Source of the DNA: a virus
Lineage: Duplodnaviria > Heunggongvirae > Uroviricota > Caudoviricetes
DNA: 36,183 bases
Reading direction: 5' to 3' (one strand)
IMG/VR virus record: IMGVR_UViG_2551306525_000009
Shown: piece by piece, positions 1 to 36,183 of the stretch
Position numbering within the stretch: position 1 is the first letter of the stretch
Layout of the letters: each line of letters begins with the position of its first letter
The notes under the pieces: generated by a model
Database searches by the model: none
What the model saw: the letters and a program-made list of their open reading frames with translations, nothing else
Told to the model about the DNA's origin: nothing
Program-made: the position numbers and the translations under genes

Positions 1-33
1 AAAGAGTTCCTTTCAAATTTAAATAAGCGTTAA

Positions 34-56
34 GCCCACCACTCTTACTGGTGGGC
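34..56 (-). terminator. stem-loop downstream of the hok-like ORF (GCCCACC-N9-GGTGGGC) followed by an A/T-rich tract on the minus strand
   Basis: perfect 7-bp inverted repeat read directly from sequence; T-rich stretch follows on the reverse complement. Confidence 0.4.
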
Positions 57-135
57 CTCAATTTAAATTTGGGTGCCACTTCGACCATACCCAGGCAACC
101 GATTGACGGGGGATTGCTCCCCCGTCGCGGTTTCC

Positions 136-276
136 TTACTGCTTACACTGTAAGAACGCCGCAAACTCCGCGCCCCAGAAGCTCATCCGTATTTCGCACA
201 GCGAACCATGCAATATCCAGATGATGAGGATTACCGTCACGCAGAACGTGATGGCTGTAAGCGATTTTTGCGACAT
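136..276 (-). CDS. Hok/Gef-family small membrane toxin (type I toxin-antitoxin), 46 aa; not in the ORF track because it is under 60 aa
   Basis: manual translation MSQKSLTAITFCVTVILIIWILHGSLCEIRMSFWGAEFAAFLQCKQ; one TM helix then SLCEIR...AAFLxCK, matching the conserved Hok tail (HokA ends SLCELH...AAFLACK, from memory); AAGGAG 8 nt upstream of ATG. Confidence 0.6.
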   Translation of the reverse strand: MSQKSLTAITFCVTVILIIWILHGSLCEIRMSFWGAEFAAFLQCKQ

Positions 277-466
277 AGCACTTGCTCCTTTTCCGGAGAG
301 GCGCTAACCTTTCACTTGCTTAGGGTAGACGGTTAGGGCCTCGGTTAAACAAAAGTGTTTTCCGGGGCCTTTCCACATCTGGCCTTCGGGTATTCCCTCC
401 GACCATCAGCCGAAAGGCACCCGCGCGTAATCTATCGCTTTTTTGTTACTCCGGCAATTCTGCCTG

Positions 467-727
467 TTAATTCTGAGGTAAAGGCAAACTCATCTGATTG
501 TTTCCCCTGTGTGAAGCTGGCAGCTCATGCCACGGGATACCTTCTGATGAGTGAACGCCGGAGGCGTGTTTCGATGTGAATTTATGGAAGGCTTCCAGTG
601 TTGAGAAGCATACGCCGCATTCCAGGTTGTTACACTGGTAATACTTTTGCCGCACGGTGTTTGAATCATTTTCCGGACGACTGGTGCGGATACGGGCAGA
701 TGCGCCACAAAGCGGACAACGGAACAT
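467..727 (-). CDS. ogr: late gene transcriptional activator Ogr/Delta family (zinc finger)
   Basis: MFRCPLCG...YQCNNLECG matches the Cys4 zinc-finger N-terminus of P2 Ogr / 186 B; position adjacent to D. Confidence 0.85.
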   Translation of the reverse strand: MFRCPLCGASARIRTSRPENDSNTVRQKYYQCNNLECGVCFSTLEAFHKFTSKHASGVHSSEGIPWHELPASHRGNNQMSLPLPQN

Positions 728-769
728 AGCGACCTCCCTTAACGTGGTGCTGCCGCTATTCTAAGTTCT

Positions 770-1870
770 TCACTCTGTTTCCGCTATCCATTCCGGGATT
801 TTTGCCTCAAGCTCAAGCTGCGTGGTAAAGCCGCTGTTATCAATGGTGTGCTCGGCTTTTGCAATAATCCAGTCCTGATTATCAATCTCGCTTTTAAATC
901 CTGTTACCGTGCCATGCATTTCGGGATAGAGTTCTGCGCGTCCACGCGCCAGCGTGATGGAGAATGATGCGGCTCCGCGTTGTAGCTGCTGCCACTTTGC
1001 CGCCGCTGCGCGTCTTGCTGCCTGCTCGTTCTGATAAGTCTTGCGTAACACAAACACATTGCCTTCCGCGCCCTCCATATAATCACCTTCACGGCTGCTG
1101 CTTTTCTCCTTTTTCGGTTTGCGGCGTTTCACGCTGACTTTTTTCTTTTTCCCGTAATTAAGATCAAGCCAGTAGGCGCGTACACCTGTATACGCCTCGC
1201 GGTCAGCAATGCGAAACTGATGGCGATCGCCGCTGCTGCGTGTGATGGCAAACGATGGCAATGGTTTTCCCTGCGCGTTCACGCCACCACCTGGCATAAT
1301 GAATAACAGATTACCGCTTTTTACCGTGGTGATTGCGCCCAGCATTTCCGCCATGCGCGTAAGGAAGGACATGTCACTTTCTTCGGTCTGGTCGGCGTGG
1401 TCGATTTCGATATCCATCAGCATTTCGCTGATTTGCGGTTTCAGACCGTACCGATGAGCGATGGCGGATACCACTCGCTCAACGGTCACATCATGCCAGG
1501 ACACTTCGCGCTTGACGTTAAATTCATCCCGAAAATCTGCGCTTCTGGCTGAAATGGTCAGTCTGTCGGGAGGTCCTTCATGAGCAATTTCATCAACAAT
1601 GTAAGTGCCTTTTTCTGTCAGCGGTTCGCCTTTCCAGCCAATGAGAACCGTCAGGCGAGCGCCCCGTGGCGGCAACTGCAACTGACCATCAGCATCATCC
1701 AGCGTGATGGTGAGCTGGTCTGCTTCAAATCCCCGGTTGTCGGTCAGTGACAGGCTCATCAGGCGCTCTGCCACGCCGGACAGCGTTTTACCCTCGGCGA
1801 GAATATCAAAATCCGGCATTTTCACGGGGTCTGTGCCCTGACTGAGCAATTGCATGGTGGTGTCGGTCAT
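770..1870 (-). CDS. D: tail protein D (late control gene D)
   Basis: similarity to P2 gpD (LSLTDNRGF, RLTISARSADFR, REGDYMEG, TIDNSGFTT blocks); start chosen at internal ATG with GGGAGGGA RBS (ORF track extends to 2002). Confidence 0.85.
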   Translation of the reverse strand: MTDTTMQLLSQGTDPVKMPDFDILAEGKTLSGVAERLMSLSLTDNRGFEADQLTITLDDADGQLQLPPRGARLTVLIGWKGEPLTEKGTYIVDEIAHEGPPDRLTISARSADFRDEFNVKREVSWHDVTVERVVSAIAHRYGLKPQISEMLMDIEIDHADQTEESDMSFLTRMAEMLGAITTVKSGNLLFIMPGGGVNAQGKPLPSFAITRSSGDRHQFRIADREAYTGVRAYWLDLNYGKKKKVSVKRRKPKKEKSSSREGDYMEGAEGNVFVLRKTYQNEQAARRAAAAKWQQLQRGAASFSITLARGRAELYPEMHGTVTGFKSEIDNQDWIIAKAEHTIDNSGFTTQLELEAKIPEWIAETE

Positions 1871-2027
1871 CTGCTCCCTCCCTGTGTGGCATGGTCGCAT
1901 GTGCGTGCGGAGGGGGTTACTGCTTTTTGTTGTCGCCGTGGCGGGAGAACGGCGCAGGGGTGAGATTACGCGCGTGGTGGGTGATGATTGTTGCCGAATC
2001 ATTTAACGGATACAAGGGGCTGAAGCT

Positions 2028-3212
2028 ATGAGTGAAACTCGTTTTCATGGTGCCCGTGTTACGGAAAATACCGACCTGGTAACAGCGATTAACGATGTTG
2101 ATTCCAGCGTTATCGGTATCGTGGCAACGGCGGATGATGCGGACGCGAAGCTGTTCCCGCTGAACAAGCCCACACTGCTGACCCGCGTCAATGACGTGCT
2201 GGGAAAATGCGGAACAACGGGGACGCTTTATCGTGCGCTTAAGGCCATCGCAGACCAGGTGAGCACAAAGGTGATCGTCGTTCGCGTGGCTGAACACAAA
2301 GAAGAAGACGAAAAGACGCAGGATCAACTGGTTATCGGTGGTTCTGAGGATGACGGCAGCTATACGGGGATGTATGCGCTGCTTGTTGCAGAGCAGGATG
2401 AAAGCATCGGATACCGTCCGCGTATTCTGGCCGCGCCGGAGCTGGACACGGAGGCGGTGACAAAATCCCTGTGCGTGATTGCGGGTAAACTGCGCGCATT
2501 TGTGTATGCCTCATGTCACGGCTGTAACACGATGGCTGAAGCGATTACCTACCGCCAGAAATTCAACGAACGTGAAGTGATGCTCTTATGGCCGGACTTC
2601 ATCGCCTACAACCCGAAAAGTGGCGAAAACGAAACGTTCCCCGCGCCTGCTTATGCGTGCGGCCTTCGTGCGTACATTGACCATGAGCAGGGCTGGCACA
2701 AATCGCTGTCCAACGTTCCGGTTAAAAATGTGCTGGGGATGTCGAGGCATGTGTTCTGGTCGTTGCAGGCCGAAGACAGCGATGCCAACAGCCTCAACAA
2801 CAAAGAAATCACGACCATTATTCGTCGCAACGGGTTCCGCTTCTGGGGCAACCGCACACCGGAAACGAACGCCTACATTTTTGAGGTGTATACCCGAACC
2901 GCACAGGTGCTGGCTGATTCAATTGCGGAAGCGCAGTTTGAAACCATCGACAGTCCACTGACGCCTGCGAACGTGAAGGATGTTATCAGTGCCATCAGGG
3001 CAAAACTGGATTCACTGGTGACTGCCGGGAAACTGATTGGCGCGGAGTGCTGGTATGACGTGGTGGATAACAGCACCACGGATTTACGTCAGGGGCGTGT
3101 GCGTATTCGCTACAAATATACGCCCGTTCCGCCACTGGAAGACATGGAGCTTTACCAGACGTTTACTGATGAATACTTTGAACCCGCATTTGCGGTGCTG
3201 GGAGGTGCCTGA
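2028..3212 (+). CDS. FI: contractile tail sheath protein FI
   Basis: 394 aa, size and sequence character of the P2 FI sheath family; followed by the tube gene with ATGA-type overlap. Confidence 0.9.
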   Translation: MSETRFHGARVTENTDLVTAINDVDSSVIGIVATADDADAKLFPLNKPTLLTRVNDVLGKCGTTGTLYRALKAIADQVSTKVIVVRVAEHKEEDEKTQDQLVIGGSEDDGSYTGMYALLVAEQDESIGYRPRILAAPELDTEAVTKSLCVIAGKLRAFVYASCHGCNTMAEAITYRQKFNEREVMLLWPDFIAYNPKSGENETFPAPAYACGLRAYIDHEQGWHKSLSNVPVKNVLGMSRHVFWSLQAEDSDANSLNNKEITTIIRRNGFRFWGNRTPETNAYIFEVYTRTAQVLADSIAEAQFETIDSPLTPANVKDVISAIRAKLDSLVTAGKLIGAECWYDVVDNSTTDLRQGRVRIRYKYTPVPPLEDMELYQTFTDEYFEPAFAVLGGA

Positions 3213-3724
3213 TGGCTGTGCCAAAACATCTTCGCTTTTTTACGCTGTTTGTGGATGGTGAAAACGAAGTGGGTAAGGTGACGTCCGTCACTCTGCCCAA
3301 ACTGACGCGCAAAACCGACAGCTACCGGGGTGGTGGCATGATGGGGGCGGTAAGTATTGATCTCGGTCTGGACGACTCCGCGCTTGATGCGAGCTTTGTC
3401 ATGGGGGGCGCAGTTCGTGAGCTGTTCCTTAAGTATGGCGGCACGATTGACGGCACGCTGCTGCGTTTTGCGGGTGAATACTACACCGATGCAGAAAGCG
3501 ACCTGTATGAAGTCGAAATGCGCGGACGTGTGACGGAAATTGATATGGGGGAAGCCAAACAGGGCGAAGCCACATCACACACTTACGCCATTAAAAACAC
3601 CTACTACAAGCTGAGTGTTAACGATCGTCCGTTGTGGGAGATTGACCTGCTGAACTTCATTTACCGGAAGGACGGCAAGGACATTGTGCCCGATCGCATC
3701 CGTTCCGCGCTTGGGCTTGGCTGA
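3212..3724 (+). CDS. FII: tail tube protein FII
   Basis: 170 aa, immediately downstream of sheath; P2 FII-like. Confidence 0.85.
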   Translation: MAVPKHLRFFTLFVDGENEVGKVTSVTLPKLTRKTDSYRGGGMMGAVSIDLGLDDSALDASFVMGGAVRELFLKYGGTIDGTLLRFAGEYYTDAESDLYEVEMRGRVTEIDMGEAKQGEATSHTYAIKNTYYKLSVNDRPLWEIDLLNFIYRKDGKDIVPDRIRSALGLG

Positions 3725-3778
3725 TAAGTAATATGCAGGCGGCGCAGTGCGTCGCCTCTGACTGAAAGGAGTTTCCTG

Positions 3779-4144
3779 ATGAAAGAGACGAAAAACATCG
3801 ATACCGAAAACACGGTAGTTGCTGACACTGTGAAAGAAACCAGTGAGCGTGGCGTAAAACTTACCCAACCCATTGAGCGAGGCGGCGAAAAAATCATGTA
3901 TGTGGAGATCACCGGGGCTATTGAGCAGGCTGGATCTCTGCGAGATTTGTCGCTGTCTGATGTGCTGAATCTGAAAGCGGAATCCATGTTTACGCTGCTG
4001 TCACGCGTGACATCACCGCGACTGGATGAAGTGACGATCAAAAAAATGGCATCCCGTGACTTTATTCAGTTATGTGTGGTTGCCGTAAATTTTTTGAGCG
4101 GTGCGGACTCTGGCGGGAAGAACGAACAGGCGACGGAAGCCTGA
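3779..4144 (+). CDS. E: tail assembly chaperone E
   Basis: 121 aa ORF between tube and tape measure; contains slippery heptamer near its 3' end. Confidence 0.8.
   Translation: MKETKNIDTENTVVADTVKETSERGVKLTQPIERGGEKIMYVEITGAIEQAGSLRDLSLSDVLNLKAESMFTLLSRVTSPRLDEVTIKKMASRDFIQLCVVAVNFLSGADSGGKNEQATEA
4090..4096 (+). other. programmed -1 ribosomal frameshift slippery heptamer T_TTT_TTG
   Basis: heptamer in the zero frame of E (codons TTT TTG); the -1 frame stays open to 4308. Confidence 0.7.
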
Positions 4145-4308
4145 TCACGGTTGTGTGCTTTGAGCACATAGAAGACTTTGTGGCAGATATTGCCGTTATT
4201 TTTAACTGGTCGCCCGCCGAAATCTTCATGATGACGCCCGGCGAAGTGGTTAGCTGGCGTGAGCGGGCGGCACTTCGCAGCGGGAATGCAGACAATGAAG
4301 ACTCTTGA
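4095..4308 (+). CDS. E': E' extension of the E+E' frameshift product (tail assembly chaperone fusion)
   Basis: -1 frame from slippery site translates ERCGLWREERTGDG...NEDS, equal to the ORF-track 4072..4308 frame; conserved E/E' (lambda G/GT-like) arrangement. Confidence 0.7.
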
Positions 4309-7102
4309 TATCCGGGTCGCTTTCAGCGCCGTTGACAGGCTGACCCGACCTGCCGAAAACGCCCGCCGCCTGATGGGGCAGTTTGGTGACTCCATCCAGC
4401 GAACGCAGGGGGCGATCAAAAATCTCGAGCGTCAGGCGCGTTCATTTGAGCGCGCCCGCGACGCTGTCAGTAAAGCGGATGCGGGTATCGTGAAAGCGCG
4501 ACGCCAGCTTAACGCCCTTAATCAGTTACAACGCACGGGTACAGTGCTCAGCGAAAAACAACAAAAGCTGATGCAGCAGTTAAGCACCCGGCTTGAACGC
4601 CTGAATGAATCGCGCACACGGGAAATTCAGAAAATGCGGGAGCTTGGCGGAGAGCTGAAACGCCACGGCATTTCCCTGACAGGCAGCGATAACACCATCC
4701 AGCAGGCCATCAGACGCACCGAACAGTACAACAACCAGCTTGAACGCGAACGGCAGGCGCTTGCGCGTGTAACGCGGGCGCGTGAGCGGTATTCGCGCGT
4801 GCAGGAAACCGCGGGAAAACTGAAAACAGGTGGTGCGCTGGCAATTGGTGCGGCAGCGGCTGGCGGCTATGCTGCCGGGCGTTTTTTGCAGCCTGCGATC
4901 GGGTTCGGCAAAGAGATGTCCCGCGTTCAGGCACTGACGCGAATCGACCAGAACAGCCCGCAGTTTAAGGCGCTGCGTGAGCAGGCGTTAAAACTTGGCT
5001 CTGAAACGCAGTTCACCGCAGGCGATGCCGCCAGTGGGCAGGCATTTCTTGCAATGGCTGGCTTCACTCCGCAGGCCATTCAGGCTGCGCTTCCCGGCGT
5101 GCTGAGCATGGCAACGGCTGGCGGCATGGATCTCGGCGAGACGGCGGATATTGGCTCAAATATCCTGACGCAGTTCGGCCTTTCTGCTGACCAGATGGAC
5201 CGGGTCGGTGACACACTCACCGCAGCGTTTACCCGTACCAACACTGACCTTCGCGCACTGGGCGAAACCATGAAATATGCAGGTCCGGTTGCGGGTAAGC
5301 TGGGAATATCGCTGGAGCAGGCCGCAGCGATGGCTGGCGTGCTGGCGAATATGGGCATCAGAGGGAGTGATGCCGGGACGGCAATGCGTGCCAGCCTGGC
5401 TCGTCTGGCATCACCGCCAAAGGCAGCAGCAGAGGCGCTGAAAGAGCTTGGTGTGGCAGTCTCTGACGCGAACGGCAAAATGCGCCCGATGGAGGATGTG
5501 CTGGCCGACCTTTATAAAGCCACCCGCAAATACGGGGAAGTTGACCGGGTATCGTTCTTTAAGGACATTGCCGGGGAAGAGGCTTTCACATCGTTTATGG
5601 CGCTCGTTGATGCAGCGGGTGACGGTTCCTTACCTAAACTGAGAAAAGAACTTGAAGGCGCGCGCGGTGAGGCTGAACGCACAGCAAAGGTCATGGCCAA
5701 CAACCTTGACGGCGATCTGAAATCACTCGGCAGTGCATGGGAAGGGTTGCGCATCCGCATTGCAGATCTGATTGACGGTCCGCTGCGTTCTGTCACGCAG
5801 TGGCTCACGCGGGTGGTATCAAGGGTGACGGCGCTGGCGCAGGCCCATCCGGCACTGACGCGCCAGCTACTGATAGCAGGCGGTGCGTTGCTGGCAATGA
5901 CTGCAACGGTTGGCTCGTTGTCGCTGGCTATTGGTGTGCTTGCTGGTCCGCTGGCAAAACTGCGTCTTGGTTTTTCTCTCCTGACCGGATCAATGAATGC
6001 TGTCAGGGTCCTGCCAGCACTATGGGGAATGGTGACGGGTTCCGTTTCTTTACTGGGAGGCGCTATCGGGGCGCTGTTCAGCCCGGTTGGTCTTATCGTG
6101 GCTGCGCTTGCCGGAGCTGCCGTCCTTATCTGGAAATACTGGGATCCCATCAGGGCATTTTTTGCCGGGGTGTTCAGCGGGATTATGGAAAGGCTGACCC
6201 CGTTGCGCGAAACCTTTGAACGGTTTGGTCCTGTTTTTGACGCAATCGGAAGCGGGATAAGCCAGGTGTTTAACTGGTTTAAATCGCTGCTGTCACCGAT
6301 GGAGTCCAGCAAGGAAACGCTGGATAAATGTACCAGTGCTGGCGAGATATTCGGTAACGTTCTTGGCGGTGCGTTACAACTTGTTCTGACACCTGCAAAA
6401 ATGTTGCTGGATACGCTGGCGTGGATACTTGAAAAGCTCGGTGTGCTTCCGGATGAAGCGGAAAGGGCGCGCAAGAAAATCGAAGACGCACAGCGTGCGG
6501 CCATTCTTCAGGACAAGGTTGCCTGGCTTCAGGGGGACCTGGCGAAAATCAATCCGCCGAAGCCTGTGGAAAATGGCAATGGCACCGGAGGTGATAAACC
6601 CAAAGACAACAAACCACTCACAGACAGCAATACCGGTACGCTACGCAGACTCAGCAAAATTGCTGATAACACAGGTAAGCTGGTTGATGAGACGAAAAAA
6701 CGCATTGGCCCCGGCGATATTGTCTTTAAGAACCTGCCCCGCGCACTTGCTGTTCGTGGGGAGTGGCAGGAGCGGAAGATTGCGCAGGTCAGTAAGCCTG
6801 CTTCCGCAATCAATATCACACCCGTGGTCCAGACTCCTCTTCCTCCGGCGCTGGTCCCTGTTGTTGCGGCCAGCTCCCGCCCGGTGGCGGAGGCCATACG
6901 ATCGCCAGTGGCATCAGTTCCTGCAACTTCCCGTAACCGGGAGCCTGTTGTCTCCGGATTTGGCGGTGAAATTCATGTTCATCTGCATAACGTTGTTACG
7001 CAGAATCCCCGCGAACTGGCGAAACTGGTCGGTGAAATGGTCAGGGCAGAGGTGGAACGGCGTGCTCGTGCCGGACGTGGCAGTTTTTACGATAAAGATT
7101 GA
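4286..7102 (+). CDS. T: tail tape measure protein T
   Basis: ~940 aa, coiled-coil N-terminal region, hydrophobic Gly/Ala-rich central segment; between E' and U; start uncertain (GTG 4259, ATG 4286 or 4295). Confidence 0.85.
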   Translation: MQTMKTLDIRVAFSAVDRLTRPAENARRLMGQFGDSIQRTQGAIKNLERQARSFERARDAVSKADAGIVKARRQLNALNQLQRTGTVLSEKQQKLMQQLSTRLERLNESRTREIQKMRELGGELKRHGISLTGSDNTIQQAIRRTEQYNNQLERERQALARVTRARERYSRVQETAGKLKTGGALAIGAAAAGGYAAGRFLQPAIGFGKEMSRVQALTRIDQNSPQFKALREQALKLGSETQFTAGDAASGQAFLAMAGFTPQAIQAALPGVLSMATAGGMDLGETADIGSNILTQFGLSADQMDRVGDTLTAAFTRTNTDLRALGETMKYAGPVAGKLGISLEQAAAMAGVLANMGIRGSDAGTAMRASLARLASPPKAAAEALKELGVAVSDANGKMRPMEDVLADLYKATRKYGEVDRVSFFKDIAGEEAFTSFMALVDAAGDGSLPKLRKELEGARGEAERTAKVMANNLDGDLKSLGSAWEGLRIRIADLIDGPLRSVTQWLTRVVSRVTALAQAHPALTRQLLIAGGALLAMTATVGSLSLAIGVLAGPLAKLRLGFSLLTGSMNAVRVLPALWGMVTGSVSLLGGAIGALFSPVGLIVAALAGAAVLIWKYWDPIRAFFAGVFSGIMERLTPLRETFERFGPVFDAIGSGISQVFNWFKSLLSPMESSKETLDKCTSAGEIFGNVLGGALQLVLTPAKMLLDTLAWILEKLGVLPDEAERARKKIEDAQRAAILQDKVAWLQGDLAKINPPKPVENGNGTGGDKPKDNKPLTDSNTGTLRRLSKIADNTGKLVDETKKRIGPGDIVFKNLPRALAVRGEWQERKIAQVSKPASAINITPVVQTPLPPALVPVVAASSRPVAEAIRSPVASVPATSRNREPVVSGFGGEIHVHLHNVVTQNPRELAKLVGEMVRAEVERRARAGRGSFYDKD

Positions 7103-7108
7103 GGAGTC

Positions 7109-7603
7109 ATGGCCATGATGATGATCTACGGCATGTTTGTTTTTGAGCTGCGCACATTGCCGCATCAGCAGTTACAGCAAAACAAAAGCTGGCGGCATGT
7201 GAAAAATGAGCGCGTAAACCGCTCAGCAAGCTGGCAGTATATCGGTGCAGGTGATGATCGCATCGTGCTTTCTGGCGTGCTTTATCCTGAAATTACAGGT
7301 GGCGAAGTGTCGCTTTCGCTGCTGACCACGCAGGCATATACAGGACGCCCCTGGCCTCTGATTGATGGTGTCGGGCAGATTTACGGCATGTATGTACTGA
7401 CTGAAACGAATACGACCCGCTCCGAGTTTGATCGCTACGGTAAGGCGAAAAAGATAGAGTTTTCACTGACTCTTGAACGCTGTGATGAGGATTTGCGGGA
7501 GCGCCTGCAATCCTCATCGTTCAGTGATATGCTGTCCGGCTTCAAAGATAAGGTCACATCATCCCTTAACAGCGCGGCCAGCTCCGTTAAAGGGCTGTTT
7601 TGA
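7109..7603 (+). CDS. U: tail protein U
   Basis: similarity to P2 gpU (LSGVLYPEITGG, WPLIDG..IYGMYV, KIEFSLTLER blocks). Confidence 0.85.
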   Translation: MAMMMIYGMFVFELRTLPHQQLQQNKSWRHVKNERVNRSASWQYIGAGDDRIVLSGVLYPEITGGEVSLSLLTTQAYTGRPWPLIDGVGQIYGMYVLTETNTTRSEFDRYGKAKKIEFSLTLERCDEDLRERLQSSSFSDMLSGFKDKVTSSLNSAASSVKGLF

Positions 7604-7610
7604 TTAACGC

Positions 7611-7640
7611 AAAACCGCTAATGGTCAGATTAGCGGTTTT
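7611..7640. terminator. bidirectional rho-independent terminator between U and the invertase (AAAACCGCTAAT-ggtcag-ATTAGCGGTTTT)
   Basis: perfect 12-bp stem with 6-nt loop, T-run on plus strand; overlaps the invertase 3' end. Confidence 0.65.
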
Positions 7641-8230
7641 CATTTTCCTGAGTCTGCCTGGTTGTTTCTTCAGCCTGTATATCGCCTACAGGGTGATAAC
7701 GATAAATCGTCGATATGCCGATGTCGTAAATGATCGCCAGTTGTTTCCTGTCATGACCGTTTTTGATCAGCCTTGCTATTTGCTCATGCTGTTCTTTTGT
7801 CAGCTTCGGGCGACGTCCGCCTGTGCGCCCCCCGTGCGCGCGCTGCCGCCAGTCCGGCCAGTGTACGTTCAACAATTAATTCACGTTCCATTTCAGCCAG
7901 GGCACCCATAACGTGGAAGAAAAAACGCCCCATTGGAGAAGATGTATCTATGCTGTCGGTCAGACTGCGAAAATTAATCCCTCGCTCCCGTAGTTCCCCG
8001 ACGAGAGAAATCAGATGTTTCATGCTTCGCCCGAGGCGATCCAGTTTCCAGACAACCAGCGTGTCACCTTTTTGAAGCCGCTTTAAAGCGCGTTTTAATC
8101 CCGGTCGGTCTGTCTTTGTCCCGCTTAATTTATCTTCAAATATTTGTTCACATCCTGCGCAAACAAGAGCGTTTCGTTGCAGGTCTGTATTCTGGTCATT
8201 TGTTGATATCCTTACATAACCAATCAGCAC
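7630..8230 (-). pseudogene. Hin/Gin/Cin-family serine DNA invertase, reading frame broken by a +1 shift in a G6 tract (plus-strand C run 7828-7833)
   Basis: ORF 7784..8230 encodes the catalytic domain (GYVRISTNDQ...) and ORF 7630..7875 encodes the HTH C-terminus (GGRRPKL...IIYDIGISTIYR) in another frame; removing one G restores ARG-RTGGRRPKL. Confidence 0.8.
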
Positions 8231-8284
8231 ACTGAATCTCCCGTCCCAAAGCGCAAATCATGCCATGCAGGCCGGAAACGGCCA

Positions 8285-8312
8285 TTATCTAAAACCTCGG
8301 TTTGCAGGAAAC
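8285..8312 (+). repeat. left inversion crossover site (gix/hix-like) TTATCTAAAACCTCGGTTTGCAGGAAAC
   Basis: 26/28 match to the inverted copy at 11235-11262; resembles Gin/Hin crossover sites (from memory). Confidence 0.75.
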
Positions 8313-9198
8313 AGTAAACAAGGCTGGTAACGCCGTTCAGCGTTCCGGCGATAAAATGACCGGAGAGCTGAAAATTGGCACGGTGAATGCGCTGCGAATT
8401 TTCAATGATGCCTTCGGTCTTATTTTCCGTCGTTCAGAAGATTTTCTTCATTTCATTCCGACGGCTGAAGGACAAGGCGAAAACGGTGATATCGGCCCAT
8501 TAAGGCCATTCGCTATAAATCTGAGAACAGGTGCTATATCTGTCAGCCACGGGGCCAAAATTGAAGGAGGTCTAGCTATTGGAGCTACTGATAACGCACT
8601 GGGTGAAAACTCCATTGTTCTGGGAGATAACGACACCGGATTTAGGCAAGATGGAGATGGTATTATTAGCTTCTATTCAAATGGTTCGCGCATCGGACAT
8701 ATTGATGAGTTAGGGTTACATATTTATAAAGATATTGAATCTAATGGCAGCAATTTTAGATTAAAAGGTAATTACCGCCACCACATTACATTCGCCAACG
8801 AAGACGGAAGTATTCGTATGTTTTTGTGGAAAGATAAAGATGGTGATGGTGTTCATATTAATAATGGTTCAAGCGGTGGCGGTGATTTCGTTTTTAAAAC
8901 AGATGGGGGATTTGCGCTGGGAAGTGGTGCGCAAGTTGCGTCTAATGGCGATATTTATGGTTCAGTGTGGGAAAACAACTGGTTAAGCACATGGCTGCAT
9001 AATCATGTCGTTCGGGATATTCGTCTTGGCAGCATTGAATATAAAAACGTATGGCGCGACTCCGGCTTTGGCGATGCGTCAGGTTATGTTTTAACAGCCG
9101 CAATTAACAGCAATGCGGATGATATTGTCGACACTGTTGCCAGAAGGCCAATTCAGAAATTGATTGGGGGAATATGGTATAACGTGGGGAGTGTTTAA
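8302..9198 (+). CDS. alternative tail fibre C-terminal cassette (Sv'-like), no own start codon in the current orientation
   Basis: frame open through left gix site; begins LGLQETVNK..., same junction as H (LGLQETVNQ); C-terminus [19 protein letters not shown] parallels the H C-terminus. Confidence 0.75.
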
Positions 9199-9199
9199 G

Positions 9200-9727
9200 A
9201 TGATGCACCTGAAAAATATTAAGGCCGGGAATCCGAAAACACCGGAACAATACCAGCTAACTAAAAAAGCGGGCGTGGTATGGCTCTTTTGTGAAGATGG
9301 CAAAAACTGGTATGAGGAACAAAAGAATTTTCAGCCAGACACCATAAAAATTGCTTACGATGAGAACAACATCATCGTTGCTGTCAGTAAAGACGTTTCA
9401 ACTATTAATCCTGAAGGGCTAAGCATAGTTGAAGTTCCTGATATTACGGCAAATCGTCGCGCAGACAATAACGGAAAATGGATGTTTCTGGATGGTAAAG
9501 TAGTAAAGAGGGAATATACAGAACAGGAACTGCAACAACAGGCCGAATCACAAAAGGCCGCATTGCTTTCCGAAGCTGAATCAGTCATCCAGCCGCTGGA
9601 ACGCGCTGTCAGGCTGAATATGGCAACAGACGAGGAACGCACACGACTGGAAGCATGGGAACGCTACAGTGTTCTGGTCAGCCGTGTGGATACGGCAAAT
9701 CCTGAATGGCCACAAAAGCCTGAATAA
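9200..9727 (+). CDS. alternative tail fibre assembly chaperone (Tfa')
   Basis: [14 protein letters not shown]... paralogous to the Tfa at 9756..10289; ATG 1 nt after the Sv' stop. Confidence 0.8.
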
Positions 9728-9732
9728 AAATT

Positions 9733-9752
9733 AAGGCCCGATATCGGGCCTT
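9733..9752. terminator. bidirectional hairpin between the convergent tfa genes (AAGGCCCGAT/ATCGGGCCTT)
   Basis: perfect 20-bp palindrome read directly. Confidence 0.6.
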
Positions 9753-9755
9753 CTC

Positions 9756-10289
9756 TCATTCTGGTTGTTCGGGAAACGTTACTGGCAGGCTGGAAGTGTC
9801 TGTAGATTCGACTTTCTGCGCAAAGAGCATCCACTCTGTTAATTTTTGTTTATTCTCGTCGGAAATGATGCCCAGCCGTAGCTGTGAGTCCCATAGCTGG
9901 GTTTTATCCCTGACAAGTTGCAACAGGCTTTGCTTTTCATTTTCCGCTTGTTGCCTCTGCTCTTCCTCGGTACAAGTTCGCTTTATCACTACGCCATCTT
10001 TGAACATCCATTTCCCCGAAATATCAGCCCGGCGATTTGCTGTAATATCAGGTAATTCAACGACGCTTGCCCCCTCTGGATTAATTGCTGAAACATCCTT
10101 TTCAATGCAAATAATAACGCCGTTATGGTCATAGACCATTTTCAAAGTGTCTGGCTGGAAATTCTTTTGTTCCTCATACCAGTTTTTTCCATCATCTGAA
10201 TAAAGCCACTTAATGTTAAATTGCTTTGTTAGCTGGTACTGCTCCACTGTTTTAGGATTACCAGCGGTAATGTTTTTTAAGTGCATCAT
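9756..10289 (-). CDS. G: tail fibre assembly chaperone
   Basis: 177 aa, MMHLKNITAGNPKTVEQYQLT...; immediately downstream of the fibre gene. Confidence 0.85.
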   Translation of the reverse strand: MMHLKNITAGNPKTVEQYQLTKQFNIKWLYSDDGKNWYEEQKNFQPDTLKMVYDHNGVIICIEKDVSAINPEGASVVELPDITANRRADISGKWMFKDGVVIKRTCTEEEQRQQAENEKQSLLQLVRDKTQLWDSQLRLGIISDENKQKLTEWMLFAQKVESTDTSSLPVTFPEQPE

Positions 10290-10291
10290 AA

Positions 10292-12394
10292 TTAAATACT
10301 TCCCGCGTTATACCAAGTCCCATTAATGCAATACTGAATTGGCCTTGCCTGAGTTGTATCAATTAATTCATCACGGTTTCCGTTAACTGAACCCGTAACG
10401 ACATAACCTGACCTGTCAGACCAGCCGGGACCATTCCATGTCTGAACAGATGACAGACCGCCAAGGCGAATACCTGTAATAAACCTTGAGTTACATTCTG
10501 CCTGCGTATATGCACCAACATCTCCCGCAGAGGGTTTGCGGGTTGTGGTGTAAAACTCTGACCAGTCAGCTTCAAAGCCATAACCATCACGCGCTGAACG
10601 ATAAAAGATACCGCCATTTCTGTAATTCACGCGGAACTGTGCAGCAGGGCAACTCCCCGTATTCATATTGAAGTGGAGGATTAATGTCGATGCGCCACCA
10701 ATATTTGCGTTATAGACCCCGCTATTCCAGTTCCAGCCAACAGCTTTATCATTTCCGACAGTGCTTCCTGTTTGCCCTAAAGCAAATGCAGGTTGTTGAT
10801 TTTTCGTGTTGTAGTCTCGTCGCCAGCCAGGAGCATAAGCATCACCATGATTAATATAAGTGAATTGAGCGTTAGTAATTCCGCCACCGCTGGACGTGCT
10901 CGGCGTAGTAACGCGTATGGTCATTGCGCCGCGAGTGCCAATAACTTCCACCACAGCACCTGCAAGACAAATATTTCCGCAACCTGTATCTGTAATGACC
11001 TTATTATTTGCATAAGCCCATGAGCCTTTGCACATCCAGTAAGGATGGTTAAATGCTCCCTGACTCTCCAGCCACGAAATAAATTGCGCGGTTGTCCAGA
11101 CCTGACTATCGCCACCAATATTCAGCCATGAGCTATATGCGCGGCAGGCACCAATATTTTTGGTGAAGGTATCTTTTCCTGGAATATCTGCGCCGTTCTG
11201 GTTTTTCTGTAATGCGCCAGAAGCCTGATTTACCGTTTCCTGCAAACCGAGGTATTCGATAACGGCAGCAACGTTCGATTTCGCAAGAATATCCCGCCCG
11301 ACTTTTGTCAGGGTTGCCAGGCTGGCGACATCATTCCCCGTAAAATACGGAAACTTGTCTGCCGCAGTAGCAAGCCCGGCCAGCGCCGTCAGGGTGGCAT
11401 CTTTCGGTTGCTTACCCGCAAGCGCGTTAGTCATGGTGGTCGCAAAATTCGGGTCGTTGCCCAGCGCCGCCGCCAGCTCGTTCAGCGTGTTCAGTGCGTC
11501 AGGTGAAGAGTCTACAAGTGCGGCAATCGCGGCCATAACGAAAGCCGTGCTTGCGATTTGGGTATTATTCGTTCCCTGTTGTGCAGTTGGTGTTGTTGGC
11601 GTTCCGGTCAGTGCCGGGCTGTTTAATGGGGCTTTCTTGTTCGTTTCATCCATTACCGCCTTAACTGCTTTTGGTGTCGCTGCCAGCGTTTCAGACGTGC
11701 TGTTGGTTGCACTGCTGAGCTGGACTATCCCTTTTCGTGCCGTCGTGGCGTCCTGAGCGGTATATTTTCCGTTAGCCAGGTCATACGCGGCCTTAACCGC
11801 TTTCGGCGTTGCGGCCAGCGTTTCAGAATCGCTGTTAGTGGCGCTACTGAGTTGAACAAAGCCTTTTGCGGTCAGCGAGGCGTCCGGGTGACGTCGTGAC
11901 TGTTCATGCTCTTTCAGTTTGTCATCCACGTAATCCACTGTGGCCATCACCATGGTGTTATCCACGGTAAGCGCCACGGTGGCAGTGCTGGATACGGTCA
12001 GAATGGTGCGAAATGTTTGTGCACGACCGGACCCTTCGGCAACGGCTGGCTTGTAACTTTCGGCAGTATTGCCCACCGCGATTAAATCGCCGTGCTCATC
12101 AAATACACCAATTTCCCGGATCCAGAATCCGCCCGTTTCAGGAGGAATAACCAGCTCCGCAATAATGCGGTTCTGATGTGTTGCGTCCAGGATGACGCGA
12201 TTAACAGTGTGTCGCCACACCTCATGCACCAGACGGGTCTGCTTACTGTCTGGTGTGGGCAACGTGCCGCCACCGTCGCCCACGGCCATATGAGTCAGGC
12301 GGACAGGCTTACCATCTGGCGCGGCTGCCTGAGCTAATTTTTTTGCACCCGTATCGGTGATAACGGTTTTAAATTTTCGTGTTGTGGTACTCAT
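10292..12394 (-). CDS. H: tail fibre protein (constant N-terminal part fused to the currently expressed variable C-terminal part)
   Basis: 700 aa; gix-like site embedded at the constant/variable junction (11235-11262). Confidence 0.85.
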   Translation of the reverse strand: MSTTTRKFKTVITDTGAKKLAQAAAPDGKPVRLTHMAVGDGGGTLPTPDSKQTRLVHEVWRHTVNRVILDATHQNRIIAELVIPPETGGFWIREIGVFDEHGDLIAVGNTAESYKPAVAEGSGRAQTFRTILTVSSTATVALTVDNTMVMATVDYVDDKLKEHEQSRRHPDASLTAKGFVQLSSATNSDSETLAATPKAVKAAYDLANGKYTAQDATTARKGIVQLSSATNSTSETLAATPKAVKAVMDETNKKAPLNSPALTGTPTTPTAQQGTNNTQIASTAFVMAAIAALVDSSPDALNTLNELAAALGNDPNFATTMTNALAGKQPKDATLTALAGLATAADKFPYFTGNDVASLATLTKVGRDILAKSNVAAVIEYLGLQETVNQASGALQKNQNGADIPGKDTFTKNIGACRAYSSWLNIGGDSQVWTTAQFISWLESQGAFNHPYWMCKGSWAYANNKVITDTGCGNICLAGAVVEVIGTRGAMTIRVTTPSTSSGGGITNAQFTYINHGDAYAPGWRRDYNTKNQQPAFALGQTGSTVGNDKAVGWNWNSGVYNANIGGASTLILHFNMNTGSCPAAQFRVNYRNGGIFYRSARDGYGFEADWSEFYTTTRKPSAGDVGAYTQAECNSRFITGIRLGGLSSVQTWNGPGWSDRSGYVVTGSVNGNRDELIDTTQARPIQYCINGTWYNAGSI
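11235..11262 (-). repeat. right inversion crossover site (gix/hix-like), reverse complement TTATCGAATACCTCGGTTTGCAGGAAAC
   Basis: inverted copy of the site at 8285-8312; lies inside the H reading frame at LGLQETVN. Confidence 0.75.
11658..11867. repeat. imperfect tandem duplication (period ~132 bp, 44 aa) within the constant part of the fibre gene
   Basis: GCCTTAAC(T/C)GCTTT...CCAGCGTTTCAGA... occurs twice; encodes the repeated VQLSSATNS.SETLAATPKAVKA motif. Confidence 0.6.
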
Positions 12395-12396
12395 GC

Positions 12397-12927
12397 TTAA
12401 TCGTCCGGATAAATGGTAATAACTTCACCGTCATAAGTTGCCGCCGCTGCGAAAATATCCCCCGGAATTTCCTGAATGATATTCAGCCCTGTCATGTGGC
12501 GGCTGACCGGACGGGCATCAGCAATCAACCGCTCCATTTCCAGATACATTTCCTCCGTCACGCCACTGTCCAGTGTGCCGACTTCAACGGTAAATGTTCC
12601 CGGTTCTCCGCCGAACTCCCACCACTCAGACACGCGAATGAGGTATCCCAGCGGCTCAATGGCCCTGCGCAGTGCGCTGATGGTCCCTTTGTGTCGGTGT
12701 ATCAGCCATGCATCACGAATCACCTGTCGCTTTGTCTCTTCCGGCCAGTTGCGATCCCAGCGGTCAACGGAAAACGCCCAGGCGAGATAAGGCAGCAGAT
12801 GCACCGGGCAGGTGTCCGGCGACCACAGCGTGTTGAGGTCTACCGGAATGTCTGTAATGCGTGTTCCGACGGCTTCGGCACAACGCATGAAATTGCTGGC
12901 TGATGGTGGTAACAACGAATTACTCAT
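12397..12927 (-). CDS. I: baseplate protein I
   Basis: similarity to P2 gpI (LLPPSAS, WLAWAFSVDRWD, HKGTI, MERLIADA blocks); start at internal ATG 12927 (ORF track 12960). Confidence 0.8.
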   Translation of the reverse strand: MSNSLLPPSASNFMRCAEAVGTRITDIPVDLNTLWSPDTCPVHLLPYLAWAFSVDRWDRNWPEETKRQVIRDAWLIHRHKGTISALRRAIEPLGYLIRVSEWWEFGGEPGTFTVEVGTLDSGVTEEMYLEMERLIADARPVSRHMTGLNIIQEIPGDIFAAAATYDGEVITIYPDD

Positions 12928-13816
12928 TGCGTCCACCTTCGCTGATGGTGAATGACTCACAGCGCGCCGCCTGTATGTCGCTGATGGCCATATTCTGTGT
13001 GGGTTCGATTATCTCCACGCGTTGCACACCGTGCACATGCAGTGCGGCAGCAATGGCGGACAACGCCACGTCCTGACCGATAAGCCCCTGTTCAGCCAGC
13101 CACTTCCTGAACGACGATTCAGCCGCGGCCAGAATAGGTTCGGATTCCGGGCCGGGGTAAAAGTACAGTTTTGCATTCAGCCGCCATGTCACGATGCTGG
13201 CGCTCTGTACCGTCAGGCGGTCGGCCACCGGGCGGGTATCCTCTGCATTCAGAACGGCGCGAACGGTATTAAGCAACGCCTCCGTTGCTGTGCCGTCGCC
13301 TTCAGTGGACAGGATGGAAACCGTCACACAGGCCGGAGACGGACTGATAGCCCGTGCATCGCGCACCAGACCGCTGGCGCTGCGGGCAAAATACTCGTAT
13401 GCGCCTGACGGGCCAGCAACACTCAGGCCGTCGTATGCCCGCTGCGCCCGCAATCTCAGCGAGGTGTCGCTCTCCATCACCGCGTCGGTGGTATCCGTTG
13501 CCGGAGTGATAACCAGGCGCTTTGTGTTCATATTGCCCGCGAGGTTGTCCAGGTCTGTCCCGGCGCTGTGGCTTAACATGCAGGCGCGTGCGCCCTCGTT
13601 AACCCGCTGGCGTAACAGCATTTCACGAAACGACATGGTTTGAGCGATAACGTTCAGGGGTTCTGATTCCAGCTCCAGCGCGGCGGAGACGGCTTCACGC
13701 TGTTCGGCAGGATAGGACGCAATCATCATGGCCTTTGTGTCAGCCAGAATTGCCTCAAAGTCAGGCTCCGCGATGATGGCGGGTTCCGGTAACTGTGAAA
13801 GGTCAACGGCGGGCAT
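12920..13816 (-). CDS. J: baseplate protein J
   Basis: 298 aa, position and size as P2 gpJ. Confidence 0.8.
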   Translation of the reverse strand: MPAVDLSQLPEPAIIAEPDFEAILADTKAMMIASYPAEQREAVSAALELESEPLNVIAQTMSFREMLLRQRVNEGARACMLSHSAGTDLDNLAGNMNTKRLVITPATDTTDAVMESDTSLRLRAQRAYDGLSVAGPSGAYEYFARSASGLVRDARAISPSPACVTVSILSTEGDGTATEALLNTVRAVLNAEDTRPVADRLTVQSASIVTWRLNAKLYFYPGPESEPILAAAESSFRKWLAEQGLIGQDVALSAIAAALHVHGVQRVEIIEPTQNMAISDIQAARCESFTISEGGRNE

Positions 13817-13819
13817 GAT

Positions 13820-14170
13820 TTACTCCCTCAGCGTGATGGTTAATTCAACATTCTGCATGGTCTGCATGACAGTGCCCGACAGCGTCACCCCGGCGCGGCC
13901 TCCCGCTTTCCAGACAACGTCGATGGCATCCAGGGCAATGCGGGGTTCCCATCGTGTCAGCGCAATCACGGCAGCACTCATGCATTGCAGACGCGTGGTG
14001 TTATTCATGGGTTCGTCAATCAAATCAGGCACAAGGCTGCCATATTCCCGTCGCATAACCCGGCTTGCCAGCGGGGTGGTCAGGATATCCCTGACTGACT
14101 GTTTCAGGTGCTCCATATCGTTCAGGTTTCCCGTCCCGTCCGGATTCATTCCTGTGTAGCGGGTTGTCAC
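13820..14170 (-). CDS. W: baseplate wedge protein W
   Basis: 116 aa; RVMRREYGSL block as in P2 gpW. Confidence 0.8.
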   Translation of the reverse strand: MTTRYTGMNPDGTGNLNDMEHLKQSVRDILTTPLASRVMRREYGSLVPDLIDEPMNNTTRLQCMSAAVIALTRWEPRIALDAIDVVWKAGGRAGVTLSGTVMQTMQNVELTITLRE

Positions 14171-14748
14171 TGCGGGCCTCCTGTCGAATCGCTGCCGCCT
14201 TTCACGCCACCGTGTTTATGCGTATGCACGGTAATGCCGTTTGAGGTGAAGTTGCCGCCGCTGTGCGTGATATTGCCGCTCATCTTTCCTCCTTTTGTGA
14301 CGTCAAGCGTCGCCGTTCTCAGAAGGTTTGTGCATTCCACGACGGGCGTATCCAGTTTCACGCTGACGGATGCCTGTAAAGTGGCCGTTTTCATGCCGCT
14401 GGCGCTCAGTGCGCCTGCGTCCGCGTCGTAGCGGAACACCGCGCCGTCCGGCGCGCTGATCACGATTTCTTTCAGGCTTTTGCCGGGTGCCGGATTGGCA
14501 TCACTCCACAGGCTGCCAATTATCATGGCGGTTTCCGGGTTGCCGCCAATGCAGGCAATTGCCACCTGTTCGCCTGGTGATGGCGGCAGCCACACATTGA
14601 AGGCTCCCGCGCGCGTGGTGTTCCAGCGCAACCAGCCTGTTTCCAGTTCGCCGCTGCGAACGCGCACGCACCAGGATTCCTCATCAACTTCAGAGATGAT
14701 CCCGGTGCGGATGATGTTGCTCAGCAGTCGCATGAGTTCTGCGCTCAC
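14167..14748 (-). CDS. V: baseplate assembly / spike protein V
   Basis: 193 aa; P2 gpV-like N-terminus (RTGII.E, W..RAG, P.GEQV). Confidence 0.8.
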   Translation of the reverse strand: MSAELMRLLSNIIRTGIISEVDEESWCVRVRSGELETGWLRWNTTRAGAFNVWLPPSPGEQVAIACIGGNPETAMIIGSLWSDANPAPGKSLKEIVISAPDGAVFRYDADAGALSASGMKTATLQASVSVKLDTPVVECTNLLRTATLDVTKGGKMSGNITHSGGNFTSNGITVHTHKHGGVKGGSDSTGGPQ

Positions 14749-15389
14749 CGTACAGCCTCCGCAATCCGGCCCAGCACCGTGTTATAAATCAGGCGCTCAT
14801 CTGCCTGACTGATGCCCAACAGCTCACGTACCGGGTAATCGGTGAAAATGCCCGGCGCAACCTGATCGCGCTCACCGAACTGATGAACGCGTGCAATACG
14901 TGCGGCCACGCCGCTGTAACCCACCGTCACACCGGAAGCATCTGCACGGGCTTTCAGGTAGCGGGCGGTGCGCAGTTTTACGAACATGGGGACGCGCTTT
15001 GTGCTGTCCTGGTTGATGCGTCGGGTGCGTATTTCCAGAAAACGGTCGATGTCATCCCGGTAAAACGTGCGGATATTGTTTTTATCCTCATCCCACCCGG
15101 TAATGGTTCGCCCGTATTTCCCCGTGTCGTGATGCCAGTTTTTCAGCGTGCGTGCTTCGTTATTCCAGATAAAGCGAATGCGTTCCTGTATCCGGGTTAC
15201 GCGGCGTCTGCGTGGTGTCCATGCGGTTCCGTCCGGCGCTTTCTGTGACCGGATACGCGCCTGCTGGGCGCGGCGTAAATCCTGTGCCAGCTTTCTGGCG
15301 ATGTTATTGATGGCCTGCTGATTCAGGCTGTCGCGGATGGCCTCAAAGGTTTCATCCACGCGGGTGAATGCCTTATCCATCGCTTTCAC
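14745..15389 (-). CDS. S: tail completion / virion morphogenesis protein S
   Basis: position between R and V; start may be internal. Confidence 0.65.
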   Translation of the reverse strand: MKAMDKAFTRVDETFEAIRDSLNQQAINNIARKLAQDLRRAQQARIRSQKAPDGTAWTPRRRRVTRIQERIRFIWNNEARTLKNWHHDTGKYGRTITGWDEDKNNIRTFYRDDIDRFLEIRTRRINQDSTKRVPMFVKLRTARYLKARADASGVTVGYSGVAARIARVHQFGERDQVAPGIFTDYPVRELLGISQADERLIYNTVLGRIAEAVR

Positions 15390-15840
15390 CCCACGTCACA
15401 TCCTGGAATACATGCGACCAGTCGCCTTCGGAAGATGGCAGGCGGGGTTTTGGCTCCGGCAGGTGTTCTGCCTGCGGCGTGCCCTGACTGCTGCGCGTGA
15501 TGCGAACGCGTTCCCGCAAGGGGAGCGTAAACAGGAGATCGGCGCTGTCATCGTCATTGATAACGGCGGAGAATTTGATGTCCTGATTACGCTCCGGATT
15601 GAGCAACAACTGTGGCTGATTTTCTGATAACCACGCCAGTAGCGGCAGCGTGAGGTCGTCCAGCTCCCCGGCGTAATCCATGACAAACATCACCATCTGA
15701 TAGCGGTAAACAAACGAGGGCGTTTCTCCGGTCGTTTCAATGTTGCCGCTCTCCACGAAAATGGTGAATTTTTCCGGGTTGGCCTGACACCATCGGCATG
15801 AACGGGTCATGGCTTCACGCAGGGAATCAGTTTTCAGCAT
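15373..15840 (-). CDS. R: tail completion protein R
   Basis: 155 aa, position downstream of lysis genes as in P2. Confidence 0.7.
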   Translation of the reverse strand: MLKTDSLREAMTRSCRWCQANPEKFTIFVESGNIETTGETPSFVYRYQMVMFVMDYAGELDDLTLPLLAWLSENQPQLLLNPERNQDIKFSAVINDDDSADLLFTLPLRERVRITRSSQGTPQAEHLPEPKPRLPSSEGDWSHVFQDVTWGESDG

Positions 15841-16117
15841 GGTTGTTGTCCTCGTTGTTCAGTCGTTGCAGTCTGCGCTGTTCCAGTAATTCAATGGCCC
15901 GTTTATCCGCGTTACAGGTTTCCAGTGCATCCAGAAGGCGGTCGCCCCATATACCGAGATTTCCCCATGTGGGAGTATCAGGGAAGGGGGGAGGCATTAC
16001 TGGTATGGTCAGCGTCTGCGGTATAAGCCGGACTGACGGCGCTGGCCGTGGCGCGTTCTGCGTGCCTGCGCAACCTGTCAGTAAAACGAGCGTCAGGCAA
16101 AGCGTGGGCGCATTCAT
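15827..16117 (-). CDS. o-spanin (Rz1/LysC-like outer-membrane lipoprotein), overlapping the i-spanin 3' end
   Basis: MNAPTLCLTLVLLTGCAG lipobox; Pro-rich; overlapped-spanin architecture. Confidence 0.7.
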   Translation of the reverse strand: MNAPTLCLTLVLLTGCAGTQNAPRPAPSVRLIPQTLTIPVMPPPFPDTPTWGNLGIWGDRLLDALETCNADKRAIELLEQRRLQRLNNEDNNHAEN

Positions 16118-16385
16118 CTTTTGCAATATCGTTGCGTAGCTGTTCACGTCTGGCCTCTCCGTCCTGATTTCGCTGTTGATTTTCCACGCGGAGTTGCGCC
16201 AGCACCTGCTGCATATCCTGTACCCCGGTGCTGATGATATTCAGGGTGTCGACGGTACTTTTCAGGGCGCTGGCCTGCGCTTCGTTTCTGGCGTTCTCCC
16301 GGCCCAGCGACCACGACAGACGCATGGATGTTCCCCATGCGGCAATCAGAAGGAAAGCGACGCCCAGCGTGGGCCAGAGCTTCAT
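15978..16385 (-). CDS. i-spanin (Rz/LysB-like)
   Basis: N-terminal TM segment then coiled-coil; start overlaps endolysin stop (ATGA). Confidence 0.7.
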   Translation of the reverse strand: MKLWPTLGVAFLLIAAWGTSMRLSWSLGRENARNEAQASALKSTVDTLNIISTGVQDMQQVLAQLRVENQQRNQDGEARREQLRNDIAKDECAHALPDARFTDRLRRHAERATASAVSPAYTADADHTSNASPLP

Positions 16386-16774
16386 GCCGGATAGGCTCCG
16401 TGTGGTAACTGAAAATGCGGTCCGTCTTTCAGGGTCTTCCAGTCGCCGCCCCATTCCACCGGAATATTCAGTTCCCGGCTGGCCTGTCTGAATGCTGCTG
16501 CGATTTTTTCGTACAGCGGCCATTCCCATGACACCTGGCTGCCGATATAAGCCACAACATCCACGGCATGCCCCGTAAGGTGGCGGCTGTTCATGGTCTG
16601 GCTCTTACCCGTGGCCACCAGTTGCTTCTGGCGGTAACGGCTGCGCAACCCTTCGGTGATACCAAAATCCACTTCCGAGATTTCCAGTGCCCGTCGGGTC
16701 ACTTTCACCAGATCAGGATTTACGCCCTGCAAATTCTTTTCGCTCCGGCTGCTGAATTTAAATGTGTTGCTCAT
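16382..16774 (-). CDS. endolysin, peptidase M15 family (metallo-endopeptidase type), in place of the P2 lysozyme K
   Basis: 130 aa with SRHLTGHAVDV...H metal-binding arrangement typical of M15 phage endolysins; sits between holin and spanins. Confidence 0.7.
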   Translation of the reverse strand: MSNTFKFSSRSEKNLQGVNPDLVKVTRRALEISEVDFGITEGLRSRYRQKQLVATGKSQTMNSRHLTGHAVDVVAYIGSQVSWEWPLYEKIAAAFRQASRELNIPVEWGGDWKTLKDGPHFQLPHGAYPA

Positions 16775-17094
16775 TCGTCCTTCTCCTTCACCCTGCGGTT
16801 AAAGGCCGCAATAACCTTGTCGCGTGCTTTCTCTGCACCCATAAAACCGATTGATGCGCCGATAAACGTCACGGCATCTTCAGGAAACCCGAAGAAGCGC
16901 AACGACCCGGCCACGGCCATGGCAAGAACGCCGCACGCCAGCGATCCCGTTACGGTCTGAACCAGTGTTCGTCCGTCATAAAGACTCATCAGCGCGGAAA
17001 TGCTGACCGCCGCGCCTACTGCATACACCGTTGGCAGGTGGTCAAAGAGCCACGCAATAACCTGCTCTGTGATCCCTGTTTGAATGGTGCTCAC
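16771..17094 (-). CDS. holin (putative), GTG start
   Basis: hydrophobic helices with charged C-terminus (RRVKEKDE); GGGGAG RBS before GTG at 17094; ORF-track 5' extension overlaps gene X. Confidence 0.55.
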   Translation of the reverse strand: MSTIQTGITEQVIAWLFDHLPTVYAVGAAVSISALMSLYDGRTLVQTVTGSLACGVLAMAVAGSLRFFGFPEDAVTFIGASIGFMGAEKARDKVIAAFNRRVKEKDE

Positions 17095-17096
17095 TG

Positions 17097-17297
17097 CTAC
17101 TCCCCCCACAACTGAATCATTTCTCGTTTCTTCTTCTCCGGCTCCGGCATCTCCACCTCCTGCCCGGCGTCCAGAAATACCTGCTGACAGAGTCCGGGGT
17201 TGGCATCCAGCACCTTTTCGGTGACGCCCTGCGTCGTGCCGTAGTACCGGAAACAGAGCGAATCCACGGTGTCGCCTTCCAGTGCCTTCACTTTCAT
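17097..17297 (-). CDS. X: tail protein X
   Basis: MKVKALEGDTVDSLCFRYYG... matches the P2 gpX N-terminus (from memory); GGAG RBS. Confidence 0.8.
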   Translation of the reverse strand: MKVKALEGDTVDSLCFRYYGTTQGVTEKVLDANPGLCQQVFLDAGQEVEMPEPEKKKREMIQLWGE

Positions 17298-17800
17298 CAG
17301 CACAACTCCGCAAAGATTCGCGGGCGGCACAGAATGTCAGAGATGGCCCAGCTCACATCGCGCCACAAATCCGATGTCTGTATATCCAGTGCGTCCGCCC
17401 GGCGGTCGCCCTTGTCCGTTGTGTCCGCATCGCGGTAACGCTCCAGAATCAGGGCGCGTGTGGCGGTGTAAACCGCATTGCGCCAGTGCCAGAGATTGAC
17501 GCTTTCTCCGTTAATTACGGGTGCCGGAACATCGGCCAGCGTCTGATGGCCAGCCGCCTGCTGTTCCTGCTGCCACGCTTCCAGCTCGCGGGTAACGTGT
17601 GCCACGGCCCCGGTGGCGGTATGCAGCAGGCGGGAGGTGGTCACGCGCCCCGGCAGTCGTACCGCCAGACGCAGCTCACGCAGCACAATATCCGGCCAGA
17701 ATGCACCTGCTGAAATACGGGTATCACCATCATCGGTATCGGTGATGTCGTCCTCTGCGGGTCCGGGGTTGGTTCTGGCAACCATACTCATGGGGTTCAC
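17297..17800 (-). CDS. L: head completion / stabilisation protein L
   Basis: 167 aa, position between M and X. Confidence 0.75.
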   Translation of the reverse strand: MNPMSMVARTNPGPAEDDITDTDDGDTRISAGAFWPDIVLRELRLAVRLPGRVTTSRLLHTATGAVAHVTRELEAWQQEQQAAGHQTLADVPAPVINGESVNLWHWRNAVYTATRALILERYRDADTTDKGDRRADALDIQTSDLWRDVSWAISDILCRPRIFAELC

Positions 17801-17892
17801 TCCTGAAAAAATCGGGCGGTGGGTGCGCGGTGTAAACGGTCACGGAGTCAGACCGGAACACCGCGCACGCCGCCCGCTGACGGGGTCAGTCG

Positions 17893-18693
17893 TTAACCGC
17901 GCTTCGCCTTCTGCGTCGCGGTGGTTTTTCGTGTTGCAGGCTTCCGCGTTGTCTTTTTACTTTTGCTGCTTTCGTCCTGCGCCTGCGGTGTGCTGGCATC
18001 TTCTGGTGCGGCTGCGGAATCGGCTTTTTTCAGGGCGCGGGAAAGGGTTGCAATCTCGCGTTTCACACCTGCGTTCGGGTTCAGGTGCATTGCTTCGCGC
18101 AGCAGCTTCAGTGACAGGGCCATGCTGTCCGCATCACTCAGACCACGACGGGCAAAGGCGCACGCCTTGCATAATTTGGCGCGCACTTCGTCCGGCATGT
18201 CCTGGTCGGTGACAATCTCCCGGAGGGTGTCCAGTGGTTCGATAAAGGCGGACAAATCCGCGTCGGCATCCGTCCCGGCCTGCGTCAGTACCGGGTTGCA
18301 GATTTCTTCGGTCAGTACCGTGGCAGCAGTACGGCCAAAGTTATCCGGCATGATGAGGTTGTGACGGACCACATATGCACCAATACGCAGCGCCAGCGGA
18401 AGATCGCCGCAGTCAATCGCCCACACCATCAGCGTGGCAATCACTTCATCCTGCTGCCCGCCGTCAGCCTCCAGCGTTCCCTCAATCCAGCCGGAAAAGT
18501 CCGGCAACAACTCTTTTTTGATGGCGGCTTTCGCGCTTCTGGCCTGTACGCCCTTAAGCCGGGCCTGTGCCAGACGCAGACGATACAGCACCTCTTCATG
18601 CGCGGTACGCGCGGCGTGGTCCACGCCTTCATTCGCCCGGCCTGCGCGCTGTGCCATCACGTTCTGCCAGTGTTGCTGTGCAGGAGTAATCAT
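17893..18693 (-). CDS. M: terminase small (endonuclease) subunit M
   Basis: similarity to P2 gpM (DMPDEVRAKL, KKELLP blocks), basic C-terminal tail. Confidence 0.8.
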   Translation of the reverse strand: MITPAQQHWQNVMAQRAGRANEGVDHAARTAHEEVLYRLRLAQARLKGVQARSAKAAIKKELLPDFSGWIEGTLEADGGQQDEVIATLMVWAIDCGDLPLALRIGAYVVRHNLIMPDNFGRTAATVLTEEICNPVLTQAGTDADADLSAFIEPLDTLREIVTDQDMPDEVRAKLCKACAFARRGLSDADSMALSLKLLREAMHLNPNAGVKREIATLSRALKKADSAAAPEDASTPQAQDESSKSKKTTRKPATRKTTATQKAKRG

Positions 18694-18710
18694 TTTTTCT
18701 CTCCGTTACA

Positions 18711-18729
18711 GGCGGGCATGATGCCCGCC
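18711..18729. other. intercistronic hairpin between N and M (GGCGGGCAT-g-ATGCCCGCC)
   Basis: perfect 9-bp arms read directly. Confidence 0.4.
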
Positions 18730-18738
18730 GTGATTTGA

Positions 18739-19791
18739 TTAGCTGTCGGCGAACTTCAGGCCAGTGACCATCGCGCACTTGCCATAGTCTTCAACGACAT
18801 AAGCGTCATTGATGGACTGGTAGGTGGCGATGCGGTTGTATTCCGGCTCGTCTTTCATCAGGCGACGCATTGTTCCTTTCTGCCAGTAAATCGACAGGTT
18901 GTTGAACGAGGTGATCAGCATCGTTGAATCCGGGAAGAACGGCGCAAGGAATACATCCAGTCCGCCAATGGCGCGCGATGACAGGATGAGCTGTCCGGCA
19001 AGTAATTCCGCATTGGGATTCTGGCCGCTGATGCTGTTCAGCACGGGCAGACGCAGCGAGTTAAACAGGTTGCGCCCCATAATCACCACGAGGTCGTCAG
19101 CTTCCTTGTGCCATTCATCCAGCAGGGATGAGCGCGCGTCCTGTACCAGTGCATCAGCGTTCGCATACTTACCCGCGTGCGCCACGGTGTTGTCCATGTT
19201 GCGGGAGGTCAGCGTCACGTCATTCATTACGCGCTCGCTGGCGTCGGTTCTGATGTGCTCCAGCCATCCCACGTTAACGTCCTGAAGCAGCTTGTTGGTG
19301 CTGAAGTTGGACTCATCTGCGTGAGACGTGCCGTTGAAACCGATCATGATGCGGTCAAGCGCCACCTGCCGGGCAATCTGTGTGCTGACGCGGGACTGAA
19401 AATCAGGGTGTGCCGCCCAGGCATCAAGCTGCGGATACGAAATAAACGTGTCGTAGTTCACCTGTTCGCACTGGTATTTGCGGTTTTTCAGATCAACCAC
19501 GTTATTCGGGTTACGGCGTTTTGTGCCGTCATAACTGGTATTCGTGCGCGCAATCGGCCCGGTGGTGTCCAGGAGGATTTTTTCGCCTTTCTGGTCGGTC
19601 ACACCGAACACGTTAATTTTTTTTGTAAATTCAGTGCTCTCCTTTACTGCGTTTTCAAAACGCTGCTGCACCGAGGGTTCCACGGTAAATCGCGATACCA
19701 GTGCAGATACCGGGATGTTGTTAAGCGACGCCTGCTGCGCCATATAGCAACCCAGCTTGTTGCGGGTAATATCTGACATCACCAGATTCAT
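18739..19791 (-). CDS. N: major capsid protein N
   Basis: similarity to P2 gpN (FTVEPSV, GEKI, MIGFNG, NLSIY, YVVEDY blocks). Confidence 0.9.
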   Translation of the reverse strand: MNLVMSDITRNKLGCYMAQQASLNNIPVSALVSRFTVEPSVQQRFENAVKESTEFTKKINVFGVTDQKGEKILLDTTGPIARTNTSYDGTKRRNPNNVVDLKNRKYQCEQVNYDTFISYPQLDAWAAHPDFQSRVSTQIARQVALDRIMIGFNGTSHADESNFSTNKLLQDVNVGWLEHIRTDASERVMNDVTLTSRNMDNTVAHAGKYANADALVQDARSSLLDEWHKEADDLVVIMGRNLFNSLRLPVLNSISGQNPNAELLAGQLILSSRAIGGLDVFLAPFFPDSTMLITSFNNLSIYWQKGTMRRLMKDEPEYNRIATYQSINDAYVVEDYGKCAMVTGLKFADS

Positions 19792-19813
19792 AAAAATTTG
19801 CTCCTTTGTCTTA

Positions 19814-20650
19814 TCAGAAGTCAGCCAGCTGGTCGGAGGCTGCGCCTGTTGCGGTGAAGCGGTTCTGCGGATCGCCGTCCTGCGTGCGCAGTTTTTCCTT
19901 CAGTGCTGCCAGCTCTGTGGTCAGTGACGTGATTTTCTGGCGGTCCTGCTGATGGCGGGTTTCCAGCACATTAAAACGGTCGATAATGTCGGCCTGTGAC
20001 GTTGCGACGCCTTCCACCGCTTCCTGAATACGGGAGAAACTGGCGTCATCCGCTTTGCGCCCACGACCAATAATCCCCATTACGCGGTTAAACCACTGGG
20101 TGCCTTCTTCCTGGCGTTGTTCTGCCATTTCGATGATTTCAGACTCGATGGCTTCGGAGATAAGCGGTGCTTCACCCTGGACACTGTTGAACGTCATCAC
20201 CGCCTGACGCTGCTGTGCCGTGAATTTCAGGCGCTCAGTGCCCAGGCTTGCCGGGGTGTCGGTCATCGCCAGCCCGACCAGATAGGCGCGCCCGTTAACG
20301 GAGAACTGCGGGTGCAGTTCGATACTGGAATAGATTTTCTTGCCGTCAGCGACAAGCTGCTTCATGCGCTCGGTCGGTTCGATTTCTGCATACAGCGCAG
20401 TACGTCCGGCCAGCGGGCCTTCCGTAATATCTTCCGTACTCAGCGCGGTGACATCGCCCATTGCGGAAAATTCGCTTGACGGGCATGGCGAGAGATAGTG
20501 CTCAACGTTCACGCGGGCAGCGTAAACATCCGGATTGAAGTTCTCGGCGGCTTCACGCAGATGTACCGGGCTGATTTCGCGGCCATCAACAGTTGATCCG
20601 GAGACAGCCACGCGAAACTTTTTGCGGGATGTCTTTTTTTCATTAGCCAT
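19814..20650 (-). CDS. O: capsid scaffolding protein O
   Basis: similarity to P2 gpO (AYLVGLAMTDTPASLGTE block); start at ATG with AGGGG RBS (ORF track 20683). Confidence 0.85.
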   Translation of the reverse strand: MANEKKTSRKKFRVAVSGSTVDGREISPVHLREAAENFNPDVYAARVNVEHYLSPCPSSEFSAMGDVTALSTEDITEGPLAGRTALYAEIEPTERMKQLVADGKKIYSSIELHPQFSVNGRAYLVGLAMTDTPASLGTERLKFTAQQRQAVMTFNSVQGEAPLISEAIESEIIEMAEQRQEEGTQWFNRVMGIIGRGRKADDASFSRIQEAVEGVATSQADIIDRFNVLETRHQQDRQKITSLTTELAALKEKLRTQDGDPQNRFTATGAASDQLADF

Positions 20651-20804
20651 AGTTTTTGCCCCTCTGACTGGTTCTTCTGTCATGATGGCAAAGCGTAACA
20701 GGCTGATACAAAGGGCTTTTGTTGTAAGAAAACGGCCAGAACAGGGGGTTAAGGAGAACAGTTTCGCGCGCGGGTAATCTTCCTGTAATTACTCAGGGGG
20801 AGCA

Positions 20805-22556
20805 ATGATTCAGGACGCTTTTGTGCGCCAGCGTGCGCGGCAACTTTACTGGCAGGGTTATCCGCCCGCAGAAATATCACGTCTGATGGGAATAAACCCG
20901 AACACGATTTATGCGTGGAAAAAACGTGACCAGTGGGATGAAACGCCACCCGTGCAGCGTGTCACGCAGTCCATCGATGCGCGCCTCATCCAGCTTACTG
21001 AAAAACAGAATAAAACAGGCGGTGACTTTAAGGAAATAGACCTGCTGACCCGGCAGCTTAAAAAACTGCATGATGGCCAGCCGGATGCGACGGCCACAGG
21101 AAAGAAAGGCCGGGCGAAAAAACTCAAAAATCATTTCACGCCGGAACAGATTGCCGCACTGCGGGAAAAAATCATCAGCAGGCTGGAGTGGCATCAGCGG
21201 GGCTGGTTTGACGCCCTGACCCTTTGCAGGGAAGCCGGGATACGTAACAGGATGATCCTGAAATCCCGACAGATTGGGGCGACCTGGTATTTTGCACAGG
21301 AAGCACTGCTGATGGCGCTGCGTGACGATGTGGCGCAACCTTACCAGCGTAACCAGATTTTTTTGTCTGCGTCGCGTCGTCAGGCGTTCCAGTTTAAAAG
21401 CATTATTCAGAAGGCCGCGGCTGAAGTTGATGTGGAGCTGAAAGGGGGCGATAAAATCATCCTCTCCAACGGCGCAGAGCTGCATTTTCTCGGCACTTCT
21501 GCTGCGTCGGCACAGTCCTATACGGGCAATTTTTATTTTGATGAATTTTTCTGGGTCAGTCGCTTTGCTGAACTGCGCAAGGTGGCTGGCGCTATGGCAA
21601 CCCTCAGCGGACTGCGGCGCACCTACTTCTCCACGCCATCCACCGAAACGCACGAGGCATACGCCTACTGGAACGGCGACCGCTGGAACGAGAAAAAGGC
21701 CTCGCATAAACGCCAGCGTTTTTCTGTGGACTGGGAAACGCTGCATAACGGACTTATCTGCCCTGACCGGACGTGGCGGCAAATTGTCACGCTGGAAGAT
21801 GTGGTTAATCACGGCTGGAAACACACCGATATTGATGAAATTCGTGATGAAAACACCGAAGACGAGTTCCGCAATCTCTATATGTGTGAGTTTGTCCGCG
21901 AAGGGGAATCGGCATTTAACCTGAATATCCTGATTGGCTGCGGTGTTGACGGATACGACGACTGGAAAGACTGGAAACCTTTTGCTCCCCGCCCGATGGG
22001 GAATCGTCCGGTATGGATTGGGTATGACGCAAACGGCAGCAGTGGCAACGGCGACAGCGGCGCGGTGTCCGTGGTGGTTCCTCCGGCTGTTCCTGGTGGC
22101 CGTTTTCGAACGGTGGAGACGCGACGCGTTCAGGGGCTGGAGTTTGAAGAACAGGCCAGAGTCATTGAAGAGTTCACGTGTCGCTACAACGTGGAACACA
22201 TCGGCATTGATGTGACGGGTGGGAACGGGGAGGCTGTTTATCAGATAGTGAAACGGTTTTTCCCTGCTGCTATTCCGTACACCTTCACGCTGTCATCAAA
22301 ACGGTCGCTGGTACTGAAAATGCTGCAAATAATGCGTGCCGGGCGGTGGGAATACGATCGCGCCGAACGCGAGCTGGTCGCGGCCTTTAACGCCGTGCGT
22401 AAGGTGAAAACACCGGGCGGCTTTATCACTTACGAAACGGACCGCGCGAGGGGGATCAGCCACGGCGACCTTGCGTGGGCAACCATGCTTGCTGTCATTA
22501 ACGAACCGATTGGCGGCGAAGGAGAAAACGAGCGTTTCACGGTTATGGAGTTCTGA
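20805..22556 (+). CDS. P: terminase large (ATPase) subunit P
   Basis: 583 aa; divergent from O as in P2. Confidence 0.9.
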   Translation: MIQDAFVRQRARQLYWQGYPPAEISRLMGINPNTIYAWKKRDQWDETPPVQRVTQSIDARLIQLTEKQNKTGGDFKEIDLLTRQLKKLHDGQPDATATGKKGRAKKLKNHFTPEQIAALREKIISRLEWHQRGWFDALTLCREAGIRNRMILKSRQIGATWYFAQEALLMALRDDVAQPYQRNQIFLSASRRQAFQFKSIIQKAAAEVDVELKGGDKIILSNGAELHFLGTSAASAQSYTGNFYFDEFFWVSRFAELRKVAGAMATLSGLRRTYFSTPSTETHEAYAYWNGDRWNEKKASHKRQRFSVDWETLHNGLICPDRTWRQIVTLEDVVNHGWKHTDIDEIRDENTEDEFRNLYMCEFVREGESAFNLNILIGCGVDGYDDWKDWKPFAPRPMGNRPVWIGYDANGSSGNGDSGAVSVVVPPAVPGGRFRTVETRRVQGLEFEEQARVIEEFTCRYNVEHIGIDVTGGNGEAVYQIVKRFFPAAIPYTFTLSSKRSLVLKMLQIMRAGRWEYDRAERELVAAFNAVRKVKTPGGFITYETDRARGISHGDLAWATMLAVINEPIGGEGENERFTVMEF

Positions 22557-23602
22557 TGAGCAGAAAAAATAAAAAAGTGCGCATGAGTTCACGCATTGAT
22601 CTCGCTGATGCGCTCAGGAAAGAATCATCGCTCAGTGCATTCACATTTGATGGTCCTTATCGCCTGACCGGGCATGACCTGCTGGACAATATGTACTGTG
22701 CTGATAACGGGCGGTGGTATGAAACCCCGGTGGACTGGTACGGTCTGGCAAGAGCCGCCCGGCAAACGTCCTGGCATCAGTCTGCGCTTTACTTTAAGCG
22801 CAATGTATTGCTCGGTTGCTACATCCCGCACCCGCTGCTTTCCCGGCAGGATTTCTCGGCGCTGGCGCTGGACTGGTTTGTGTTCGGTAACGCATTCCTT
22901 GAGCTTCGAAGCAATATGCTCAGCGAACCGCTAAAATTACGGCACGCCCTGGCGAAATACATGCGACGCGGAAGCGATCTTGAATCATGGTGGTATGTGC
23001 AGGATGGCAAGGATGCGTTTCAGTTTCGCCCAGGCAAAGTGTGCCACCTGATGAATCCGGATATTAACCAGGAAATCTACGGCATGCCGGAATATCTCGG
23101 CGCATTACTCTCGGCCAGCCTGTCTCATTCGGCGGACATGTTCAGAAAACTGTATTACGACAACGGATCCCACGCCGGGTGCATCATCTACATCGGTGCA
23201 GCGCAGGTAAACCGCGAAAGCATGGACTCCCTGAAAGAAACGCTACAGGGTGCGCGTGGTGGTGGTGCGTTTAAAAACGTGCTCATTCATGCGCCCAACG
23301 GGGGCAAAGAGGGGGTGCAAATTTTGCCGTTCCAGCAGATCACCGCAAAGGATGAGTTCATGAATGTTAAGGCGGCATCCCGTGATGATGTGCTGGCTGC
23401 GCACCGCGTTCCGCCGCAACTGATGGGGGCGATGCCGGGTGAAAAAAGTGCGTTTGGTGATGTGGAGAAGGCCGCGCGGGTTTACGCAATTAACGAGCTG
23501 ATGCCCGTCATGGAGGCCATGAAGCACATCAATGACTGGCTTGGCGAAGAGGTGATCCGCTTTAACCCTTATGCACTGCTGGACACCCAGCCCACATCCT
23601 GA
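22556..23602 (+). CDS. Q: portal protein Q
   Basis: 348 aa; start overlaps P stop (TGATG). Confidence 0.85.
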   Translation: MSRKNKKVRMSSRIDLADALRKESSLSAFTFDGPYRLTGHDLLDNMYCADNGRWYETPVDWYGLARAARQTSWHQSALYFKRNVLLGCYIPHPLLSRQDFSALALDWFVFGNAFLELRSNMLSEPLKLRHALAKYMRRGSDLESWWYVQDGKDAFQFRPGKVCHLMNPDINQEIYGMPEYLGALLSASLSHSADMFRKLYYDNGSHAGCIIYIGAAQVNRESMDSLKETLQGARGGGAFKNVLIHAPNGGKEGVQILPFQQITAKDEFMNVKAASRDDVLAAHRVPPQLMGAMPGEKSAFGDVEKAARVYAINELMPVMEAMKHINDWLGEEVIRFNPYALLDTQPTS

Positions 23603-23629
23603 CGCGCTTCGCTTGTCTGCTGCTTCGCC

Positions 23630-23652
23630 GGGGCATAAAAAATTTATGCCCC
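23630..23652. other. hairpin 28 bp after Q (GGGGCATAAA-aaa-TTTATGCCCC)
   Basis: 10-bp perfect stem read directly; no U-tract, function unknown. Confidence 0.4.
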
Positions 23653-23932
23653 GACTCTCCAGCTCCTGTATCAGTCAGATAATTTCACGACGCTTTCCTG
23701 CTTATTGCCATCATCGACGGTCAGATTCTTACGCAATCCCACCGCGTTAACTGCATGTTCTCGCCGCCTCAGTGCGATTTTGACGGCCTTACCTTTCACC
23801 CCATCAAATCAAAAGCCCTCACGTCTTTTTCACGCTCAGCGTGAGAAATACAGCCATTCTGTTGTGTTGCTGCGACATCGTTCAGGGGATGCTATTTACC
23901 CCCTGAAACGCGGGCTGTTCCCCCGTCACCTG

Positions 23933-23956
23933 CGCGCAGAAAAAGCGCGTTTTTTT
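23933..23956 (+). terminator. rho-independent terminator (CGCGC-agaaaaa-GCGCG followed by T7)
   Basis: GC stem plus seven T read directly; could stop read-through from the P-Q operon. Confidence 0.5.
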
Positions 23957-24026
23957 GTGCACGCACGGATCCTTGACGGATCCAGCCGCCATGCGGGCCG
24001 GAAGGGTAAAAAGTCGTTCAAAAAAA

Positions 24027-24053
24027 TTGTGCAAATTTGTGCACTATTGTGCA
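24027..24053. repeat. three direct TTGTGCA repeats at 10-bp phasing (TTGTGCAAAT TTGTGCACTA TTGTGCAAC)
   Basis: read directly; helical-turn spacing suggests a protein-binding array. Confidence 0.5.
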
Positions 24054-24070
24054 ACAGAGAAAGAAGGCCA

Positions 24071-24102
24071 GGAAGAAAGAAAAGCCGCCTTCAAAAGGCA
24101 GC
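24071..24102 (-). terminator. rho-independent terminator closing the leftward accessory operon
   Basis: minus strand reads GCTGCCTT-ttga-AGGCGGC then TTTTCTTTCTTCC, 43 nt after the 24145 stop. Confidence 0.6.
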
Positions 24103-24144
24103 TTTTCAGATTAGTAAGGGATTGATAGATAGTCGTCGCAAAAC

Positions 24145-24525
24145 TCAAAAAGAAGACTGGAACTCTTCTGCTCTGCGCTCAATTTCTGCCATGTAGGATG
24201 TACGGGCTAACTCATGCGCATTGGGTGTCATAATGCTGATTAGCTGATACTTATCTGGATATAAGAAATGGCGGGAGTAAACAAGATAACTGTTTGATTT
24301 ACGCGAGGCGGCAGGTAGCTTTGCAGGCCACGGCTGTTCATCAGGTAAACGAATGTGAATCTTAAAAACAAAAGAATCACGAAGACGCCCGCTATCTTCC
24401 CACTGCCCTTCGTTGCCAAAGACTGAGGGTAAAGATCCGCCGTTTTTCCATGACTGCAAAGCATGTGCATATTTGCGAGCAACTGCGGGGAGTTCTATGT
24501 CATTGTGGACAGAGACTTTAATCAT
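24145..24525 (-). CDS. YafO-like toxin-domain protein
   Basis: 126 aa; C-terminal LISIMTPNAHELAR...AEEF resembles E. coli YafO (LIAILKPEPHKLAR...AEAF, from memory); also SLPSVFG vs VLPDIFG and SYLVYS vs AHLVYC. Confidence 0.5.
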   Translation of the reverse strand: MIKVSVHNDIELPAVARKYAHALQSWKNGGSLPSVFGNEGQWEDSGRLRDSFVFKIHIRLPDEQPWPAKLPAASRKSNSYLVYSRHFLYPDKYQLISIMTPNAHELARTSYMAEIERRAEEFQSSF

Positions 24526-24534
24526 GGCCCTGCC

Positions 24535-25128
24535 TTAATGGAACGTTGGATCTTTAAGGCCCAGCTTTTTATGTTCACTGCGGATAAGTGCGCGAACCTG
24601 ATCGGCGGTAACACCCAGATCAGCATCTGAAGTTTTCTTCGGCACATGCGTGCTTTCAATGAAGGATAAAATATCTTCAATCGTATAGCGGAGCGTCGCA
24701 GCGGAACGAGCAAAAGCGACAATCTCTTTTCTCAGTTCCGCGTTACTTTCAGGTACGCTTTTCAGCGCAACCCTTGCAGCCTCGACAAAACTTGCACATA
24801 CCGCAATATGACGGAAAAGGCTTTCAAACCCTTCCTGAGTCTCTTTTTTCTGATTTTTCAGAATAATAGGGATCTGCTTTTCTTCCCATTCGATGCGAAG
24901 GTTTGCCCTGTGTGTCTTCATCCTATCAGCCAGGTTAAGCATATAACTGGTGGCCTCATCAATAGGAAGGTATGCCACAGAATCCTTTACGTCCTGGAGG
25001 GATAGCGTAGACGTACTGTGCCGGGAGATTGATAAGTCATGATGCACAATGCTACTGGCAGGAACAGGGGCGAGAGCCACCGCCAGCGCTGCGGCCATAG
25101 ATGTTATTTTATTTTTTTTACTGCTCAT
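24535..25128 (-). CDS. hypothetical protein, 197 aa, N-terminus resembles a signal peptide or TM anchor (MSSKKNKITSMAAALAVALAPVPASS)
   Basis: ORF with GGAAAGG RBS; 9 nt upstream of the YafO-like gene; not recognisable as YafN/RelB-type antitoxin. Confidence 0.55.
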   Translation of the reverse strand: MSSKKNKITSMAAALAVALAPVPASSIVHHDLSISRHSTSTLSLQDVKDSVAYLPIDEATSYMLNLADRMKTHRANLRIEWEEKQIPIILKNQKKETQEGFESLFRHIAVCASFVEAARVALKSVPESNAELRKEIVAFARSAATLRYTIEDILSFIESTHVPKKTSDADLGVTADQVRALIRSEHKKLGLKDPTFH

Positions 25129-25217
25129 AATTGCCTTTCCTGCCAATAATCGTGAACCACTGCCGGAATGATAGCGCAAAAAATCACCCGCTGAAACGAA
25201 TTATCCTTGCGGCAAAA

Positions 25218-25304
25218 CTAGCCCGCGTCAACCTCATACCACGCCAGCGTCGATTGATAGTTTTGTGCCGCCTCGCGTAATGCCTGATAGTCAATTTTGC
25301 TCAC
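25218..25304 (-). CDS. putative 28-aa micro-ORF (VSKIDYQALREAAQNYQSTLAWYEVDAG), GTG start overlapping upstream stop
   Basis: AGGAGG 7 nt upstream of GTG; GTGA overlap with stop of the 174-aa gene; identified manually. Confidence 0.3.
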   Translation of the reverse strand: MSKIDYQALREAAQNYQSTLAWYEVDAG

Positions 25305-25825
25305 TGGTTGCCTCCTTTGTGTTGCGTCAGCTCTTCCTGCGCCTGCATCATGCGATTGACCTGAATGCGTGTGCGTCGAACGGCAAAATTAAATTGAAAC
25401 ATGAGCCGGAACATTTCTGAGGCTTCCGTGTGAGCATCATGGAGAGGTGACAGGCGGTACAGTTCTGCCTCCGTAGCTTGTTGAATCAATGACAGATCAA
25501 ATTGAAGTGCGGGTCTGGTACATTTTGCACTTCTGGCAGCAAGCTCCGGCATCAGTTTCTTAACGAAGGTGTTTTGCACCGCTTTGTTGAGTTGTGTCTG
25601 CATCCAAATCGCAAATTTCAGCGAACGCATAAGTTTGATAGCCTCGGGCAGCGGCAGATAGATCATGCTGGTAGATTTGGGTGGTTGGTGAATCATCTTC
25701 ACGGATACGCGATTTCGCAGCGTTCGGAAAATCGTGTTCCCAACAACAGCTTCTACGGATACAGGACAGGGAGCCAGACCAGCCCGCAGTGCTTCTTTCA
25801 TTGGCATGTATTCGTATTTTTTCAT
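25301..25825 (-). CDS. hypothetical protein, 174 aa
   Basis: ORF with GAGGA RBS; no family recognised. Confidence 0.55.
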   Translation of the reverse strand: MKKYEYMPMKEALRAGLAPCPVSVEAVVGNTIFRTLRNRVSVKMIHQPPKSTSMIYLPLPEAIKLMRSLKFAIWMQTQLNKAVQNTFVKKLMPELAARSAKCTRPALQFDLSLIQQATEAELYRLSPLHDAHTEASEMFRLMFQFNFAVRRTRIQVNRMMQAQEELTQHKGGNQ

Positions 25826-25885
25826 CGTGTTTTCCTCGTGCGGGGCGACAGTGCACCCCGATAAAATTAAAAGCCGTCAAATTCG

Positions 25886-26221
25886 TCATTCATGCGTTTT
25901 TTCTTCATGGTCTGTCACTTCTCCCCTGATAATTTCATTGCACAAATCCACGCACTCATTGCAGATGTAAACAGACGGTCCGGCAATCACCTTTATGACT
26001 TCGTGCTGGGATTTATTGCAGAAGCTGCAATAAATCGTCTTCTTGCCTGAAGTCCATGTTTTGCTGATTTCGCCAGACATCAGTTGCTTGATGTCTTTTT
26101 CACGACGAAGAACTATCTGGCCACATTCAGCTATTTTTTGGATGTTGACATTTTCTTCTTTCGCCAGCGCTTCCATTCGCTCAATCAGTCGCTGCGCTTT
26201 TTCTCTGTCAATGTGTTGCAT
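25886..26221 (-). CDS. small protein with ClpX-type C4 zinc-binding domain (ZBD) at its C-terminus
   Basis: [39 protein letters not shown] is near-identical to the E. coli ClpX N-terminal ZBD ([39 protein letters not shown], from memory); GGGGG RBS. Confidence 0.8.
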
Positions 26222-26255
26222 TGTGTCCCCCTTGTTTATGTTCCCGGATTAAAGT

Positions 26256-26279
26256 CATCAGGGCGGATGCGCCCTGATG
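26256..26279. other. hairpin between parR and the ClpX-ZBD gene (CATCAGGGCG-gatg-CGCCCTGATG)
   Basis: perfect 10-bp stem read directly; may separate transcription units or stabilise mRNA. Confidence 0.45.
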
Positions 26280-26284
26280 TTGTG

Positions 26285-26596
26285 TTATTCGGGAAATAAC
26301 GCCCGGATATTTCTGGCCATCTGACTGGTTATCTGTGCGGTTGATACTGGCTGTGACGCGGGGCGTTCTGTCCTGGTTTGTGTCACCGATAACGCCTCAT
26401 CGTCAGCCCATGCAGCCAGTCGGTAAGCCTCTGCCGGATTCATTTTCAGAAGTGCCAGCCCGGCCAGAAAAGCCACGCGTTGGCCGCTTTTGCGGGCTTC
26501 TGGTGTAAGGCTGTCCAGCCAGGCGCATGCTTCGCCTTCGTTCTTGACGGCGGCGGGCTTCAGATAGAAACTTATCCGTCTGGTTGGTGTCGTCAT
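26285..26596 (-). CDS. parR: ParR-like ribbon-helix-helix centromere-binding protein
   Basis: RRISFYLKP...LDSLTPEARKSGQRVAFLAGLALLKMNP...IRALFPE parallels plasmid R1 ParR (from memory); AGGAG RBS. Confidence 0.7.
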   Translation of the reverse strand: MTTPTRRISFYLKPAAVKNEGEACAWLDSLTPEARKSGQRVAFLAGLALLKMNPAEAYRLAAWADDEALSVTQTRTERPASQPVSTAQITSQMARNIRALFPE

Positions 26597-26600
26597 TGGT

Positions 26601-27560
26601 TTACTCCTTGTCCATTGCGTACAGCCCATTAACCAGAGCAAACTGTGGCACCCCGTCCGCGATGAAAGTCGCATTAACTCCGCAGGCTTCGCGGATAGCG
26701 GGTGCCACAATCTCCGCCCCTCCACCGACAACCATCACCCGCCCGTAACCCGAAAAACCCGCCAGCGCGCGGATCACGCGTTGTTTCAGTGTTTCTTCCT
26801 TTTCACGAATAACCTCCATCAGGCTGGCGTAATGCGCGTCATTGTGGATGTGCTGGCGCAGCCAGGCTTCATTATGGCGATGTTCGATAATGGTATTGGC
26901 GATGTGGTGACTGGTGCGCATACCGTTAGTGGCCATCACCGACAGTACGGCATCGGCCATCAGAGAAACGCCTACGTGTGGATCGCAAAACACCTGGCTG
27001 ATACCTGCCAGTTGCCCCTGAACCTTTGCCACATCCAGCGTGGTTCCGCCCAAATCTACAATCAGCAGGGATTCAAACGGACTCATGTCAGCCAGTGCCT
27101 TAAAGCCAGCCGGAATGGATTCAGGCATAACCCGCACGTTACGGATAGTGAATGCTTCGCCGTTCTGGTACTCCACCGGGCGCATAACGTTCGCTTTTTT
27201 GCGGTTGATGTTGGCCATGTCCGGCTGTGCGTTTGTGTCGAAATACTCGCTCAGTGGCAGGGTGACAACCACATCCACCTCCTGTGGCGTGATGCCTGAT
27301 TTGACCAGCGCGTGATGAATGGCAATGACATTCACATCGCTGTACTGGTATTGCGTGTCGGTCGTCTGGACAAAGCGATCGCTGACCGGATCAAAACCAT
27401 AGCGCACGCCATCAAGCATGTAGTTCGCAGGCTGCGAGCCACCGAACGGCGCAGACCATTCCGACTTGAAGCTGTTCGGGCTGATGGCGTTGCGGCGTTC
27501 GCCGTTCTCAGTCCATGCCAGCTTGATGTTGGTGGAGCCGTCGTCGATACAAATTTTCAT
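26601..27560 (-). CDS. parM: ParM/StbA-family actin-like segregation ATPase
   Basis: MKICIDDGSTNIKL (phosphate-1), LIVDLGGTTLDV (phosphate-2), VVGGGAEIV (adenosine) motifs; 319 aa. Confidence 0.8.
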   Translation of the reverse strand: MKICIDDGSTNIKLAWTENGERRNAISPNSFKSEWSAPFGGSQPANYMLDGVRYGFDPVSDRFVQTTDTQYQYSDVNVIAIHHALVKSGITPQEVDVVVTLPLSEYFDTNAQPDMANINRKKANVMRPVEYQNGEAFTIRNVRVMPESIPAGFKALADMSPFESLLIVDLGGTTLDVAKVQGQLAGISQVFCDPHVGVSLMADAVLSVMATNGMRTSHHIANTIIEHRHNEAWLRQHIHNDAHYASLMEVIREKEETLKQRVIRALAGFSGYGRVMVVGGGAEIVAPAIREACGVNATFIADGVPQFALVNGLYAMDKE

Positions 27561-27596
27561 GTCGCTTTTCCTTATGTTGATTAATTAATCGTTTAC

Positions 27597-27627
27597 GGGA
27601 TTCTGAAATCCCGTTTTTGCCTGTTTT
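27597..27627. repeat. repeat unit 1: GGGATTctgaAATCCCGTTTTTGCCTGTTTT (internal 6-bp palindrome), between parM start and A stop
   Basis: read directly; second near-identical copy 74 bp away. Confidence 0.6.
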
Positions 27628-30463
27628 ATGCGCGCTTCATATATCGCGGCGCGTTTTTTTGCTCATTTATGGGATTTGTGAATCCCGTTTCTGTCTGTTT
27701 TTTGTTTCCACTGGTCAGGCCACCCCGCAGCAGGTCTGCTTTGCGGCGGGCGCGTTCAGTGGTTTCACTGATTCTCTGTGCGTGCTCTGCGTCGCGGATG
27801 GCGCGCAGCATGTCAGAAAGCACGGTAACGGGTGTTTTCATGGTGTTCTGGTCCTGCTGAAGTGTGGATGCCAGGCGTGCGGCGGCTTCAGGGTCTGATG
27901 CCCCCAGCTGTGCCAGATAGCTGGCGACCGGGTTATGGCGGATCTCCGTGCTGCTTACATCGTGATTACGGCTCAGGCGCTGCCAGAGCTGCGTGATTCG
28001 GCTGTCCGGGCGGGTATCCGGTTTGCGTACAATTTCAAATCCCTGCGGTGCAATGATGCTGCCGTCAACGTACAGACTGCCGCCCCGTAACAGGTGCTGC
28101 ATCTGTTGTTCACCGATATGCAGGCCAAGGGATTCAGCAGACTCCCGCCATTCTTTAGCGAGTAATTCGTGGTTATCAGGCAAAGGCCGCTGCTGTTTGC
28201 GGCTCTGTGTCCAGCTCTGCATTTCATCACTGTTGTTTTTTGCCTGTTTGTCACGCAGCGAACGCATCAGCGCCCGGCGTTCGTGCCGTTTCAGTGAGTG
28301 CAGCCATTCGTTCACTTCAACACCGTCAGGGATCTGCGGCCACGGTGCTGGCCGTTCTTCCGGCTGTTCTGTCCCGTTGTTGTCCGTTTCCTGTACACGG
28401 GGACAGTTATTGCCACGAGTCCAAGGGGCGGCAGGGCCGCCCTGAAGGTCAAAACCATTTTCGCGGGCGCTGTCTTCCGCTTCCGGTTTACGTCTTACCA
28501 GCTTCCAGTTATCCGGATGCGTGCACACACGGGAGGATTCCCCGATGAGTGGTGACCAGATCCCGTAAATCTGTACGCTCTGTTCGCCGTAATCGTTCAG
28601 CTCATCGGCGAGGTCGTAGGCGGTGCGAATCAGGTAGTCCTTGCGTGGAACAAGTACGCCGCCCTGTTTCTCTATATAGGTGGCAAAACATCCGGCATCA
28701 GCGGCAGCGAGTACCGCATCCATTGCGTCATCCTTCAGCCGTTGCGGGCCTTCCGGGTTGCGTGCCATCTGGCTGGCAAGGCGGCGGAGTTCACGCCACA
28801 CCTGACGGGAGGGGATGCCAAAGAACTGGAACTGGCGGACCCGGTGAAGGCGCGCCCAGCCGATGGCGCGCTCCACGCTCTCGGCCATTGATTTTCCGGT
28901 TTCGTGGTCAACGCGTGGTTTGCCCGTTTTCGGGTCGATGCCATCCACGGCGCGGCTGTCCAGGTTCTTTCCGATGTAGGTGGCGATGTAGCTGGTTGGC
29001 GTGCCTTTTGAGCCGTCTACATACTCCGCCTTAAAGCGCGGAGTAATATCATCACCCAGCTCGTGACGATCTTCCTGAATGGCAATATCGCGGGTGTGGG
29101 ACACAATGGTGTCGATTTCTTCCGGATGGGCAAAGACCATCATATGCCAGTGTACGGTGCCGTCATGGTGAGGCTCCACCGTGCGGATGCCATACCAGCG
29201 CAGGCCGTCGCGGTTCAGTTTTTTGCGGACCGCCGCAAAAAACGTGTTAACCAGGTAGTCGCTGGAGTCGCGCATGGTGGCCCCGTTCCATTTGGGGTTC
29301 GGATGACCGTTCTCCGTTGTTGCGTGGTATTTTGACGGGCAGGTGACAGTCAGAAACACCGCTTTGTCACCACGGGCTTCGGCCAGAAGTTCCAGCCCCT
29401 TCATGGTGGCCATCATTTCTGCCTTACGGTGAACCGGGTTACTTACTCCCGCGTAATACACTGTCTCGAGATCAATCGTGAACCCGTCTTCGTTTTCCAG
29501 CATGAAACTTTTCAGGAAATCGCGTGTTTTCTCGCGCTGTGCGCGAAACTCGCTTAACGCGTCCTGGCTCAGATAAGGCGATGTTTTTCTGGAAACCAGA
29601 CAGGCGGCGCGGAGTTGTTCTTCTCTCCACTCGCAACGTAACAGCCACAGTTTGCGTTTCCACCAGTCCGCACAGGTCAGGCGAAGGATTGCGCCCGGCA
29701 GCAGTTCCGTATCCGGTTCGCTCTTGTTCAGGGCTTCGTAATGTGGCGGCATGATGTGCAGGCGTAATGCGATACGAGCCAGCATCCGGTAAGCCTTCAA
29801 CATTACATCCATGGTCAGCTCGCCATCTCTGGCACCAAAGCCATCGCAGAGTGTTTCGAAGGTGCTGCTGAACATCGCCGCGGTCATGGTGGCCAGCGTC
29901 TGTATCTGGTGCTTGTTGAGCTGCGGCAGGTAAAGCAAATCGTCCAGGCGTTCGCGCCCGGCAAGGGAGCGATAACCCGGTGTCAGCCAGCGTCCGTCAG
30001 TGCGATCCAGACGTTCGAATATTTTGCGCAGGGGTCCGCGTGCATAGCGTTCCGCCTGCCAGCTCTTTTTACCTTTCTGGCGATCGGCTTCCTGTTTTTT
30101 GCGCAGGAAAGAGAGGTGGCGGCTCAGTGGTTCACGCAGATAAACAGGTAGTGCCTTTAGTGTGGCAAAGGCACGGGCTACCGGGTCTTGTTCTGTTGCC
30201 CGGCGCTTACTGATGATGCTCTGTGCCAGCTTTTCACGCTGTCCGGCTTCCTCAAGGGATGCCATGAGTTTTTTACCCATGGCGGATTGTGCGAAAAAGG
30301 CTTCTTCCTTCGCTTCCTGTTCTTCCTGTGCCCTTTTGTCCGCCTCAAGGTAGTAACGGATGGCGCGTTGCAGGTCGGTTTCAGTTTCCTGCCTGCGCTC
30401 CGTAAATCTGGCCGGATCAATGGCTGGCCGTGGTTCATTCCAGCTCCATGCAAACTCGCTCAT
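27626..30463 (-). CDS. A: replication initiation protein A (rolling-circle initiator, P2 gpA family)
   Basis: TVTCPSKYH, VEPHHDGTVHWHMMVF and YIATYIGKN active-site blocks as in P2/186 gpA; start either ATG 30463 (ATGA-coupled) or GTG 30490. Confidence 0.85.
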   Translation of the reverse strand: MSEFAWSWNEPRPAIDPARFTERRQETETDLQRAIRYYLEADKRAQEEQEAKEEAFFAQSAMGKKLMASLEEAGQREKLAQSIISKRRATEQDPVARAFATLKALPVYLREPLSRHLSFLRKKQEADRQKGKKSWQAERYARGPLRKIFERLDRTDGRWLTPGYRSLAGRERLDDLLYLPQLNKHQIQTLATMTAAMFSSTFETLCDGFGARDGELTMDVMLKAYRMLARIALRLHIMPPHYEALNKSEPDTELLPGAILRLTCADWWKRKLWLLRCEWREEQLRAACLVSRKTSPYLSQDALSEFRAQREKTRDFLKSFMLENEDGFTIDLETVYYAGVSNPVHRKAEMMATMKGLELLAEARGDKAVFLTVTCPSKYHATTENGHPNPKWNGATMRDSSDYLVNTFFAAVRKKLNRDGLRWYGIRTVEPHHDGTVHWHMMVFAHPEEIDTIVSHTRDIAIQEDRHELGDDITPRFKAEYVDGSKGTPTSYIATYIGKNLDSRAVDGIDPKTGKPRVDHETGKSMAESVERAIGWARLHRVRQFQFFGIPSRQVWRELRRLASQMARNPEGPQRLKDDAMDAVLAAADAGCFATYIEKQGGVLVPRKDYLIRTAYDLADELNDYGEQSVQIYGIWSPLIGESSRVCTHPDNWKLVRRKPEAEDSARENGFDLQGGPAAPWTRGNNCPRVQETDNNGTEQPEERPAPWPQIPDGVEVNEWLHSLKRHERRALMRSLRDKQAKNNSDEMQSWTQSRKQQRPLPDNHELLAKEWRESAESLGLHIGEQQMQHLLRGGSLYVDGSIIAPQGFEIVRKPDTRPDSRITQLWQRLSRNHDVSSTEIRHNPVASYLAQLGASDPEAAARLASTLQQDQNTMKTPVTVLSDMLRAIRDAEHAQRISETTERARRKADLLRGGLTSGNKKQTETGFTNPINEQKNAPRYMKRA
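27671..27701. repeat. repeat unit 2: GGGATTtgtgAATCCCGTTTCTGTCTGTTTT, inside the 3' coding end of gene A
   Basis: read directly; candidate parC-like centromere/operator or part of the replication origin. Confidence 0.6.
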
Positions 30464-30849
30464 GGCTGGTATCCCGTCACGCGCTGCCACTCCTGCGAGA
30501 AGATGGCGGAAAGGCGGTTAAATTCAGCGGTGTATTCACTCAGCGAGGCACACCCGCCAGCAGTGCGATGCGCCAGCATTGCCGCGAATACGGAGGCCGG
30601 GGAGTCGTAATACGCCAGCAGTGATTCGCCGTGTGGTGTCAGGCAGTGCAACGCCAGCCCGTGTGGTGTGAAGTCCACGCGGTAGCAGTCGTCTACTGTG
30701 AAATAAAGGGTGTCCGCATTCTCCGGTTTTGTAGTGCGTGCTCTGTTGTCACGACCACGGATGTAAAGATCAAATAATCCCTGAAGAACGGGAGCCAGAC
30801 GGGTGTCCTGTGTGCGCACCCATCTTGTGAAGTCATGAGCGTCAATCAT
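30460..30849 (-). CDS. hypothetical protein, 129 aa, stop overlapping A start
   Basis: ORF translationally coupled to A. Confidence 0.5.
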   Translation of the reverse strand: MIDAHDFTRWVRTQDTRLAPVLQGLFDLYIRGRDNRARTTKPENADTLYFTVDDCYRVDFTPHGLALHCLTPHGESLLAYYDSPASVFAAMLAHRTAGGCASLSEYTAEFNRLSAIFSQEWQRVTGYQP

Positions 30850-30921
30850 GCTGCAATTCTCTTTACTACAGATGTGCGAAGGCCTCCCGCCGCAAGGTGC
30901 AGGAAAGGCCCGGAACAGGAA

Positions 30922-31152
30922 TTAATGGAGTTTGTTTTGCTGCTGGATGAGCTGCTGAAGCTCGCGCAGATCATCCGCCAGATAGCTGAAAACAGCGGAT
31001 GAATAGAGGTTTGAAAGTTCGCAGCTACGCTCATGCAGCATATTGATGTGCATGATTTTAGCGACGCGGAATGCGCGGGAAAGTCTGCGGTTGATTTCAG
31101 TCTGGATGTGACGACGCTCCGCGATAGCGCGGTGCTGTTTGCGGTTTGCCAT
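30922..31152 (-). CDS. hypothetical basic small protein, 76 aa
   Basis: ORF with possible GAGG RBS; Arg/Lys-rich N-terminus. Confidence 0.4.
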   Translation of the reverse strand: MANRKQHRAIAERRHIQTEINRRLSRAFRVAKIMHINMLHERSCELSNLYSSAVFSYLADDLRELQQLIQQQNKLH

Positions 31153-31162
31153 GGTGTGGCCT

Positions 31163-31366
31163 CGTGTATAGTAAGTTTTGAAAACTCACCATCCAGAGGT
31201 GGAAAACTCGGGGTGGTGAGACGTACAGGGTTTCCACAACCGGCTATACACGAACCCGGCCCGACCGAAGTCGGCCCCATACGCCCCACCATAATTCTGA
31301 CGCGAAAAAGACGTGGCGATACGGTACGCACAAAAAAACCGCTGGCGCGGTTGTGCGCGTGTATAG
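31163..31366 (-). ncRNA. candidate cis-regulatory RNA region: 9-mer CGTGTATAG at 31163 and 31358 with its complement CTATACACG at 31244
   Basis: three copies read directly, allowing mutually exclusive pairings; located in the 5' UTR of the 76-aa ORF within a 367-bp non-coding gap. Confidence 0.3.
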
Positions 31367-31491
31367 TCAGCGGGGTGGAAATCCCGGCACCCGTTTTATG
31401 AGGTGCAGCGGAAATGTAACCTGACTGATTGCGGCATGGCAAGCGGTTTTTTTGTGAGAACGGCATACTAAAAAATCCTGATGCTGCTCCG

Positions 31492-31516
31492 GCCAGCGGT
31501 TTCCACTGGCCGGGTT
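31492..31516 (-). terminator. hairpin 3 nt after the SPFH gene stop (CCGGCCAG-cggtttcca-CTGGCCGG)
   Basis: 8-bp GC-rich stem read directly; T-tract on the minus strand only further downstream, so terminator assignment is tentative. Confidence 0.4.
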
Positions 31517-31519
31517 TAA

Positions 31520-32350
31520 TTACTTCACCGGAACAAACGGAACAGCGGTATTACTGGTCATGTATTGCGGCAGCGTGCCGTTCCATTTGTTGATAGCTTC
31601 CAGCTCCATAACGCCGGGGTTCTGGCGCAGAGCTTCACCGCGCAAACGAATGGCGTCGGCTTCAGCCTGGGCTTTTGTGCGAATGGCATCAGCCTGTCCG
31701 GCTGCTTCTGCGCGTAGCATGTTGGCTTCTGCTTCGCGCTGCTTGACTTCCTGTTCGCGTTGCAGAGTTTTCTGGTTTGCCGTGACTTTGGCATTAATGC
31801 TGTCGATAACGGTTGGTGGGTATTCCGGTTTACCGACATAAGAGAGGCTCATTACCTGAATGCCGATAGGTGTCATTTCTGCCTGAATGTCTTTAAGTGC
31901 TGAATCCAGCAGTTCAGACTTGCCACCGTCGATAAATTTATCGGTGGTCATTTTACTGGCCAGTCGGTTGAGTGCGTCGGCGATCTTCTGGCGCAGGTCA
32001 GTGTCGGTAATGTCATCCACGCCTTTGCGGTAGGTCTGAAACACTGTAGTAACTTTGGATGGATCAACCTTGTAGGCCACACCGATGTGATAGCCGATGG
32101 TTGTGCCGTCACTCATCTGAAAGCTGAACGGCTCATCGTAGGTCTTCATTTGTTTGAAGGTTGGGAAGATGTAAACCTCTGTATTCCAGCCTGTCCAGTA
32201 GCGGCCAACGCCAACCACTTCACCGACGCCTTTGTCGTCGCCCAGTTTGTTGACTTTGATGCCCACATTACCTGGCTCAACGCGATCGCAACCAACCAGC
32301 AGGATGGCAGCAAAAAGCGGGAGAATCTGAAAGAGTTTGAATCTCTTCAT
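31520..32350 (-). CDS. SPFH/band-7 (stomatin/HflK/C-like) lipoprotein
   Basis: lipobox LLVGC after signal peptide; SPFH-like core then Ala/Glu/Arg-rich coiled-coil tail (EADAIRLRGEALRQNPGVMELEAINKW), assigned by sequence character. Confidence 0.65.
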   Translation of the reverse strand: MKRFKLFQILPLFAAILLVGCDRVEPGNVGIKVNKLGDDKGVGEVVGVGRYWTGWNTEVYIFPTFKQMKTYDEPFSFQMSDGTTIGYHIGVAYKVDPSKVTTVFQTYRKGVDDITDTDLRQKIADALNRLASKMTTDKFIDGGKSELLDSALKDIQAEMTPIGIQVMSLSYVGKPEYPPTVIDSINAKVTANQKTLQREQEVKQREAEANMLRAEAAGQADAIRTKAQAEADAIRLRGEALRQNPGVMELEAINKWNGTLPQYMTSNTAVPFVPVK

Positions 32351-32550
32351 TGTTTGATTTCCTTGATGTACTTACTGAAAAGGCGAACAACGCCTGCCGG
32401 GTACAGCATGGCAATGAAAATGCCCAGCAATACCAGGAAGGAGCTGTCTGATGAAATCATTCGGGGGAGTAGTCCTGCATACAGAATGAGAGAAACGAGG
32501 ACGCATACCAGCGCCCACATGTATGCGCGAAACCAGGTCTTTTTGTTCAT
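32347..32550 (-). CDS. small two-TM membrane protein, translationally coupled to the SPFH gene
   Basis: 67 aa, two hydrophobic helices; stop overlaps SPFH start (ATGA). Confidence 0.55.
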   Translation of the reverse strand: MNKKTWFRAYMWALVCVLVSLILYAGLLPRMISSDSSFLVLLGIFIAMLYPAGVVRLFSKYIKEIKQ

Positions 32551-32561
32551 ATCGCGGTCCT

Positions 32562-32861
32562 TTACTGGTTAAGGAAGAAATCAAAAACCTTGTCGATGCG
32601 TTGCAGTAGCTCTCGTTGCATTGCTTCCGGCGTTTCTGGTTCACCAGGCGAACCCAGTGGTGCGCAGAAATCAGCGATTTCATGATGAAGCGCCAGGCGA
32701 ATGGCTGGAGACATGGTTCTGGCGTGCTCCAGCTCATCCAGCAGTGCCAGCACGGCAGACGGCGAGAGCATTGCGCGAAACGCCAGTAATTTTTGATGCG
32801 TTGCCATTCGTTGCAGGTCAATCGCCAGTTCGCGTAATTCCTGGAGGTTGATGGCGTTCAT
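32562..32861 (-). CDS. hypothetical protein, 99 aa
   Basis: ORF; start overlaps upstream stop (ATGA). Confidence 0.5.
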   Translation of the reverse strand: MNAINLQELRELAIDLQRMATHQKLLAFRAMLSPSAVLALLDELEHARTMSPAIRLALHHEIADFCAPLGSPGEPETPEAMQRELLQRIDKVFDFFLNQ

Positions 32862-33103
32862 GCTCTGGCTTCCTTCAGTAGCTGGTTAAACATGTTGGTA
32901 AGTGGATTGCCGCACCCGAACGGCATCGGGTTTATCTGGTAAGAAAAGCGACCGCCTGTTTTGCGTTCTTTTCTTATGACTGAACCGCTGCGCCAGAGTC
33001 GGCGTAACTCCGCATTAATGGCTGTGGTTGGGGTATTCAGTGCTGCGGCGATTTCTCCACCACTACACCCCGGATTGGCGGCGATATAGTCCAGAATGGT
33101 CAT
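32858..33103 (-). CDS. small winged-helix-like DNA-binding protein, 81 aa
   Basis: MTILDYIAANPGCSGGEIAAALNTPTTAINAELRRLWRSG resembles a MarR/ArsR-type recognition helix arrangement. Confidence 0.5.
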   Translation of the reverse strand: MTILDYIAANPGCSGGEIAAALNTPTTAINAELRRLWRSGSVIRKERKTGGRFSYQINPMPFGCGNPLTNMFNQLLKEARA

Positions 33104-33303
33104 CTGCGTGACTCCTGTACCTGTCGGATAAGGTTCACCCGCACCACATTCGTGGCGCAGAAGTAAGTGCCGTCAGTGAGATAGATGTGATGTGCATCCT
33201 TTTCTGAACGGTGTTTGTCGATTGTGGTAATCAGGCGTTCATCGACTTCGTATTCACGTCCTCTGGAGGTAAAACGAACGACAGGAAAATGCTTAATTGC
33301 CAT
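33100..33303 (-). CDS. hypothetical protein, 67 aa
   Basis: ORF coupled to downstream gene (ATGA). Confidence 0.45.
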   Translation of the reverse strand: MAIKHFPVVRFTSRGREYEVDERLITTIDKHRSEKDAHHIYLTDGTYFCATNVVRVNLIRQVQESRR

Positions 33304-33410
33304 TACGCCTCCTTGGCGTGTGCGAATACCTCCGCGAATGCGGATTGTTTTTACATTTTCTTATTTAACCTGTGGTTTTATTTGCTCTGTTATTCGCCAG
33401 TGAAAAAGCG

Positions 33411-33503
33411 TTCAATCTTTTTTACTGAATGAATAATTCGCATAATCCCAATGGCGCAGGCCACCGAAATAATCAGAACAAGCCATGAGATAAATATACT
33501 CAT
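33411..33503 (-). CDS. putative 30-aa hydrophobic micro-ORF (MSIFISWLVLIISVACAIGIMRIIHSVKKD)
   Basis: ATG overlaps the stop of the 80-aa gene (ATGA); single TM helix; identified manually. Confidence 0.3.
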
Positions 33504-33742
33504 GCGATATTCCCCAGCTTATACGGTTCAATATGTTCCCCGCATTCTGCGGCACAGATCAGCTCGGAAAGTTCGTTAAGTGCATCCAGATCATCAGCGT
33601 AAAAAGCGACGTCATACAAACTCCGGATTGCCCTGGTCAATGAGTCACGGGCTGCACGTTCAGCATGAGCGCCTGATGCACTTAAGCGAAAATAAAATCG
33701 TTCAAGTGCTTTGTTAATGAGAGTTTTATATTCTTTGCCCAT
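33500..33742 (-). CDS. hypothetical protein, 80 aa
   Basis: ORF in early operon. Confidence 0.45.
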   Translation of the reverse strand: MGKEYKTLINKALERFYFRLSASGAHAERAARDSLTRAIRSLYDVAFYADDLDALNELSELICAAECGEHIEPYKLGNIA

Positions 33743-33753
33743 CGCAACGCCCT

Positions 33754-34032
33754 TTAATCTGCTTTCTGAATTTCAGCTTCTGAATCCATACAAATAATTT
33801 CGATATATGGTTCATCGCCATTAACCTGACGTGCCTTTTCAGCTTCGCTAATGATTTCTCGCACGGTCTGGTACGGAAGCTCCACAGTCAGGCGCGTACC
33901 GTTCAGATAAACGTAAGTAGCTGCGTTTTTTTCGGATGGAACAACTCCGTCAATGGCTGATGCGCGTAATAACAGTTCACCGCGAAAATCAATAAAACGG
34001 ATAAATACACCTTGTGCATGCTCTTTGGTCAT
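33754..34032 (-). CDS. hypothetical protein, ~92 aa
   Basis: ORF; start at internal ATG (ORF track 34092). Confidence 0.45.
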   Translation of the reverse strand: MTKEHAQGVFIRFIDFRGELLLRASAIDGVVPSEKNAATYVYLNGTRLTVELPYQTVREIISEAEKARQVNGDEPYIEIICMDSEAEIQKAD

Positions 34033-34042
34033 AAAGCACCTG

Positions 34043-34384
34043 TTATAAATCAGCCTGTTTAATAAAACTTTGCCCACGAAGCAGACGATCAACCGTGCGA
34101 AGTGCTTCGTATAATGTGAAATCCTGCCCGAATTGATTGTCGCCGCAGCTCAATGCAAAAATGCGGTTTCCGGTAAACGGATTGCGTGGGCATTTGTGGA
34201 CCACGATTCCAGCTTTCTCAATCAGCCAGGCATGCTCGCCGATTTGTTTTACTGGGTAGCCATCCGGCGTTGCGTGTGTATCACTCAGGCTGTAGCGGAT
34301 GTTGCTGCGTGATGCACTGGTAGCGAAACGGTTAGCGTGGCGTTCAGCACCATTACGAAAGCGTGAATTACGTTGCTGTTTCAT
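34043..34384 (-). CDS. hypothetical protein, 113 aa
   Basis: ORF immediately downstream of cox. Confidence 0.45.
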   Translation of the reverse strand: MKQQRNSRFRNGAERHANRFATSASRSNIRYSLSDTHATPDGYPVKQIGEHAWLIEKAGIVVHKCPRNPFTGNRIFALSCGDNQFGQDFTLYEALRTVDRLLRGQSFIKQADL

Positions 34385-34402
34385 ATCAAAACTCCCTGCA
34401 TC

Positions 34403-34729
34403 TCATGCAGCAAAATTAAGAAAGCCTAATCCCAAATCTTCCGCCAGCTTCTTGGCTTTCTTAAGCCAGTGATTGCGCCAATCTTTACGCTCAGGAGGAA
34501 GCTGTTTCGTTGCGTCATAGACCATTTCGAGCCACTCATTCCAAAGGATGAGAAGACGGCGCGAACTCCCTTCCTCGCCTAAAACCTCGCGCTCAGTAGT
34601 TAGAGGGATGAGTTGACGCTCTACCAACTTTCTTACGGCTGATTCGGTCTTACCTGTGCGGCGGGAAAACTCATCGACGGTGATGGGGTCTGGGATCTTA
34701 AACAATGCCCTCAATAGTTCTTCATTCAT
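34403..34729 (-). CDS. cox: Cox-like excisionase / early repressor
   Basis: TVDEFSRRTGKTESAVRKLVERQLIPL parallels the P2 Cox HTH (from memory); divergent from C; GGGAG RBS. Confidence 0.7.
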   Translation of the reverse strand: MNEELLRALFKIPDPITVDEFSRRTGKTESAVRKLVERQLIPLTTEREVLGEEGSSRRLLILWNEWLEMVYDATKQLPPERKDWRNHWLKKAKKLAEDLGLGFLNFAA

Positions 34730-34824
34730 GTGATAATCTCCCTGTTTGGGGTATTTCTTGCGACGGATGCCCCAAATCAAACTCATTTGTATAAACATTA
34801 ATACAGACGTTGGAGAATTGCAAC
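34730..34824. promoter_or_regulatory. divergent early/repressor promoter-operator region (Pe/Pc) between cox and C
   Basis: 95-bp AT-rich intergenic region between divergent regulators; contains imperfect inverted repeat TTGGGGTAT...ATGCCCCAA. Confidence 0.5.
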
Positions 34825-35127
34825 ATGCGTATGACTATTGGAGAGCGCATAAAAATCATGCGTGAAAGCGAGAGACTTACTAGCCTCCCGGATACAGCAA
34901 AAATGCTTGGTTTAAACCGTGATGCTCTGTGGAGATATGAAAGCGGTAAAACTATCCCTAATGCTGAAGTAATTGAGCAAATACTAAACAACCCCAGATT
35001 TGAGAAATATGCGTTGTGGTTTATGACTGGAAAAATTGCGCCTGAATCCGGGCAGATAGCTCCGGCTCTCGCACACTATGGGCAAGAACCAACGGATTTA
35101 CCCCCATCCGAAAGGAAAATTGGTTAA
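34825..35127 (+). CDS. C: immunity repressor C
   Basis: WFMTGKIAPESGQIAPALAHYGQ near-identical to the P2 C C-terminal region (from memory); GGAG RBS. Confidence 0.85.
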   Translation: MRMTIGERIKIMRESERLTSLPDTAKMLGLNRDALWRYESGKTIPNAEVIEQILNNPRFEKYALWFMTGKIAPESGQIAPALAHYGQEPTDLPPSERKIG

Positions 35128-35193
35128 CCCTTTATTATTCTTACATTTTACAAACTGGAAATGTCTTTCCTCGTTTCACCGGAGGGCTTGCCA

Positions 35194-36183
35194 ATGGCAA
35201 TTAAAGCACTCGATGGTGGACGGTATAAAGTGGATGTTAGACCGCGTGGCCGAAGTGGACGTCGGATTCAGCGGATTTTTAAGAAAAAGGCAGATGCAGT
35301 GGCCTTTGAGCGTTATGTTCTCAGCCACATGCACGATAAGGAATGGCTTGAAAAGCCAACAGAGCAACGTCATCTCTCAGATCTGCTTCCGTTATGGTGG
35401 GAATTGGGTGGACGCAATAAGCCATATGCTAACGGCGTTCTAACCAGGTTGAAAAAAATCATCAAAGAAATGAATGATCCAAGGGTTAGCCAGATTAATG
35501 CTCGTTTCATGGCCGCTTATCGAAGCTCCCGTTTATCCTTGGGAGTAAAAGAGTCTACTGTTCGGCGTGATGAGTCGGATCTCGGAGGAATGTTTACACT
35601 CCTAGCAAATGCCGGGGAATTTCACGGAGAAAATCCGCTCCGCGCCCTCCCCTCTTTGAAACGAAAATCACCCGAAATGACGTATCTCACCACGGAAGAA
35701 ATCGCCAAATTACTGGATGCAGTAAGCGGTGATGCCCGGCGGATTACGCTACTTTGTCTCAGTACTGGGGCGAGATGGGGAGAAGCGAAAAATCTGCGCG
35801 CGGAACACATCATCAATAATCGCGTGACGTTTAACAAAACTAAAAACGGAAAAGTTCGAATTATTCCTGTCTCTGATGAAGTTGTTAGTGAGATCAAAAC
35901 AAAGAAATCCGGCCTTTTGTTTGACGTCAATTATGAGGAATATCGCAAGGTGCTTCGCAGTGTTAAGCCAGACCTACCAAAAGGACAGGCTGTACATGTT
36001 CTACGCCATACCTTTGCTGCTCACTTTATGATTAATGGAGGAAATATACTTACGCTCCAGCGAATTATGGGGCACGCCACGATCCAGCAAACTATGACCT
36101 ATGCGCACCTCGCTCCTGATTTCCTCCAGGATGCAATTTCACTTAATCCGTTAAAAGGAGGCATCCACATTTCATCCACATAA
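35194..36183 (+). CDS. int: tyrosine integrase
   Basis: LDGGRYKVDVRP, RVTFNKTKNGK, HVLRHTFAAHFMINGG, TLQRIMGH..IQQTMTYAHLAP blocks as in P2 Int; GGAGGG RBS. Confidence 0.9.
   Translation: MAIKALDGGRYKVDVRPRGRSGRRIQRIFKKKADAVAFERYVLSHMHDKEWLEKPTEQRHLSDLLPLWWELGGRNKPYANGVLTRLKKIIKEMNDPRVSQINARFMAAYRSSRLSLGVKESTVRRDESDLGGMFTLLANAGEFHGENPLRALPSLKRKSPEMTYLTTEEIAKLLDAVSGDARRITLLCLSTGARWGEAKNLRAEHIINNRVTFNKTKNGKVRIIPVSDEVVSEIKTKKSGLLFDVNYEEYRKVLRSVKPDLPKGQAVHVLRHTFAAHFMINGGNILTLQRIMGHATIQQTMTYAHLAPDFLQDAISLNPLKGGIHISST

Follow-up and report, generated by a model that had tools for sequence, protein, structure and literature searches.

The DNA analyzed here (hereafter the window) is the whole 36,183-nucleotide stretch of IMG/VR record IMGVR_UViG_2551306525_000009. 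It is a P2-like E. coli prophage. Five complete E. coli chromosomes match its positions 1-800 with 100% identity, and phages Chuche, P88 and PhiR44_2 and Citrobacter phage Shae_phiSM do so with 95-97%. At its start the window holds the phage gene gpD, the late-gene activator ogr and, directly downstream of ogr, a short open reading frame that an earlier note on this DNA had described as encoding a Hok-type toxin. The coding features of this region are as follows.

2002..770: gpD, at the window start, beside ogr
467..727, minus strand: ogr late-gene activator (Pfam Ogr_Delta, 52.4 bits), stop codon at 469-467, co-oriented with hok
136..276, minus strand: hok coding sequence, 46 codons plus stop, product MSQKSLTAITFCVTVILIIWILHGSLCEIRMSFWGAEFAAFLQCKQ (46 aa)

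hok coding sequence and peptide

The hok ORF is preceded by the SD sequence AAGGAG at 290-285, 8 nt ahead of the AUG at 276, and residues 6-23 of its product form a single, N-terminal hydrophobic stretch. The peptide matched Pfam HOK_GEF (PF01848) over profile positions 5-42 of 42 with E=7.7e-7 and 29.1 bits (gathering score, 22 bits), and PHROG 251 ('MokW-like host killing') over its full length with E=8.7e-23. Residues conserved in >80% of Hok peptides (C16, T18, L30-C31-E32 and E41 in R1 numbering) were checked and are kept in the window peptide as C12, T14, L26-C27-E28 and E37; the peptide also carries V15 and I21. The Hok-family check that the earlier note had proposed was thereby run, and its description of a Hok/Gef-family type I toxin ORF of 46 codons with a strong RBS, encoding a single-TM peptide with the conserved Hok tail, is borne out.

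An identical protein is entered in RefSeq as WP_000078918.1, Hok/Gef family protein. The closest named homolog is K-12 HokA, which is 40% identical by BLASTP and has in common with the window peptide an M-x-Q-K start and an AAFL-x-CK tail. HokA (NF007290) was also the best NCBIfam model, at 32.3 bits; this is far under the HokA equivalog cut-off of 89, so the window peptide is related to HokA but is not its ortholog. K-12 hokA could not be used as a leader comparator, since IS150 interrupts its leader. In all 12 divergent hok members that were aligned, the least similar at 61% identity, the ORF is intact and starts MSQK. Databases also contain truncated fragments of hok and variants with stop-codon read-through.

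Position of hok within the prophage

The integrase gene ends exactly at the final base of the window. The chromosome of E. coli KOr024 matches positions 1-800 with 100% identity; beyond window position 1 it has a TM2-domain/zinc-ribbon gene, with its ATG directly adjoining the window on the outside, then a com-like gene and a DNA methyltransferase gene, and after these raiA. Every cargo gene has the orientation of ogr. The att core, ACAAAAAACGCGCCCGAAGG(C/T)GCGTTG, is the raiA terminator and lies ~1.55 kb beyond the window start. It is a 20-nt exact repeat inside a 27-nt near-repeat, and its second copy lies next to pheL, 87-113 bp past the integrase stop. The hok gene is ~1.6-1.7 kb inside the prophage, and neither junction falls within the window. 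In phages Chuche and P88 hok likewise lies between ogr and int, and the ogr-hok arrangement also occurs in PhiR44_2 and Shae_phiSM. The ORF had previously been placed at the prophage boundary, which does not hold, three prophage genes separating hok from the att core in KOr024. Two origins had been offered with that placement; phages P88 and Chuche confirm the one that made hok a cargo gene (although not one at the prophage end) and not the one that made it a chromosomal hok locus next to att.

A terminator scan of the ogr-hok interval returned none, and together with the co-orientation of the genes this makes read-through into hok from ogr or from late transcription possible. PADLOC returned no model matching the Hok, TM2 or com proteins. 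The prophage holds three plasmid-style stability modules, namely hok/sok, a YafO-family toxin gene and parM/stbB.

Putative promoter and structure of the predicted hok mRNA

The features assigned to the hok transcript are listed below in 5' to 3' order, with element names taken from the R1 system.

429..457, minus strand: putative hok promoter (-35 TTGCCG at 457-452, 17-nt spacer, -10 TAGATT at 434-429)
30..422, minus strand: predicted full-length hok mRNA of ~390 nt, 5' end at G422, 3' end past the 58-32 hairpin
408..422, minus strand: tac-like 5' element GGGUGCCUUUCGGCU, with fbi (86-71) and the ucb region (376-364) as alternative partners
362..376, minus strand: ucb-like box; pairing in the full-length form, GGCCCCGG (369-362) with CCGAGGCC (344-337); pairing in the truncated form, GUGGAAAGGCCC (376-364) with tac
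274..306, minus strand: hok translation-initiation region (anti-SD CUCUCC at 300-295, SD AAGGAG at 290-285, AUG at 276-274)
105..126, minus strand: 3' stem-loop GACGGGGGA-GCAA-UCCCCCGUC, 9 pairs, 99.8% of cells paired, 4 of 9 pairs compensatory
71..86, minus strand: fbi-like fold-back element GGUCGAAGUGGCACCC, pairing partner of tac at the 5' end
32..58, minus strand: GC-rich hairpin with a 10-bp stem, without a U-tract, flanked by AAAUUUAAAU palindromes

The putative promoter begins 10 nt past the ogr stop codon, and its -10 box sits 6 nt upstream of G422. Relatives from unrelated contexts have a box of the form TAGATT, TAGAAT or TAAATT at this same distance from GGGTGCC. The promoter matches 8 of 12 consensus positions and so escaped a scan with a threshold of 9; over positions 1-800 that promoter and terminator scan called no promoter and, as its sole terminator, a plus-strand reading of the 104-127 stem. 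Since the scan was silent on both this promoter and the Sok promoter described below, the two were assigned by homology and not by strength of consensus.

The leader was recognized by Rfam RF01794, which aligned over its whole length (model positions 1-157) to 422..263 on the minus strand with E=1.4e-10 and 51.9 bits, a score that falls under the gathering score of 59 (R100 scores 88.9). Although it is named 'sok', this model describes the hok-sense leader: on R100 it matches the strand of the Hok CDS and stops at the hok AUG.

Folding of 422..30 gave an MFE of -172 kcal/mol (z=-6.7), in which the first 15 nt pair with 86-71, and the hok SD and AUG are enclosed by the hairpin UAGCGCCUCUCC / GGAGCAAGUGCUA. 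Conservation of this fold was assessed in an alignment of 52 distinct relatives, 66% to 96% identical to the window at the nucleotide level and sourced from P2-like prophages, Stx and other lambdoid phages, an IncI1 plasmid, E. albertii, Salmonella and Citrobacter. In these relatives 95.7% of cells were paired in the window fold, against 36-45% in slid controls in which the pairing partners were shifted by 1-3 columns. Compensatory changes were present in 26 pairs, against 7.4±2.0 in shuffled alignments, none of 500 of which reached 26. The tac-fbi helix (helix 1) comprises 15 pairs, and 94% of its cells are paired across the 52 relatives; the tac-fbi and tac-ucb pairings were each compatible in essentially all of them. 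No ORF that keeps its frame or length among relatives was found in 1-135 or 277-466. Thus the ~400 bp around the ORF had rightly been called non-coding, and the long structured hok mRNA expected there is supported by the strength and covariation of the ~390-nt fold.

Both GC-rich hairpins noticed earlier (given as 34-56 and 108-124) are real, and their stems, 58-32 and 126-105 (of which 108-124 forms the core), lie within the predicted hok mRNA. The 126-105 stem-loop corresponds to the terminal 3' stem of R1, which protects processed, 3'-truncated hok mRNA (PMC9841398). The 58-32 hairpin folds on the minus strand with -18.1 kcal/mol (z=-5.0) and occupies the place where most relatives have the canonical hok terminator (AAACCCGCAG...CTGCGGGTTTTCTTTTT, ~21 nt past fbi); it is followed by the RBS of the TM2-domain gene. 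Similarity between the window and most relatives stops exactly after GGCACCC, at position 71. This break is a swap of the terminator for a TM2 cassette, the TM2-domain gene standing there in place of the usual terminator. The break was also considered as an att junction and rejected, since prophage genes follow past it in an identical E. coli genome and the att repeat falls in the raiA terminator. The junction variant, with a hairpin lacking a U-tract and the TM2-domain gene, was found in 91 of 5,426 complete E. coli genomes. As the terminator is replaced by such a hairpin, the 3' end assigned to the transcript in this variant, and with it the processing kinetics, is tentative.

Predicted rearrangement of the 3'-truncated mRNA

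Loss of fbi is predicted to refold the 5' half of the message and to form one further element.

298..342, minus strand: predicted Sok-target hairpin of the truncated form, in which GAGGC (342-338) pairs with the dcb-like GCCUC (302-298)

When the RNA was folded without fbi (422..100), the 5' end shifted onto GUGGAAAGGCCC (376-364), GAGGC and GCCUC paired, and GCCUC was thereby drawn off the hairpin that covers the hok start. The loop of the predicted target hairpin bears a YUNR motif, CUAA, at 323-320. Pairing of the truncated-form helices was 99-100% compatible in the 52 sequences, and the GAGGC-GCCUC stem was paired in 100% of cells; these helices are almost invariant, and covariation therefore speaks neither for nor against them. 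The rearrangement as predicted reproduces the R1 scheme, in which the full-length mRNA has a tac/fbi fold-back and the truncated mRNA a tac/ucb stem and an SD/dcb stem. The mean unpaired probability from the SD through the AUG was 0.32 in the full-length form, 0.45 in the truncated form and 0.33 in the truncated form with the Sok-bound stretch blocked. This trend, up on truncation and down on Sok block, had the same direction in 10 of 12 relatives and was absent in 2 of 12. The change in accessibility is modest in these models, which suggest that truncation may unmask the hok start.

Leader region and mok

The mok frame of R1 opens at 116-118, 7 nt past GAGG, and extends for 70 codons over hok; its translation to the hok SD is required, and mok start mutations or premature mok stops abolish Hok synthesis. 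The positional homologue of the R1 mok SD, as given by the Rfam alignments of the window and R100, is GAGG at 342-339. Neither the window nor any of 53 relatives has an ATG, GTG or TTG start after it; in the window, the R1-equivalent mok frame meets a UAA at 322-320 and is then open for 59 codons without a start. Judged from these sequences, the absence of an R1-type mok looks like a trait of the whole subfamily rather than a lesion of the window copy. K-12 hokA differs in this respect, having an annotated in-frame mokA together with its IS150 disruption. With no mok frame after the conserved GAGG, the activation of hok proposed below is mok-independent, a mode for which no experimental precedent was found in the literature.

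Predicted Sok antisense RNA

The elements of the putative antisense gene are on the plus strand.

282..310, plus strand: putative Sok promoter (-35 TTGCTC at 282-287, 17-nt spacer, -10 TAACCT at 305-310)
~318-374, plus strand: putative Sok antisense RNA of ~57 nt, with a single-stranded 5' tail of 13-17 nt, a hairpin at 335-371 and a UUUCC tail

The boxes TTGCTC-17-TAACCT of the window align, at equal position and spacing, with TTGCGC-17-TATCCT of R100/R1, which from the R1 literature we take to be the Sok promoter. The match to consensus is weak (6 of 12 positions) and was not flagged by the promoter scan; AGGTTA, the complement of the -10 box, is invariant in 52 of 52 relatives. The predicted RNA folds with -23.2 kcal/mol (z=-3.5), its 5' tail is complementary to the target loop, and the region of its hairpin (helix 4) shows compensatory changes among relatives. 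We infer the presence of Sok from positional homology only. A search of the leader for mok and sok elements, which the earlier note had recommended, thus located a putative sok on this basis and did not find mok in its R1 form, and the view that the hok mRNA is under antisense control is supported to the extent that the plus-strand Sok is accepted.

Distribution and relation to known hok/sok systems

Using a match to at least 80% of window 1-800 as the criterion, 1,179 of 5,426 complete E. coli genomes (~22%) matched, with the ogr-hok arrangement kept, and the Hok peptide is encoded by 274 IMG/VR contigs. The hok cassette also occurs on an IncI1 plasmid, near ykgM, and in records of Stx and other lambdoid phages, where lom is its neighbour. 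An alignment-based search of the genome collection returned 7 loci, three of which (in Planococcaceae, Vagococcus and Xanthomonas records) are probably contaminants.

A 2026 preprint catalogued 44,248 Hok homologs and found them enriched in prophages (bioRxiv 10.1101/2025.08.07.668861). Its cluster 72 is labelled high-abundance, and two members, 72_1621 and 72_1589, were cloned for arabinose-induction toxicity assays; only three homologs are named there as non-toxic, and these two are not among them. The window peptide is 1 residue from sequence 1628 of this cluster and 2 from 72_1621 (44 of 46 identical), and some records of Stx and other lambdoid phages (L004, L093) have, beside lom, a copy from cluster 72 whose nucleotide sequence is ~80-83% identical to that of the window. 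With its peptide in RefSeq and its subfamily already catalogued, the window locus is an ordinary example of a hok family that is abundant and has been annotated before. The survey covers coding sequences only and explicitly leaves out mok, Sok and mRNA structure.

The window locus resembles hok/sok of R1/R100 in its conserved Cys, Thr, L-C-E and Glu, in an mRNA of ~390-400 nt with a 5' tac / 3' fbi fold-back, in a ucb box that sequesters GAGG, and in its terminal 3' stem-loop. The dcb partner and target hairpin of the truncated form (predicted in the window) and the position and spacing of the antisense promoter (putative in the window) are also alike. It differs in that its Hok has 46 aa and that of R1 52, with clear similarity only around the SLCEIR and AAF positions; in a leader 27 nt shorter, which places the hok AUG at +147 instead of +174; in having no frame after GAGG where R1 has mok; and in being carried by a phage, with a terminator without a U-tract, rather than by a plasmid.

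The only phage-borne member with experimental data found here is hokW-sokW of the Stx2 prophage Sp5 (E. coli O157 Sakai), for which toxin and antisense antidote have been shown, and in which Hok is made on prophage induction and phage release is raised two-fold. Both are phage-borne E. coli hok/sok loci, and the PHROG name 'MokW-like host killing' covers both. HokW has 51 aa, belongs to a HokD-like cluster (cluster 35) and is carried by a lambdoid phage, whereas the window Hok has 46 aa, belongs to cluster 72 and is carried by a P2-like prophage; identity of the window locus with hokW of Sp5 was rejected on the ground of this cluster assignment.

Proposed mode of action and alternative explanations

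[quoted passage not shown] Its weak constitutive promoter would give rise to a stable mRNA of ~390 nt in which tac-fbi pairing would lock the hok RBS in a hairpin and hide the antisense target. Slow 3' trimming to the 126-105 stem-loop would remove fbi, upon which the 5' end would move to ucb, the GAGGC-GCCUC target hairpin would form, and the hok SD and AUG would be loosened. As long as the prophage is present, the short, unstable Sok would bind the target loop and lead to cleavage of the duplex, and the freed GCCUC would re-close the hok site. Should the supply of Sok stop, which could come about by loss of the element, shut-off of transcription or large amounts of transcript reading through from ogr and the late operon, the 46-aa Hok would be made and would damage the inner membrane. 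The module could serve to stabilize the prophage, to assist lysis, as HokW does in Sp5, or to exclude other phages.

Whether cluster-72 loci, the window locus among them, run the hok/sok switch with no mok leader at all is more doubtful. It is conceivable, though we hold it only tentatively, that they dispense with it, that trimming of fbi would pull the dcb GCCUC off and thereby directly unmask the strong hok SD, and that Sok would capture GAGGC and return GCCUC, with RNase III cleavage in addition; the window variant could moreover read into the TM2-domain gene. If true, such read-through would link two small membrane proteins in one late-readable transcript in the minority variant represented by the window.

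A different way of activating hok would be a leader ORF acting as a functional mok analogue. The candidate, AUG45 (window 378-376), opens 24 codons that end at a UAG (306-304) at the 5' foot of the hairpin enclosing the hok start, so that a ribosome terminating there would melt the hok-SD hairpin and couple Hok translation to that of the leader, while the Sok complement, ending 3 nt from AUG45, would block initiation. AUG45 has GAAGG upstream in most relatives, and in several of them (L008, L080, L084, L079 and others) the frame opened by AUG45 or GUG47 is that of R1 mok and extends over the start of hok. Where this ORF stops, how long it is and which frame it uses vary, however, even among relatives >90% identical, its end falling anywhere between -110 and +137 with respect to the hok AUG; AUG45 itself lies inside helices of both the full-length and the truncated folds, and pairing with the tac element accounts for its conservation. 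We therefore regard a coupling role for this ORF as unlikely and keep it as a minor rival.

The absence of mok could instead mean that the locus is a decaying or silenced relic, like several K-12 chromosomal hok loci, in which loss of mok has left hok untranslatable and the sequence persists by inertia. Besides the missing start after GAGG, the shifting frames and lengths of leader ORFs among close relatives, the dependence of Hok synthesis on an uninterrupted mok in R1, the truncated and read-through variants in databases and the breakage of K-12 hokA by IS150 would all agree with such decay. Yet the ORF is intact with its MSQK start throughout the divergent members aligned, the RNA helices are kept through compensatory changes, the Sok -10 box is invariant, and the ogr-hok unit is retained in ~1,179 complete E. 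coli genomes; mok, moreover, is absent subfamily-wide, including from members whose peptides were cloned for the toxicity assays of the preprint. Decay is on this evidence a very unlikely explanation. Still less weight, in effect none, attaches to the locus being a chromosomal hok gene that flanks att outside the phage. The window does begin merely 135 nt beyond the hok ORF, and the end of similarity to several phage genomes at position 71 is junction-like at first sight, but this break is the cassette swap described above, with the TM2-domain gene instead of the usual terminator, the att core lies further out in the raiA terminator with its second copy next to pheL beyond int, and phage genomes hold hok between ogr and int, by which a chromosomal origin is refuted.

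Implications for prophage stability and for the hok family

Read as an intact hok/sok cargo module, the locus corrects the map of this prophage, in which the interval between ogr and att is ~2 kb of cargo comprising hok/sok, the TM2-domain gene, the com-like gene and the methyltransferase gene. The occurrence of three stability modules together is relevant to the persistence of such prophages. For the family, the RNA anatomy of the cluster-72 hok subfamily (mok, Sok and mRNA structure) is laid out here beyond the coding sequences of the survey, and it contains no R1-type mok, an element deemed essential in the R1 model.

Prophage end and attachment site

The raiA terminator forms the att core, ACAAAAAACGCGCCCGAAGG(C/T)GCGTTG (positions 401-427 of record L098), and the prophage therefore lies between raiA and pheL. 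Immediately beyond window position 1 starts a gene whose 98-aa product combines a zinc ribbon with a TM2 domain (positions 2704-3000 of record L001); the ribosome-binding site of this gene falls within the window (5-11, minus strand), and the gene stands in place of the canonical hok terminator seen in most relatives. With no promoter evident in the 70-nt gap ahead of it (window 1-70), the TM2-domain gene may depend on read-through from hok or ogr for its transcription. Among 5,426 complete E. coli genomes, 91 contain this junction variant. Beyond the TM2-domain gene, before the chromosome is reached, come a com-like zinc-finger regulator and a DNA methyltransferase, the latter a PADLOC MTase_II match of 213 bits (L001 1438-2514).

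Stability genes and small RNAs within the prophage

Plasmid-type stability genes lie in a variable region on the minus strand (window 24145-27560), situated between gpA and the head genes, and none of the four listed below gpA was matched by PADLOC.

Features of the variable region and the early/immunity region (window coordinates)
27626..30490, gpA, bordering the variable region
26601..27560, minus, ParM/StbA actin-like ATPase
26285..26731, minus, Plasmid_stab_B/StbB protein
25886..26221, minus, ClpX-type zinc-finger protein
24145..24525, minus, YafO-family type II toxin
31209-31406, minus, C4 antisense RNA and IsrK, early/immunity region

Counting hok/sok, there are three modules of the stability or addiction type in this prophage. 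Rfam matches exceeding the gathering score were obtained in the window for C4 antisense RNA (31209-31296, 77.3 bits) and for the Hfq-binding sRNA IsrK (31332-31406, 63.5 bits). RF01794, titled 'sok antitoxin (CssrC)', matched plasmid R100 (L099) at 177-353 and the window at 263-422; this model covers the leader on the hok-sense strand, starting at +1 and ending at the hok AUG, rather than the antisense Sok strand, and its strand calls thus indicate hok mRNA.

Distribution and variation of the hok cassette

Public databases contain Hok variants from this subfamily of 59-81 aa, in which the stop codon is mutated and the C-terminus extended, together with many partial calls of 25-27 aa (extended or partial peptide records P0002, P0005, P0007, P0011, P0013-P0015, P0018 and P0040-P0050), suggesting decay of some copies. 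Near-identical copies of the E. coli phage cassette in records named Planococcaceae MAG, Vagococcus sp. and Xanthomonas pisi (L005, L006 and L009) most likely reflect assembly or sample contamination rather than true host range.

The same cassette, from promoter through fbi (the 3' fold-back element of hok mRNA), adjoins lom in lambdoid phage records, namely Stx phage Lyz12581Vzw and a linear O157 'plasmid' record bearing lom, and further copies were found on the IncI1 plasmid pUMNK88_Hly and beside ykgM.

hok copies outside the ogr context (DNA records)
L004, 1566-1706
L093, 1670-1810
L092, 1669-1806
L094, 1668-1808

Across these settings the hok cassette thus behaves like a self-contained mobile unit whose borders are sharp.

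What the first reader, a model, noticed from the sequence alone, without database searches (positions are those of the whole stretch)
1871..7640. Tail sheath-tube-chaperone-tape measure-U block inverted relative to canonical P2 order
In P2 the genes FI, FII, E, T, U, D and ogr form one co-directional block downstream of G. Here D and ogr keep the expected strand, but FI to U read on the opposite strand, diverging from D across a 157-bp intergenic region and converging on the invertase at a bidirectional terminator. This implies an ancestral inversion of ~5.7 kb and divergent late promoters between D and FI.
Basis: partly seen in the sequence, partly recalled or inferred. Interest (0 to 1): 0.4.

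Follow-up and report, generated by a model that had tools for sequence, protein, structure and literature searches.

The report
Inverted tail-gene block, normal for P88-like phages
The tail sheath-to-U gene block really is flipped relative to phage P2, but this is the fixed, ancient and very common layout of the whole P88-like group of P2-related prophages, so it is ordinary rather than a peculiarity of this genome.

Summary
D (770-1870) and ogr (467-727) lie on the minus strand with the other late genes. FI, FII, E/E', T and U (2028-7603) lie on the plus strand. They diverge from D across a 157-bp spacer and converge on a DNA invertase at a hairpin terminator (7611-7640).

It is neither a misassembly nor a private event. 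The window is about 95% identical to Escherichia phage P88 (Xuanwuvirus), which is annotated with the same layout. The D-FI junction is contiguous in 1355 of 5426 complete E. coli genomes. All 122 informative related loci, with D 63-99% identical and from more than 20 Enterobacterales genera, share the layout. So does a Reginaelenavirus phage.

U-D adjacency is kept in 389 other phage records and is ancestral. FI-U are as diverged from P2 as their neighbours, which favours an in-place inversion in the clade ancestor. No inverted repeats or gix sites flank the block.

The spacer holds one conserved dyad, TGTTGT-N12-AGAACG (1928-1951). It lies midway between two -10-like elements in a 98-bp core of near-invariant length, the geometry of P2's shared PP/PO Ogr site. 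I infer a bidirectional Ogr-dependent late promoter; this is untested.

Already known; low interest.

The parts
467..727 (-). ogr-type late activator gene (86 aa, Ogr/Delta zinc finger)
   Evidence: Pfam Ogr_Delta 5e-14. 36-42% identity to P2 Ogr, depending on the aligned span.
770..1870 (-). gene D (tail/baseplate hub, 366 aa), kept in the canonical orientation
   Evidence: Pfam Phage_GPD. 50-51% identical to P2 D. Same start as the P88 annotation.
1871..2027 (.). 157-bp divergent D-FI control region
   Evidence: Sequence. Alignment of 112 distinct homologous spacers.
1928..1951 (.). Ogr-type dyad TGTTGT-N12-AGAACG, centre 1939.5, predicted shared activator site
   Evidence: The exact pattern TGTTGT-N12-AGAAC occurs only here and in the O-P spacer. 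With one mismatch allowed there are 4 sites in the window against 0.53 expected in shuffles. TTGT is invariant in the 39-spacer alignment, and TTGTTGT is the conservation peak across 112 spacers. Same form as the P2 PF and PP/PO sites.
1983..1988 (+). predicted -10 element of the FI promoter (GATGAT; GATTAT in most relatives)
   Evidence: Fixed spacing of 49 nt after TGTTGT in 105 of 112 spacers (50 nt in the other 7); high information content. It begins 43.5 bp from the dyad centre.
1891..1896 (-). predicted -10 element of the D promoter (GACCAT preceded by TG; AATCAT or AACTAT in relatives)
   Evidence: Fixed spacing of 31 nt before TGTTGT in 91 of 112 spacers. It mirrors the FI -10 at 43.5 bp from the dyad centre.
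2028..3212 (+). FI tail sheath gene (inverted block begins)
   Evidence: Pfam sheath domains. 46% identical to P2 FI.
3212..3724 (+). FII tail tube gene
   Evidence: Pfam Phage_tube 7.5e-47.
3779..4308 (+). E and E+E' tail chaperone genes, with -1 slippery site TTTTTTG at 4090-4096
   Evidence: 32% identical to P2 E. Slippery heptamer read in the sequence. P88 annotates both products.
4259..7102 (+). T tape measure gene (P88-equivalent start at 4295)
   Evidence: Pfam PhageMin_Tail 2e-58. 33% identical to P2 T.
7109..7603 (+). U tail gene (inverted block ends)
   Evidence: Pfam Phage_P2_GpU 5.5e-39.
7611..7640 (.). bidirectional intrinsic terminator hairpin between U and the invertase
   Evidence: Terminator scan. 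Folds on both strands with z about -4.2.
7630..8230 (-). Gin/Cin/Hin-type DNA invertase outside the inverted block, co-directional with H, G and D; frameshifted here
   Evidence: Resolvase and HTH_7 domains fall in two ORFs. There is one extra G in a G-run relative to P88.
20720..20743 (.). comparator: the same dyad (TGTTGT-N12-AGAACA) in the divergent O-P spacer
   Evidence: -10-like TAATCT and CCATCA lie at the same +/-43.5 bp positions, giving a 98-bp core.

Best explanation
The window is a P88-like (Xuanwuvirus-type, Peduoviridae) prophage. In the common ancestor of this clade the FI-FII-E/E'-T-U segment, together with its upstream late promoter region, was inverted in place. One breakpoint lay upstream of the PF activator site and the other in the tight U/D junction. 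The inversion is fixed, not switchable.

It split the P2 'F operon' into two units: FI-U, ending at a bidirectional terminator shared with the neighbouring invertase or cargo slot, and D-ogr. It also placed D next to the upstream face of the old FI promoter.

A single Ogr-binding dyad at 1928-1951 now sits midway between two -10-like elements. I infer that it activates transcription in both directions, as the one mapped activator site does for the divergent PP and PO promoters of P2. The phage would then have two bidirectional late control regions, P|O and D|FI.

Shown: gene identities, the inversion, its clade-wide fixation, the absence of flanking repeats, and the conserved motif with its spacing. 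Inferred: Ogr binding, the two start sites (about 1884 and 1995), and the in-place single-event history.
For: Layout and homology.

Same layout elsewhere:
- annotated P88 and Citrobacter phage Shae_phiSM; P88 is chemically inducible and lytic on E. coli strains, and PhiSM is described as an active temperate phage (PMC6456863; PMC5285337)
- junction contiguous at 95-99% identity in 1355 of 5426 complete E. coli genomes
- 122 of 122 informative loci from genome and viral collections are inverted, with D 63-99% identical
- Reginaelenavirus Kp4860-2 is inverted too, with FI 68%, U 62%, D 71% and Q 69% identity, so the block co-diverged with the rest of the genome

Canonical U-D adjacency holds in 389 phage records. 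One of them, Yersinia phage YenM_201.16, has an invertase co-directional with FI.

Divergence from canonical genera is uniform across the block and its flanks.

There is no third gix site and no significant inverted repeat at the block ends.

Promoter evidence:
- the dyad occurs only in the D-FI and O-P spacers
- the core between the two -10 blocks is 98-99 bp in 104 of 112 distinct spacers, while the leaders vary by more than 10 bp
- P2 annotates one activator site (3057-3087) for start sites 3016 and 3127, 111 bp apart, which matches the predicted geometry here
- the P2 late promoter consensus TGT-N12-ACA is quoted in PMC3931495, and TGTTGT-N13-ACAACA in Ralstonia P2-like phages in PMC5694545
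Against: - No transcript mapping or Ogr-binding data exist for this clade in the literature I could search.
- The right half-site in this window (AGAACG) is a weak match to ACA, and the D-side -10 (GACCAT) is poor.
- The predicted D leader is only about 14 nt.
- 8 of 112 spacers show a 95-bp core. This may be an alignment effect, or it may be real.
- The in-place inversion cannot be told apart by sequence from a two-step rearrangement with the same end result.
Confidence: 0.85

Rival explanations
1. Misassembly or a private rearrangement of this one genome.
For: None found.
Against: Both junctions are contiguous in hundreds to more than a thousand complete E. coli genomes. They are also contiguous in independently sequenced phages P88, Shae_phiSM, PhiR44_2 and Chuche, and in 122 loci from other genera.
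Confidence: 0.01
2. The FI-U block is a programmed invertible segment flipped by the adjacent Gin/Cin-type invertase, and this window shows one of two states.
For: An invertase gene abuts the block. The phage does have a real invertible tail-fibre segment with gix-like sites at 8285-8310 and 11237-11262.
Against: No gix-like site within 3 mismatches lies near 1871-2027 or 7604-7640. The only inverted repeat at the block ends is a 17-nt, 82% match inside coding sequence. None of 122 relatives shows the other orientation, including many that lack the invertase. A flip would also separate FI from its promoter.
Confidence: 0.02
3. Module replacement: a foreign sheath-to-U cassette from another myovirus lineage was inserted in reverse orientation, rather than the resident block being inverted.
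For: Tail modules are exchanged among phages. E and T are more diverged from P2 (32-33%) than D is (50-51%).
Against: FI, FII and U are 42-51% identical to three canonical Peduoviridae genera, the same range as Q, P, V, W, J and D. Against Reginaelenavirus the block tracks the flanks (62-69% against 68-71%). E and T are the fastest-evolving genes in every comparison. The FI promoter keeps the phage's own dyad type, identical in form to the O-P site.
Confidence: 0.07
It is expressed instead from an independent constitutive or early promoter, or by other means.
For: The D-side -10 is weak in this window. A sigma-70-like site exists further downstream at 907-878(-) inside D, but that could only serve ogr.
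Against: The D-side block keeps a fixed distance to the dyad in 91 of 112 spacers and mirrors the FI -10. The same 98-bp geometry is seen at O-P here and at P2 PP/PO. D is a structural late protein that must be made together with the tail.
Confidence: 0.2

Closest known systems
Escherichia phage P88 (Xuanwuvirus P88, NC_026014 / KP063541) and Citrobacter phage Shae_phiSM
   Same: 94-96% nucleotide identity over the aligned parts of 1-12500. Gene order and strands are identical for D | FI FII E E' T U | invertase | invertible fibre segment | G H. Both are described in the literature as active temperate phages: P88 inducible, PhiSM spontaneously active.
   Different: The invertase here carries a 1-bp frameshift. 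The tail-fibre variable parts and left-end cargo differ. ogr is not annotated in the P88 RefSeq record, and the labels are shifted in the Shae_phiSM record.
Bacteriophage P2 F operon (FI FII E E' T U D, promoter PF) with downstream ogr
   Same: Same seven genes, with the E/E' TTTTTTG frameshift, at 32-51% protein identity. ogr lies directly after D next to the attachment end. An Ogr-type dyad lies about 88 bp upstream of the FI start codon, against 83 bp in P2.
   Different: FI-U are inverted, so D is no longer downstream of U and cannot be transcribed from PF. U ends at a terminator instead of overlapping D.
P2 divergent PP/PO late promoters sharing one Ogr activator site
   Same: One dyad (TGTTGT-N12-CCATCC in P2) lies midway between divergently transcribed genes. 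The mapped P2 start sites are 111 bp apart, 55.5 bp on each side of the dyad centre. The window's D-FI and O-P spacers have the same dyad form, with -10-like elements in a 98-bp core.
   Different: In P2 this architecture serves only P and O. Here a second copy of the architecture serves D and FI. Function here is inferred, not mapped.
Rearranged late operons in other P2-like phages (e.g. Stenotrophomonas phage Smp131)
   Same: Late tail genes are redistributed between Ogr-type promoter units, with TGT-N12-ACA-like sites retained, and PP'/PO' lie on one palindromic site (PMC3931495).
   Different: In Smp131 genes are exchanged between co-directional operons. That is not an inversion separating U from D.
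Reginaelenavirus (Klebsiella phage Kp4860-2 / 3LV2017 species)
   Same: Same inverted FI-U block with divergent D.
   Different: A different ICTV genus, at 45-71% protein identity. No invertase was found at the junction in that record.

Membership tests
P2-type tail 'F operon' (Peduoviridae) | Homologues of FI, FII, E/E', T, U and D present together | tested here: met
   Pfam. tblastn to P2 gives 32-51% identity.
P2-type tail 'F operon' (Peduoviridae) | -1 programmed frameshift E/E' at TTTTTTG | tested here: met
   TTTTTTG at 4090-4096, with the E' frame open to 4308. Frameshifting itself was not assayed.
P2-type tail 'F operon' (Peduoviridae) | FI through D co-directional, with U immediately followed by D, in one transcription unit | tested here: not met
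   FI-U are on the plus strand and D on the minus strand. U ends at a terminator 5.7 kb from D.
P2-type tail 'F operon' (Peduoviridae) | Ogr/Delta zinc-finger activator gene downstream of D | tested here: met
   Ogr_Delta 5e-14 at 467-727(-), 42 bp after the D stop codon.
P88-like clade (Xuanwuvirus and relatives) | High nucleotide identity to P88 | tested here: met
   95.6% identity over 79% of 1-12500. Whole-genome identity was not computed.
P88-like clade (Xuanwuvirus and relatives) | Layout ...H G [cargo] U< T< E< FII< FI< >D >ogr | tested here: met
   P88 annotation. 122 of 122 relatives.
Gin/Cin/Hin-type programmed invertible segment (considered for the FI-U block) | 26-bp crossover sites in inverted orientation at both ends | tested here: not met
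   Only two gix-like sites are present, and both flank the fibre segment at 8285-11262. There are no meaningful inverted repeats at the block ends.
Gin/Cin/Hin-type programmed invertible segment (considered for the FI-U block) | Both orientations present among close relatives or in populations | tested here: not met
   None of 122 loci is canonical. Read-level data are not available.
P2 PP/PO-type bidirectional Ogr-dependent late promoter | Single TGT-N12-ACA-type dyad between divergent late genes | tested here: met
   TGTTGT-N12-AGAACG at 1928-1951. It is conserved (TTGT invariant in the 39-spacer alignment; conservation peak across 112 spacers) and is often TGTTGT-N12-ACAACC in relatives.
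P2 PP/PO-type bidirectional Ogr-dependent late promoter | Transcription starts about 55 bp on each side of the dyad centre | not testable with these tools
   Only -10-like elements at +/-43.5 bp with near-invariant spacing could be shown. 5' end mapping is needed.
P2 PP/PO-type bidirectional Ogr-dependent late promoter | Activation requires Ogr | not testable with these tools
   Requires reporter or in vitro transcription assays.

The most novel reading that the evidence does not exclude
The inversion turned a unidirectional Ogr-dependent promoter (PF) into a second bidirectional one. The P88-like clade would then run all late genes from just two symmetric dyads, P|O and D|FI. This would be a natural example of an operon being split and its orphaned gene rescued by the back side of a symmetric class-I-type activator site. 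I found no description of this in the literature I searched.
Probability: 0.6. Interest if true: 0.3.

Novelty: already known. Interest (0 to 1): 0.15.

Why it matters
Practically, it matters for annotation and prophage quality control. The flipped sheath-to-U block is a reliable signature of the P88-like clade (Xuanwuvirus, Reginaelenavirus and relatives). About a quarter of complete E. coli genomes carry it, so it should not be flagged as an assembly error or as degradation.

Biologically, it is a tidy case of how a fixed inversion rewires a well-studied late-gene regulatory circuit. It splits the P2 F operon and probably reuses one symmetric Ogr site in both directions. That is a modest, testable point about promoter evolution, not a new kind of system.

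Tried and rejected
- **Third gix/cix-like site.** I searched for a site that could make the FI-U block invertase-dependent. Only the two fibre-segment sites were found.
- **Inverted repeats at the block ends.** I found only a 17-nt, 82% match inside coding sequence, which I take as chance.
- **Strict TGT-N12-ACA scan of the window.** It gave three hits, none in late spacers. The functional-looking motif is the longer, degenerate TGTTGT-N12-A(G/C)A(A/C)C.
- **Sigma-70 consensus scan.** It found no promoter in the D-FI spacer, as expected for activator-dependent late promoters.
- **Literature.** Searches for Xuanwuvirus, phage P88 and Peduoviridae plus inversion found no paper that discusses the arrangement. 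One preprint notes reversible inversion of the P88 tail-fibre segment only.
- **Intermediate lineages.** The alignment-based scan of viral contigs returned only clade members with D at least 63% identical. The 52-63% gap, where an intermediate lineage might sit, was sampled only through the phage collection.
Full report
**What is there.** The window is a complete P2-like prophage. ORF listing and Pfam scans identify the following:
- ogr at 467-727(-)
- D at 770-1870(-)
- FI at 2028-3212(+)
- FII at 3212-3724(+)
- E at 3779-4144(+)
- T at 4259/4295-7102(+)
- U at 7109-7603(+)
- a serine invertase at 7630-8230(-)

E has a TTTTTTG slippery site at 4090-4096 that leads into E'. The D-FI spacer is 1871-2027, 157 bp. 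U and the invertase converge on a hairpin at 7611-7640 that folds as a terminator on both strands.

tblastn of all P2 proteins (P2 record fetched) shows that the window is a reverse-complemented P2 map from int to ogr. Every late gene is collinear with P2. The only exceptions are FI, FII, E, T and U, which are flipped as one block in place.

**Is it an artefact or a rarity? No.**
- The first 12.5 kb are 94-96% identical to Escherichia phage P88 (Xuanwuvirus), P884B11, 520873, 503458, PhiR44_2, Chuche and Citrobacter phage Shae_phiSM. Single alignment pieces run straight across both junctions.
- The P88 and Shae_phiSM annotations show the same strands.
- P88 is a chemically inducible phage able to lyse many E. 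coli strains, and PhiSM is described as an active temperate phage (PMC6456863; PMC5285337).
- A 1.2-kb probe across the D-FI junction is contiguous in 1355 of 5426 complete E. coli genomes, mostly at 95-99% identity.
- The probe across the U-invertase junction is contiguous in 621 genomes, with partial matches in more. Many relatives lack the invertase.

**How far does the layout extend?**
- A scan of one genome per species with the D protein returned 47 loci from more than 20 Enterobacterales genera, with D 65-98% identical. The genera include Salmonella, Citrobacter, Enterobacter, Klebsiella, Raoultella, Kosakonia, Kluyvera, Serratia, Edwardsiella, Pantoea, Erwinia, Brenneria, Pectobacterium, Symbiopectobacterium and Rouxiella.
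- A scan of IMG/VR returned 80 more loci, with D 63-99% identical.
- Classifying them by tblastn with the window's proteins gave the order J I H (G) [invertase] U< T< E< FII< FI< >D >ogr in every locus long enough to judge. All 80 viral loci, and 122 of 122 overall, have this order.
- The Klebsiella phage Kp4860-2, of the genus Reginaelenavirus, has the same inversion.
- A chimeric U+D protein query can only be covered by one place if U and D are adjacent and co-directional. It was covered by at least 80% in 389 of 526 matching phage records. These include Peduovirus, Dagavirus, Duonihilunusvirus and PSP3, phages of Burkholderia, Ralstonia, Pseudomonas, Mannheimia, Vibrio and Xanthomonas, and even a Microcystis phage.
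- The roughly 49 records with a best place above 60% identity are the candidates for the inverted clade. In the five of them listed, only D was covered and U lay at a second place.

U-D adjacency is therefore ancestral. The flipped block is a derived character of one clade, separated from canonical phages by a gap in D identity: at least 63% inside the clade against about 52% or less outside it.

**In-place inversion or foreign cassette?** Against three canonical genera, FI (46-49%), FII (42-48%) and U (42-51%) are as diverged as Q, P, V, W, J and D (41-55%). Against Reginaelenavirus the block (62-69%) tracks the flanks (68-71%). E and T are lower everywhere, as expected for fast-evolving genes. 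This uniformity favours one in-place inversion before the Xuanwuvirus-Reginaelenavirus split.

The canonical Yersinia phage YenM_201.16 has an invertase between the fibre segment and FI, co-directional with FI. In the window the invertase is co-directional with H, G and D, so it lies outside the inverted segment.

**Is the block switchable? No.** The only gix-like sites (TTATCTAAAACCTCGGTTTGCAGGAA, up to 3 mismatches allowed) are at 8285-8310 and 11237-11262. They flank the Mu/P1-like tail-fibre segment. No meaningful inverted repeat brackets 1871-7640. No relative shows the other orientation.

**How the split operon is probably expressed.** P2 late promoters carry an Ogr site of the type TGT-N12-ACA (PMC3931495). 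A longer form, TGTTGT-N13-ACAACA, is reported in Ralstonia P2-like phages (PMC5694545). The P2 record annotates a single activator site (3057-3087) for the divergent PP and PO promoters. Their mapped start sites, 3016 and 3127, lie 55.5 bp on either side of the dyad centre.

In the window, the exact pattern TGTTGT-N12-AGAAC occurs only twice: in the D-FI spacer (1928-1950) and in the O-P spacer (20720-20742). With one mismatch allowed there are 4 sites, against 0.53 expected in shuffles.

I aligned the D-FI spacer from 39 distinct loci, and then from 112:
- TTGT is invariant in the 39-spacer alignment, and TTGTTGT is the conservation peak across the 112.
- The right half-site is often ACAACC.
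- A GAtTAT -10-like block lies at a fixed 49 nt to the right of TGTTGT in 105 of 112 spacers.
- A block that reads TG-n-AATCAT or AACTAT on the D strand lies at a fixed 31 nt to the left in 91 of 112.
- The core between the two blocks is 98-99 bp in 104 of 112 spacers. The leaders on either side vary by more than 10 bp.

In window coordinates the two -10-like hexamers are 1983-1988(+) and 1896-1891(-). Each begins 43.5 bp from the dyad centre at 1939.5. The O-P spacer has TAATCT and CCATCA at the equivalent positions, again a 98-bp core. The P2 PP/PO start sites, 111 bp apart, imply the same core length.

I therefore infer that the inversion carried the old PF region with it and left D facing the back of a symmetric activator site. 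That site would now drive FI-U rightward from about 1995 and D(-ogr) leftward from about 1884. S and V overlap in this phage, so there seems to be no separate PV promoter. All late genes may then depend on two bidirectional control regions. These promoter assignments are sequence inference only. The D-side -10 in this window (GACCAT) is weak and its leader would be only about 14 nt.

**Comparison and novelty.** The closest known entity is phage P88 itself, and the arrangement is present in its public annotation and in that of several other deposited phages. It differs from the textbook P2 F operon in one defining feature, FI-to-D co-directionality with U-D adjacency, which was tested and not met. 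It resembles P2's PP/PO control region in architecture.

I found no paper that discusses the inversion or the D-FI promoter. The layout is nonetheless the documented norm for a named genus, so I rate it already known and of low interest. The one mildly new reading is the bidirectional reuse of the Ogr site (probability about 0.6).

**Verdict.** The interpretation of an ancestral inversion with divergent late promoters is supported. The event is ancient, fixed and extremely common, so it is neither a misassembly nor a peculiarity of this genome.

Noticed in passing
window 7630-8230 (-), frameshift near 7826-7832: The Gin/Cin/Hin-type invertase is split into a Resolvase-domain ORF (7784-8230) and an HTH_7 ORF (7630-7875). 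The cause is one extra G in a G-run relative to P88. It could be a pseudogene that locks the fibre segment, or a homopolymer sequencing error.
   Followed up: partly
window 8285-11262: Invertible tail-fibre segment bounded by gix-like 26-bp sites (8285-8310 and 11237-11262). It carries alternative fibre tip and assembly genes (8302-9198 and 9164-9727 on the plus strand; 9756-10289 and the 3' end of H on the minus strand). It is 91-93% identical in DNA to the G/C segments of Mu, D108, P7 and RCS47, and its GC content is lower (about 0.45).
   Followed up: partly
window 136-276 (-): 46-aa Hok/Gef family toxin ORF (Pfam 7.7e-07) just beyond ogr at the prophage end. The P88 annotation calls it 'MokW-like host killing'.
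   Followed up: partly
window 26285-27560 (-): ParM/StbA actin-like segregation ATPase (2e-82) followed by a StbB-type plasmid stability protein (4e-24), inside an integrase-bearing P2-like prophage. This hints at a plasmid-like maintenance option or a stabilisation module.
   Followed up: no
window 24145-24525 (-), 25886-26221 (-), 31520-32350 (-): Cargo-like genes in the low-GC region after Q and in the early region: a YafO-family type II toxin (2e-27), a protein with a ClpX C4 zinc finger (1e-17), and an SPFH/Band 7 protein (8e-31).
   Followed up: no
window 26278-26300 (+): A third dyad-like site, TGTTGT-N12-ATAAC (one mismatch to the late-promoter pattern), lies between the stbB-like gene and the ClpX-zinc-finger gene. 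It could be chance or an Ogr-responsive promoter for cargo.
   Followed up: no
window 14745-14748: S (14745-15389) and V (14167-14748) overlap, with no spacer. P2 has orf30, a terminator and the PV promoter between these two genes. The head-to-fibre late genes may therefore form one long operon in this clade.
   Followed up: no
L001 (P88 RefSeq) and L002 (Shae_phiSM): Public annotations are imperfect. ogr is not annotated in the P88 RefSeq record. In Shae_phiSM the D gene is labelled 'ogr' and the sheath gene is labelled 'late control gene D'. This may hide the arrangement from casual inspection.
   Followed up: no
L004 (Vagococcus sp. WN89Y contig) and L046 (Planococcaceae MAG): Near-identical (97-98% D) P88-like prophage sequence appears in assemblies labelled as Firmicutes. 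This most likely reflects contamination of those assemblies with enterobacterial DNA.
   Followed up: no

Follow-up and report, generated by a model that had tools for sequence, protein, structure and literature searches.

Site-specific inversion of phage and host segments flanked by Gin-family sites need not depend on an invertase gene located next to the segment. PinE inverts the G segment of Mu, PinQ and PinR invert the P segment of e14, and Fin of Fels-2 inverts the Salmonella H segment (PMC12529663; PMC4122451). The domain requirements of this family have been worked out for Hin, in which the C-terminal 52 residues make up the DNA-binding domain and removal of G139-R140 abolishes specific binding (PMC4122451). 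Fis activates Hin by contacts with the Hin DNA-binding domain, and the recombinational enhancer of that system lies ~100 bp from hixL (PMC3798978). Neither a frameshifted prophage invertase nor cross-complementation between such enzymes is a new idea; what is specific to the locus described here is a circulating gin-null allele, combined with comparative evidence for a flip of the tail-fibre segment after the lesion. The likeness to the PinE, PinQ/PinR and Fin systems is that a segment with Gin-family sites would be inverted by a paralogue encoded elsewhere. In those systems trans action was shown experimentally, whereas our argument for it comes from comparing natural isolates.

The locus lies in a 36,183-nt stretch of DNA (the window), which is a nearly complete prophage of the P88 type (Xuanwuvirus, P2 family), with a hok-like gene at one end and the integrase stop codon at the other. 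Compared with phage P88, the window shows 96.8% identity over 82% of a 24.9-kb query. The tail-fibre region is laid out as in Mu, with the constant part of the fibre, a site, Sv-U / U'-Sv', a second site, and the invertase, and the first ~450 nt of the invertase gene are 91 to 96% identical to gin of Mu and D108. Mu is a transposable phage, however, whereas the window is a P2-family (P88-like) myovirus, and the DNA-binding domain of its invertase is another variant than that of Mu Gin and is out of frame in the allele found here. The closest described relatives are the invertases of P88 and other Xuanwuvirus (e.g., WP_000905055.1 in E. coli ETEC1706), which likewise lie between gpU and the invertible fibre segment; their DNA is 93 to 99.6% identical to the window gene, and the window locus is orthologous to the P88 invertase. 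These copies carry a tract of five G (G5) and encode intact proteins of 195 to 199 aa, whereas the tract in the window has six (G6). By descent, the locus is a Gin/Hin/Cin/Pin invertase, and its G6 allele encodes no complete member of that family.

Several other features of the window were recorded. The gpE gene (3779-4144) and the E' frame (4153-4305), which match P88 proteins at 97 to 100%, form a tail-chaperone pair of the P2 E/E+E' type, with a slippery TTTTTTG at 4091-4097 on the plus strand near the end of gpE. Like P88, the window has ParM-like and partition genes (26288-27560, minus strand). A YafO-toxin gene with a 208/214-aa partner lies between the portal and partition regions (24145-25179, minus strand), and the same cassette follows ogr at the right prophage end in L002 (18172-19178), L004, L005, and L007 to L009; because its position differs between these prophages and the window, it is a movable accessory cassette. 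Identity to the P88 counterparts is only 50% for the integrase and 42% for the C repressor (34810-36183, plus strand), so the integration/immunity module differs from that of P88. Between the converging invertase and gpU genes, at ~7608-7640, there is a perfect hairpin (AAAACCGCTAAT-ctgacc-ATTAGCGGTTTT) that resembles a bidirectional intrinsic terminator.

Table 1. Elements of the invertase gene and the invertible tail-fibre module (positions are those of the window)
Feature	Position	Strand	Description
Rest of invertase gene, original frame	7630..7827	-	RTGGRRPKL minor-groove arm, HTH_7 DNA-binding domain, TAA (7630-7632)
Truncated invertase ORF	7784..8230	-	GTG start, 148 aa and TGA; Resolvase catalytic domain with Ser9 and helix E
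G6 homopolymer	7828..7833	-	G5 in relatives; frame change after Gly134
5' coding part of invertase	7960..8230	-	~96% identical to Mu gin over 270 nt
Proximal gix-like site, TTATCTAAAACCTCGGTTTGCAGGAA	8285..8310	.	Central TC/GA; invertase side
Alternative tail-fibre C-terminal exon (Sv'-like)	8311..9198	+	Silent in the present orientation, intact
Tail-fibre assembly chaperone, 175 aa, Caudo_TAP	9200..9727	+	Partner of the silent exon
Tail-fibre assembly chaperone, 177 aa, Caudo_TAP	9756..10289	-	Belongs to the expressed orientation
Expressed tail-fibre gene, 700 aa	10292..12394	-	Constant N-terminal part 11263-12394
Distal gix-like site, TTCCTGCAAACCGAGGTATTCGATAA	11237..11262	.	Inverted relative to the proximal site, inside the tail-fibre gene

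Reading the reverse complement of positions 7500 to 8400, we found six consecutive G on the minus strand at 7833-7828 (C6 on the plus strand), in the coding-strand context ...CTG GCG GCA GCG CGC GCA CGG GGG GCG CAC AGG CGG.... The initial annotation had described a Hin/Gin-family invertase with its halves in different frames, and this description is borne out by the open reading frames, by Pfam, and by tblastn. The 148-aa ORF has a C-terminal end reading ...AARARGAHRRTSPEADKRTA / ...LAAARARGAHRRTSPEADKRTA before its stop codon, with the last 14 residues out of frame, and the second-frame ORF (7630-7875, minus strand) holds ...RTGGRRPKLTKEQHEQIARL...ENENR / RTGGRRPKLTKEQHEQIARLIKNGHDRKQLAIIYDIGISTIYRYHP...ENENR and then a stop codon. 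The Resolvase domain (PF00239, 6.8e-50, residues 3 to 135) was found solely in the former and HTH_7 (3.3e-13) solely in the latter, and either the repaired protein or the P88 invertase as a tblastn query gave two high-scoring segment pairs in the window, in frames -3 and -1. The catalytic polypeptide of the G6 allele lacks the C-terminal HTH_7 domain and the GGR(R/P)PK arm, and the DNA-binding part is separate from it. With the serine-invertase domain limits used to place Gly134 (PMC3575834), the frame change falls at the end of helix E, just ahead of the minor-groove arm and the DNA-binding domain.

The further proposal that five G would restore a continuous ARG-RTGGRRPKL protein also holds. 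Removal of one G gives a 199-aa Gin orthologue in which Pfam finds both Resolvase and HTH_7, and which aligns with the Gin structures 4m6f and 3uj3 at ~1e-101 over residues 1 to 185; the Ser9 nucleophile is kept in VR(I/V)STNDQ in the alignment to 4m6f. In a 701-nt comparison with ETEC1706, the nearest complete E. coli genome, there were 2 substitutions and 1 gap, and the gap falls within the G run. Runs of six or more G or C are scarce, with only four in the 36-kb window. As a separate observation, the invertase (7780-8230, minus strand) is a mosaic relative to Mu (L040) and D108, with similarity ending at the boundary between helix E and the DNA-binding domain, adjoining the G tract.

The rest of the inversion module has its expected parts. 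The crossover coordinates 8285 and 11262 given in the initial annotation hold, each falling in one of two 26-bp, imperfectly palindromic gix-like sites that are inverted and have identical central dinucleotides. Two mismatches in 26 positions separate the proximal site from the gix copy that adjoins gin in Mu. Because the central dinucleotides of both sites match, the inversion substrate is competent. Inside the invertible segment lies the variable C-terminal part of the expressed fibre (10292-11236), and, as read from the sequence, inversion would join the alternative exon in frame to the constant part (…IEYLG|LQETVNKAG…). Both orientations of the segment occur among G5 relatives and among G6 carriers. 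Kahmann et al. reportedly placed the Mu sis enhancer inside gin in 1985, and the Mu-like 5' part of the window gene is the predicted location of a Fis-dependent recombinational enhancer. A search for a second invertase in the window found none.

It is possible to read a single extra base in a homopolymer as a sequencing or assembly error, with a true G5 sequence and an intact invertase, as the initial annotation did in one of its three alternatives. Homopolymer indels are a common artefact, and G6 is absent from all 91 complete E. coli genomes in which the 70-nt context occurs (out of 5426 searched); 28 rows at 98.6% identity in that search were all 69 nt long, which is G5 with no other change. 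An exact-sequence look-up, however, recovered the identical 148-aa product in at least 10 contigs from independent sequencing runs, comprising seven SRA runs assembled by Logan (one contig in four samples) and GCA_902840795.1. All eight of the loci that were fetched, which come from different runs, have G6 in identical context. Pattern scans in which G4 to G7 were allowed gave 31 matches on 30 contigs in IMG/VR, 30 of them G5 and one, on the isolate contig L028, G6; 13 matches in metagenome contigs, of which 12 were G5 and one (L047) was G6; and 0 matches in species-representative genomes. G6 is found in at least 12 independent public contigs overall, and its carriers belong to at least six different prophage genotypes, against about 130 relatives with G5.

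The state of the surrounding genes also argues against an error. Every annotated P88 protein was translated and searched against the window with tblastn, and all homologues other than the invertase gave a single full-length match in one frame. Because the invertase is the sole P88 homologue split between frames, the window is not an assembly full of errors, and it is not a prophage in general decay. We judge a homopolymer error to be almost certainly the wrong explanation, and we dropped it because the exact-protein look-up and the pattern scans find G6 repeatedly. Since G6 recurs in independent contigs yet accounts for few matches in each collection, the allele is rare but real and heritable.

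The G6 loci are closely related to one another at the invertase. In a 720-nt comparison, one haplotype was common to all of them; L009 has two synonymous changes within it, and L028 has a C-to-T change in the site and Val8 where the others have Ile8. Codon 8 (window 8209) adjoins the codon of catalytic Ser9; the G6 clade carries a Val8-to-Ile change there, Val is found in all 38 in-frame relatives, and L028 is the sole G6 copy that keeps it. The haplotype counts were 38 for V8/G5, 1 for V8/G6, and 8 plus the window for I8/G6, and none of the DNA sets had I8/G5. The most economical history runs from V8/G5 through V8/G6 to I8/G6, and the Val8-to-Ile change may have arisen after the invertase was already broken. 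A lone protein record, CCJ45108.1, has the in-frame form of the G6 haplotype, with I8 and G5. Reversion, recombination, or an error could account for this record, which may alternatively descend from an I8/G5 ancestor.

Beyond this block, the G6 prophages are diverse. Over about 1.8 kb around the invertase, from ~6650 to 8500, the I8/G6 loci do not differ; elsewhere they diverge by 1 to 2% in a patchy mosaic (tape measure, gpD, and baseplate), and L004 also has a swapped lysis gene. At least six genotypes can be told apart, namely, the window; L002, L006, and L008, which are the same; L004/L009, with L047 close to them; L005/L007; L003; and L028. The chromosomal flanks past the prophage end are of at least five mutually unrelated kinds, with serS next to L002, L008, and L009, rpmE/priA next to L004, a MIP-family gene next to L005, raiA/bamD next to L003, and a flank distinct from all of these next to L007. 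Because near-identical G6 prophages occupy different chromosomal sites (L004 versus L009 and L005 versus L007), the mutant phage has lysogenised repeatedly, which fits with gin-null Mu being viable. The finding of G6 on one haplotype block in at least six mosaic genotypes with at least five flanks argues that it is a single, recent, transmissible loss-of-function allele and no hypervariable switch. Two peculiarities of L004 (GCA_902840795.1) were also seen. At its match to window position 11748, an 8-nt insertion breaks the tail-fibre gene into two ORFs of 225 aa and 453 aa, and its endolysin is of the GH108 type instead of Peptidase_M15_4.

These distributions bear on the third alternative of the initial annotation, in which slippage in the tract turns host-range switching on and off. 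As a contingency locus, the tract would toggle reversibly between G5 and G6. If CCJ45108.1 is trusted, all four combinations of V8 or I8 with G5 or G6 exist, which calls for a single homoplasy or a single recombination within 376 nt. The tract is short, however, and its length was never G4 or G7 in the 44 pattern hits or the listed E. coli rows. G6 is also restricted to a single haplotype block, and we found no repeated, independent tract-length variation among close relatives (G6 in 0 of 91 E. coli, 1 of 31 IMG/VR, and 1 of 13 metagenome matches). On this evidence, a contingency locus is extremely unlikely.

A related possibility is that the G6 allele is leaky, making a little full-length invertase through +1 ribosomal or transcriptional slippage and inverting the segment slowly in cis. 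Re-pairing of the P-site tRNA-Gly from G3-G5 to G4-G6 would be perfect and would yield exactly ARG-RTGGRRPKL, and inversion did occur in the G6 lineage. The downstream HTH part is also free of substitutions in every G6 copy, but this is expected in a young allele. There is no known stimulator, the next codon (GCG) is common, and the A site has neither a stop nor a rare codon. A look for features of programmed ribosomal frameshifting at the tract found in-frame homologues (G5) and no stimulator evident in the sequence; relatives that are plainly in frame imply that there is no conserved programmed site. We consider leaky expression highly improbable. Taking both forms together, a tract that acts as a leaky or reversible attenuator, either by a +1 tRNA-Gly slip on CGG-GGG-G or by rare G6-to-G5 reversion, is very unlikely. 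If this were nonetheless true, CCJ45108.1 would be a revertant, and the lineage would have a much slower heritable flip rate and would not have lost switching.

We scored the orientation of the segment by orienting each locus on its invertase and recording the segment end that adjoins it. The window, L002 to L006, L008, and L009 have one arrangement ("proximal"), and L007 and L028 have the inverse ("distal"). The most informative pair is L005 and L007, which are both G6/I8 and in which the segment is inverted between the two. Their flanks differ at only 7 positions in 9483 nt (99.93% identity) and their segments at 4 positions in 1996 nt. In L007, the inner flank of the distal site is joined to the outer half of the proximal site, and the exchange maps to TTCCTGCAAACCGAGGT, a stretch of 17 nt that includes the central GA of the gix-like site. 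The two versions of the junction have just 19 identical bases in common. Logan assemblies use a k-mer of about 31; because the 19 nt shared by the junctions are shorter than this, it is unlikely that the orientation of L007 is an assembly artefact. Contig ends at the gix sites, which would be a sign of mixed orientations, were absent from the Logan contigs; their ends were at window positions ~8442 and ~9271-9330, inside conserved fibre/chaperone repeats. With sister G6 prophages in opposite orientations and the exchange at the crossover core, it is most likely that a site-specific inversion took place after the frameshift, in the G6 background.

It could instead be that the L005/L007 difference was produced by an intact invertase and that the G6 block was imported afterwards by homologous recombination. 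This would allow a fully locked pseudogene, with no inversion since the frameshift and with the orientation of L007 and L028 either predating G6 or resulting from import of the G6 block. Block exchange does occur, as the visible mosaicism of these prophages shows. When clones were collapsed, the ratio of "proximal" to "distal" was 5:2 for G6 genotypes and 2:8 for G5 relatives with the same segment (Fisher p about 0.06); in these small, non-independent samples, the skew hints weakly that the segment is largely frozen in the G6 clade and its orientation mainly inherited. Against a locked pseudogene, L005 and L007 are nearly identical, both G6/I8, and opposite in orientation, with the junction at the crossover core, and a flip catalysed in trans is a more parsimonious explanation than one of them having imported precisely the invertase block. 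We regard complete locking as unlikely.

The favored reading is that G6 is a natural, heritable G5-to-G6 knock-out of a gin-type invertase and that the segment has since flipped, likely by an invertase acting in trans, and we consider this probable. The extra G ends the original reading frame directly after helix E, giving a product that keeps the catalytic domain but has lost the minor-groove arm and the helix-turn-helix, so that it should not bind the crossover sites. What is known of Hin, Gin, and gamma-delta resolvase suggests that the invertase encoded by the phage is inactive. The rest of the module (both sites, both fibre C-termini, and both chaperones) is intact, and the Mu-like 5' part of the gene should still supply the predicted Fis enhancer in cis. 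The mutant phage is viable and has spread into several genetic backgrounds and chromosomal sites, and its segment seems to have flipped at least once within the mutant lineage.

From these comparisons, we infer that a Gin/Pin-family invertase from another prophage in the host probably catalyses the flip in trans. Potential sources are common: at least one Gin/Pin-family catalytic-domain homologue was present in 3748 of 5426 complete E. coli genomes (69%), with up to 7 per genome, annotated pinE among them. The second alternative of the initial annotation, an inactivating mutation that locks the fibre orientation unless another invertase acts in trans, is therefore the best supported of the three, and the sister prophages L005 and L007 suggest that its "unless" clause has been realised. 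A separate contig of 10.6 kb, L018 (IMGVR_UViG_2526164633_000021), has two G5 invertase copies in opposite orientation (74-100 and 3965-3991), each adjoining a fibre segment, and two such modules can consequently sit close together in one genome.

Taken together, the G6 allele is ordinary biology and changes no general concept. The G6 phage is a natural, circulating, gin-null P88-like phage, and annotators should leave G6 uncorrected and record it as a true pseudogene allele. For host-range prediction, the tail-fibre orientation seen in the assembly of a G6 lysogen is probably long-lived, not permanently fixed. The opposite orientations of L005 and L007 provide comparative evidence, short of proof, that the invertases of other prophages can service invertible tail-fibre segments, which is what laboratory work on PinE, PinQ, and Fin predicts.

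Follow-up and report, generated by a model that had tools for sequence, protein, structure and literature searches.

A probable host-range switch of the Mu G-segment type, with a frameshifted invertase, in a P88-like prophage

Invertible DNA segments that exchange the tips of tail fibres are known from several phages. Their mechanism is textbook knowledge from Mu, P1 and e14, and little in the locus described here is new mechanistically. Its only unusual point is a frameshifted invertase. The locus lies in a stretch of 36,183 nucleotides (virus record IMGVR_UViG_2551306525_000009), the whole of which was analysed and is called the window below.

The P segment of e14 (PinE/PinQ) and the C segment of P1/P7 (Cin) use the same recombinase family and the same logic as this locus. 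The carriers differ: e14 is a cryptic lambdoid remnant and P1/P7 a plasmid prophage, whereas the carrier here is an apparently complete prophage. Action in trans between prophages is documented for e14, where the segment is flipped by PinQ, an invertase that comes from a different prophage (PMC12529663).

P2-like prophages can carry such loci as well. In those of EPEC E2348/69, a serine invertase exchanges fibre C-termini, as proposed here; the inversions were demonstrated by sequencing and PCR, and both genotypes of the invertible loci were shown experimentally to co-exist (PMC4272514). One EPEC E2348/69 locus has three repeats and four variants, like a shufflon, whereas the window has two sites only. 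Another example is Fels-2 of Salmonella, a P2-like prophage whose serine invertase, Fin, likewise exchanges fibre C-termini. Fin reportedly acts in trans on hix, as Kutsukake is said to have found in 2006.

P2 itself has genes H and G, with neither an invertase nor inverted cassettes, so the initial annotation of this DNA was right to say that P2 lacks such a segment. This contrast is no novelty, because fibre segments have already been shown in P2-like prophages (PMC4272514) and are standard in P88-like ones.

The segment and its crossover sites

The carrier, an Escherichia prophage, belongs to the P88-like family (Xuanwuvirus, Peduoviridae), members of which occur in 672 of the 5426 complete E. 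coli genomes. To E. coli prophages, 96% of 25 kb aligns at 97.6%. The order T-U-invertase-segment-H-I-J-W-V is that of P88, and Pfam domains of the P2 family were detected. From ogr to int the prophage appears complete, all its P2-type structural genes being open, and it is not a cryptic remnant. Cargo ORFs at 23705-26221 gave no defence-system match in PADLOC or Pfam. The FI-U tail block is inverted relative to P2; an origin by an invertase acting at relic sites was rejected, since its ends lack inverted repeats. The arrangement is common to the whole P88 group and is therefore treated as a genus feature.

The segment bracketed by the two crossover sites is 2.95 kb long (Table 1). As in the G, C and P segments, a constant fibre N-terminus lies outside, and two opposed, frame-compatible cassettes lie inside. 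These cassettes are convergent, and each consists of a fibre C-terminus and a Caudo_TAP chaperone by ORF map and Pfam.

Table 1. Features of the invertible fibre locus and its invertase gene (window coordinates).
Feature	Position	Strand	Basis or remark
Hairpin between gpU (ends at 7603, +) and the invertase gene (ends at 7630, -)	7611-7640		Terminator scan
Gin/Pin-family serine DNA invertase gene, +1 frameshift	7630-8230	-	Alignment of relatives; Pfam
Putative sis-like enhancer, in first 85 nt of invertase gene	8146-8209	-	Similarity to Mu gin
Invertase-proximal crossover site (gix-like, 26 bp)	8285-8310	+	TTATCTAAAACC-TC-GGTTTGCAGGAA; 24/26 as in Mu gix
Silent fibre C-terminus (Sv_silent), Sv-type, 299 codons	8299-9198	+	ORF; gp37_trimer Pfam match
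Silent tail-fibre assembly chaperone, Mu U-type, 175 aa	9200-9727	+	Caudo_TAP 9e-37
GC-rich hairpin and T-run between convergent chaperone genes	9733-9752	-	Terminator scan
Expressed tail-fibre assembly chaperone, Mu U'-type, 177 aa	9756-10289	-	Caudo_TAP 1e-35
Expressed variable fibre C-terminus, Mu S'-type, 317 aa	10292-11248	-	gp37_C Pfam match
Tail-fibre gene H, whole ORF	10292-12394	-	Crosses right site in frame
Fibre-side crossover site (gix-like, 26 bp)	11237-11262	-	TTATCGAATACC-TC-GGTTTGCAGGAA; in H reading frame
Constant part (Sc) of H, ~383 aa	11249-12394	-	ORF; Pfam Phage_tail_fib, Phage_fiber_2

The constant part of H, an N-terminus of the P2 gpH type, contains two Phage_fiber_2 repeats. 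Over the fibre-side site the codons of H read ...I-E-Y-L-G-L-Q-E..., and from the left site the silent ORF reads GLQETVNK... in the same frame. This ORF lacks its own start codon and promoter. The outer half of the invertase-proximal site contains an in-frame TAA, and therefore nothing reads into the silent cassette. The expressed fibre operon ends at the hairpin between the cassettes, which is its terminator; D108 has equivalent terminators annotated. The hairpin beyond the invertase gene is terminator-like and probably bidirectional.

Reverse-complementing 8297-11250 in silico gives an uninterrupted alternative fibre of 681 aa. The silent cassette, scanned for stop codons and frameshifts, has none, and so does not carry the inactivating lesions that would have spoken against a switch. 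The initial annotation had proposed two opposed cassettes, each with its matching chaperone, an active and a silent reading frame that cross the right and left sites in the same phase, and an exchange of the receptor-binding domain on inversion. The ORFs and Pfam matches agree with the first proposal, the second can be read directly, and the intact flipped fibre bears out the third. Among copies of both cassettes, substitutions are mostly synonymous, whichever cassette is expressed; both are under purifying selection in either position. The silent tip is 1 nt off an annotated E. coli copy and 3 nt off a copy that stands in the expressed position (contig L011, see below).

The two sites were first described as 28-bp gix-like inverted repeats inside the fibre gene, with coordinates that are right to the base. 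The 28-mers at 8285-8312 (+), TTATCTAAAACCTCGGTTTGCAGGAAAC, and at 11235-11262 (-), TTATCGAATACCTCGGTTTGCAGGAAAC, are identical at 26 of 28 positions. The two 26-bp sites are imperfect palindromes; compared with Mu gix, they match at 24/26 and 23/26 positions and share the TC core. The 2-bp cores read TC at 8297-8298 and GA at 11249-11250, and the sites are therefore in inverted orientation. With up to three mismatches allowed, a degenerate 26-bp pattern finds only these two sites in the 36-kb window; the chance expectation from 100 shuffles of the window is 0.00. No third, shufflon-like site was found in the window, even with three mismatches. The two-site layout with a serine recombinase is not that of a shufflon, which has multiple sites and the tyrosine recombinase Rci. 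Both inner half-sites have a G where Mu and most relatives have an A. Single sites with this variant have recombined in relatives, and the variant half-site sits on either side in the copies L001 and L011.

A repeat search of the window extends the inverted pair to 60 nt at 78%. The similarity runs past 26 bp because the same peptide is encoded on both sides. The repeats could for that reason be taken as the mere homologous boundary of duplicated fibre genes, with no recombination function. This reading has almost no probability, given that the core 26 bp match Mu gix and that a Gin homologue adjoins, and it is contradicted by natural inversions. In the sister-strain pairs 95JB1/95NR1 and RM9467/RM9872, the flanks are 100% identical and the segment is flipped, with the breakpoints of both pairs exactly at the sites, within the repeats. 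Sites equivalent to the proposed crossover sites thus do recombine in nature. The outer half-sites of close relatives are the same as those in the window. Both orientations are about equally common in relatives: among E. coli genomes matched at a coverage of at least 80%, 67 have the window orientation and 60 that of the flipped construct. These comparisons indicate that the segment inverts in close relatives with an intact invertase.

The invertase gene and its frameshift

The segment is adjoined by the gene of a small serine recombinase homologous to Gin, with a Resolvase domain and a C-terminal HTH. An intact relative of this invertase matches the Gin structures 4M6F/3UJ3 (E ~1e-101) and has 82% protein identity to Mu Gin. 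In the window, a run of six C at 7828-7833 on the + strand gives six G on the coding strand (G6), where relatives have five (G5). The Resolvase catalytic domain (Pfam 6.8e-50) lies in ORF 7784-8230, which stops after 148 aa, and the HTH_7 DNA-binding domain (Pfam 3.3e-13) lies in another frame (7630-7875). The two domains are thus not in one polypeptide in the window copy. The frameshift was placed by alignment with three intact relatives of 199/195 aa. It cuts off the DNA-binding domain, presumably with loss of invertase activity. Self-driven inversion is therefore doubtful in the window copy, and the earlier suggestion of supplying an invertase in trans fits this lesion. The lesion bears on the activity of the window copy, not on the kind of element.

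The extra G may be judged from other copies. Apart from it, the gene differs by only 1 nt from an intact relative. Two further sequences, an IMG isolate contig (L011) and an ENA metagenome contig (L019), carry exactly this G6 and differ from the window by about 1% elsewhere. Since it occurs in two other public sequences, the frameshift is probably real, an inherited allele rather than an artefact. The two contigs are identical over their overlap and may therefore count as one independent witness.

It is also conceivable that the switch is fully functional, the extra G being an assembly or sequencing error, and that the prophage flips its own segment like its relatives. Only one base has been added, to a run of five G, nothing else in the gene is damaged, and G6 is missing from all 160 complete E. 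coli genomes that carry this invertase allele. Nor did an exact-pattern scan find the frameshift among GTDB representatives. A further homopolymer length difference, between the window and its nearest relative, lies at 27654; together with the position of the frameshift in a homopolymer, it leaves room for a sequencing artefact. The shared G6 in otherwise diverged contigs nevertheless favours an inherited allele, which makes the error unlikely.

In L011 the frameshift is combined with a segment in the opposite orientation to the window, which may mean that flipping continues there despite the frameshift, or else that recombination has reshuffled the parts. A flip that postdates the frameshift might be argued from the near-identical invertase flank and silent tip of the window and L011. 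The argument fails: the silent tip is near-identical in all copies (1 nt from L001) and therefore carries no linkage information.

The homopolymer itself might make the invertase switchable, through low-level +1 ribosomal slippage on CGG-GGG-G or reversible slipped-strand mutation, so that active enzyme would form now and then and host-range switching would be throttled but not abolished. A +1 slip of tRNA-Gly on GGG-G restores the exact wild-type sequence, the G6 carriers occur in both orientations (window and L011), and the allele persists in more than one dataset. However, six G are short for frequent slippage, there is neither a stimulatory stop nor a rare A-site codon, and G6 is carried by only 2-3 of the ~170 alleles seen. 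Recombination or a trans-acting invertase would account for the opposite orientations just as well. Such throttling is highly improbable. The same low standing applies to an extension of the idea, in which the G5/G6 tract would be a reversible second-tier lock on host-range switching. The frameshifted allele, circulating in several strains and with the segment in either orientation, would now and then be rescued by +1 slippage or reversion, and lineages would alternate between switching and a committed fibre.

A broken invertase beside intact sites and cassettes could also suggest that the segment is kept for the bacterial host. In this case the alternative fibre fragment, flipped by a resident Pin-type invertase, would block phage adsorption, as with StfE2/PinQ of e14, where an inversion across prophages has a defence phenotype (PMC12529663). 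The completeness of the prophage from ogr to int, which is no cryptic remnant, speaks against this, as do cassettes that are ordinary fibre tips with chaperones and are subject to purifying selection wherever they stand. The chance that this idea is right is very slight.

The start of the invertase gene holds a putative recombinational enhancer. It contains two Fis-core-like 15-mers, at 8195-8209 and at 8146-8160, whose centres lie 49 bp from each other and ~96 bp from the proximal crossover core. They are assigned as candidate Fis cores by alignment with hin. Mu gin, which has its enhancer in this region, departs from the gene at just 3-4 positions over the first ~100 nt. A window-private G-to-A at 8209 (V8I) changes the first G of the proximal 15-mer. 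The spacing of the 15-mers agrees with described enhancer geometry (PMC3798978), and the region may act as an enhancer.

Host range and comparison with known systems

The locus is probably a host-range switch of the type of the Mu G segment, the P1 C segment and the e14 P segment, carried by a P88-like prophage and probably locked by the frameshift. In intact copies, a Gin-family serine invertase would bind both 26-bp sites, assisted by Fis on the enhancer, which lies in the 5' part of the invertase gene. The enzyme would cut at the 2-bp core, rotate the strands, and flip the 2,954 bp between the cores. The segment does not include the constant N-terminal 383 aa of H, and inversion would therefore fuse them in frame to either C-terminus. 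It would also put the matching chaperone gene behind the new receptor-binding C-terminus. The copy in the window is probably unable to flip by itself, and its switch probably stays in a Mu G(-)-like state unless another prophage supplies a related invertase, which may flip it in trans.

The initial annotation had looked to known fibres for the receptors of both variable domains, and this yields a prediction for one of them. The expressed tip has 98.7% protein identity to Mu Sv' (S') and 95% to SfMu gp49, and the expressed chaperone has 96% to Mu U'. The silent tip yields no such guide, its best phage relative being only 47% identical in protein; the silent chaperone has 83% protein identity to Mu U. 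The near-identity of the expressed pair to Mu S'/U' predicts a host range like that of Mu G(-) (for the G(+) and G(-) host ranges, see PMC4406740). The predicted hosts are E. coli C, Shigella sonnei, Citrobacter freundii, Enterobacter cloacae and others, and not strains with K-12-type LPS. Counting against this receptor prediction, SfMu, 95% identical in the expressed-tip domain, uses O-antigen.

The practical value of the locus lies in annotation. A 298-aa "hypothetical protein" that adjoins the invertase in many E. coli genomes can be annotated as the silent fibre tip. The predicted host range of a prophage depends on the orientation recorded in its assembly. The frameshifted allele is a small natural experiment on flipping by the invertases of co-resident prophages.

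The Mu G segment shares the order and relative orientation of the parts: constant part of the fibre, site, Sv-U, U'-Sv', site, and invertase. Protein identity to its S', U' and U is 83-99%, and its DNA in the enhancer region is almost identical. Unlike transposable Mu, the carrier here is P2-like, and the constant part is the 383-aa N-terminus of P2 gpH type. Other differences from Mu are a second fibre tip with no relation to Sv, the frameshift in the invertase gene, and the G-for-A change in both inner half-sites. The U, U' and S' DNA of P1/P7 is ~91% identical to window positions 9175-10840.

The P88-like phages (P88, Escherichia phages 520873 and 503458, and Citrobacter phiSM) and E. coli prophages have a DNA identity of 92-98%. 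They share the order of tape measure, gpU, invertase, segment, H, I, J, W and V. Their outer half-sites are identical to those in the window, and both orientations are seen. The cassettes are mosaic; P88 and the O145/O111 prophages have other silent or active tips. Unlike the window copy, these relatives have intact invertases.

Two opposed cassettes between gix-like sites

The fibre switch is bounded by two crossover sites in opposite orientation. The initial annotation had placed them exactly: the 28-mers TTATCTAAAACCTCGGTTTGCAGGAAAC (start 8285, plus strand) and TTATCGAATACCTCGGTTTGCAGGAAAC (start 11262, minus strand) match at 26 of 28 positions. Each site consists of two 12-bp half-sites around a 2-bp core. 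This core reads TC at 8297-8298 in the left site and, as the complement, GA at 11249-11250 in the right one. Compared with gix of Mu, the two sites are 24/26 and 23/26 identical. A degenerate 26-bp pattern, allowing up to three mismatches, occurs at two places only within the window (0.00 expected from shuffles). A repeat search of the window returned the same pair of sites as a 60-nt inverted repeat of 78% identity (I3). Further inverted repeats (I1, I2 and I4) pair chaperone gene with chaperone gene and fibre C-terminal end with fibre C-terminal end. These are expected, because two homologous cassettes stand opposed.

Features of the switch and of the prophage ends
Feature	Position	Strand	Length	Closest relative (protein identity)	Remarks
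ogr-type zinc-finger gene	467-727				one end of the prophage
Serine-recombinase (Gin-like invertase) gene	7630-8230	-			directly beyond left site; followed by a hairpin, then the gpU tail gene
Silent fibre C-terminus ORF	8299-9198	+		tip: Mu-like Yersinia phages (47%), best among 50,697 phage records	starts within left site (GLQETVNK...); without its own upstream start codon
Silent Caudo_TAP chaperone	9200-9727	+	175 aa	Mu U (83%)	convergent on the minus-strand genes
GC hairpin with T-run	9733-9752	-			after the expressed chaperone in minus-strand order
Expressed Caudo_TAP chaperone	9756-10289	-	177 aa	Mu U' (96%)	
Fibre gene H	10292-12394	-	700 aa	expressed C-terminus: Mu S', the G(-) fibre end (98.7%)	runs across right site
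Integrase	35161-36183				other end of the prophage

The proposal of two opposed cassettes, each with a fibre C-terminus and a chaperone, is borne out by ORFs on both strands and by two Caudo_TAP genes. The silent cassette had also been predicted to share the frame of H at the sites. When 8297-11250 is reverse-complemented in silico, the constant 383 aa and the silent ORF indeed form an unbroken fibre of 681 aa. An in-frame TAA comes from the left site's outer half. Within the constant part of H, at 11658-11885, lies a 96-nt direct repeat (75% identical, 132-nt spacing) that corresponds to two Phage_fiber_2 repeats.

The likeness of the silent fibre tip to Mu or SfMu is confined to short stretches. 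In E. coli ZY22049, a protein annotated “hypothetical protein” is this tip with a difference of 1 nt. Another copy, 3 nt away from that of the window, occupies the expressed position in the IMG isolate-derived contig L011 (IMGVR_UViG_2529293142_000012; 1-5884). Changes from copy to copy are mostly synonymous in either cassette (for instance, 21 nt with 3 aa and 28 nt with 5 aa). This pattern indicates that both cassettes are maintained, regardless of which one is expressed.

Inversion in close relatives

Over at least 80% of a 4.8-kb stretch, 67 genomes match the orientation of the window and 60 match its in-silico flipped version. Sister strains can be found in opposite orientation, as in the O111 outbreak isolates 95JB1 and 95NR1 and the O145 strains RM9467 and RM9872. 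These pairs have flanks of 100% identity (2.8 and 3.2 kb) around a 3.3-kb interior that stands reverse-complemented, and the breakpoints fall within the repeats. Inversion at these sites is observed in close relatives of the window.

The outer half-sites of the sister strains are those of the window, and the inner half-sites differ by one base (A vs G). The G variant lies on the invertase side in L001, a relative; L011 has it on the fibre side. Having been found on either side, the G variant therefore also took part in inversion. Inversion of the fibre segment has been demonstrated by sequencing and PCR in P2-like prophages of EPEC E2348/69 (PMC4272514).

A frameshifted invertase

Intact relatives of the window's recombinase match Gin crystal structures (E about 1e-101) and share 82% identity with Mu Gin. 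Alignment with three of them (199/195 aa) shows a G5 run lengthened by one G in the window's gene, seen as C6 at 7828-7833 on the plus strand. The ORF with the Resolvase domain (7784-8230) stops after 148 aa, leaving the HTH_7 domain in a different frame.

The extra base is absent from all 160 complete E. coli genomes that carry this invertase allele (best match 85/86) and from the GTDB representatives. The identical G6 is present in L011 and in an ENA metagenome contig, L019 (OLVC01000171.1). The window differs from L019 at 67 positions in 7.5 kb elsewhere, and it is 2.7% diverged from the segment of L011. Because both contigs carry the exact G6 yet differ from the window elsewhere, the frameshift is probably a real, inherited allele, and a random error would be a distinctly poorer explanation. 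Where L011 and L019 overlap they do not differ, and the pair may amount to one witness for G6.

A second homopolymer difference, at 27654, is T7 in the window and T6 in the nearest relative. It alters the C-terminal ~9 residues of gpA, the replication protein (27626-30490, minus strand), and bears on how far homopolymer lengths in the window can be trusted.

The fibre segment of L011, which carries G6, is in the opposite orientation to that of the window. This is compatible with flipping after the frameshift, through another invertase or residual activity. It is also compatible with recombinational re-assortment or with recurrence of the frameshift mutation. Action of a Pin-type invertase across prophages is documented for PinQ, which acts on the P segment of e14 (PMC12529663).

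Over its first ~100 nt, the window's invertase gene departs from Mu gin at only 3-4 positions. The enhancers of Mu and hin are located in this part of the invertase gene. Here the window has two Fis-core-like 15-mers, spaced 49 bp and lying about 96 bp away from the closer core, which we take to be putative Fis sites from their alignment with hin. A G-to-A change at 8209 alters the first G of one of them, GTATCAACAAATGAC, presumably the proximal Fis site by homology with hin. The same change replaces valine by isoleucine (V8I) next to the catalytic Ser9, and no E. coli genome among 611 shows it at full coverage. The spacing of the 15-mers and their distance from the core agree with the description of the hin enhancer (PMC3798978).

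Comparison with known systems

By analogy with Gin and Hin, invertase dimers on both sites would join a Fis-bound enhancer in an invertasome on supercoiled DNA. The DNA would be cut at the 2-bp core and strands exchanged by a 180-degree subunit rotation, by which the fibre gene would gain the other C-terminus and chaperone. Without its HTH domain, the window's invertase would be expected to lose site binding, and so the prophage would be committed to a fibre of Mu G(-) type unless complemented in trans. The Mu G(-)-like host range predicted from this fibre carries a reservation: in the expressed fibre domain SfMu shows 95% identity, and it uses the S. flexneri O-antigen.

Architecture and sequence assign the element to the Gin/Cin/Pin/Hin class of fibre switches. 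An intact invertase frame is the sole class feature that fails in the window; its loss makes an active copy less likely and leaves the assignment unaffected. A shufflon was rejected, since the sites number only two and the recombinase is of the serine type. Nothing in the switch is mechanistically new, and the silent fibre tip and the circulating frameshift allele are of minor interest.

The window is in essence a single, complete P2-like prophage, with all P2-family structural genes, and a member of the P88 group (Xuanwuvirus, Peduoviridae). Of its first 25 kb, 96% aligns at 97.6% to E. coli prophages, and at least 80% of this stretch is present in 672 of 5426 complete E. coli genomes. In ZY22049, the closest E. 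coli relative, the prophage is integrated between flk and pdxB. There (L010, 12919-14915) gpD is interrupted, with an extra 1-kb ORF, and reduced to an 801-nt VgrG/Pvc8 fragment; gpD of the window is whole.

Several other features accompany the structural genes. A P1/P7 immI-like antisense module (31209-31406, minus strand) comprises C4 antisense RNA (31209-31296, 77 bits) and isrK sRNA (31332-31406, 63.5 bits), both above the Rfam gathering score and within or overlapping an Ash-family ORF (30846-31466). A plasmid-type partition module (26285-27560, minus strand) consists of the actin-like segregation protein ParM (26601-27560; StbA_N, 2e-82) and a neighbour that a relative's annotation calls a partitioning/stability protein. 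At the left end, a small ORF (136-276, minus strand) occupies the aligned position (97.9% DNA identity) of a gene annotated in the E. coli relative as a Hok/Gef family toxin. After the portal gene, the alignment to relatives breaks off at a cargo region (23705-26221), where ORFs of 163, 214 and 174 aa have no match in Pfam or PADLOC and a fourth ORF, coding for 111 aa, contains a ClpX-type zinc finger.

The tail block FI-FII-E-T-U (2028-7603, plus strand) lies on the strand opposite to V-W-J-I-H (10292-14748 compared), and gpD (770-2002, minus strand) is set apart from gpU. In P2, unlike the window, both blocks and D share one strand and U and D are adjacent. P88 and E. coli prophages share the window's arrangement, so this rearrangement next to the invertase gene is one of the whole group; a search for relic inverted repeats at the ends of the block found none. 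P88 and related prophages also have, like the window, the tape measure gene, gpU, invertase, segment and H in this order. P2, as the initial annotation stated, is without such a segment: a terminator and fun(Z) come after its H-G, and it has neither invertase nor opposed cassettes.

Follow-up and report, generated by a model that had tools for sequence, protein, structure and literature searches.

The window, the whole stretch of viral DNA analysed here (36,183 nucleotides), is a P2-family prophage of the P88/Xuanwuvirus type (Peduoviridae). The stretch under study, 23603-24144, lies after portal gene Q and ahead of the variable region that leads up to replication gene A, a layout also found in P2 and 186, and both terminase genes (gpM and gpP) are encoded in the window. 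The genes and features that bear on the analysis are the following, in window coordinates.

17893-18693, minus strand: terminase small subunit gpM (Pfam match, Phage_term_smal).
20805-22556, plus strand: terminase large subunit gpP with an N-terminal HTH (Pfam, Terminase_5, residues 6-63).
22556-23602, plus strand: portal protein gpQ (Pfam match, PF04860), the left flank of cos.
23629-23653, plus strand: stable hairpin after the Q stop codon (11-bp stem, 3-nt loop, -22.2 kcal/mol, z -5.0), without a U-run.
23823-23851, no strand assigned: palindrome around CACGCTCAGCGTG, between Q and cos.
23888-24053, minus strand: predicted functional cos region, comprising the cohesive end with about 20 bp towards Q, the proximal site, the 72-bp spacer and the distal array.
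23912-23932, minus strand: predicted cohesive-end (nicking) region, with 13/19 identity to P2 and the register set against P2, 186, P4, RSA1 and phiCTX.
23932-23950, plus strand: terminator-like hairpin followed by seven T, overlapping the cut region.
23955-23961, minus strand: proximal site TGCACAA, which reads TTGTGCA on the plus strand and has an A-tract after it, located at -36 relative to the CGGGG anchor.
23962-24026, no strand assigned: spacer from the proximal site to the array, with ACGGATCC twice (23965-23983) and T-tracts at 24008-24012 and 24020-24026.
24027-24053, minus strand: distal array of three TGCACAA sites at 10-bp phasing, at -108, -118 and -128 from the CGGGG anchor.
24079-24107, minus strand: intrinsic-terminator-like hairpin and T-run at the end of the leftward YafO cargo operon, in the hotspot and outside cos.
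24145-24525, minus strand: YafO-family toxin gene (PF13957, E 2e-27), the first cargo gene.
27626-30490: replication gene A (gpA), to the right of the cos-adjacent cargo.

A Pfam search of the open reading frames in 23603-24144 gave no matches. We therefore treat as spurious both a 163-aa ORF (23705-24196, plus strand), which has no Pfam match and spans the homology break described below, and a 59-aa ORF (23571-23750, plus strand), likewise without a Pfam match; the 'hypothetical proteins' annotated at cos in P88-type records are probably spurious too. An Rfam scan returned no family at the gathering threshold, and its weak match to gyrA-RNA is the hairpin after Q, which is the positional counterpart of P2 tQ and 186 tW. 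Elsewhere in the window, the gene layout between 770 and 12394 is unlike that of P2: gpD (770-2002) lies on the minus strand, the sheath, tube and tape-measure genes (2028-7102) lie on the plus strand and are followed by a gpU-sized ORF (7109-7603, plus strand), and a gp37-like fibre fragment (8302-9198, plus strand) opposes fibre genes H and G (9756-12394, minus strand), in a segment (8302-12394) that could be invertible or alternative. A protein of the SPFH/Band 7 family is encoded among the early genes (31520-32350).

The original prediction, made from the sequence by eye, had described in this region three TTGTGCA repeats at exact 10-bp phasing, a hairpin after Q, a 13-bp palindrome, tandem GGATCC palindromes and a terminator. 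The repeats were confirmed on the plus strand at 24027, 24037 and 24047, with steps of exactly 10 bp (on the minus strand the sites begin at 24033, 24043 and 24053), as were the hairpin (23629-23653), whose perfect stem is 11 bp long rather than 10, the palindrome (CACGCTCAGCGTG at 23831-23843) and the GGATCC pair (ACGGATCC at 23965 and 23976). A fourth TTGTGCA, absent from the earlier list, lies at 23955, 72 bp ahead of the array. For the terminator the outcome is mixed: hairpins with T-runs do exist, one at 23932-23950 and a strong one on the minus strand at 24107-24079, but the fold of the former is no better than those of shuffles (z -1.2), and three of the related loci discussed below (L115, L098 and L026) lack its stem, so that we rejected it as a conserved intrinsic terminator; its T-run corresponds to the A-tract conserved at the proximal site.

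As a word, TTGTGCA is not over-represented in the window (10 copies vs 9.3 expected). Its phased arrangement is far beyond chance: no 7-mer occurred three times at equal 8-12-bp spacing in any of 20,000 dinucleotide-preserving shuffles of 23603-24144, and the TTGTGCA array is the sole such case in the real 36-kb window. The site steps of 72, 82 and 92 bp correspond to about 7, 8 and 9 helix turns, which places all four sites on one face of the helix. Read from the sequence, the repeats do not form the Ogr/Delta activator pattern TGT-N12-ACA.

A packaging site had been expected here by synteny with P2, with a cohesive end that was judged not recognisable. The expectation is borne out by a diverged cohesive end and a conserved geometry of sites, and the end can in fact be recognised: a sequence of the G+C-rich GGYGAGGCGGGG... 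type is present on the minus strand at 23930-23912, where GGTGACGGGGGAACAGCCC is identical to the P2 end GGCGAGGCGGGGAAAGCAC at 13 of 19 positions in an ungapped comparison. Within its first 7 nt the window end has a 2-nt deletion (GGTGA vs GGCGAGG in P2), which leaves it 2 nt shorter ahead of the CGGGG block than the ends of P2, RSA1 and SEN4/SEN5, and because of this deletion a search of the whole window with the P2 19-mer at up to 3 mismatches found no match. The end is preceded by the TGCAYWAAAA motif of the family and by GCGCA; the motif is fitted by the proximal TGCACAAAAAAAC at 23961-23949, about 29 nt ahead of the predicted top-strand nick, and the proximal site corresponds to TGCATTAAAACC within the 55-bp core of P2/P4. 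The joined ends of P2, 186 and P4 were compared with the window in the minus-strand reading, the one that matches P2's orientation. With a slash at the junction, they are GGTGCATTAAAACCGCCCCGTGAAGCGGGCG / GGCGAGGCGGGGAAAGCAC in P2 and ACTGCATTAAAACCGACCCATAAAGTGGGCA / GGCGTGGCGGGGAAAGCAT in 186, and their counterpart in the window is CGTGCACAAAAAAACGCGCTTTTTCTGCGCGCA / GGTGACGGGGGAACAGCCC. The window end is also close to RSA1 GGTGAGGCGGGGTCCCAAC and to SEN4/5 ggcgaggcgggggaacgag, the reported ends being GGTGAGGCGGGG... for RSA1 (PMC5694545) and ggcgaggcgggggaacgag for SEN4/SEN5 (PMC5261728).

From these comparisons the nicks can be predicted to within ±2 nt. The bottom-strand nick is predicted after ...AACAGC at 23914, in register with P2, 3LV2017, RSA1 and phiCTX. 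For the top strand, the constant distance from the sites points to a nick before CAGGTGA at 23932, giving a 19-nt overhang, and the sequence context (a GG start) points to one before GGTGA at 23930, 2 nt from the distance-based placement; the 21-nt end of phiCTX starts one base ahead of its GG and is thus a precedent for an overhang that begins upstream of GG. The 5' overhang is most likely CAGGTGACGGGGGAACAGC (23932-23914, 19 nt), and the predicted alternatives are GGTGACGGGGGAACAGC(CC), starting at 23930. No record or contig starts at the predicted cut among 47 matching phage records and the 120 loci that an exact-match scan of IMG/VR with a 22-nt core returned. The start of LR595891 (~24007) was considered as a cos end and rejected, as it falls at an arbitrary position inside the spacer. 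In one relative (L054) homology to the window stops at 23932, but the L054 sequence at 12853-12900 (GGTAATGACTCCAACTTATTGATAG...) is what we take to be an IS1 terminus, and the stop is therefore no evidence for the cut site. This putative IS1 terminus sits exactly in the predicted nick region, and the prophage that carries it is presumably inactivated.

We then compared the site across 14 elements (P2, 186, PSP3, P4, RSA1, phiCTX, 3LV2017, phiT5282H, Kp4845-1, the window, L016, L026, L098 and L115), which comprise phages of Escherichia, Salmonella, Klebsiella, Enterobacter, Ralstonia and Pseudomonas together with P4 and two satellite-like elements. Upstream YGCAN motifs were listed for each element relative to the C of the CGGGG block in the cohesive end, this anchor being set by the deposited end where a record starts at cos and otherwise by the single core match chosen. 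TGCAY-type motifs stand at -36, -107/-108 and -117/-118 in all 14 elements, the -117 copy of Kp4845-1 being degenerate (with -36, -107 and -127 kept), and 13 of the 14 have an outermost copy between -127 and -136, phiCTX being without one. In P2, 186, PSP3 and P4, TGCAT is found at -36, -108 and -118 with the outer copy at -127 to -131, and in the Ralstonia phage RSA1 it is found at -36, -107, -117 and -136. Pseudomonas phiCTX has YGCAG at -36, -107 and -117. Klebsiella 3LV2017, Enterobacter phiT5282H, the window and L016 have TGCAC at -36, -108, -118 and -128, some copies in this group carrying a C or A substitution, and in L026 the sites are shifted by 1 nt, with the distal ones at -107/-117/-127. 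In some relatives the outermost site has degenerated (to CGCAC or TGCAA) and may therefore be dispensable. By lineage, then, P2, 186, PSP3, P4 and RSA1 carry TGCAT, phiCTX carries YGCAG, and the P88 type, 3LV2017 and phiT5282H carry TGCAC, as do their satellite-like elements. The absence of the repeats from related phages, which had been named as an outcome that would count against the original prediction, is not what we found, as they are present in P2, 186, PSP3, P4, RSA1, phiCTX and others.

In an alignment of 10 sequences (A3), no columns outside the core are invariant except those of the TGCAY motifs. Between -100 and -40 the lineages have unrelated DNA, and the start-to-start distance from the proximal site to the array is 72 bp in P2, 186, P4, the window, L115 and phiT5282H, across spacers of unrelated sequence. 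Since the motifs are invariant at fixed distances while the intervening DNA is unrelated, the TTGTGCA array is the P88-type form of a cos element found throughout the family. The literature on P2-family cos yielded only the 55-bp core of Ziermann & Calendar 1990, with its 19-nt 5' cohesive ends, as that study is cited in PMC5694545, PMC3931495 and PMC9594776; distal phased TGCAY sites did not appear in the papers found, and they may possibly be described in Ziermann & Calendar 1990 itself. The distal feature (-108/-118/-128) was derived in the present analysis from P2, 186, PSP3, P4 and RSA1, and our literature search found no cos described for the P88/Xuanwuvirus group. Longer flanks around the P4 55-bp core improve cosmid transduction up to ~50,000-fold (PMC9594776), a gain that fits a functional distal array without identifying it.

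Over 23500-24250 the window is 93-98% identical to the Escherichia phages P88, 500465-2 and 520873 and to Citrobacter phiSM. The block from Q to cos is matched by 1148 E. coli records, representing 1147 of 5426 complete genomes (~21%), and its identity is 93-99% in these records and in P88 and phiSM. In P88 and phiSM, which are active phages (PMC5285337, PMC6456863), all TGCAC sites are identical to those of the window, and the sequences part immediately past the outermost site. Most of the 120 IMG/VR loci are P88-like prophages too, with homology to the window that runs from Q to 24053-24063 and then ends. A few elements share far less: of the whole window, L098 has only 23888-24054 and L115 only 23894-24053, at 81% identity, and L142 likewise shares only 23888-24054. 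L098 and L115 preserve the core, the four TGCACAA sites and the 72/10/10 spacing exactly; what is rewritten in them is the spacer, together with the GGATCC pair and the GCGCGC...GCGCG stem. Among diverged phages, L016 (Q ~70% identical) keeps 23909-24052, and in L026 (Q ~72% identical) the blastn match covers only 23901-23964, with the distal sites still present. That L098 and L115 share cos alone with the window, as P4 does with P2, marks 23888-24053 as the putative functional unit, a cos region delimited by comparison.

Several of the features first noticed at the locus fall outside this shared unit or are not kept within it. Neither the satellite-like elements nor the diverged relatives have the CACGCTCAGCGTG palindrome, which is thus not part of the shared cos, and the hairpin after Q, the 13-bp palindrome, an inverted repeat of TTCAGGGG and CCCCTGAA, and the GGATCC pair are conserved among close kin only. 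As parts of cos, therefore, the TTGTGCA array stands, but the GGATCC pair, the palindrome and the hairpin after Q do not.

Both L098 and L115 carry genes for an integrase, a Toprim primase, an Ogr/Delta-like protein and a capsid homologue. In L115 the integrase is P4-like, the capsid homologue belongs to the P2 family, and a second integrase and MazF are encoded as well; the L115-type element of a complete genome is located at tRNA-Arg, and there the Ogr/Delta-like product is a zinc-finger protein. An identification with P4 was rejected, as tblastn matches only int and orf88. Judged from its gene content, the L115-type element looks like a satellite of P88-type helpers with a capsid gene of its own. 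Such elements are ~12.5 kb long, lie at tRNA-Arg/yfdC and occur in 57 of 5426 complete E. coli genomes (coordinates in our loci: L115:1-12700; L098:1-4500; L142:10400-22950). Their gene order is int, an HTH regulator, an Icd-like gene, the Toprim primase (897 aa), the second integrase and the P88-type cos, followed by the Ogr/Delta-like zinc finger, a 236-aa unknown protein, the P2-family major-capsid homologue (35% identical to window gpN) and MazEF.

On its other side the cos region ends abruptly. Across 97 distinct relatives, an identity to the window of at least 90% gives way to ~30% in the step from 24053 to 24054, where the array has its outer edge. This agrees with the hotspot next to cos that Rousset et al. 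2022 (PMC9122126) described in P2-like phages, and it sharpens the hotspot boundary to 24053/24054. The homology of most relatives ends at 24053-24063, before the terminator at 24079-24107, and the flank with this terminator and YafO is common to only 7 of the 1148 matching E. coli records. Within the hotspot of the window (24145-27560), a 66-aa ORF (24522-24722) overlaps the start of YafO and could be its antitoxin; the hotspot also holds a 214-aa protein without a Pfam match and a ParM-like actin-type segregation protein (26601-27560), an unusual cargo for an integrated P2-type prophage. The Q side shows variation as well: in L012 (11359-11989) an insert of ~630 bp with a 187-aa ORF lies between the end of Q and cos (window 23583/23599), and the same Q-side split is seen in L019, L021, L040 and others. 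This would be a second, smaller insertion point, like that of ctx in phiCTX. A prophage remnant (L112:7142-9207) has cos (window 24054-23585) fused to tail genes (window 4487-2891) through a deletion of ~19 kb, one breakpoint of which falls within Q, close to its 3' end. The distal TGCAT array of P2 (33452-33478; L004:850-880) lies just upstream of the old-tin mRNA starts at 33424/33426, and terminase sites and a cargo promoter may overlap there.

Taken together, we consider it very probable that the region is the cos of a P88-type prophage built on the plan of P2, 186 and P4, in which the four same-face TGCAC sites are the recognition array of the terminase; the original prediction's suspicion that the TTGTGCA array binds protein was in this sense well placed. 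Read along the minus strand, the elements follow one another as three TGCACAA (24053-24027), a 72-bp step, TGCACAA with its A-tract (23961-23950), GCGCA and the cut region (23932-23912). On this arrangement, a terminase component encoded by the phage would bind the four sites cooperatively and bend the spacer, the candidates being gpM, the small subunit, or else gpP, the large one, through its N-terminal HTH. The gpP nuclease would thereby be placed ~29 nt from the proximal site, and its staggered nicks would produce a 5' overhang of ~19 nt that is rich in G+C and most probably reads CAGGTGACGGGGGAACAGC. The terminase would remain on the array-bearing end, so that the cargo/early-gene end would enter the capsid first. 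By analogy with lambda cosB and SPP1 pacL/pacR, cooperative binding to four sites would both position the nuclease and hold the terminase on the end.

Which protein reads the sites can be narrowed from their distribution, since the motif type tracks the phage lineage and its satellites and not the host, and the reader is therefore most likely phage-encoded. The 186 record notes a putative HTH in its gpP homologue. The recognition-helix residue of the gpP HTH is Gln in P2, Tyr in the TGCAC group and His in RSA1 (TGCAT) and phiCTX (YGCAG), and in alignments of gpP and gpM from seven phages both proteins follow phylogeny and do not cleanly track motif type. A bolder proposal, to which we give somewhat less than even credence, is that the four same-face TGCAY sites, beyond the 55-bp core, are the specificity determinant and that their fifth base (T, C or G) sorts helpers and satellites into packaging groups. 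The groups, proposed just as tentatively, would be P2, 186, PSP3 and RSA1 with P4, the P88 type with the satellite family, unremarked until now, that has a P2-type capsid gene of its own, and phiCTX alone. If such a fifth-base switch were true, whether a satellite can be mobilised by a given helper would be predictable from the cos sequence alone.

The distribution of the motif also bears on a different reading, in which a host architectural protein binds the TGCAC sites and bends cos while the terminase reads the core only. That the four sites share just a short core, that TGCA is invariant from E. coli to Ralstonia hosts, that T-tracts follow the array and that lambda cos uses host IHF would all agree with a host protein. 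Yet the fifth base differs between lineages that share E. coli as host (T in P2/186/P4, C in the P88 type), satellites carry the motif type of their presumed helpers, and the IHF consensus WATCAANNNNTTR was not found inside 23888-24053 at up to 1 mismatch, and we regard binding by a host protein as unlikely. Less probable again, and in our view quite improbable, is that the array is a transcriptional element (a cargo promoter or operator, or a site for a late-gene activator) that lies beside cos by chance. The position of the P2 array just upstream of the mapped old-tin mRNA starts (33424/33426) and the minus-strand hairpin and T-run that overlap the array would fit such a role, but the array is fixed while the neighbouring cargo content differs completely among the 97 relatives, and cargo is found in either orientation (PMC9122126). 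In P4, moreover, the array follows the psu stop codon with no gene between array and cos, the distance from array to cut is constant within 1 nt across genera, and a promoter scan of 23400-24400 found nothing. That cos lies elsewhere or packaging is headful, the region being a degenerate relic of a P2-type cos, is scarcely credible: although its physical ends are predicted ones and its core differs from that of P2 at 6 of 19 positions plus an indel, the block keeps 93-99% identity across 1148 E. coli records as well as in P88 and phiSM, both of them active phages, the satellite-like elements have no other sequence in common with the window, and the P2 19-mer is without a match anywhere else in the window.

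A terminase recognition array in a P2-type cos can also be set against packaging sites already known. Like the cos of P2, 186 and P4, the region adjoins portal Q, has a G+C-rich GGYGA..CGGGG end, a proximal TGCAYWAAAA and a triple TGCAY array at -108/-118/-128 with a 72-bp step to the proximal site, carries a defence/cargo hotspot on the array side and is shared with satellites or satellite-like elements. It differs from them in its motif, which is TGCAC(A/G)A and not TGCAT, in its end (GGTGA, through the 2-nt deletion, vs GGCGAGG), in having GCGCGCA in place of the GCGGGCG stem before the nick, and in its distance from Q (~290 bp vs ~186 bp), the ends in the window being predicted ones. With the cos of phiCTX (21-nt end) it has in common the motifs at -36, -107 and -117 from the anchor, and there the depositors had already annotated repeats across cos (R4-R6; NC_003278). 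Unlike the window, phiCTX has the motif YGCAG, and attP and an IHF site adjoin its cos. SPP1 offers a parallel for the spacing: at pacL/pacR two sets of boxes that lie apart from each other are bound by the small terminase subunit, which loops the intervening DNA (PMC7617512), and the two groups of sites with a spacer of fixed length in the window likewise suggest a loop or wrap. SPP1, however, uses pac/headful packaging and not cos, and there is no homology between the two. The resemblance to lambda cosB is one of function only, in that short repeated sites on one side of the nick anchor the terminase and set the direction of packaging. In cosB the R3-I1-R2-R1 sites are bound by the small terminase subunit gpNu1, together with IHF. 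Unlike cosB, the window shows no sequence relationship to lambda and no IHF consensus, its sites lie on the end opposite the terminase genes, and their binding by terminase is something we infer. An ordinary P2-type cos that has a site sequence of its own and a core shorter by 2 nt is a well-supported description of the region.

For the P88/Xuanwuvirus group, the analysis provides a concrete predicted cos, and for the family as a whole it extends cos to ~130 bp on one side with a fixed geometry. This suggests that designs of cosmids and transducing particles based on P2 and P4 would be well advised to include ~130 bp on the array side, beyond the 55-bp core, in line with the large improvements obtained with longer flanks (PMC9594776). 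It also links a distinct group of satellite-like elements to the P88-type cos, and the lineage-specific motif that these elements have in common with the phages provides a sequence-level handle on packaging between helpers and satellites.

Follow-up and report, generated by a model that had tools for sequence, protein, structure and literature searches.

Positions 24058-27704 of the window (the whole 36,183-nt stretch of DNA analyzed here) are the gpA-to-cos cargo hotspot of a P88-like E. coli prophage (Xuanwuvirus, P2 family). The content of this hotspot is best explained, with a probability of about 0.6, by four independent modules, one of which is a mobile cassette whose YafO-family toxin and 197-aa partner would act as a toxin-antitoxin-type abortive-infection or addiction module. 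The features of the region are listed in Table 1.

Table 1. Features of the hotspot region (window coordinates; all on the minus strand)
Feature	Coordinates	Strand	Basis
parM, actin-like plasmid segregation ATPase, 319 aa	26601..27560	-	Pfam; phrog_691 'partition protein'; R1 ParM match
parR/stbB, partition adaptor, 103 aa	26285..26596	-	PF10784 Plasmid_stab_B 1.6e-24; phrog_2515 2e-58
Two 42-nt direct repeats, candidate ParR operator/centromere (parC-like)	27589-27630 and 27663-27704 (span 27589..27704)	-	Repeat search
Optional ClpX zinc-binding-domain (ClpX-ZBD) module, 391 bp	25893..26283	-	Insertion/deletion breakpoints in relatives
Gene of 174-aa orphan protein	25301..25825	-	ORF
ead/Ea22 remnant (28-aa micro-ORF)	25218..25304	-	Pfam Ead_Ea22; PGAP
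Mobile two-gene cassette (candidate promoter, 197-aa partner, YafO-family toxin, terminator)	24058..25237	-	Comparison with relatives
Candidate cassette promoter	25168..25196	-	Block TTTTTTGCGCTATCAT; -10-like TATCAT 25173-25168; weak -35 at ~25196-25190
197-aa partner, presumed antitoxin or sensor, WP_000095653	24535..25128	-	ORF
YafO-family toxin, 126 aa, WP_000598767	24145..24525	-	PF13957
Intrinsic-terminator-like hairpin past yafO, 13 pairs and T-run	24079..24107	-	Promoter/terminator scan

The hotspot and its modules

P88-like phages match the flanks of the region at 95-97% in a sequence search. The gpA-gpQ interval adjoining cos is a diversity hotspot of the P2 family (Rousset et al. 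2022; PMC9122126), in agreement with the position that a first-pass annotation of this DNA had given to the block. The region has in common with P2 old/tin and with the validated gpA-gpQ cargo (Rousset et al. 2022) its location beside cos and the exchange of cassettes among related phages, whereas its proteins differ from OLD and from the PADLOC defence models in having no sequence or domain relationship to them. None of the proteins carries an OLD-type domain in Pfam, as expected from the earlier remark that nothing here resembles old, and none of the seven had a match in PADLOC-DB 2.0 at E values of 0.1 or below. The seven co-oriented minus-strand ORFs, separated by short gaps in the ORF list, lie exactly where the six genes and the micro-ORF had been placed, and the profile search (Pfam StbA_N, PF10784, PF06689 and PF13957) bears out the names parM, parR, ClpX-ZBD and YafO-like.

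The region is already catalogued, since the supplement of Rousset et al. (2022) lists both the 197-aa/YafO pair and precisely this order of seven genes, whose WP accessions are those of an identical E. coli locus (L001). There, parM-parR is system #1, found in the gpA-portal hotspot more often than any other system (4592 of 18,150 loci), and the exact pair is system #123, with 24 occurrences and the entry 'signal peptide: protein 1'. The main text and the other supplementary files searched do not mention the pair, and a literature search for YafO with defence or anti-phage found no study and no functional test of it. For a part of this catalogued region, the suggested defence or maintenance role is still the likeliest guess. 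No PADLOC model matches the pair, and parMR belongs to a known partition family.

Comparison with L001 and three further related loci (L002, L003 and L004) sets breakpoints at 24057/24058, 25272/25273, 25892/25893 and 26283/26284. L002 is missing the ClpX-ZBD gene, L003 has this gene and an intact ead and is missing the YafO pair, and L004 has neither the ClpX-ZBD gene nor the pair. The region consists of at least four modules that are exchanged independently, and not of one system. When a 4.1-kb query was searched against 5426 complete E. coli genomes, 1481 matched part of it and just 7 had the whole arrangement; according to the match tables, the partial matches are parMR and the gpA and portal flanks. 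The first-pass annotation had described a single six-gene accessory island with parMR as part of its particular cargo, and neither point holds: among relatives, the ClpX-ZBD gene and the YafO cassette can each be present in the block or missing from it, and parMR is the most common system of the hotspot. The low G+C content judged by eye was recovered on computation for 24058-26283 only (0.43-0.49 per gene; 0.467 across 24058-25272); parM (0.552) and parR (0.561) are core-like, the references being 0.54-0.57 for terminase, portal and gpA.

These presence/absence patterns largely refute a single co-functioning, operon-level system of six genes, in which the ClpX-ZBD protein would tune antitoxin proteolysis and the 174-aa protein would be a regulator. 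The shared orientation, the short gaps and a scan that called no strong internal promoter are compatible with such an operon. Moreover, Phd, the antitoxin of P1, is degraded by ClpXP, which makes an effect of a ZBD decoy on a toxin-antitoxin module plausible. Against this, each module is found without the others in close relatives, 19 other loci have the pair and lack all of the other four genes, and in L001 it is intact beside a ClpX-ZBD gene annotated as a pseudogene. We therefore give this option very little credence.

Partition genes and the ClpX zinc-binding-domain module

ParM matches StbA_N (2e-82) and the ParM C-terminal domain (4e-68) in Pfam and aligns over its full length with the structures of R1 ParM (PDB 1mwk, E 6e-93), as expected for the ATPase of a ParMRC system. 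The parR ATG, at 26596, follows 4 nt past the parM stop, in the downstream position of a ParMRC adaptor. The 42-nt repeats straddle the gpA stop codon immediately upstream of parM, and each encloses the palindrome ACGGGATT-N4-AATCCCGT. Taken by itself, this short pattern is within chance (2 found vs 1.4 expected), so it is the 42-nt repeat and its location that speak for a parC-like site; the two repeats are a candidate ParR-bound centromere. With these candidate repeats upstream, parMR is an R1-type (type II) partition system and part of the semi-conserved backbone of the lineage.

In plasmid R1, parC consists of ten 11-bp iterons, and parMRC is identical to StbA/StbB of R100. The phage locus and R1 parMRC have in common a full-length ParM match, a ParR of the StbB family (PF10784), the order parM-then-parR and repeats upstream of parM. 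Unlike in R1, the genes lie in a P2-family phage genome directly past the replication gene, and in place of the ten iterons the sole 65-nt intergenic region holds one of two 42-nt palindromic repeats.

The partition genes would segregate the phage genome whenever it is episomal. Rousset et al. (2022; PMC9122126) found parMR in about one quarter of P2-like phages, called it a putative partition system and suggested that it possibly enables plasmid maintenance. A circular record of 34,461 bp that was submitted as a plasmid of E. coli is an entire P88-like genome, parMR included. Partition combined with addiction is the classic arrangement of plasmid R1, and parMR and the YafO pair might thus form a plasmid-style stability package for a part-time episomal phage, with no anti-phage role. 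We consider such a maintenance island unlikely, although both the plasmid record and the published suggestion speak for it. The modules are unlinked, with parMR and flank matches in far more genomes than have the whole arrangement (1481 vs 7). The pair resides mostly in P2-like prophages with no ParM nearby (no ParM match in any of the 20 loci examined), and one copy occupies a plain chromosomal site. The 'plasmid' record, for its part, could be an assembled replicative circle.

The ClpX-ZBD coding sequence (25886-26221) specifies 111 aa, in which a helical N-terminus of 58 aa is fused to a ClpX zinc-binding domain (PF06689, 1.3e-17; E. coli ClpX N-domain 1ovx, E 5e-20). Across 46 residues, the four Cys ligands among them, it shares ~78% identity with the host ClpX N-domain. 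Unlike host ClpX, it is a stand-alone protein whose N-terminus is novel and which has no AAA+ module: matches to the ClpX models are confined to residues 60-108, with 49 bits vs cut-offs of 359-371. A function as unfoldase is ruled out, because the AAA+ module is absent. The protein is a captured host ClpX N-domain without the ATPase and may act as a decoy or modulator of substrate and adaptor recognition by ClpX; a dominant-negative effect is also conceivable. Literature searches found no study of phage ClpX-ZBD proteins of this type. The module, which includes a perfect hairpin with a 10-bp stem at 26256-26279, is present in L001, L003 and P88 and missing from L002 and L004, with the breakpoints 25892/25893 and 26283/26284. 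In L001, which is otherwise identical to the region, PGAP reports an internal stop in the gene and marks it as a pseudogene.

The YafO cassette and the ead/Ea22 remnant

The 174-aa protein has no match in Pfam, PHROG, NCBIfam or PADLOC, and its homologues form just 8 clusters, all from E. coli and Shigella. In relatives, its gene overlaps a full-length ead/Ea22 translationally (GTGA), and an intact Ead/Ea22 follows it in L003 and L004. What had been annotated as a coupled micro-ORF is instead the N-terminal remnant of this gene. It aligns with positions 1-23 of the 139 of the Ead_Ea22 profile (PF13935; 1e-5, 26.6 bits vs a cut-off of 27) and is not full-length. Its Ead-like part spans the first ~24 codons only, and in L001 and L002 the PGAP annotation of it is a pseudogene that is 'incomplete, missing C-terminus'. 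Homology to the loci with intact ead ends at 25273, and lambdoid phages give short matches of 89-94% across 25261-25322. The YafO cassette stands where L003 and L004 have 541-594 bp of ead/Ea22 sequence. The usual downstream partner of the 174-aa gene has been destroyed here, its body replaced by the cassette.

This cassette is self-contained, comprising 1.2 kb with its own candidate promoter and terminator. A hairpin with a T-run does close the block, as had been proposed, although at 24107-24079 and not at 24071-24102. Of 7 loci aligned from different genera, 5 keep the promoter block ahead of the partner gene, while the sequence around it is not conserved, and in more distant copies of the cassette homology starts at 25186-25196. 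Because a stricter sigma-70 scan did not call this promoter, we only infer it. DNA at 23897-25237 is 90-95% identical in P2-like prophages of Mixta, Izhakiella and Serratia, whose gpA is just 30-38% identical; judged by these identities, the cassette has been horizontally transferred.

In 20 of 20 loci, yafO comes after the partner gene on the same strand at a distance of 1-12 nt (9 nt between the partner stop codon and the yafO ATG here), as in type II toxin-antitoxin operons. The genomic contexts of these loci are of at least four kinds: six other P2-like lineages have the pair in the gpA-portal hotspot, P2/186-like prophages have it at the integrase edge, other copies lie past tail-fibre genes, and one is chromosomal, between rne and sbcB. 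The two genes have diverged in parallel, the toxin being more conserved than the partner throughout (81 vs 62%, 90 vs 78% and 61 vs 25%), as is usual for toxin-antitoxin pairs. Adjacency in all 20 loci and parallel divergence indicate that the two are partners, physically or in regulation.

The toxin belongs to the YafO family, matching positions 2-100 of the 101 of PF13957 with 95.5 bits (cut-off 25; E 2.3e-27), and does not reach the NCBIfam YafO equivalog (PRK09885; 59.4 bits vs a cut-off of 153). Its structural model is confident and matches the BECR fold of RelE, HigB and YafQ, so that it models as a RelE/HigB-fold RNase. The conserved residues K55, H57, R75, Y80, H86 and H104 suggest that it would inhibit growth by cleaving mRNA. 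YafO itself is a BECR-fold mRNase encoded in antitoxin-toxin order (PMC11980606). The pair and yafNO of the E. coli K-12 dinB-yafN-yafO-yafP operon have in common a PF13957 toxin of RelE-superfamily fold (34% identity, with the His/Arg/Tyr positions aligned) and a tightly coupled upstream gene in antitoxin-then-toxin order. They differ in that the upstream protein is 197 aa with a signal-peptide-like N-terminus, compared with 97 aa for YafN, and in that the pair is mobile prophage cargo, unlike the SOS dinB operon.

The 197-aa partner and control of the toxin

The pair is most likely a toxin-antitoxin-type abortive-infection or addiction module of type-II-like organization, in which the upstream 197-aa protein would keep the RNase inactive. 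The supply or location of this protein may be disturbed when another phage enters or the prophage is lost; the freed YafO would then cleave mRNA and arrest translation, with abortive infection or post-segregational killing as the outcome.

Several properties of the partner are counted against the toxin-antitoxin reading: it is unlike antitoxins, it is oversized, its N-terminus is Sec-like and its homologue P0110 is toxin-less. At 197 aa it has twice the usual antitoxin size. It has no similarity to YafN (BLASTP E 49), no family or antitoxin-family match in Pfam, NCBIfam, PHROGs or PADLOC and no recognizable DNA-binding domain, and no operator palindrome was found. The remainder comprises a three-helix bundle (56-159) and a conserved C-terminal helix with the tail IRSEHKKLGL..P.F. 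Also weighing against the four-module explanation are the lack of a PADLOC model match, the promoter that failed the stricter scan and the parMR repeats that are unlike R1 iterons.

The N-terminus has a signal-peptide-like make-up (KKNK, an Ala/Leu/Val-rich stretch, VPA|SS) of Sec type, with a basic n-region, an h-region of ~15 Ala/Leu/Val residues and a cleavage site with Val (-3), Ala (-1) and then Ser. The residues of this site are invariant, while substitutions in the h-region are conservative. If this is a cleavable Sec signal peptide, the bulk of the protein would be in the periplasm, away from the cytoplasmic RNase. The protein could be an exported periplasmic or envelope protein with a role of its own, such as superinfection exclusion, for which P1 Sim, acting at DNA entry, is a model, and not an antitoxin; the YafO-like protein would be controlled otherwise or be just weakly active. 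The signal layout, its flag in the table of Rousset et al. (2022) and P0110, a distant signal-less homologue in the same hotspot with no YafO gene, which hints at an independent function of the partner fold, all favor this proposal. We nevertheless think it improbable in view of the 1-12 nt adjacency in 20 of 20 loci and the parallel divergence of the two genes. Furthermore, a RelE-fold RNase with intact basic and His residues would need a neutralizer and no other candidate co-travels, and P0103, a family member still paired with YafO, has no basic n-region.

Within the toxin-antitoxin reading, export via Sec might itself be part of toxin control, a distinctly doubtful extension. Secretion, instead of Lon/Clp proteolysis, would remove the antitoxin from the cytoplasm or, alternatively, the partner would be an envelope-located sensor, and YafO would be released when a phage stops host synthesis or perturbs secretion or the membrane. 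If true, this would be a toxin-antitoxin and abortive-infection logic not described so far, carried by a cassette that hops between P2-family hotspots across several enterobacterial genera.

Position and layout of the region

Matches of 95-97% to Escherichia phage P88 and related phages (genus Xuanwuvirus, Peduoviridae) cover parMR and the flanks of the interval between gpA and the portal gene. Of 5426 complete E. coli genomes, 1481 match a 4.1-kb query in part, and only seven cover ≥ 80% of it. According to a published catalogue, the gpA-gpQ locus is a diversity hotspot (18,150 occurrences) with a putative plasmid partitioning system in about one quarter of P2-like phages (Rousset et al. 2022, PMC9122126). 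The location and exchange behaviour of the region are those of this hotspot. Since Plasmid_stab_B|StbA is listed as system no. 1 in Table S5B of the catalogue (4592 occurrences), parMR is the commonest occupant of the hotspot rather than idiosyncratic cargo.

An ORF call on the window reproduced exactly the coordinates that the first-pass annotation had proposed for seven minus-strand ORFs. On the side opposite gpA, these are flanked by the cos region and by the plus-strand portal and terminase genes. Screening of all seven proteins against PADLOC, PHROGs, NCBIfam and Pfam gave no defence-system assignment; PADLOC models matched none of the seven (0/7), and the 174-aa and 197-aa proteins had no match in any of the four libraries. 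The low G+C content attributed to the whole block holds for 24058-26283 only, as per-gene values lie between 0.43 and 0.49 in the four genes downstream of parMR, which itself (0.55-0.56) equals the core genes.

Features of the region and of other parts of the window
Feature	Coordinates	Strand	Evidence or position
gp37-like tail-fibre tip ORF	8302-9198	+
Tail-fibre assembly gene	9164-9727	+	convergent with the next, beside a 700-aa fibre gene
Tail-fibre assembly gene	9756-10289	-
Hairpin + T-run	24107-24079	-	3' of yafO
YafO-family protein, 126 aa	24145-24525	-	PF13957, 2.3e-27
197-aa protein	24535-25128	-	no match in four family libraries
28-aa ORF	25218-25304	-	ead/Ea22 stump
174-aa protein	25301-25825	-	no match in four family libraries
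ClpX zinc-domain (ClpX-ZBD) protein, 111 aa	25886-26221	-	PF06689, 1.3e-17
Perfect palindrome, 10-bp stem	26256-26279		CATCAGGGCG-N4-CGCCCTGATG; 5 nt beyond the parR stop, bordering the ClpX-ZBD indel; T-rich tail on the plus strand only
ParR/StbB, 103 aa	26285-26596	-	PF10784, 1.6e-24; start 4 nt past the parM stop
ParM, 319 aa	26601-27560	-	Pfam StbA_N 2e-82 and ParM C-terminal domain 4e-68; full-length E 6e-93 to R1 ParM structures
Two 42-nt direct repeats	27589-27630 and 27663-27704		immediately upstream of parM; each with a ACGGGATT-N4-AATCCCGT palindrome
gpA replication endonuclease	27626-30490	-	upstream of the seven ORFs, same strand
Ash-family ORF, 206 aa	30846-31466
C4 antisense RNA	31209-31296	-	Rfam, 77 bits
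isrK	31332-31406	-	Rfam, 63.5 bits
SPFH/Band-7 domain protein, 276 aa	31520-32350	-	PF01145, 7.6e-31; among early genes upstream of gpA

parMR is an R1-like partition system. A PDB sequence search with ParR returned no relative. The two 42-nt repeats are the sole candidates for a centromere or operator. They are unlike the iteron array of R1, and a pattern search for a parC array with their palindrome found two copies only, which is not above chance. NZ_CP148288.1, a circular 34,461-bp entry submitted as an E. coli plasmid, is a complete P88-like genome with scaffold, terminase and gpA genes as well as parMR. The entry reflects either a phage-plasmid in a genuinely episomal state or the assembly of a replicative circle, and hints at an episomal phase of P88-like phages.

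The ClpX-ZBD protein shares ~78% identity over 46 residues with the N-domain of E. coli ClpX but lacks the ATPase module. Its closeness to the host domain suggests competition for adaptors or substrates, or else pairing with the N-domain of host ClpX, as possible activities. Phage P88 also has a ClpX zinc-domain gene (L021 1830-2162, SF19_gp19), labeled 'carboxylate--amine ligase' in RefSeq, and its ParR is annotated with the note 'recombinase'. Both labels are likely mis-annotations that could propagate.

An Rfam search of the whole window placed no RNA family inside the region. Elsewhere, the C4 antisense RNA and isrK, located inside or beside the Ash-family ORF, suggest that the early region of this P2-family prophage holds an antisense immunity element in the style of P1/P7. 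Among the cargo of a P2-like early operon, the SPFH/Band-7 protein stands out as unusual. The lowest G+C content of the window (0.42-0.46) was found at 8300-10800, where the tail-fibre genes look like alternative or exchangeable host-range cassettes.

Mosaic composition and cassette transfer

Every combination of modules was seen among four annotated relatives (L001-L004). The 174-aa gene is present in all four, whereas the ClpX-ZBD gene is present in L001 (as an annotated pseudogene) and L003 and absent from L002 and L004. The pair encoding the 197-aa and YafO-family proteins is present in L001 and L002, which retain only an ead/Ea22 remnant, and absent from L003 and L004, in which ead/Ea22 is full-length (174 and 196 aa, respectively). 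Breakpoints between modules were mapped by BLASTN to 24057/24058, 25272/25273, 25892/25893 and 26283/26284. The modules thus come and go independently; on this presence/absence evidence a single six-gene system was rejected, and the one accessory island of the first-pass annotation is not supported.

The 28-aa micro-ORF aligns to positions 1-23 only of the Ead_Ea22 profile and is a truncated pseudogene in the PGAP annotation; it is the stump that remained after replacement of the ead/Ea22 body. The 174-aa gene, which normally overlaps the ead/Ea22 start through GTGA, persists though that body is gone. Its product is an orphan with only eight homologue clusters, in E. coli and Shigella.

The 197-aa partner has 23 homologue clusters, all in Enterobacterales, and an exhaustive profile search of 1.84 billion proteins retrieved only 33 representatives; the family is tiny and without annotation. 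In all 20 loci fetched, a same-strand yafO-family gene (~126 aa) follows the partner gene after a gap of 1-12 nt. A scan of genome contigs gave at least six loci, and the prevalence figures are lower bounds. Six other P2-like lineages (Erwinia pyrifoliae, E. tracheiphila, Mixta, Izhakiella, Serratia marcescens and one sequencing-run (Logan) assembly) carry the pair in the gpA-portal hotspot. In Buttiauxella, Serratia and Klebsiella it lies at the integrase edge of P2/186-like prophages, in Salmonella and Serratia at the end of the tail-fibre genes, and one copy sits in the plain chromosome, between rne and sbcB.

Window positions 23897-25237 are 90-95% identical at the DNA level to prophages of Mixta, Izhakiella and Serratia, whereas gpA of these prophages is only 30-38% identical to that of the window, which shows recent cassette transfer between divergent phages. 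The junctions of the cassette have the conserved cos-proximal sequence as common anchor on one side and position 25237, inside ead, on the other. In more distant cassette copies, the upstream sequence retains a conserved block, TTTTTTGCGCTATCAT, that includes a -10-like TATCAT (25173-25168). A sigma-70 consensus scan of 23500-27900 called no promoter, so that it is cross-genus conservation that marks this block as the candidate promoter. Together with the terminator, it would make the cassette self-contained, and the compact 1.2-kb unit can be cloned as it stands.

L001, from E. coli genome CDE6306, is 99.7% identical over the queried region, and PGAP calls its ClpX-ZBD pseudogene (3793-3981) on an internal stop. 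The gpA gene is annotated as frameshifted in both L001 (5538-7101) and L003 (4367-5430). Given the pseudogene and the frameshifts, some of these prophages may be decaying with the YafO pair intact.

The predicted toxin and its partner

By its profile match, the 126-aa protein belongs to the YafO Pfam family and is a recognisable predicted RNase; a PDB sequence search with it returned no relative. The system falls outside yafNO proper, as it fails both the antitoxin and the equivalog test, and the partner shows no similarity to YafN. When all 21 proteins of the partner alignment were run against Pfam with E ≤ 1, only scattered chance matches (CNTF, DUF4062) came up. The structural model of the partner (pLDDT 70.6) comprises 51 low-confidence N-terminal residues, a three-helix bundle (56-159) and a C-terminal helix (175-188), and its structural matches are generic. 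The partner diverges faster than the toxin, with identities of 62 vs 81%, 78 vs 90% and 25 vs 61%, respectively.

The two genes are adjacent, with coupled spacing, and are transferred together; along with gene order and toxin fold, this makes a type-II-like toxin-antitoxin module the most likely reading of the pair, in which the upstream 197-aa protein would restrain a translation-blocking RNase. The main difficulty for this reading is the export-type N-terminus of the partner, MSSKKNK-ITSMAAALAVALAPVPA|SS, in which a basic n-region precedes a hydrophobic stretch of ~15 residues (hydropathy peak 2.0) with Val and Ala at positions -3 and -1, respectively. In the family as a whole, P-V-x-A is almost invariant and changes in the hydrophobic core are conservative, as expected of a Sec signal peptide, and Table S5B of PMC9122126 marks 'signal peptide: protein 1' for the exact partner sequence. 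The partner may therefore be an independent envelope protein. Among distant homologues, P0103 lacks the basic n-region yet is paired with YafO, and P0107 has a weaker hydrophobic region. P0110 (199 aa; L028 3001-3600, L029 241-840) has neither a hydrophobic N-terminal signal sequence nor a YafO neighbour; its gene lies beside hicA/hicB, directly after gpA in another P2-like hotspot, and therefore the partner fold can exist without the toxin. A more novel alternative, that export of the partner itself forms part of toxin control, appears improbable.

Since prophage hotspots carry the pair, the toxin-antitoxin module has two plausible selected roles, abortive infection that acts on competing phages or prophage addiction. 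We give the account as a whole, mosaic and toxin module together, a probability of about 60%; an actual anti-phage phenotype is a more tentative expectation, at somewhat below even odds.

Catalogued cargo and its significance

The seven-gene arrangement occurs in the supplement of PMC9122126, where five of the seven WP accessions are those assigned by PGAP in the identical E. coli locus L001, whose ClpX-ZBD pseudogene has no protein accession. The identical two-protein pair is system no. 123 of Table S5B, with 24 occurrences. It is absent from the main text, which names only the three active systems among eight additionally cloned, and from the accessible portions of the other supplementary files; PADLOC holds no model for the pair. 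Literature searches on P88 parM, phage ClpX-ZBD proteins and YafO in phage defence found no functional study of these genes. YafO, ParM and ClpX all go unmentioned in a 2026 preprint on P2/P4 hotspots, and YafO serves as search family only in the accessible part of a Photorhabdus toxin-antitoxin paper. The region is thus catalogued but functionally unstudied.

If the partner is an exported antitoxin or sensor, the pair would arm its toxin in a novel manner; otherwise, the cassette merely adds to the YafO-type modules, and the region is ordinary, already catalogued hotspot cargo. The region offers a clean, base-resolved case of cargo swapping in a P2-family hotspot, in which one cassette end is anchored by conserved cos-proximal sequence and the other is joined inside the gene that the cassette destroyed.

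Follow-up and report, generated by a model that had tools for sequence, protein, structure and literature searches.

The window, meaning the whole 36,183-nucleotide stretch of viral DNA that was analysed (IMG/VR record IMGVR_UViG_2551306525_000009), is a P88-like prophage (Xuanwuvirus, Peduoviridae; P2 family) whose list of open reading frames (ORFs) places two neighbouring genes on the minus strand within 24145..25128. The first gene of the pair encodes a protein of 197 residues, hereafter called the partner, and the second a YafO-family toxin of 126 residues. A preceding sequence-only reading had put a 197-aa gene 9 nt upstream of the toxin, and the coordinates agree with this (24535..25128 versus 24145..24525). 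The genes and the elements associated with them are as follows.

23897..25237, minus strand: whole mobile cassette of 1.34 kb, with 47% GC versus 53% for the window
25129..25237, minus strand: leader of the cassette, in which a conserved -10-like TATCAT (25168..25173) lies 39 nt 5' of the ATG
24535..25128, minus strand: partner gene, 197 aa, of a small new protein family; presumed cognate neutraliser (antitoxin)
25051..25128, minus strand: partner codons 1-26, MSSKKNK followed by ITSMAAALAVALA and PVPASS; Sec-type signal-peptide-like, with putative cleavage after A-S-S
24538..24606, minus strand: partner codons 175-197, C-terminal helix and tail VRALIRSEHKKLGLKDPTFH; candidate toxin-contact element
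24526..24534, minus strand: 9-nt spacer GGCAGGGCC between the partner stop codon and the toxin ATG
24145..24525, minus strand: YafO-family toxin gene, 126 aa, for a RelE/BECR-fold putative mRNA endoribonuclease; effector
24079..24107, minus strand: intrinsic-terminator-like hairpin with a 13-bp stem, 38 nt after the toxin stop codon; operon end

The partner ORF starts with an ATG directly preceded by AGGAAAGG, ends with TAA and lies in the same frame as the toxin ORF. The intervening spacer contains Shine-Dalgarno-like purines for the toxin gene, which, together with the shortness of the gap, are consistent with translational coupling of the two proteins. In E. coli CDE6306, RefSeq has identical genes, the toxin as a 'type II toxin-antitoxin system YafO family toxin' (WP_000598767.1) and the partner as a 'hypothetical protein' (WP_000095653.1).

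A mobile cassette in a P2 defence hotspot

The pair is located between gpA, the replication gene (27626..30490), and gpQ, which encodes the portal protein (22556..23602), and comes after genes for ParM, StbB, a protein with a ClpX-type zinc finger and an ORF product of 174 aa. The toxin gene had been described from the sequence as the last gene of an island; this holds if the island is taken to be the accessory region between gpA and the portal gene of a P88-like P2-family prophage, in which the pair is followed on its 3' side by the terminator, then by the cos-proximal spacer and then by the portal gene. The cos-proximal gpA-gpQ region is a P2 defence hotspot that collects anti-phage genes (Rousset et al. 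2022, PMC9122126) and was re-analysed in a 2026 NAR study of P2/P4, so that the pair resides in a recognised defence locus; neither of its proteins matches a defence system in PADLOC-DB v2.

The exact arrangement is recorded in Table S5A of Rousset et al. 2022 (PMC9122126), and Table S5B of the same study gives the pair the system number #123 and the name 'YafO_toxin', counts 24 occurrences and leaves the notes column empty. The two proteins of that system are identical in every residue to those of the window and are encoded at the gpA-gpQ locus, after StbA, Plasmid_stab_B and zf-C4_ClpX; its entry is a catalogue record only, without function, family analysis or mechanism, and its name is absent from the main text and from the other supplementary files searched (PMC9122126). 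A literature search returned no further paper with either accession, with an exported antitoxin or with a YafO defence system. Already known, therefore, are the YafO toxin family, the logic of toxin-antitoxin (TA) modules and the hotspot, and the pair has an existing catalogue entry (PMC9122126); new are a YafO branch with a dedicated, previously undescribed partner family that has a conserved export-type N-terminus, and the delimitation of a mobile cassette.

The latter is delimited by the segment 23897..25237, which is shared at 89-95% DNA identity with Mixta, Izhakiella and Serratia. The flanks of the Mixta cassette, which were examined, belong to a P2-like prophage and are unlike those in the window, and the core genes of the phage have a GC content of 54-57%, as against 47% for the cassette. 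In other P88-like prophages the corresponding site holds an intact ead/Ea22-like gene; of such a gene the window keeps only the first codons, which at ~25237 run into the final ~20 nt of a methylase-like gene found in Mixta, Izhakiella and Serratia, where it sits 5' of the cassette. Among 5426 complete E. coli genomes, seven contain the cassette, always in the same context and with both ORFs intact at an identity of at least 99.4%; it is absent from deposited phage genomes.

Within the leader, the block TTTTGCGCTATCAT is kept in the Buttiauxella, Erwinia and L011 cassettes, whose remaining DNA is only 64-68% identical, and in Buttiauxella a hairpin with a T-run lies 5' of this conserved block. 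The -10-like leader element is likely to be the cassette's own weak promoter. A strict scan of the leader detected no canonical sigma-70 promoter, no operator palindrome was found there, and an Rfam scan of the cassette for a hidden RNA or additional gene gave nothing relevant.

A YafO-family toxin and its co-diverging neighbour

Searched against Pfam, the 126-aa protein matches PF13957 (YafO_toxin) with 95.5 bits and an E-value of 2.3e-27 (cut-off 25). Since the match runs from residue 25 to residue 123 of 126, equivalent to profile positions 2-100 of 101, the YafO homology extends over the whole protein; the YafO-like assignment of the sequence-only reading is thus supported by a significant HMM match, and its restriction to a terminal motif block is not. 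An alignment (A7) that takes in K-12 YafO as well as the Photorhabdus and Pasteurellaceae branches has G37, H57, I58, R75, L81, V82, P101, H104 and E120 as invariant positions. Structure prediction gives a RelE/BECR fold like that of the RelE, HigB and YafQ toxins, which also supports membership of the YafO family; a sequence search of PDB chains with the YafO family returned zero matches. Identity to K-12 YafO is 34%, and the score against NCBIfam NF007377, the K-12 YafO equivalog, is 59.4 bits and does not reach the cut-off of 153. On account of the PF13957 match, the fold, the invariant residues and the equivalog score below cut-off, the toxin is a bona fide YafO-family protein of RelE fold, though not an ortholog of K-12 YafO. 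By analogy with the latter, it is probably an mRNA endoribonuclease. YafO is among the least understood toxins of the RelE superfamily, and its dependence on the ribosome is debated in the literature.

A close point of comparison is the YafN-YafO system of the E. coli K-12 dinB operon, a type II TA system whose toxin is homologous to the one described here (PF13957, with H57/R75/H104-type residues in common) and whose antitoxin gene likewise comes first, with a tiny gap. YafN, however, is a protein of 97 aa to which the partner is unrelated, being twice as long, predicted to form a helical bundle and equipped with a signal-peptide-like N-terminus; moreover, K-12 yafNO belongs to an SOS operon, whereas the present pair belongs to a mobile prophage cassette.

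At all seven partner-homologue loci examined (E. coli relatives, Erwinia, Serratia, Buttiauxella and further assemblies), a YafO gene of 125-128 aa lies directly 3' of the partner. At these loci the gene caller missed the YafO gene once and mis-called the partner once. Approached from the toxin side, 27 genome loci include sequence upstream of a related YafO gene, and in 26 of them an ORF of 176-223 aa precedes it, with a spacing in relatives that ranges from -10 to +11 nt; 18 of 25 upstream ORFs tested are detectable by phmmer as homologues of the 197-aa protein. The same arrangement recurs in 23/23 IMG/VR viral contigs bearing a related toxin, and a Pantoea plasmid carries a partner of 26% identity beside a YafO gene, among metabolic genes. 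The toxins of the Photorhabdus branch also belong to the YafO family. The sole orphan partner homologue, which has no YafO neighbour, lacks a hydrophobic N-terminus as well, so that these two features appear tied together.

Pairwise identities of partner and toxin across the 27 loci are strongly correlated (Spearman 0.875), and the partner diverges faster, with a mean pairwise identity of 32% compared to 53% for the toxin. Antitoxins are usually less conserved than their toxins. The pair also has the layout of a type II TA operon, two co-oriented genes with a short junction (9 nt) and a terminator after the toxin, and, like such modules, it co-occurs independently of context, in genome loci, viral contigs and a plasmid. 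The pairing of partner and toxin is not due to chance: the two genes are almost always adjacent, diverge together and move jointly among prophage hotspots, prophage ends and a plasmid. They define a YafO branch, found mainly in P2-like prophages of Enterobacterales, in which a protein of ~200 residues takes the place of YafN.

The partner family and its N-terminus

Scans of the partner against Pfam, NCBIfam, PHROGs and PADLOC gave nothing significant, even with 24 family members included. Weak matches to FaeA, CNTF and DUF2868 were rejected as noise because they were inconsistent among members, that to FaeA (E 0.01) appearing in only 2 of the 24. A sequence search of the PDB detected no relative of the partner, and comparison of the family (A1) with K-12 YafN by hhalign gave a probability of 0.4%, with no Phd/YefM match in Pfam either. 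The hhalign value and the lack of any family-library match confirm the earlier statement that the upstream gene does not code for a RelB/YafN-type antitoxin. HTH, RHH, AbrB and Phd DNA-binding domains were found neither by Pfam scans of the 24 members nor in the predicted fold and, since the partner has no recognisable DNA-binding domain, autoregulation of the classic type II kind is not evident. With the RelE/ParE (BECR-fold) toxin systems RelBE, HigBA, YafQ-DinJ and YoeB-YefM no sequence similarity is detectable, and their antitoxins are short, cytoplasmic and DNA-binding, unlike a partner in which no DNA-binding domain was detected.

The family is small, amounting to 23 clusters among 5.8 billion proteins and to 33 clusters by profile search among 1.84 billion representatives; in these 33 clusters no member exceeds 208 aa and none is fused to another domain. 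The idea that homologues of 55-92 aa are naturally occurring 'mini-antitoxins', reduced to the C-terminal module, was considered and rejected. The one short match whose flanks were examined, L042, has a full ORF of ~200 codons intact, so that its short product is a gene-calling artefact, and the other short homologues are fragments or frameshift fusions.

An AlphaFold2 (AF2) model of the partner (pLDDT 71) begins with a disordered stretch of low confidence (residues 1-49), continues with three long helices within residues 56-159 (56-84, 95-124 and 130-159) and ends, after a low-confidence linker, with a C-terminal helix (175-189, pLDDT 78-90) and a tail; also at low confidence, residues 19-23 are paired as strands with residues 51-55. 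Structure searches with this model returned generic helical bundles only. Conservation within the family is highest at four sites: L-A-P-V-P-A (19-24), an L-P-I motif where the bundle begins, an F-G/A-R motif within helix 3 and, at the C-terminus, EH-K-LG-L-x-x-P-x-F. The C-terminal segment 175-197 is among the family's most conserved parts, and in the Photorhabdus branch the C-terminal 56 residues are the only region that can be aligned with the partner family (hhalign E 2e-4). The helix and tail at the C-terminus are the best candidate for toxin contact, with L-A-P-V-P as a second candidate. Because the C-terminal helix is modelled at high confidence, it may instead simply belong to the helical bundle and not be a free arm for toxin binding.

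In every major branch of the family, the N-terminus of the partner has the three-part organization of a Sec export signal. In most family members the n-region has a net charge of +1 to +5, with 0 or a net negative charge in a few, and the hydrophobic core consists of 10-14 residues whose sequence differs by branch (MAAALAVALA, AAVAAIVASLSAS, MIATFVGALCIS and others). The c-region reads P-V-P-A-x-S, within an L-A-P-V-P-A sequence that is near-invariant across the family. Position -3 is alanine in 49 of 59 distinct N-termini and position -1 is S, A or G in 53 of them; over the 15 residues after the putative cleavage site, the net charge is zero or below in 56/59. These 59 N-termini were evaluated by a rule-based analysis (basic n-region, h-region of 7-15 residues, helix breaker, small residues at -3 and -1, and no early positive charge in the mature part) and, with exceptions, have the properties of Sec signal peptides. 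The exceptions, which combine poor signal-peptide character with a retained L-A-P-V-P, are P0094, P0099, P0103 and the Photorhabdus group; one member of poor signal-peptide character adjoins an intact toxin. Independently, Phobius predicts a signal peptide in protein 1 of system #123 (Rousset et al. 2022, Table S5B, PMC9122126). The resemblance to a signal peptide that the sequence-only reading had noticed in a single protein is therefore borne out across the family, both by the 59 N-termini and by the Phobius call (PMC9122126), and nearly all members look as if they bear a Sec-type signal peptide. The L-A-P-V-P sequence is far more conserved than is usual for the c-regions of signal peptides.

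If this element is functional, a cytoplasmic toxin would be controlled through the export pathway, a mode of toxin control of which we know no description; if it is not, it would be a signal-peptide look-alike held under strong selection for another role.

Toxin-antitoxin and export readings of the pair

The sequence-only reading had suggested an atypical TA or abortive-infection pair whose larger member acts as neutraliser or sensor. This proposal is plausible: it agrees with the identity of the 126-aa toxin, the coupled and conserved gene order, the co-divergence and the hotspot, and it has against it that no defence model is matched and that an export signal on the 197-aa protein runs counter to a simple cytoplasmic neutraliser. 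We consider the chances about even that the pair is a TA-type module with the ~200-aa protein as cognate neutraliser, carried as a swappable accessory of P2-like prophages and most likely serving abortive infection or exclusion. The toxin would cleave mRNA, as K-12 YafO does, and the 197-aa partner, translated first from the shared transcript, would bind and neutralise it, making contact by way of the conserved C-terminal helix and tail and possibly of the invariant L-A-P-V-P as well. Carried by a lysogen, the two genes would act against other phages by abortive infection or exclusion and would incidentally also cause addiction, with the toxin set free once the supply of partner fails. The partner would then represent a new family of presumed antitoxins and the pair a compact candidate defence system; many gene sets of this hotspot that were once untested have turned out to be antiviral. 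P2 old, tin and other residents of the gpA-gpQ region occupy the same locus and are likewise non-essential, swappable accessory genes, which exclude other phages; their proteins and mechanisms are nevertheless unrelated to the pair, for which a defence role is a candidate one.

How the export-type N-terminus fits into this module is more speculative. A Sec-type signal peptide might keep the free cytoplasmic partner short-lived, by export and/or as a hydrophobic degron, and would thereby replace the protease-sensitive tails of ordinary antitoxins. In the most specific version, to which we assign a low probability, the precursor would silence the YafO RNase and unbound precursor would be removed via Sec and signal peptidase, so that the instability of the antitoxin would come from export instead of proteolysis; interruption of partner synthesis, for example by phage-induced host shut-off, would then free the toxin within minutes. 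If true, instability driven by export would be a new principle of TA control and a new link between secretion and abortive infection. The idea is weakened by the few members that keep L-A-P-V-P despite their poor signal-peptide character. A cleavable Sec signal would, moreover, put the partner in the periplasm, apart from a cytoplasmic RNase, which makes direct neutralisation hard to reconcile with cleavage.

A related connection is found in TAC modules, which combine a toxin of the HigB/MqsR type with a SecB-like chaperone and with an antitoxin that carries a chaperone-addiction tail. TAC (mentioned in PMC11980606) is a precedent for a TA system of the RelE superfamily that is tied to the export machinery via a special segment of the antitoxin. 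In contrast to TAC, the pair has no third gene and no SecB-like chaperone, and its special segment is N-terminal and resembles a cleavable signal, whereas that of TAC is a C-terminal chaperone-binding tail.

The features of the N-terminus can also be read without export. According to this alternative, which we regard as somewhat unlikely, the pair is an ordinary cytoplasmic type II TA system that serves only for addiction or stabilisation of the prophage region, and the N-terminus is a look-alike used for toxin binding or protease recognition. It would explain why L-A-P-V-P is one of the most conserved parts of the partner, which is unusual for a signal peptide, and why several members keep it together with acidic or neutral n-regions or weak cores, in one case beside an intact toxin; the low-confidence AF2 strand pairing of residues 19-23 with 51-55 and the presence of the pair on a plasmid among metabolic genes also point in this direction. 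Harder to accommodate are a hydrophobic core that varies freely in sequence yet stays hydrophobic, -3/-1 residues and a downstream charge that obey the rules of signal peptidase in ~85-95% of the distinct N-termini, and the Phobius call of a signal peptide (PMC9122126), as is the preferred location of the pair in a defence hotspot.

Conversely, the export features may be taken at face value, with the partner acting in the envelope, for superinfection exclusion or as a reporter of envelope state, and not directly as an antitoxin, and with the YafO-like protein controlled in another way or active only conditionally. Strong signal-peptide features throughout the family, and a mature part that is a generic helical bundle without a DNA-binding or known antitoxin fold, are in keeping with such a role, as is the fact that accessory loci of P2-like and lambdoid prophages often encode envelope-acting exclusion proteins. 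This possibility is nevertheless improbable in view of the toxin, which keeps all family-invariant residues and hence needs restraint, yet has nothing else consistently linked to it. Adjacency, coupling and co-divergence, maintained in unrelated contexts and down to partner identities of ~20-25%, are typical of interacting pairs; cleavage of the signal would leave no membrane-spanning segment for signalling inwards, and the orphan homologue without a hydrophobic N-terminus is also the one without a YafO neighbour.

Finally, it is very unlikely that the pair is a decaying or inert remnant, a hitch-hiker whose toxin is inactive and which at present has no function, as its rarity in E. coli, its absence from deposited phage genomes and the fragments and frameshifted copies in databases (P0109, P0090) might suggest, for the two ORFs are intact in the window as well as in each of the seven E. 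coli genomes, purifying selection clearly acts on both proteins across genera, and the cassette has recently spread between genera.

Junction and spread of the cassette

The two-gene cassette, which encodes the 197-aa partner and the 126-aa YafO-family toxin, carries a mark of how it arrived, in the form of a chimeric reading frame that is a recombination scar; it begins as the 5' portion of an ead/Ea22-like gene, which at ~25237 is fused to the terminal ~20 nt of a gene resembling a methylase; in Mixta, Izhakiella and Serratia, the latter gene lies upstream of the cassette.

25218..25304, minus strand: chimeric ORF of 28 codons, with ead/Ea22-like 5' end and methylase-like 3' end
About 3289..4629 in each of L013, L014 and L015 (the Mixta, Izhakiella and Serratia loci): cassette copies

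Among E. coli, Mixta mediterraneensis, Izhakiella australiensis and Serratia marcescens, cassette DNA is 89-95% identical, whereas the surrounding prophage genes are much more diverged; this sequence comparison indicates that the cassette has passed between genera recently, via the P2 hotspot.

Partner and toxin in other arrangements

L033, 3637..4288: YafO-like ORF and 97-aa HTH (Xre-like) ORF
L046, 3001..3600, and L047, 241..840: gene for P0102, a distant partner homologue of 199 aa

L033 is the sole genomic locus in which the HTH ORF, rather than a partner of ~200 aa, precedes the YafO-like ORF, and its toxin match lacks the first ~29 residues; here the partner may have been swapped, or the copy may have degraded. 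P0102, whose N-terminus is acidic and non-hydrophobic, has no YafO gene beside it in either locus; it is possibly a partner that has been orphaned or put to another use. Its gene adjoins hicA/hicB and, in L046, is placed after gpA, in a P2-like hotspot.

Other elements of the hotspot

23629..23653, within 23608..23661: perfect 11-bp hairpin directly after the portal stop codon
25301..25825, minus strand: 174-aa ORF (WP_000759757.1)
25886..26221, minus strand: ClpX-zinc-finger protein, 111 aa (PF06689, 63.8 bits; phrog_6797)
26285..27560, minus strand: partition pair, ParM (319 aa) and StbB (Plasmid_stab_B)

The 111-aa protein, kept across P88-like phages, is essentially the N-terminal C4 zinc-finger domain of ClpX alone, devoid of the AAA+ ATPase, and could mimic, or compete with, the substrate/adaptor-binding domain of ClpX. 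The 174-aa ORF keeps its place next to this zinc-finger gene in P88-like prophages, where it is conserved, and has no match in Pfam, NCBIfam, PHROGs or PADLOC.

This integrated P2-like prophage also houses a plasmid-type partition pair, which corresponds to system #1 of Rousset et al. 2022 (PMC9122126), the commonest hotspot occupant with 4592 occurrences.

Finally, the hairpin in all likelihood serves simply as the terminator of the portal gene; the Rfam "gyrA RNA" match there is sub-threshold, at 22 bits versus a gathering score of 45.

Follow-up and report, generated by a model that had tools for sequence, protein, structure and literature searches.

ClpXP governs the turnover of replication initiators, stress sigma factors, SOS proteins, cell-division proteins, and many antitoxins, and much of its selectivity runs through the small N-terminal zinc-binding domain (ZBD) of ClpX. 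The choice made by ClpXP can be set via the adaptor or the N-domain interface, which is the concept behind anti-adaptors and competitors such as the Ira proteins and the SspB-tail peptide. IraP, IraM, and IraD act on RssB as anti-adaptors, and RexB of phage lambda is a membrane protein. RexB is encoded by the prophage and blocks the ClpX- and ClpA-dependent proteolysis (ClpXP/ClpAP) of lambda O, Phd, and MazE (PMC11077077). The clients of the ClpX N-domain include UmuD', lambda O, MuA, FtsZ, SspB, and MqsA (PMC8808172, PMC5415555). The degradation of lambda O requires the ClpX ZBD, and a patch formed by F16 and I46 (mature numbering, equivalent to F17 and I47) overlaps the lambda O site, a region that SspB, RssB, and trigger factor share (PMC7804408). 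MqsA-degron binding is impaired by the ClpX substitutions L12S, L13A/D, and H23A, and H23 has been implicated in holding the SspB tail as well; the C-terminal tail peptide of SspB competes with MqsA and inhibits the N-domain-dependent degradation of MqsA (PMC8808172).

Several phages carry short ORFs that are essentially a ZBD without an ATPase, including the 65-aa 'Clp protease' of Pseudomonas phage PP9W2, proteins of BUCT566 and phi1, gp258 of Bacillus phage G, and a protein of Caulobacter phage Cr30; among these we found none that has been characterised. Literature searches over 8 million papers retrieved no functional study of a phage ZBD-only protein and no phage ClpX inhibitor of this kind. 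Here we analyzed a viral DNA window (the whole stretch under analysis, 36,183 nt) that encodes a 111-aa protein with such a domain. The phages PP9W2, BUCT566, phi1, G, and Cr30 belong to different phage groups and hosts, and their proteins resemble the present one in its domain but share only the ZBD, at 45–55% identity, and lack the N-terminal helical hairpin described below. RexB and the present protein are both accessory products of temperate phages, and the block of ClpX-dependent degradation by RexB is the type of outcome that we propose here (PMC11077077); the two have no sequence or structural relation, however, and the present protein would act by domain mimicry. The Ira proteins and the SspB tail bind an adaptor or mimic its tail, whereas here the docking domain itself would be mimicked. 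The observation itself is not new, since the gene family is already annotated by domain in RefSeq, in PHROGs, and in a supplementary table, and stand-alone ClpX-type ZBDs are common.

Domain organization of the ZBD protein

The gene lies at 25886..26221 on the minus strand, where the original prediction had placed it, starts with ATG, and encodes 111 aa followed by a stop codon. It is the ortholog of P88 gp19 and belongs to PHROG 6797 (function unknown), whose profile is matched over its full length (E=8.9e-57, residues 1–105 on profile positions 5–106 of 107), so that both the hairpin and the ZBD are covered. Briefly, the gene product is a real protein under selection, in which a helical hairpin specific to the family and a floppy linker precede a ClpX-type C4 ZBD. 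In the AlphaFold2 model, the N-terminal hairpin (codons 1–48, 26078..26221, minus strand) is built of helices 6–22 and 27–48 with pLDDT of 83–91. The linker at around residues 49–62 (codons 49–62, 26036..26077, minus) is predicted to be disordered, with pLDDT <50, and evolves fast. The ZBD (codons 63–101, 25919..26035, minus) follows and ends with a C-terminal helix.

The Pfam family zf-C4_ClpX (PF06689) matches residues 64–99 with E=1.3e-17 and 63.8 bits against a cut-off of 27 bits, spanning profile positions 2–38 of 39. A phmmer search against the PDB returned the E. coli ClpX ZBD entries 1OVX and 2DS5 at E=5e-20 to 1e-19, and the ZBD of the AlphaFold2 model superimposes on 2DS5/2DS8 with an rmsd of 0.7 Å over 37–38 residues (probability 1.00). 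The zinc ligands C65 (26027-26029), C68 (26018-26020), C87 (25961-25963), and C90 (25952-25954), all encoded on the minus strand, stand in register with C15, C18, C37, and C40 of ClpX in the same CxxC-18-CxxC spacing, and the four cysteines are invariant in 17/17 family members examined. Profile, search, and fold thus agree with the earlier assignment of the C-terminal 40 residues to the ClpX ZBD with all four zinc-ligand cysteines, and the spacing and identity of the cysteines hold in the alignment with ClpX and with the family members. The identity to E. coli ClpX reaches 31/36 (86%) in the core Y14–R49 and 33/45 over ClpX 10–54; the earlier count of 33 of 40 was slightly high, since the best 40-residue frame gives 32/40, and is essentially right. 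The conserved core and helix suggest that the protein would bind zinc and form homodimers as the ClpX ZBD does.

The remainder of the protein differs from ClpX. The phage protein carries no AAA+ module, its ZBD is C-terminal rather than N-terminal, and the domain is preceded by the family-specific hairpin. The ClpX equivalog models of NCBIfam (TIGR00382 / NF003745) reach 49.2 bits where the cut-offs are 370.75 and 359, with only model positions 3–53 covered. Scores so far below the cut-offs, together with the missing AAA+ module, identify a ZBD-only protein and not a ClpX, and the N-terminal region is helical and lacks an ATPase, as had been predicted.

The hairpin has conserved features of its own. 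In the family alignments, E17, E23, and L38 are invariant, and R39, R40, D43, and L47 are nearly so. When the hairpin alone was searched against 5.8 billion proteins, only fragments of the same gene were found and no relatives outside it, and its fold had no significant match in PDB or BFVD. In an exhaustive HMMER search with the full-length protein, matches to the ZBD dominate, and five cluster representatives are full-length. The combination of hairpin and ZBD occurs only in temperate phages of enterobacteria. On its own, a hairpin of about 45 residues is not likely to be stable, which makes a ROP-like pairing plausible; the hairpin may therefore add ROP-like oligomerisation, or else a second binding surface or specificity.

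Descent, selection, and the altered pocket rim

The ClpX likeness of the domain resides in the protein. Over 45 aligned codons, the DNA identity to clpX of MG1655 is 65%, distributed by codon position as 76%, 82%, and 38%, and the same codon is used at only 12/33 residues that are identical to E. coli ClpX. With 65% DNA identity and saturated third positions, the gene is not a recent copy from the host, and it is selection that keeps the protein ClpX-like. The original description of a near-exact copy of the host domain thus stands at the protein level only and fails at the DNA level. Among the matches listed, the ZBD is 79% identical to that of Pseudomonas ClpX, about equal to its identity to E. 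coli ClpX.

Relative to the homologs of D6 and the phage-plasmids, dN/dS is 0.18–0.25 overall and 0.24–0.38 in the ZBD. In the same comparison, pN of the hairpin is ~0.3 with pS saturated, and both domains are under purifying selection across ~50% protein divergence. In the linker, nonsynonymous change is at least as high as synonymous change, and the length differs among lineages. The ZBD of each lineage is 70–88% identical to ClpX, against a mean of 62–73% to the ZBDs of the other lineages. This pattern fits an old derivation from the N-terminus of a proteobacterial clpX followed by independent, constrained drift; taken alone, the closeness to ClpX is no proof that the family has tracked the host sequence.

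A comparison of 17 members of the family with the N-termini of 12 distinct, genuine ClpX proteins (numbered from Met1 of ClpX) separates the kept features from the changed ones. The four cysteines, L13 (L or I), Y14, S16, F17, K20, S21, Q22, V25, K27, I29, A30, G31, V34, Y35, I36, E39, V41, D42, N45, I47, I48, and R49 are kept. L12 is replaced by T, A, P, or N, G19 by N, R26 by T, K, or I, and D46 by E or N, and E24 is variable. At the H23 position, 9 of the 17 members compared have Y and 7 have H, D38 is replaced by N in 13/17, and P32 and L43 differ as well in the phage-plasmid clade. In the numbering of the phage protein, the altered residues of the pocket rim are T62, H/Y73, I/T76, and N88, and position 73 differs between alleles (H73 in the protein of the window, Y73 in P88). 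The scaffold and the central hydrophobic docking patch of F17 and I47 are thus ClpX-like in the alignment, with a pocket rim that is altered and polymorphic among alleles. Because the rim residues differ from those of ClpX, the client range may be shifted or narrowed, and the domain would not be a faithful copy.

At the rim, the positions of L12 and H23, which matter in ClpX for degron and SspB-tail binding (PMC8808172), are non-ClpX or polymorphic, and R26 and D38 differ, so that a faithful adaptor decoy is not assured.

A facultative cassette at the end of the early operon

The carrier, a prophage of E. coli, is P2-like (Peduoviridae) and, more closely, a P88-like Xuanwuvirus. The P88 ortholog gp19, which GenBank and RefSeq list under the wrong name 'carboxylate--amine ligase', is 91% identical in amino acids, and the homologs of D6 (orf93) and the phage-plasmids are 49–56% identical over the full length. 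The RefSeq PGAP name 'ClpX C4-type zinc finger protein' occurs in 112/5,426 complete E. coli genomes, nearly always as a chromosomal gene, and ~94 plasmids, mostly non-mobilizable, bear a full-length homolog.

On the minus strand, the ZBD gene is the next one in a co-directional block (26285..30490) that consists of a gpA-like replication endonuclease (27626-30490), ParM (26601-27560), and, directly upstream of the ZBD gene, ParR (26285-26596). Downstream lies a block of variable cargo (23674..25825), also on the minus strand, with the genes w174 (25301-25825) and w214 (24535-25179), a YafO-family toxin (24145-24525), and homologs of P88 gp21 (23822-23962) and gp22 (23674-23799). The products of w174 and w214 have no Pfam, PHROG, or NCBIfam match. 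Beyond the cargo, the portal gene (22556-23602, plus strand) is convergent. The ZBD gene is thereby located between gpA and the portal gene, in the gpA-gpQ hotspot of P2-like phages as defined previously (PMC9122126). The supplement of that study lists arrangements of 'StbA + Plasmid_stab_B + zf-C4_ClpX + hypothetical', which its main text never discusses (PMC9122126).

Four other divergent P2-like lineages carry homologs (P0019, P0129, P0187) that are 43–60% identical to the protein of the window. There, gpA has 763–871 aa and parMR is absent. The ZBD gene again runs in the direction of gpA and lies downstream of it at a distance of one or two small ORFs; next come either convergent Ogr/Delta and portal genes or just the portal gene. 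What is conserved is a place at the distal end of the early/replication operon, and the adjacency to parR, which had been part of the original prediction, is lineage-specific and incidental. In D6 and in phage-plasmids of ~90–110 kb, among them those of 108 kb, the gene stands among small early or accessory genes (Ead/Ea22-like, DUF4752, Icd, Ref).

The boundaries of the inserted unit were read from relatives that lack it. A segment of 391 nt (25893..26283, minus strand) comprising a nucleotide hairpin, the ribosome-binding site, and the ORF is exactly absent from the viral contig L152, which is 98.7–98.8% identical on both flanks and has an 8-nt microhomology at the junction; contig L112 gives the same boundaries. 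Loci of the gp20 type, such as L157, have lost ~280 nt internally, between repeats of 13 nt. We compared 67 intervals from parR to the portal gene, all complete and taken from P88-like viral contigs: 25 (37%) have the gene and 42 (63%) do not, and a gene that is missing from 63% of these loci and has been repeatedly deleted is dispensable. Collectively, the gene is a facultative, self-contained, single-gene accessory cassette of P2-like prophages, with a diverged form in enterobacterial phage-plasmids.

The ORF has its own ribosome-binding site, as had been claimed: a strong Shine-Dalgarno sequence, AAGGGGGA, is read at 26226-26233 on the minus strand, 4 nt before the ATG. Further upstream, a GC-rich hairpin with a 10-bp stem and a 4-nt loop (26256..26279, minus) contains 7 GC pairs in its stem and is enclosed by an outer stem (26241-26249 and 26287-26295). 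The local fold has -25.8 kcal/mol and z = -4.3, and so the hairpin is real and stable, as predicted. It had been taken to separate the gene from parR; it lacks a U-tract on the sense strand and is therefore no canonical terminator that would shield the gene from parR, and it belongs to the cassette of the gene itself, being lost together with the ORF in ZBD-less relatives. A stem-loop just downstream of the ORF (~25838-25862) was no better than shuffled sequence (z = 0.19), and a search of 23500-27700 gave no sigma-70-like promoter. The likeliest route of expression would be read-through of the early or the par transcript.

The genes around the cassette vary. Those immediately downstream (gp20, w174, Phd/Doc, and others) are mutually unrelated and fall in separate clusters, and every neighbour type, including w174–w214–YafO, occurs also without the ZBD gene. 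The downstream cargo (23674..25825) is not part of the ZBD function; the same cargo is present in L152 without the gene. The pairs of the ZBD gene with w174, gp20, Phd/Doc, or YafO were each tested as conserved partnerships and rejected on these grounds. With no conserved neighbour, the function is that of a single gene.

Possible action on the ClpX network and competing explanations

The explanation that we favor, tentatively and with slightly less than even confidence, is that the protein acts as a decoy or a heterodimerising mimic that would retune ClpXP recognition via the ClpX N-domain. A ClpX-like ZBD surface that is kept by selection without an ATPase makes an action on the ClpX network the most economical explanation. 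The original prediction of such an action keeps its structural premise, a free ZBD maintained by selection, whereas the changes of the rim weaken its simplest decoy version. In the proposed sequence of events, the protein would be made by read-through of the early transcript, take up zinc, and dimerise in the manner of the ClpX ZBD. It could then compete with the N-domains of ClpX itself for the clients that need them; candidates are the adaptors SspB and RssB, and N-domain-degron substrates (replication initiators of the lambda-O type, MuA, UmuD', and antitoxins such as MqsA). Alternatively, it could pair with the ClpX N-domain as a heterodimer. The ClpX ZBD reportedly forms a tight homodimer, with which heterodimerisation would have to compete, and this counts against the mimic, as do the dispensability of the gene and the wide occurrence of ClpX-type ZBDs outside ClpX. 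The net effect may be a selective block or a retuning of N-domain-dependent ClpXP proteolysis that leaves the pore-recognised (ssrA-type) degradation intact, with the altered rim narrowing or shifting the range of clients.

Several pay-offs for the phage may be considered. A phage protein, for instance one of replication or regulation, could be protected or stabilised, or ClpX-dependent rivals such as Mu, which is a ClpX-dependent phage, could be excluded. The protein might block toxin-antitoxin or abortive-infection defences that depend on ClpXP, for example those of the CmdTAC type; CmdTAC comes from a P2-like hypervariable region and loses its activity in delta-clpX cells (bioRxiv 10.1101/2024.02.24.581848). 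Interference with restriction alleviation is another candidate (PMC12707154). In its broadest form, which is possible and somewhat more doubtful than the basic proposal, the protein may represent the first case of a virus mimicking the domain by which a bacterial AAA+ protease docks its substrates and adaptors; it would reprogram ClpXP substrate choice in early development and travel between P2-like phages and phage-plasmids as a plug-in cassette of 391 nt. If this is true, a phage ClpX N-domain with a modified pocket and an oligomerising hairpin would serve host takeover or counter-defence by a new mechanism, and domain mimicry would add a new variant to the phage modulators of host proteases.

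A function independent of ClpX is rather unlikely and comes next. Here the ZBD would be only a zinc-stabilised scaffold for dimerisation or peptide binding, and the hairpin would be the effector acting on another phage or host target. ClpX-type ZBDs outside ClpX amount to 12,573 cluster representatives, including many tandem multi-ZBD proteins without the ATPase, and this abundance means that the fold can serve other purposes. The hairpin, unique to the family and conserved as strongly as the ZBD, and the rim residues that differ from ClpX are also consistent with such a role. However, a ClpX-independent scaffold leaves unexplained why 31/36 core residues, including the F17/I47 patch, are retained despite saturated synonymous sites, and why no lineage has moved farther from ClpX than from its own relatives. 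If the protein did work independently of ClpX, it would define the function of a widespread, uncharacterised class of stand-alone ZBDs.

We consider it quite unlikely that the protein is an adaptor or retargeting factor, in which the ZBD pairs with the ClpX N-domain, or the hairpin docks, and a protein of the host or of a rival phage is delivered to ClpXP for destruction; such a factor would promote degradation and not inhibit it. Two domains on a flexible tether are a typical adaptor architecture, and the invariant L38-R39-R40 of helix 2 bears what we take to be a loose resemblance to the ZBD-tethering motifs LRVV/LREI of SspB and UmuD. The tail of SspB binds as a strand, however, whereas the helix that contains the LRR motif is predicted with confidence. 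The steering of defence proteins to housekeeping proteases has been described in a review as an expected and as yet undiscovered phage strategy (PMC12707154); against an adaptor, there is neither a candidate target nor a partner gene.

It is improbable that the gene belongs to a defence or toxin-antitoxin system of several genes within the gpA-gpQ hotspot, regulating for example a Phd/Doc or YafO module. The location inside a known P2 defence hotspot (PMC9122126) and the YafO-family toxin two genes downstream would agree with it, as would the Phd/Doc genes that are adjacent in several loci, Phd being a ClpXP substrate (PMC11077077). Phd/Doc adjoins the gene in L016, L020, L021, L023, L024, and the distant L093, and it is present in 3/25 loci with the gene and 0/42 without it (one-sided Fisher ~0.05, with loci that are probably not independent), an association that is suggestive but marginal. 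Against a multi-gene system, PADLOC gave no match at E<=0.01 for the ZBD protein or its neighbours, and the adjacent toxin or antitoxin genes are not conserved as in a type II toxin-antitoxin system. The downstream genes are unrelated across lineages, all neighbours are also present without the ZBD gene, and no toxin is found nearby in the other P2-like lineages or the phage-plasmids. The lack of a conserved partner largely refutes this explanation. That the gene is a functionless, decaying fragment of a captured clpX is extremely improbable and already refuted by the selection analysis, for although truncated or frameshifted alleles (P0010–P0018, P0121) and internal deletions in some prophages exist, purifying selection acts on both domains over ~50% protein divergence, synonymous sites are saturated against clpX, and the two-domain architecture, own ribosome-binding site, and position are conserved in several lineages.

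For the proposed mimicry of the ClpX N-domain, the free phage ZBD may provide a natural means of telling N-domain-dependent and pore-dependent proteolysis apart in vivo. Natural isogenic prophages with and without the 391-nt cassette exist, and the natural H73 and Y73 alleles vary a residue that is relevant to ligand binding in ClpX.

Probable exchange of the ZBD region and natural knock-outs of the cassette

Three P88-like backbones (L087-L089) carry gpA and ParM that are 93-97% identical to those of the window, whereas their allele of the zinc-binding-domain (ZBD) gene is of the phage-plasmid type, only 49-54% identical to the window allele, and is followed by a homolog (73-78%) of w174, the gene downstream of the ZBD gene in the window. 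This combination indicates that P2-like phages and phage-plasmids have swapped the ZBD-w174 region.

Natural "knock-outs" of the ZBD cassette were also seen, and they are of two kinds. The viral contig L152 (IMGVR_UViG_2778261498_000008) lacks exactly 391 nt relative to window 25893-26283, with an 8-nt microhomology. Between two gp20-type prophages, L157 has lost around 280 nt internally relative to L038, between 13-nt repeats of ACAGA(G/C)AAAAAGG, and the start and the end of the ZBD ORF remain.

Toxin genes and ORFs beside the ZBD gene

Several P88-like prophages have a Phd/Doc toxin-antitoxin pair adjoining the ZBD gene (L016, 3083-3834; L020, L021, L023 and L024, about 6506-7254). The pair also adjoins the ZBD gene at the distant locus L093 (4849-5630), whose ZBD is just 37% identical. 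Phd is among the reported ClpXP substrates (PMC11077077). Among the complete parR-to-portal intervals of P88-like viral contigs, Phd/Doc is found in 3 of the 25 with the ZBD gene and in 0 of the 42 without it, a marginal association.

Downstream in the window, a 109-aa ORF (25560-25889, minus strand) has a 4-nt overlap with the ZBD stop codon and shares DNA with w174 in a different frame. The family search returned no hits for this ORF, which is probably spurious; a separate RBS (GAGGAA, 25825) serves w174. A YafO-family toxin (Pfam E=2.3e-27) and its upstream ORF follow at 24145-25179 on the minus strand, and no YafN antitoxin is recognisable for the toxin. The upstream ORF (w214, 24535-25179) has no family match; an internal Met in it begins a signal-peptide-like N-terminus, MSSKKNKITSMAAALAVALAPVPASS. 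The w174-w214-YafO block moves as one unit and is found in L152 without the ZBD gene.

The ParM/ParR module and its repeats

A complete ParM/ParR plasmid-partition module lies within the P2-like prophage (26285-27560, minus strand). This prophage occurs as a chromosomal integrant: of the 122 matching places among E. coli genomes, 121 lie on chromosomes. A pair of 42-nt direct repeats (27589-27630 and 27663-27704; 79% identical, 74 nt apart), each containing an 8-bp palindrome, ACGGGATT....AATCCCGT, straddles the stop of gpA and the start of parM. The repeats could serve as ParR-binding (parC-like) sites or act as terminators.

Annotation and tandem ZBD proteins

GenBank, RefSeq and nr all list the P88 ortholog of the ZBD gene, gp19 (YP_009113062; 6002-6334 in P88, L001), under the product name "carboxylate--amine ligase", an evident mis-annotation that numerous other records have inherited, D6 orf93 and many plasmids among them. 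An exhaustive search revealed many small metagenomic proteins with 2-6 ClpX-type ZBDs in tandem and no ATPase (P0156, P0173, P0204, P0212, P0213, P0237 and others).
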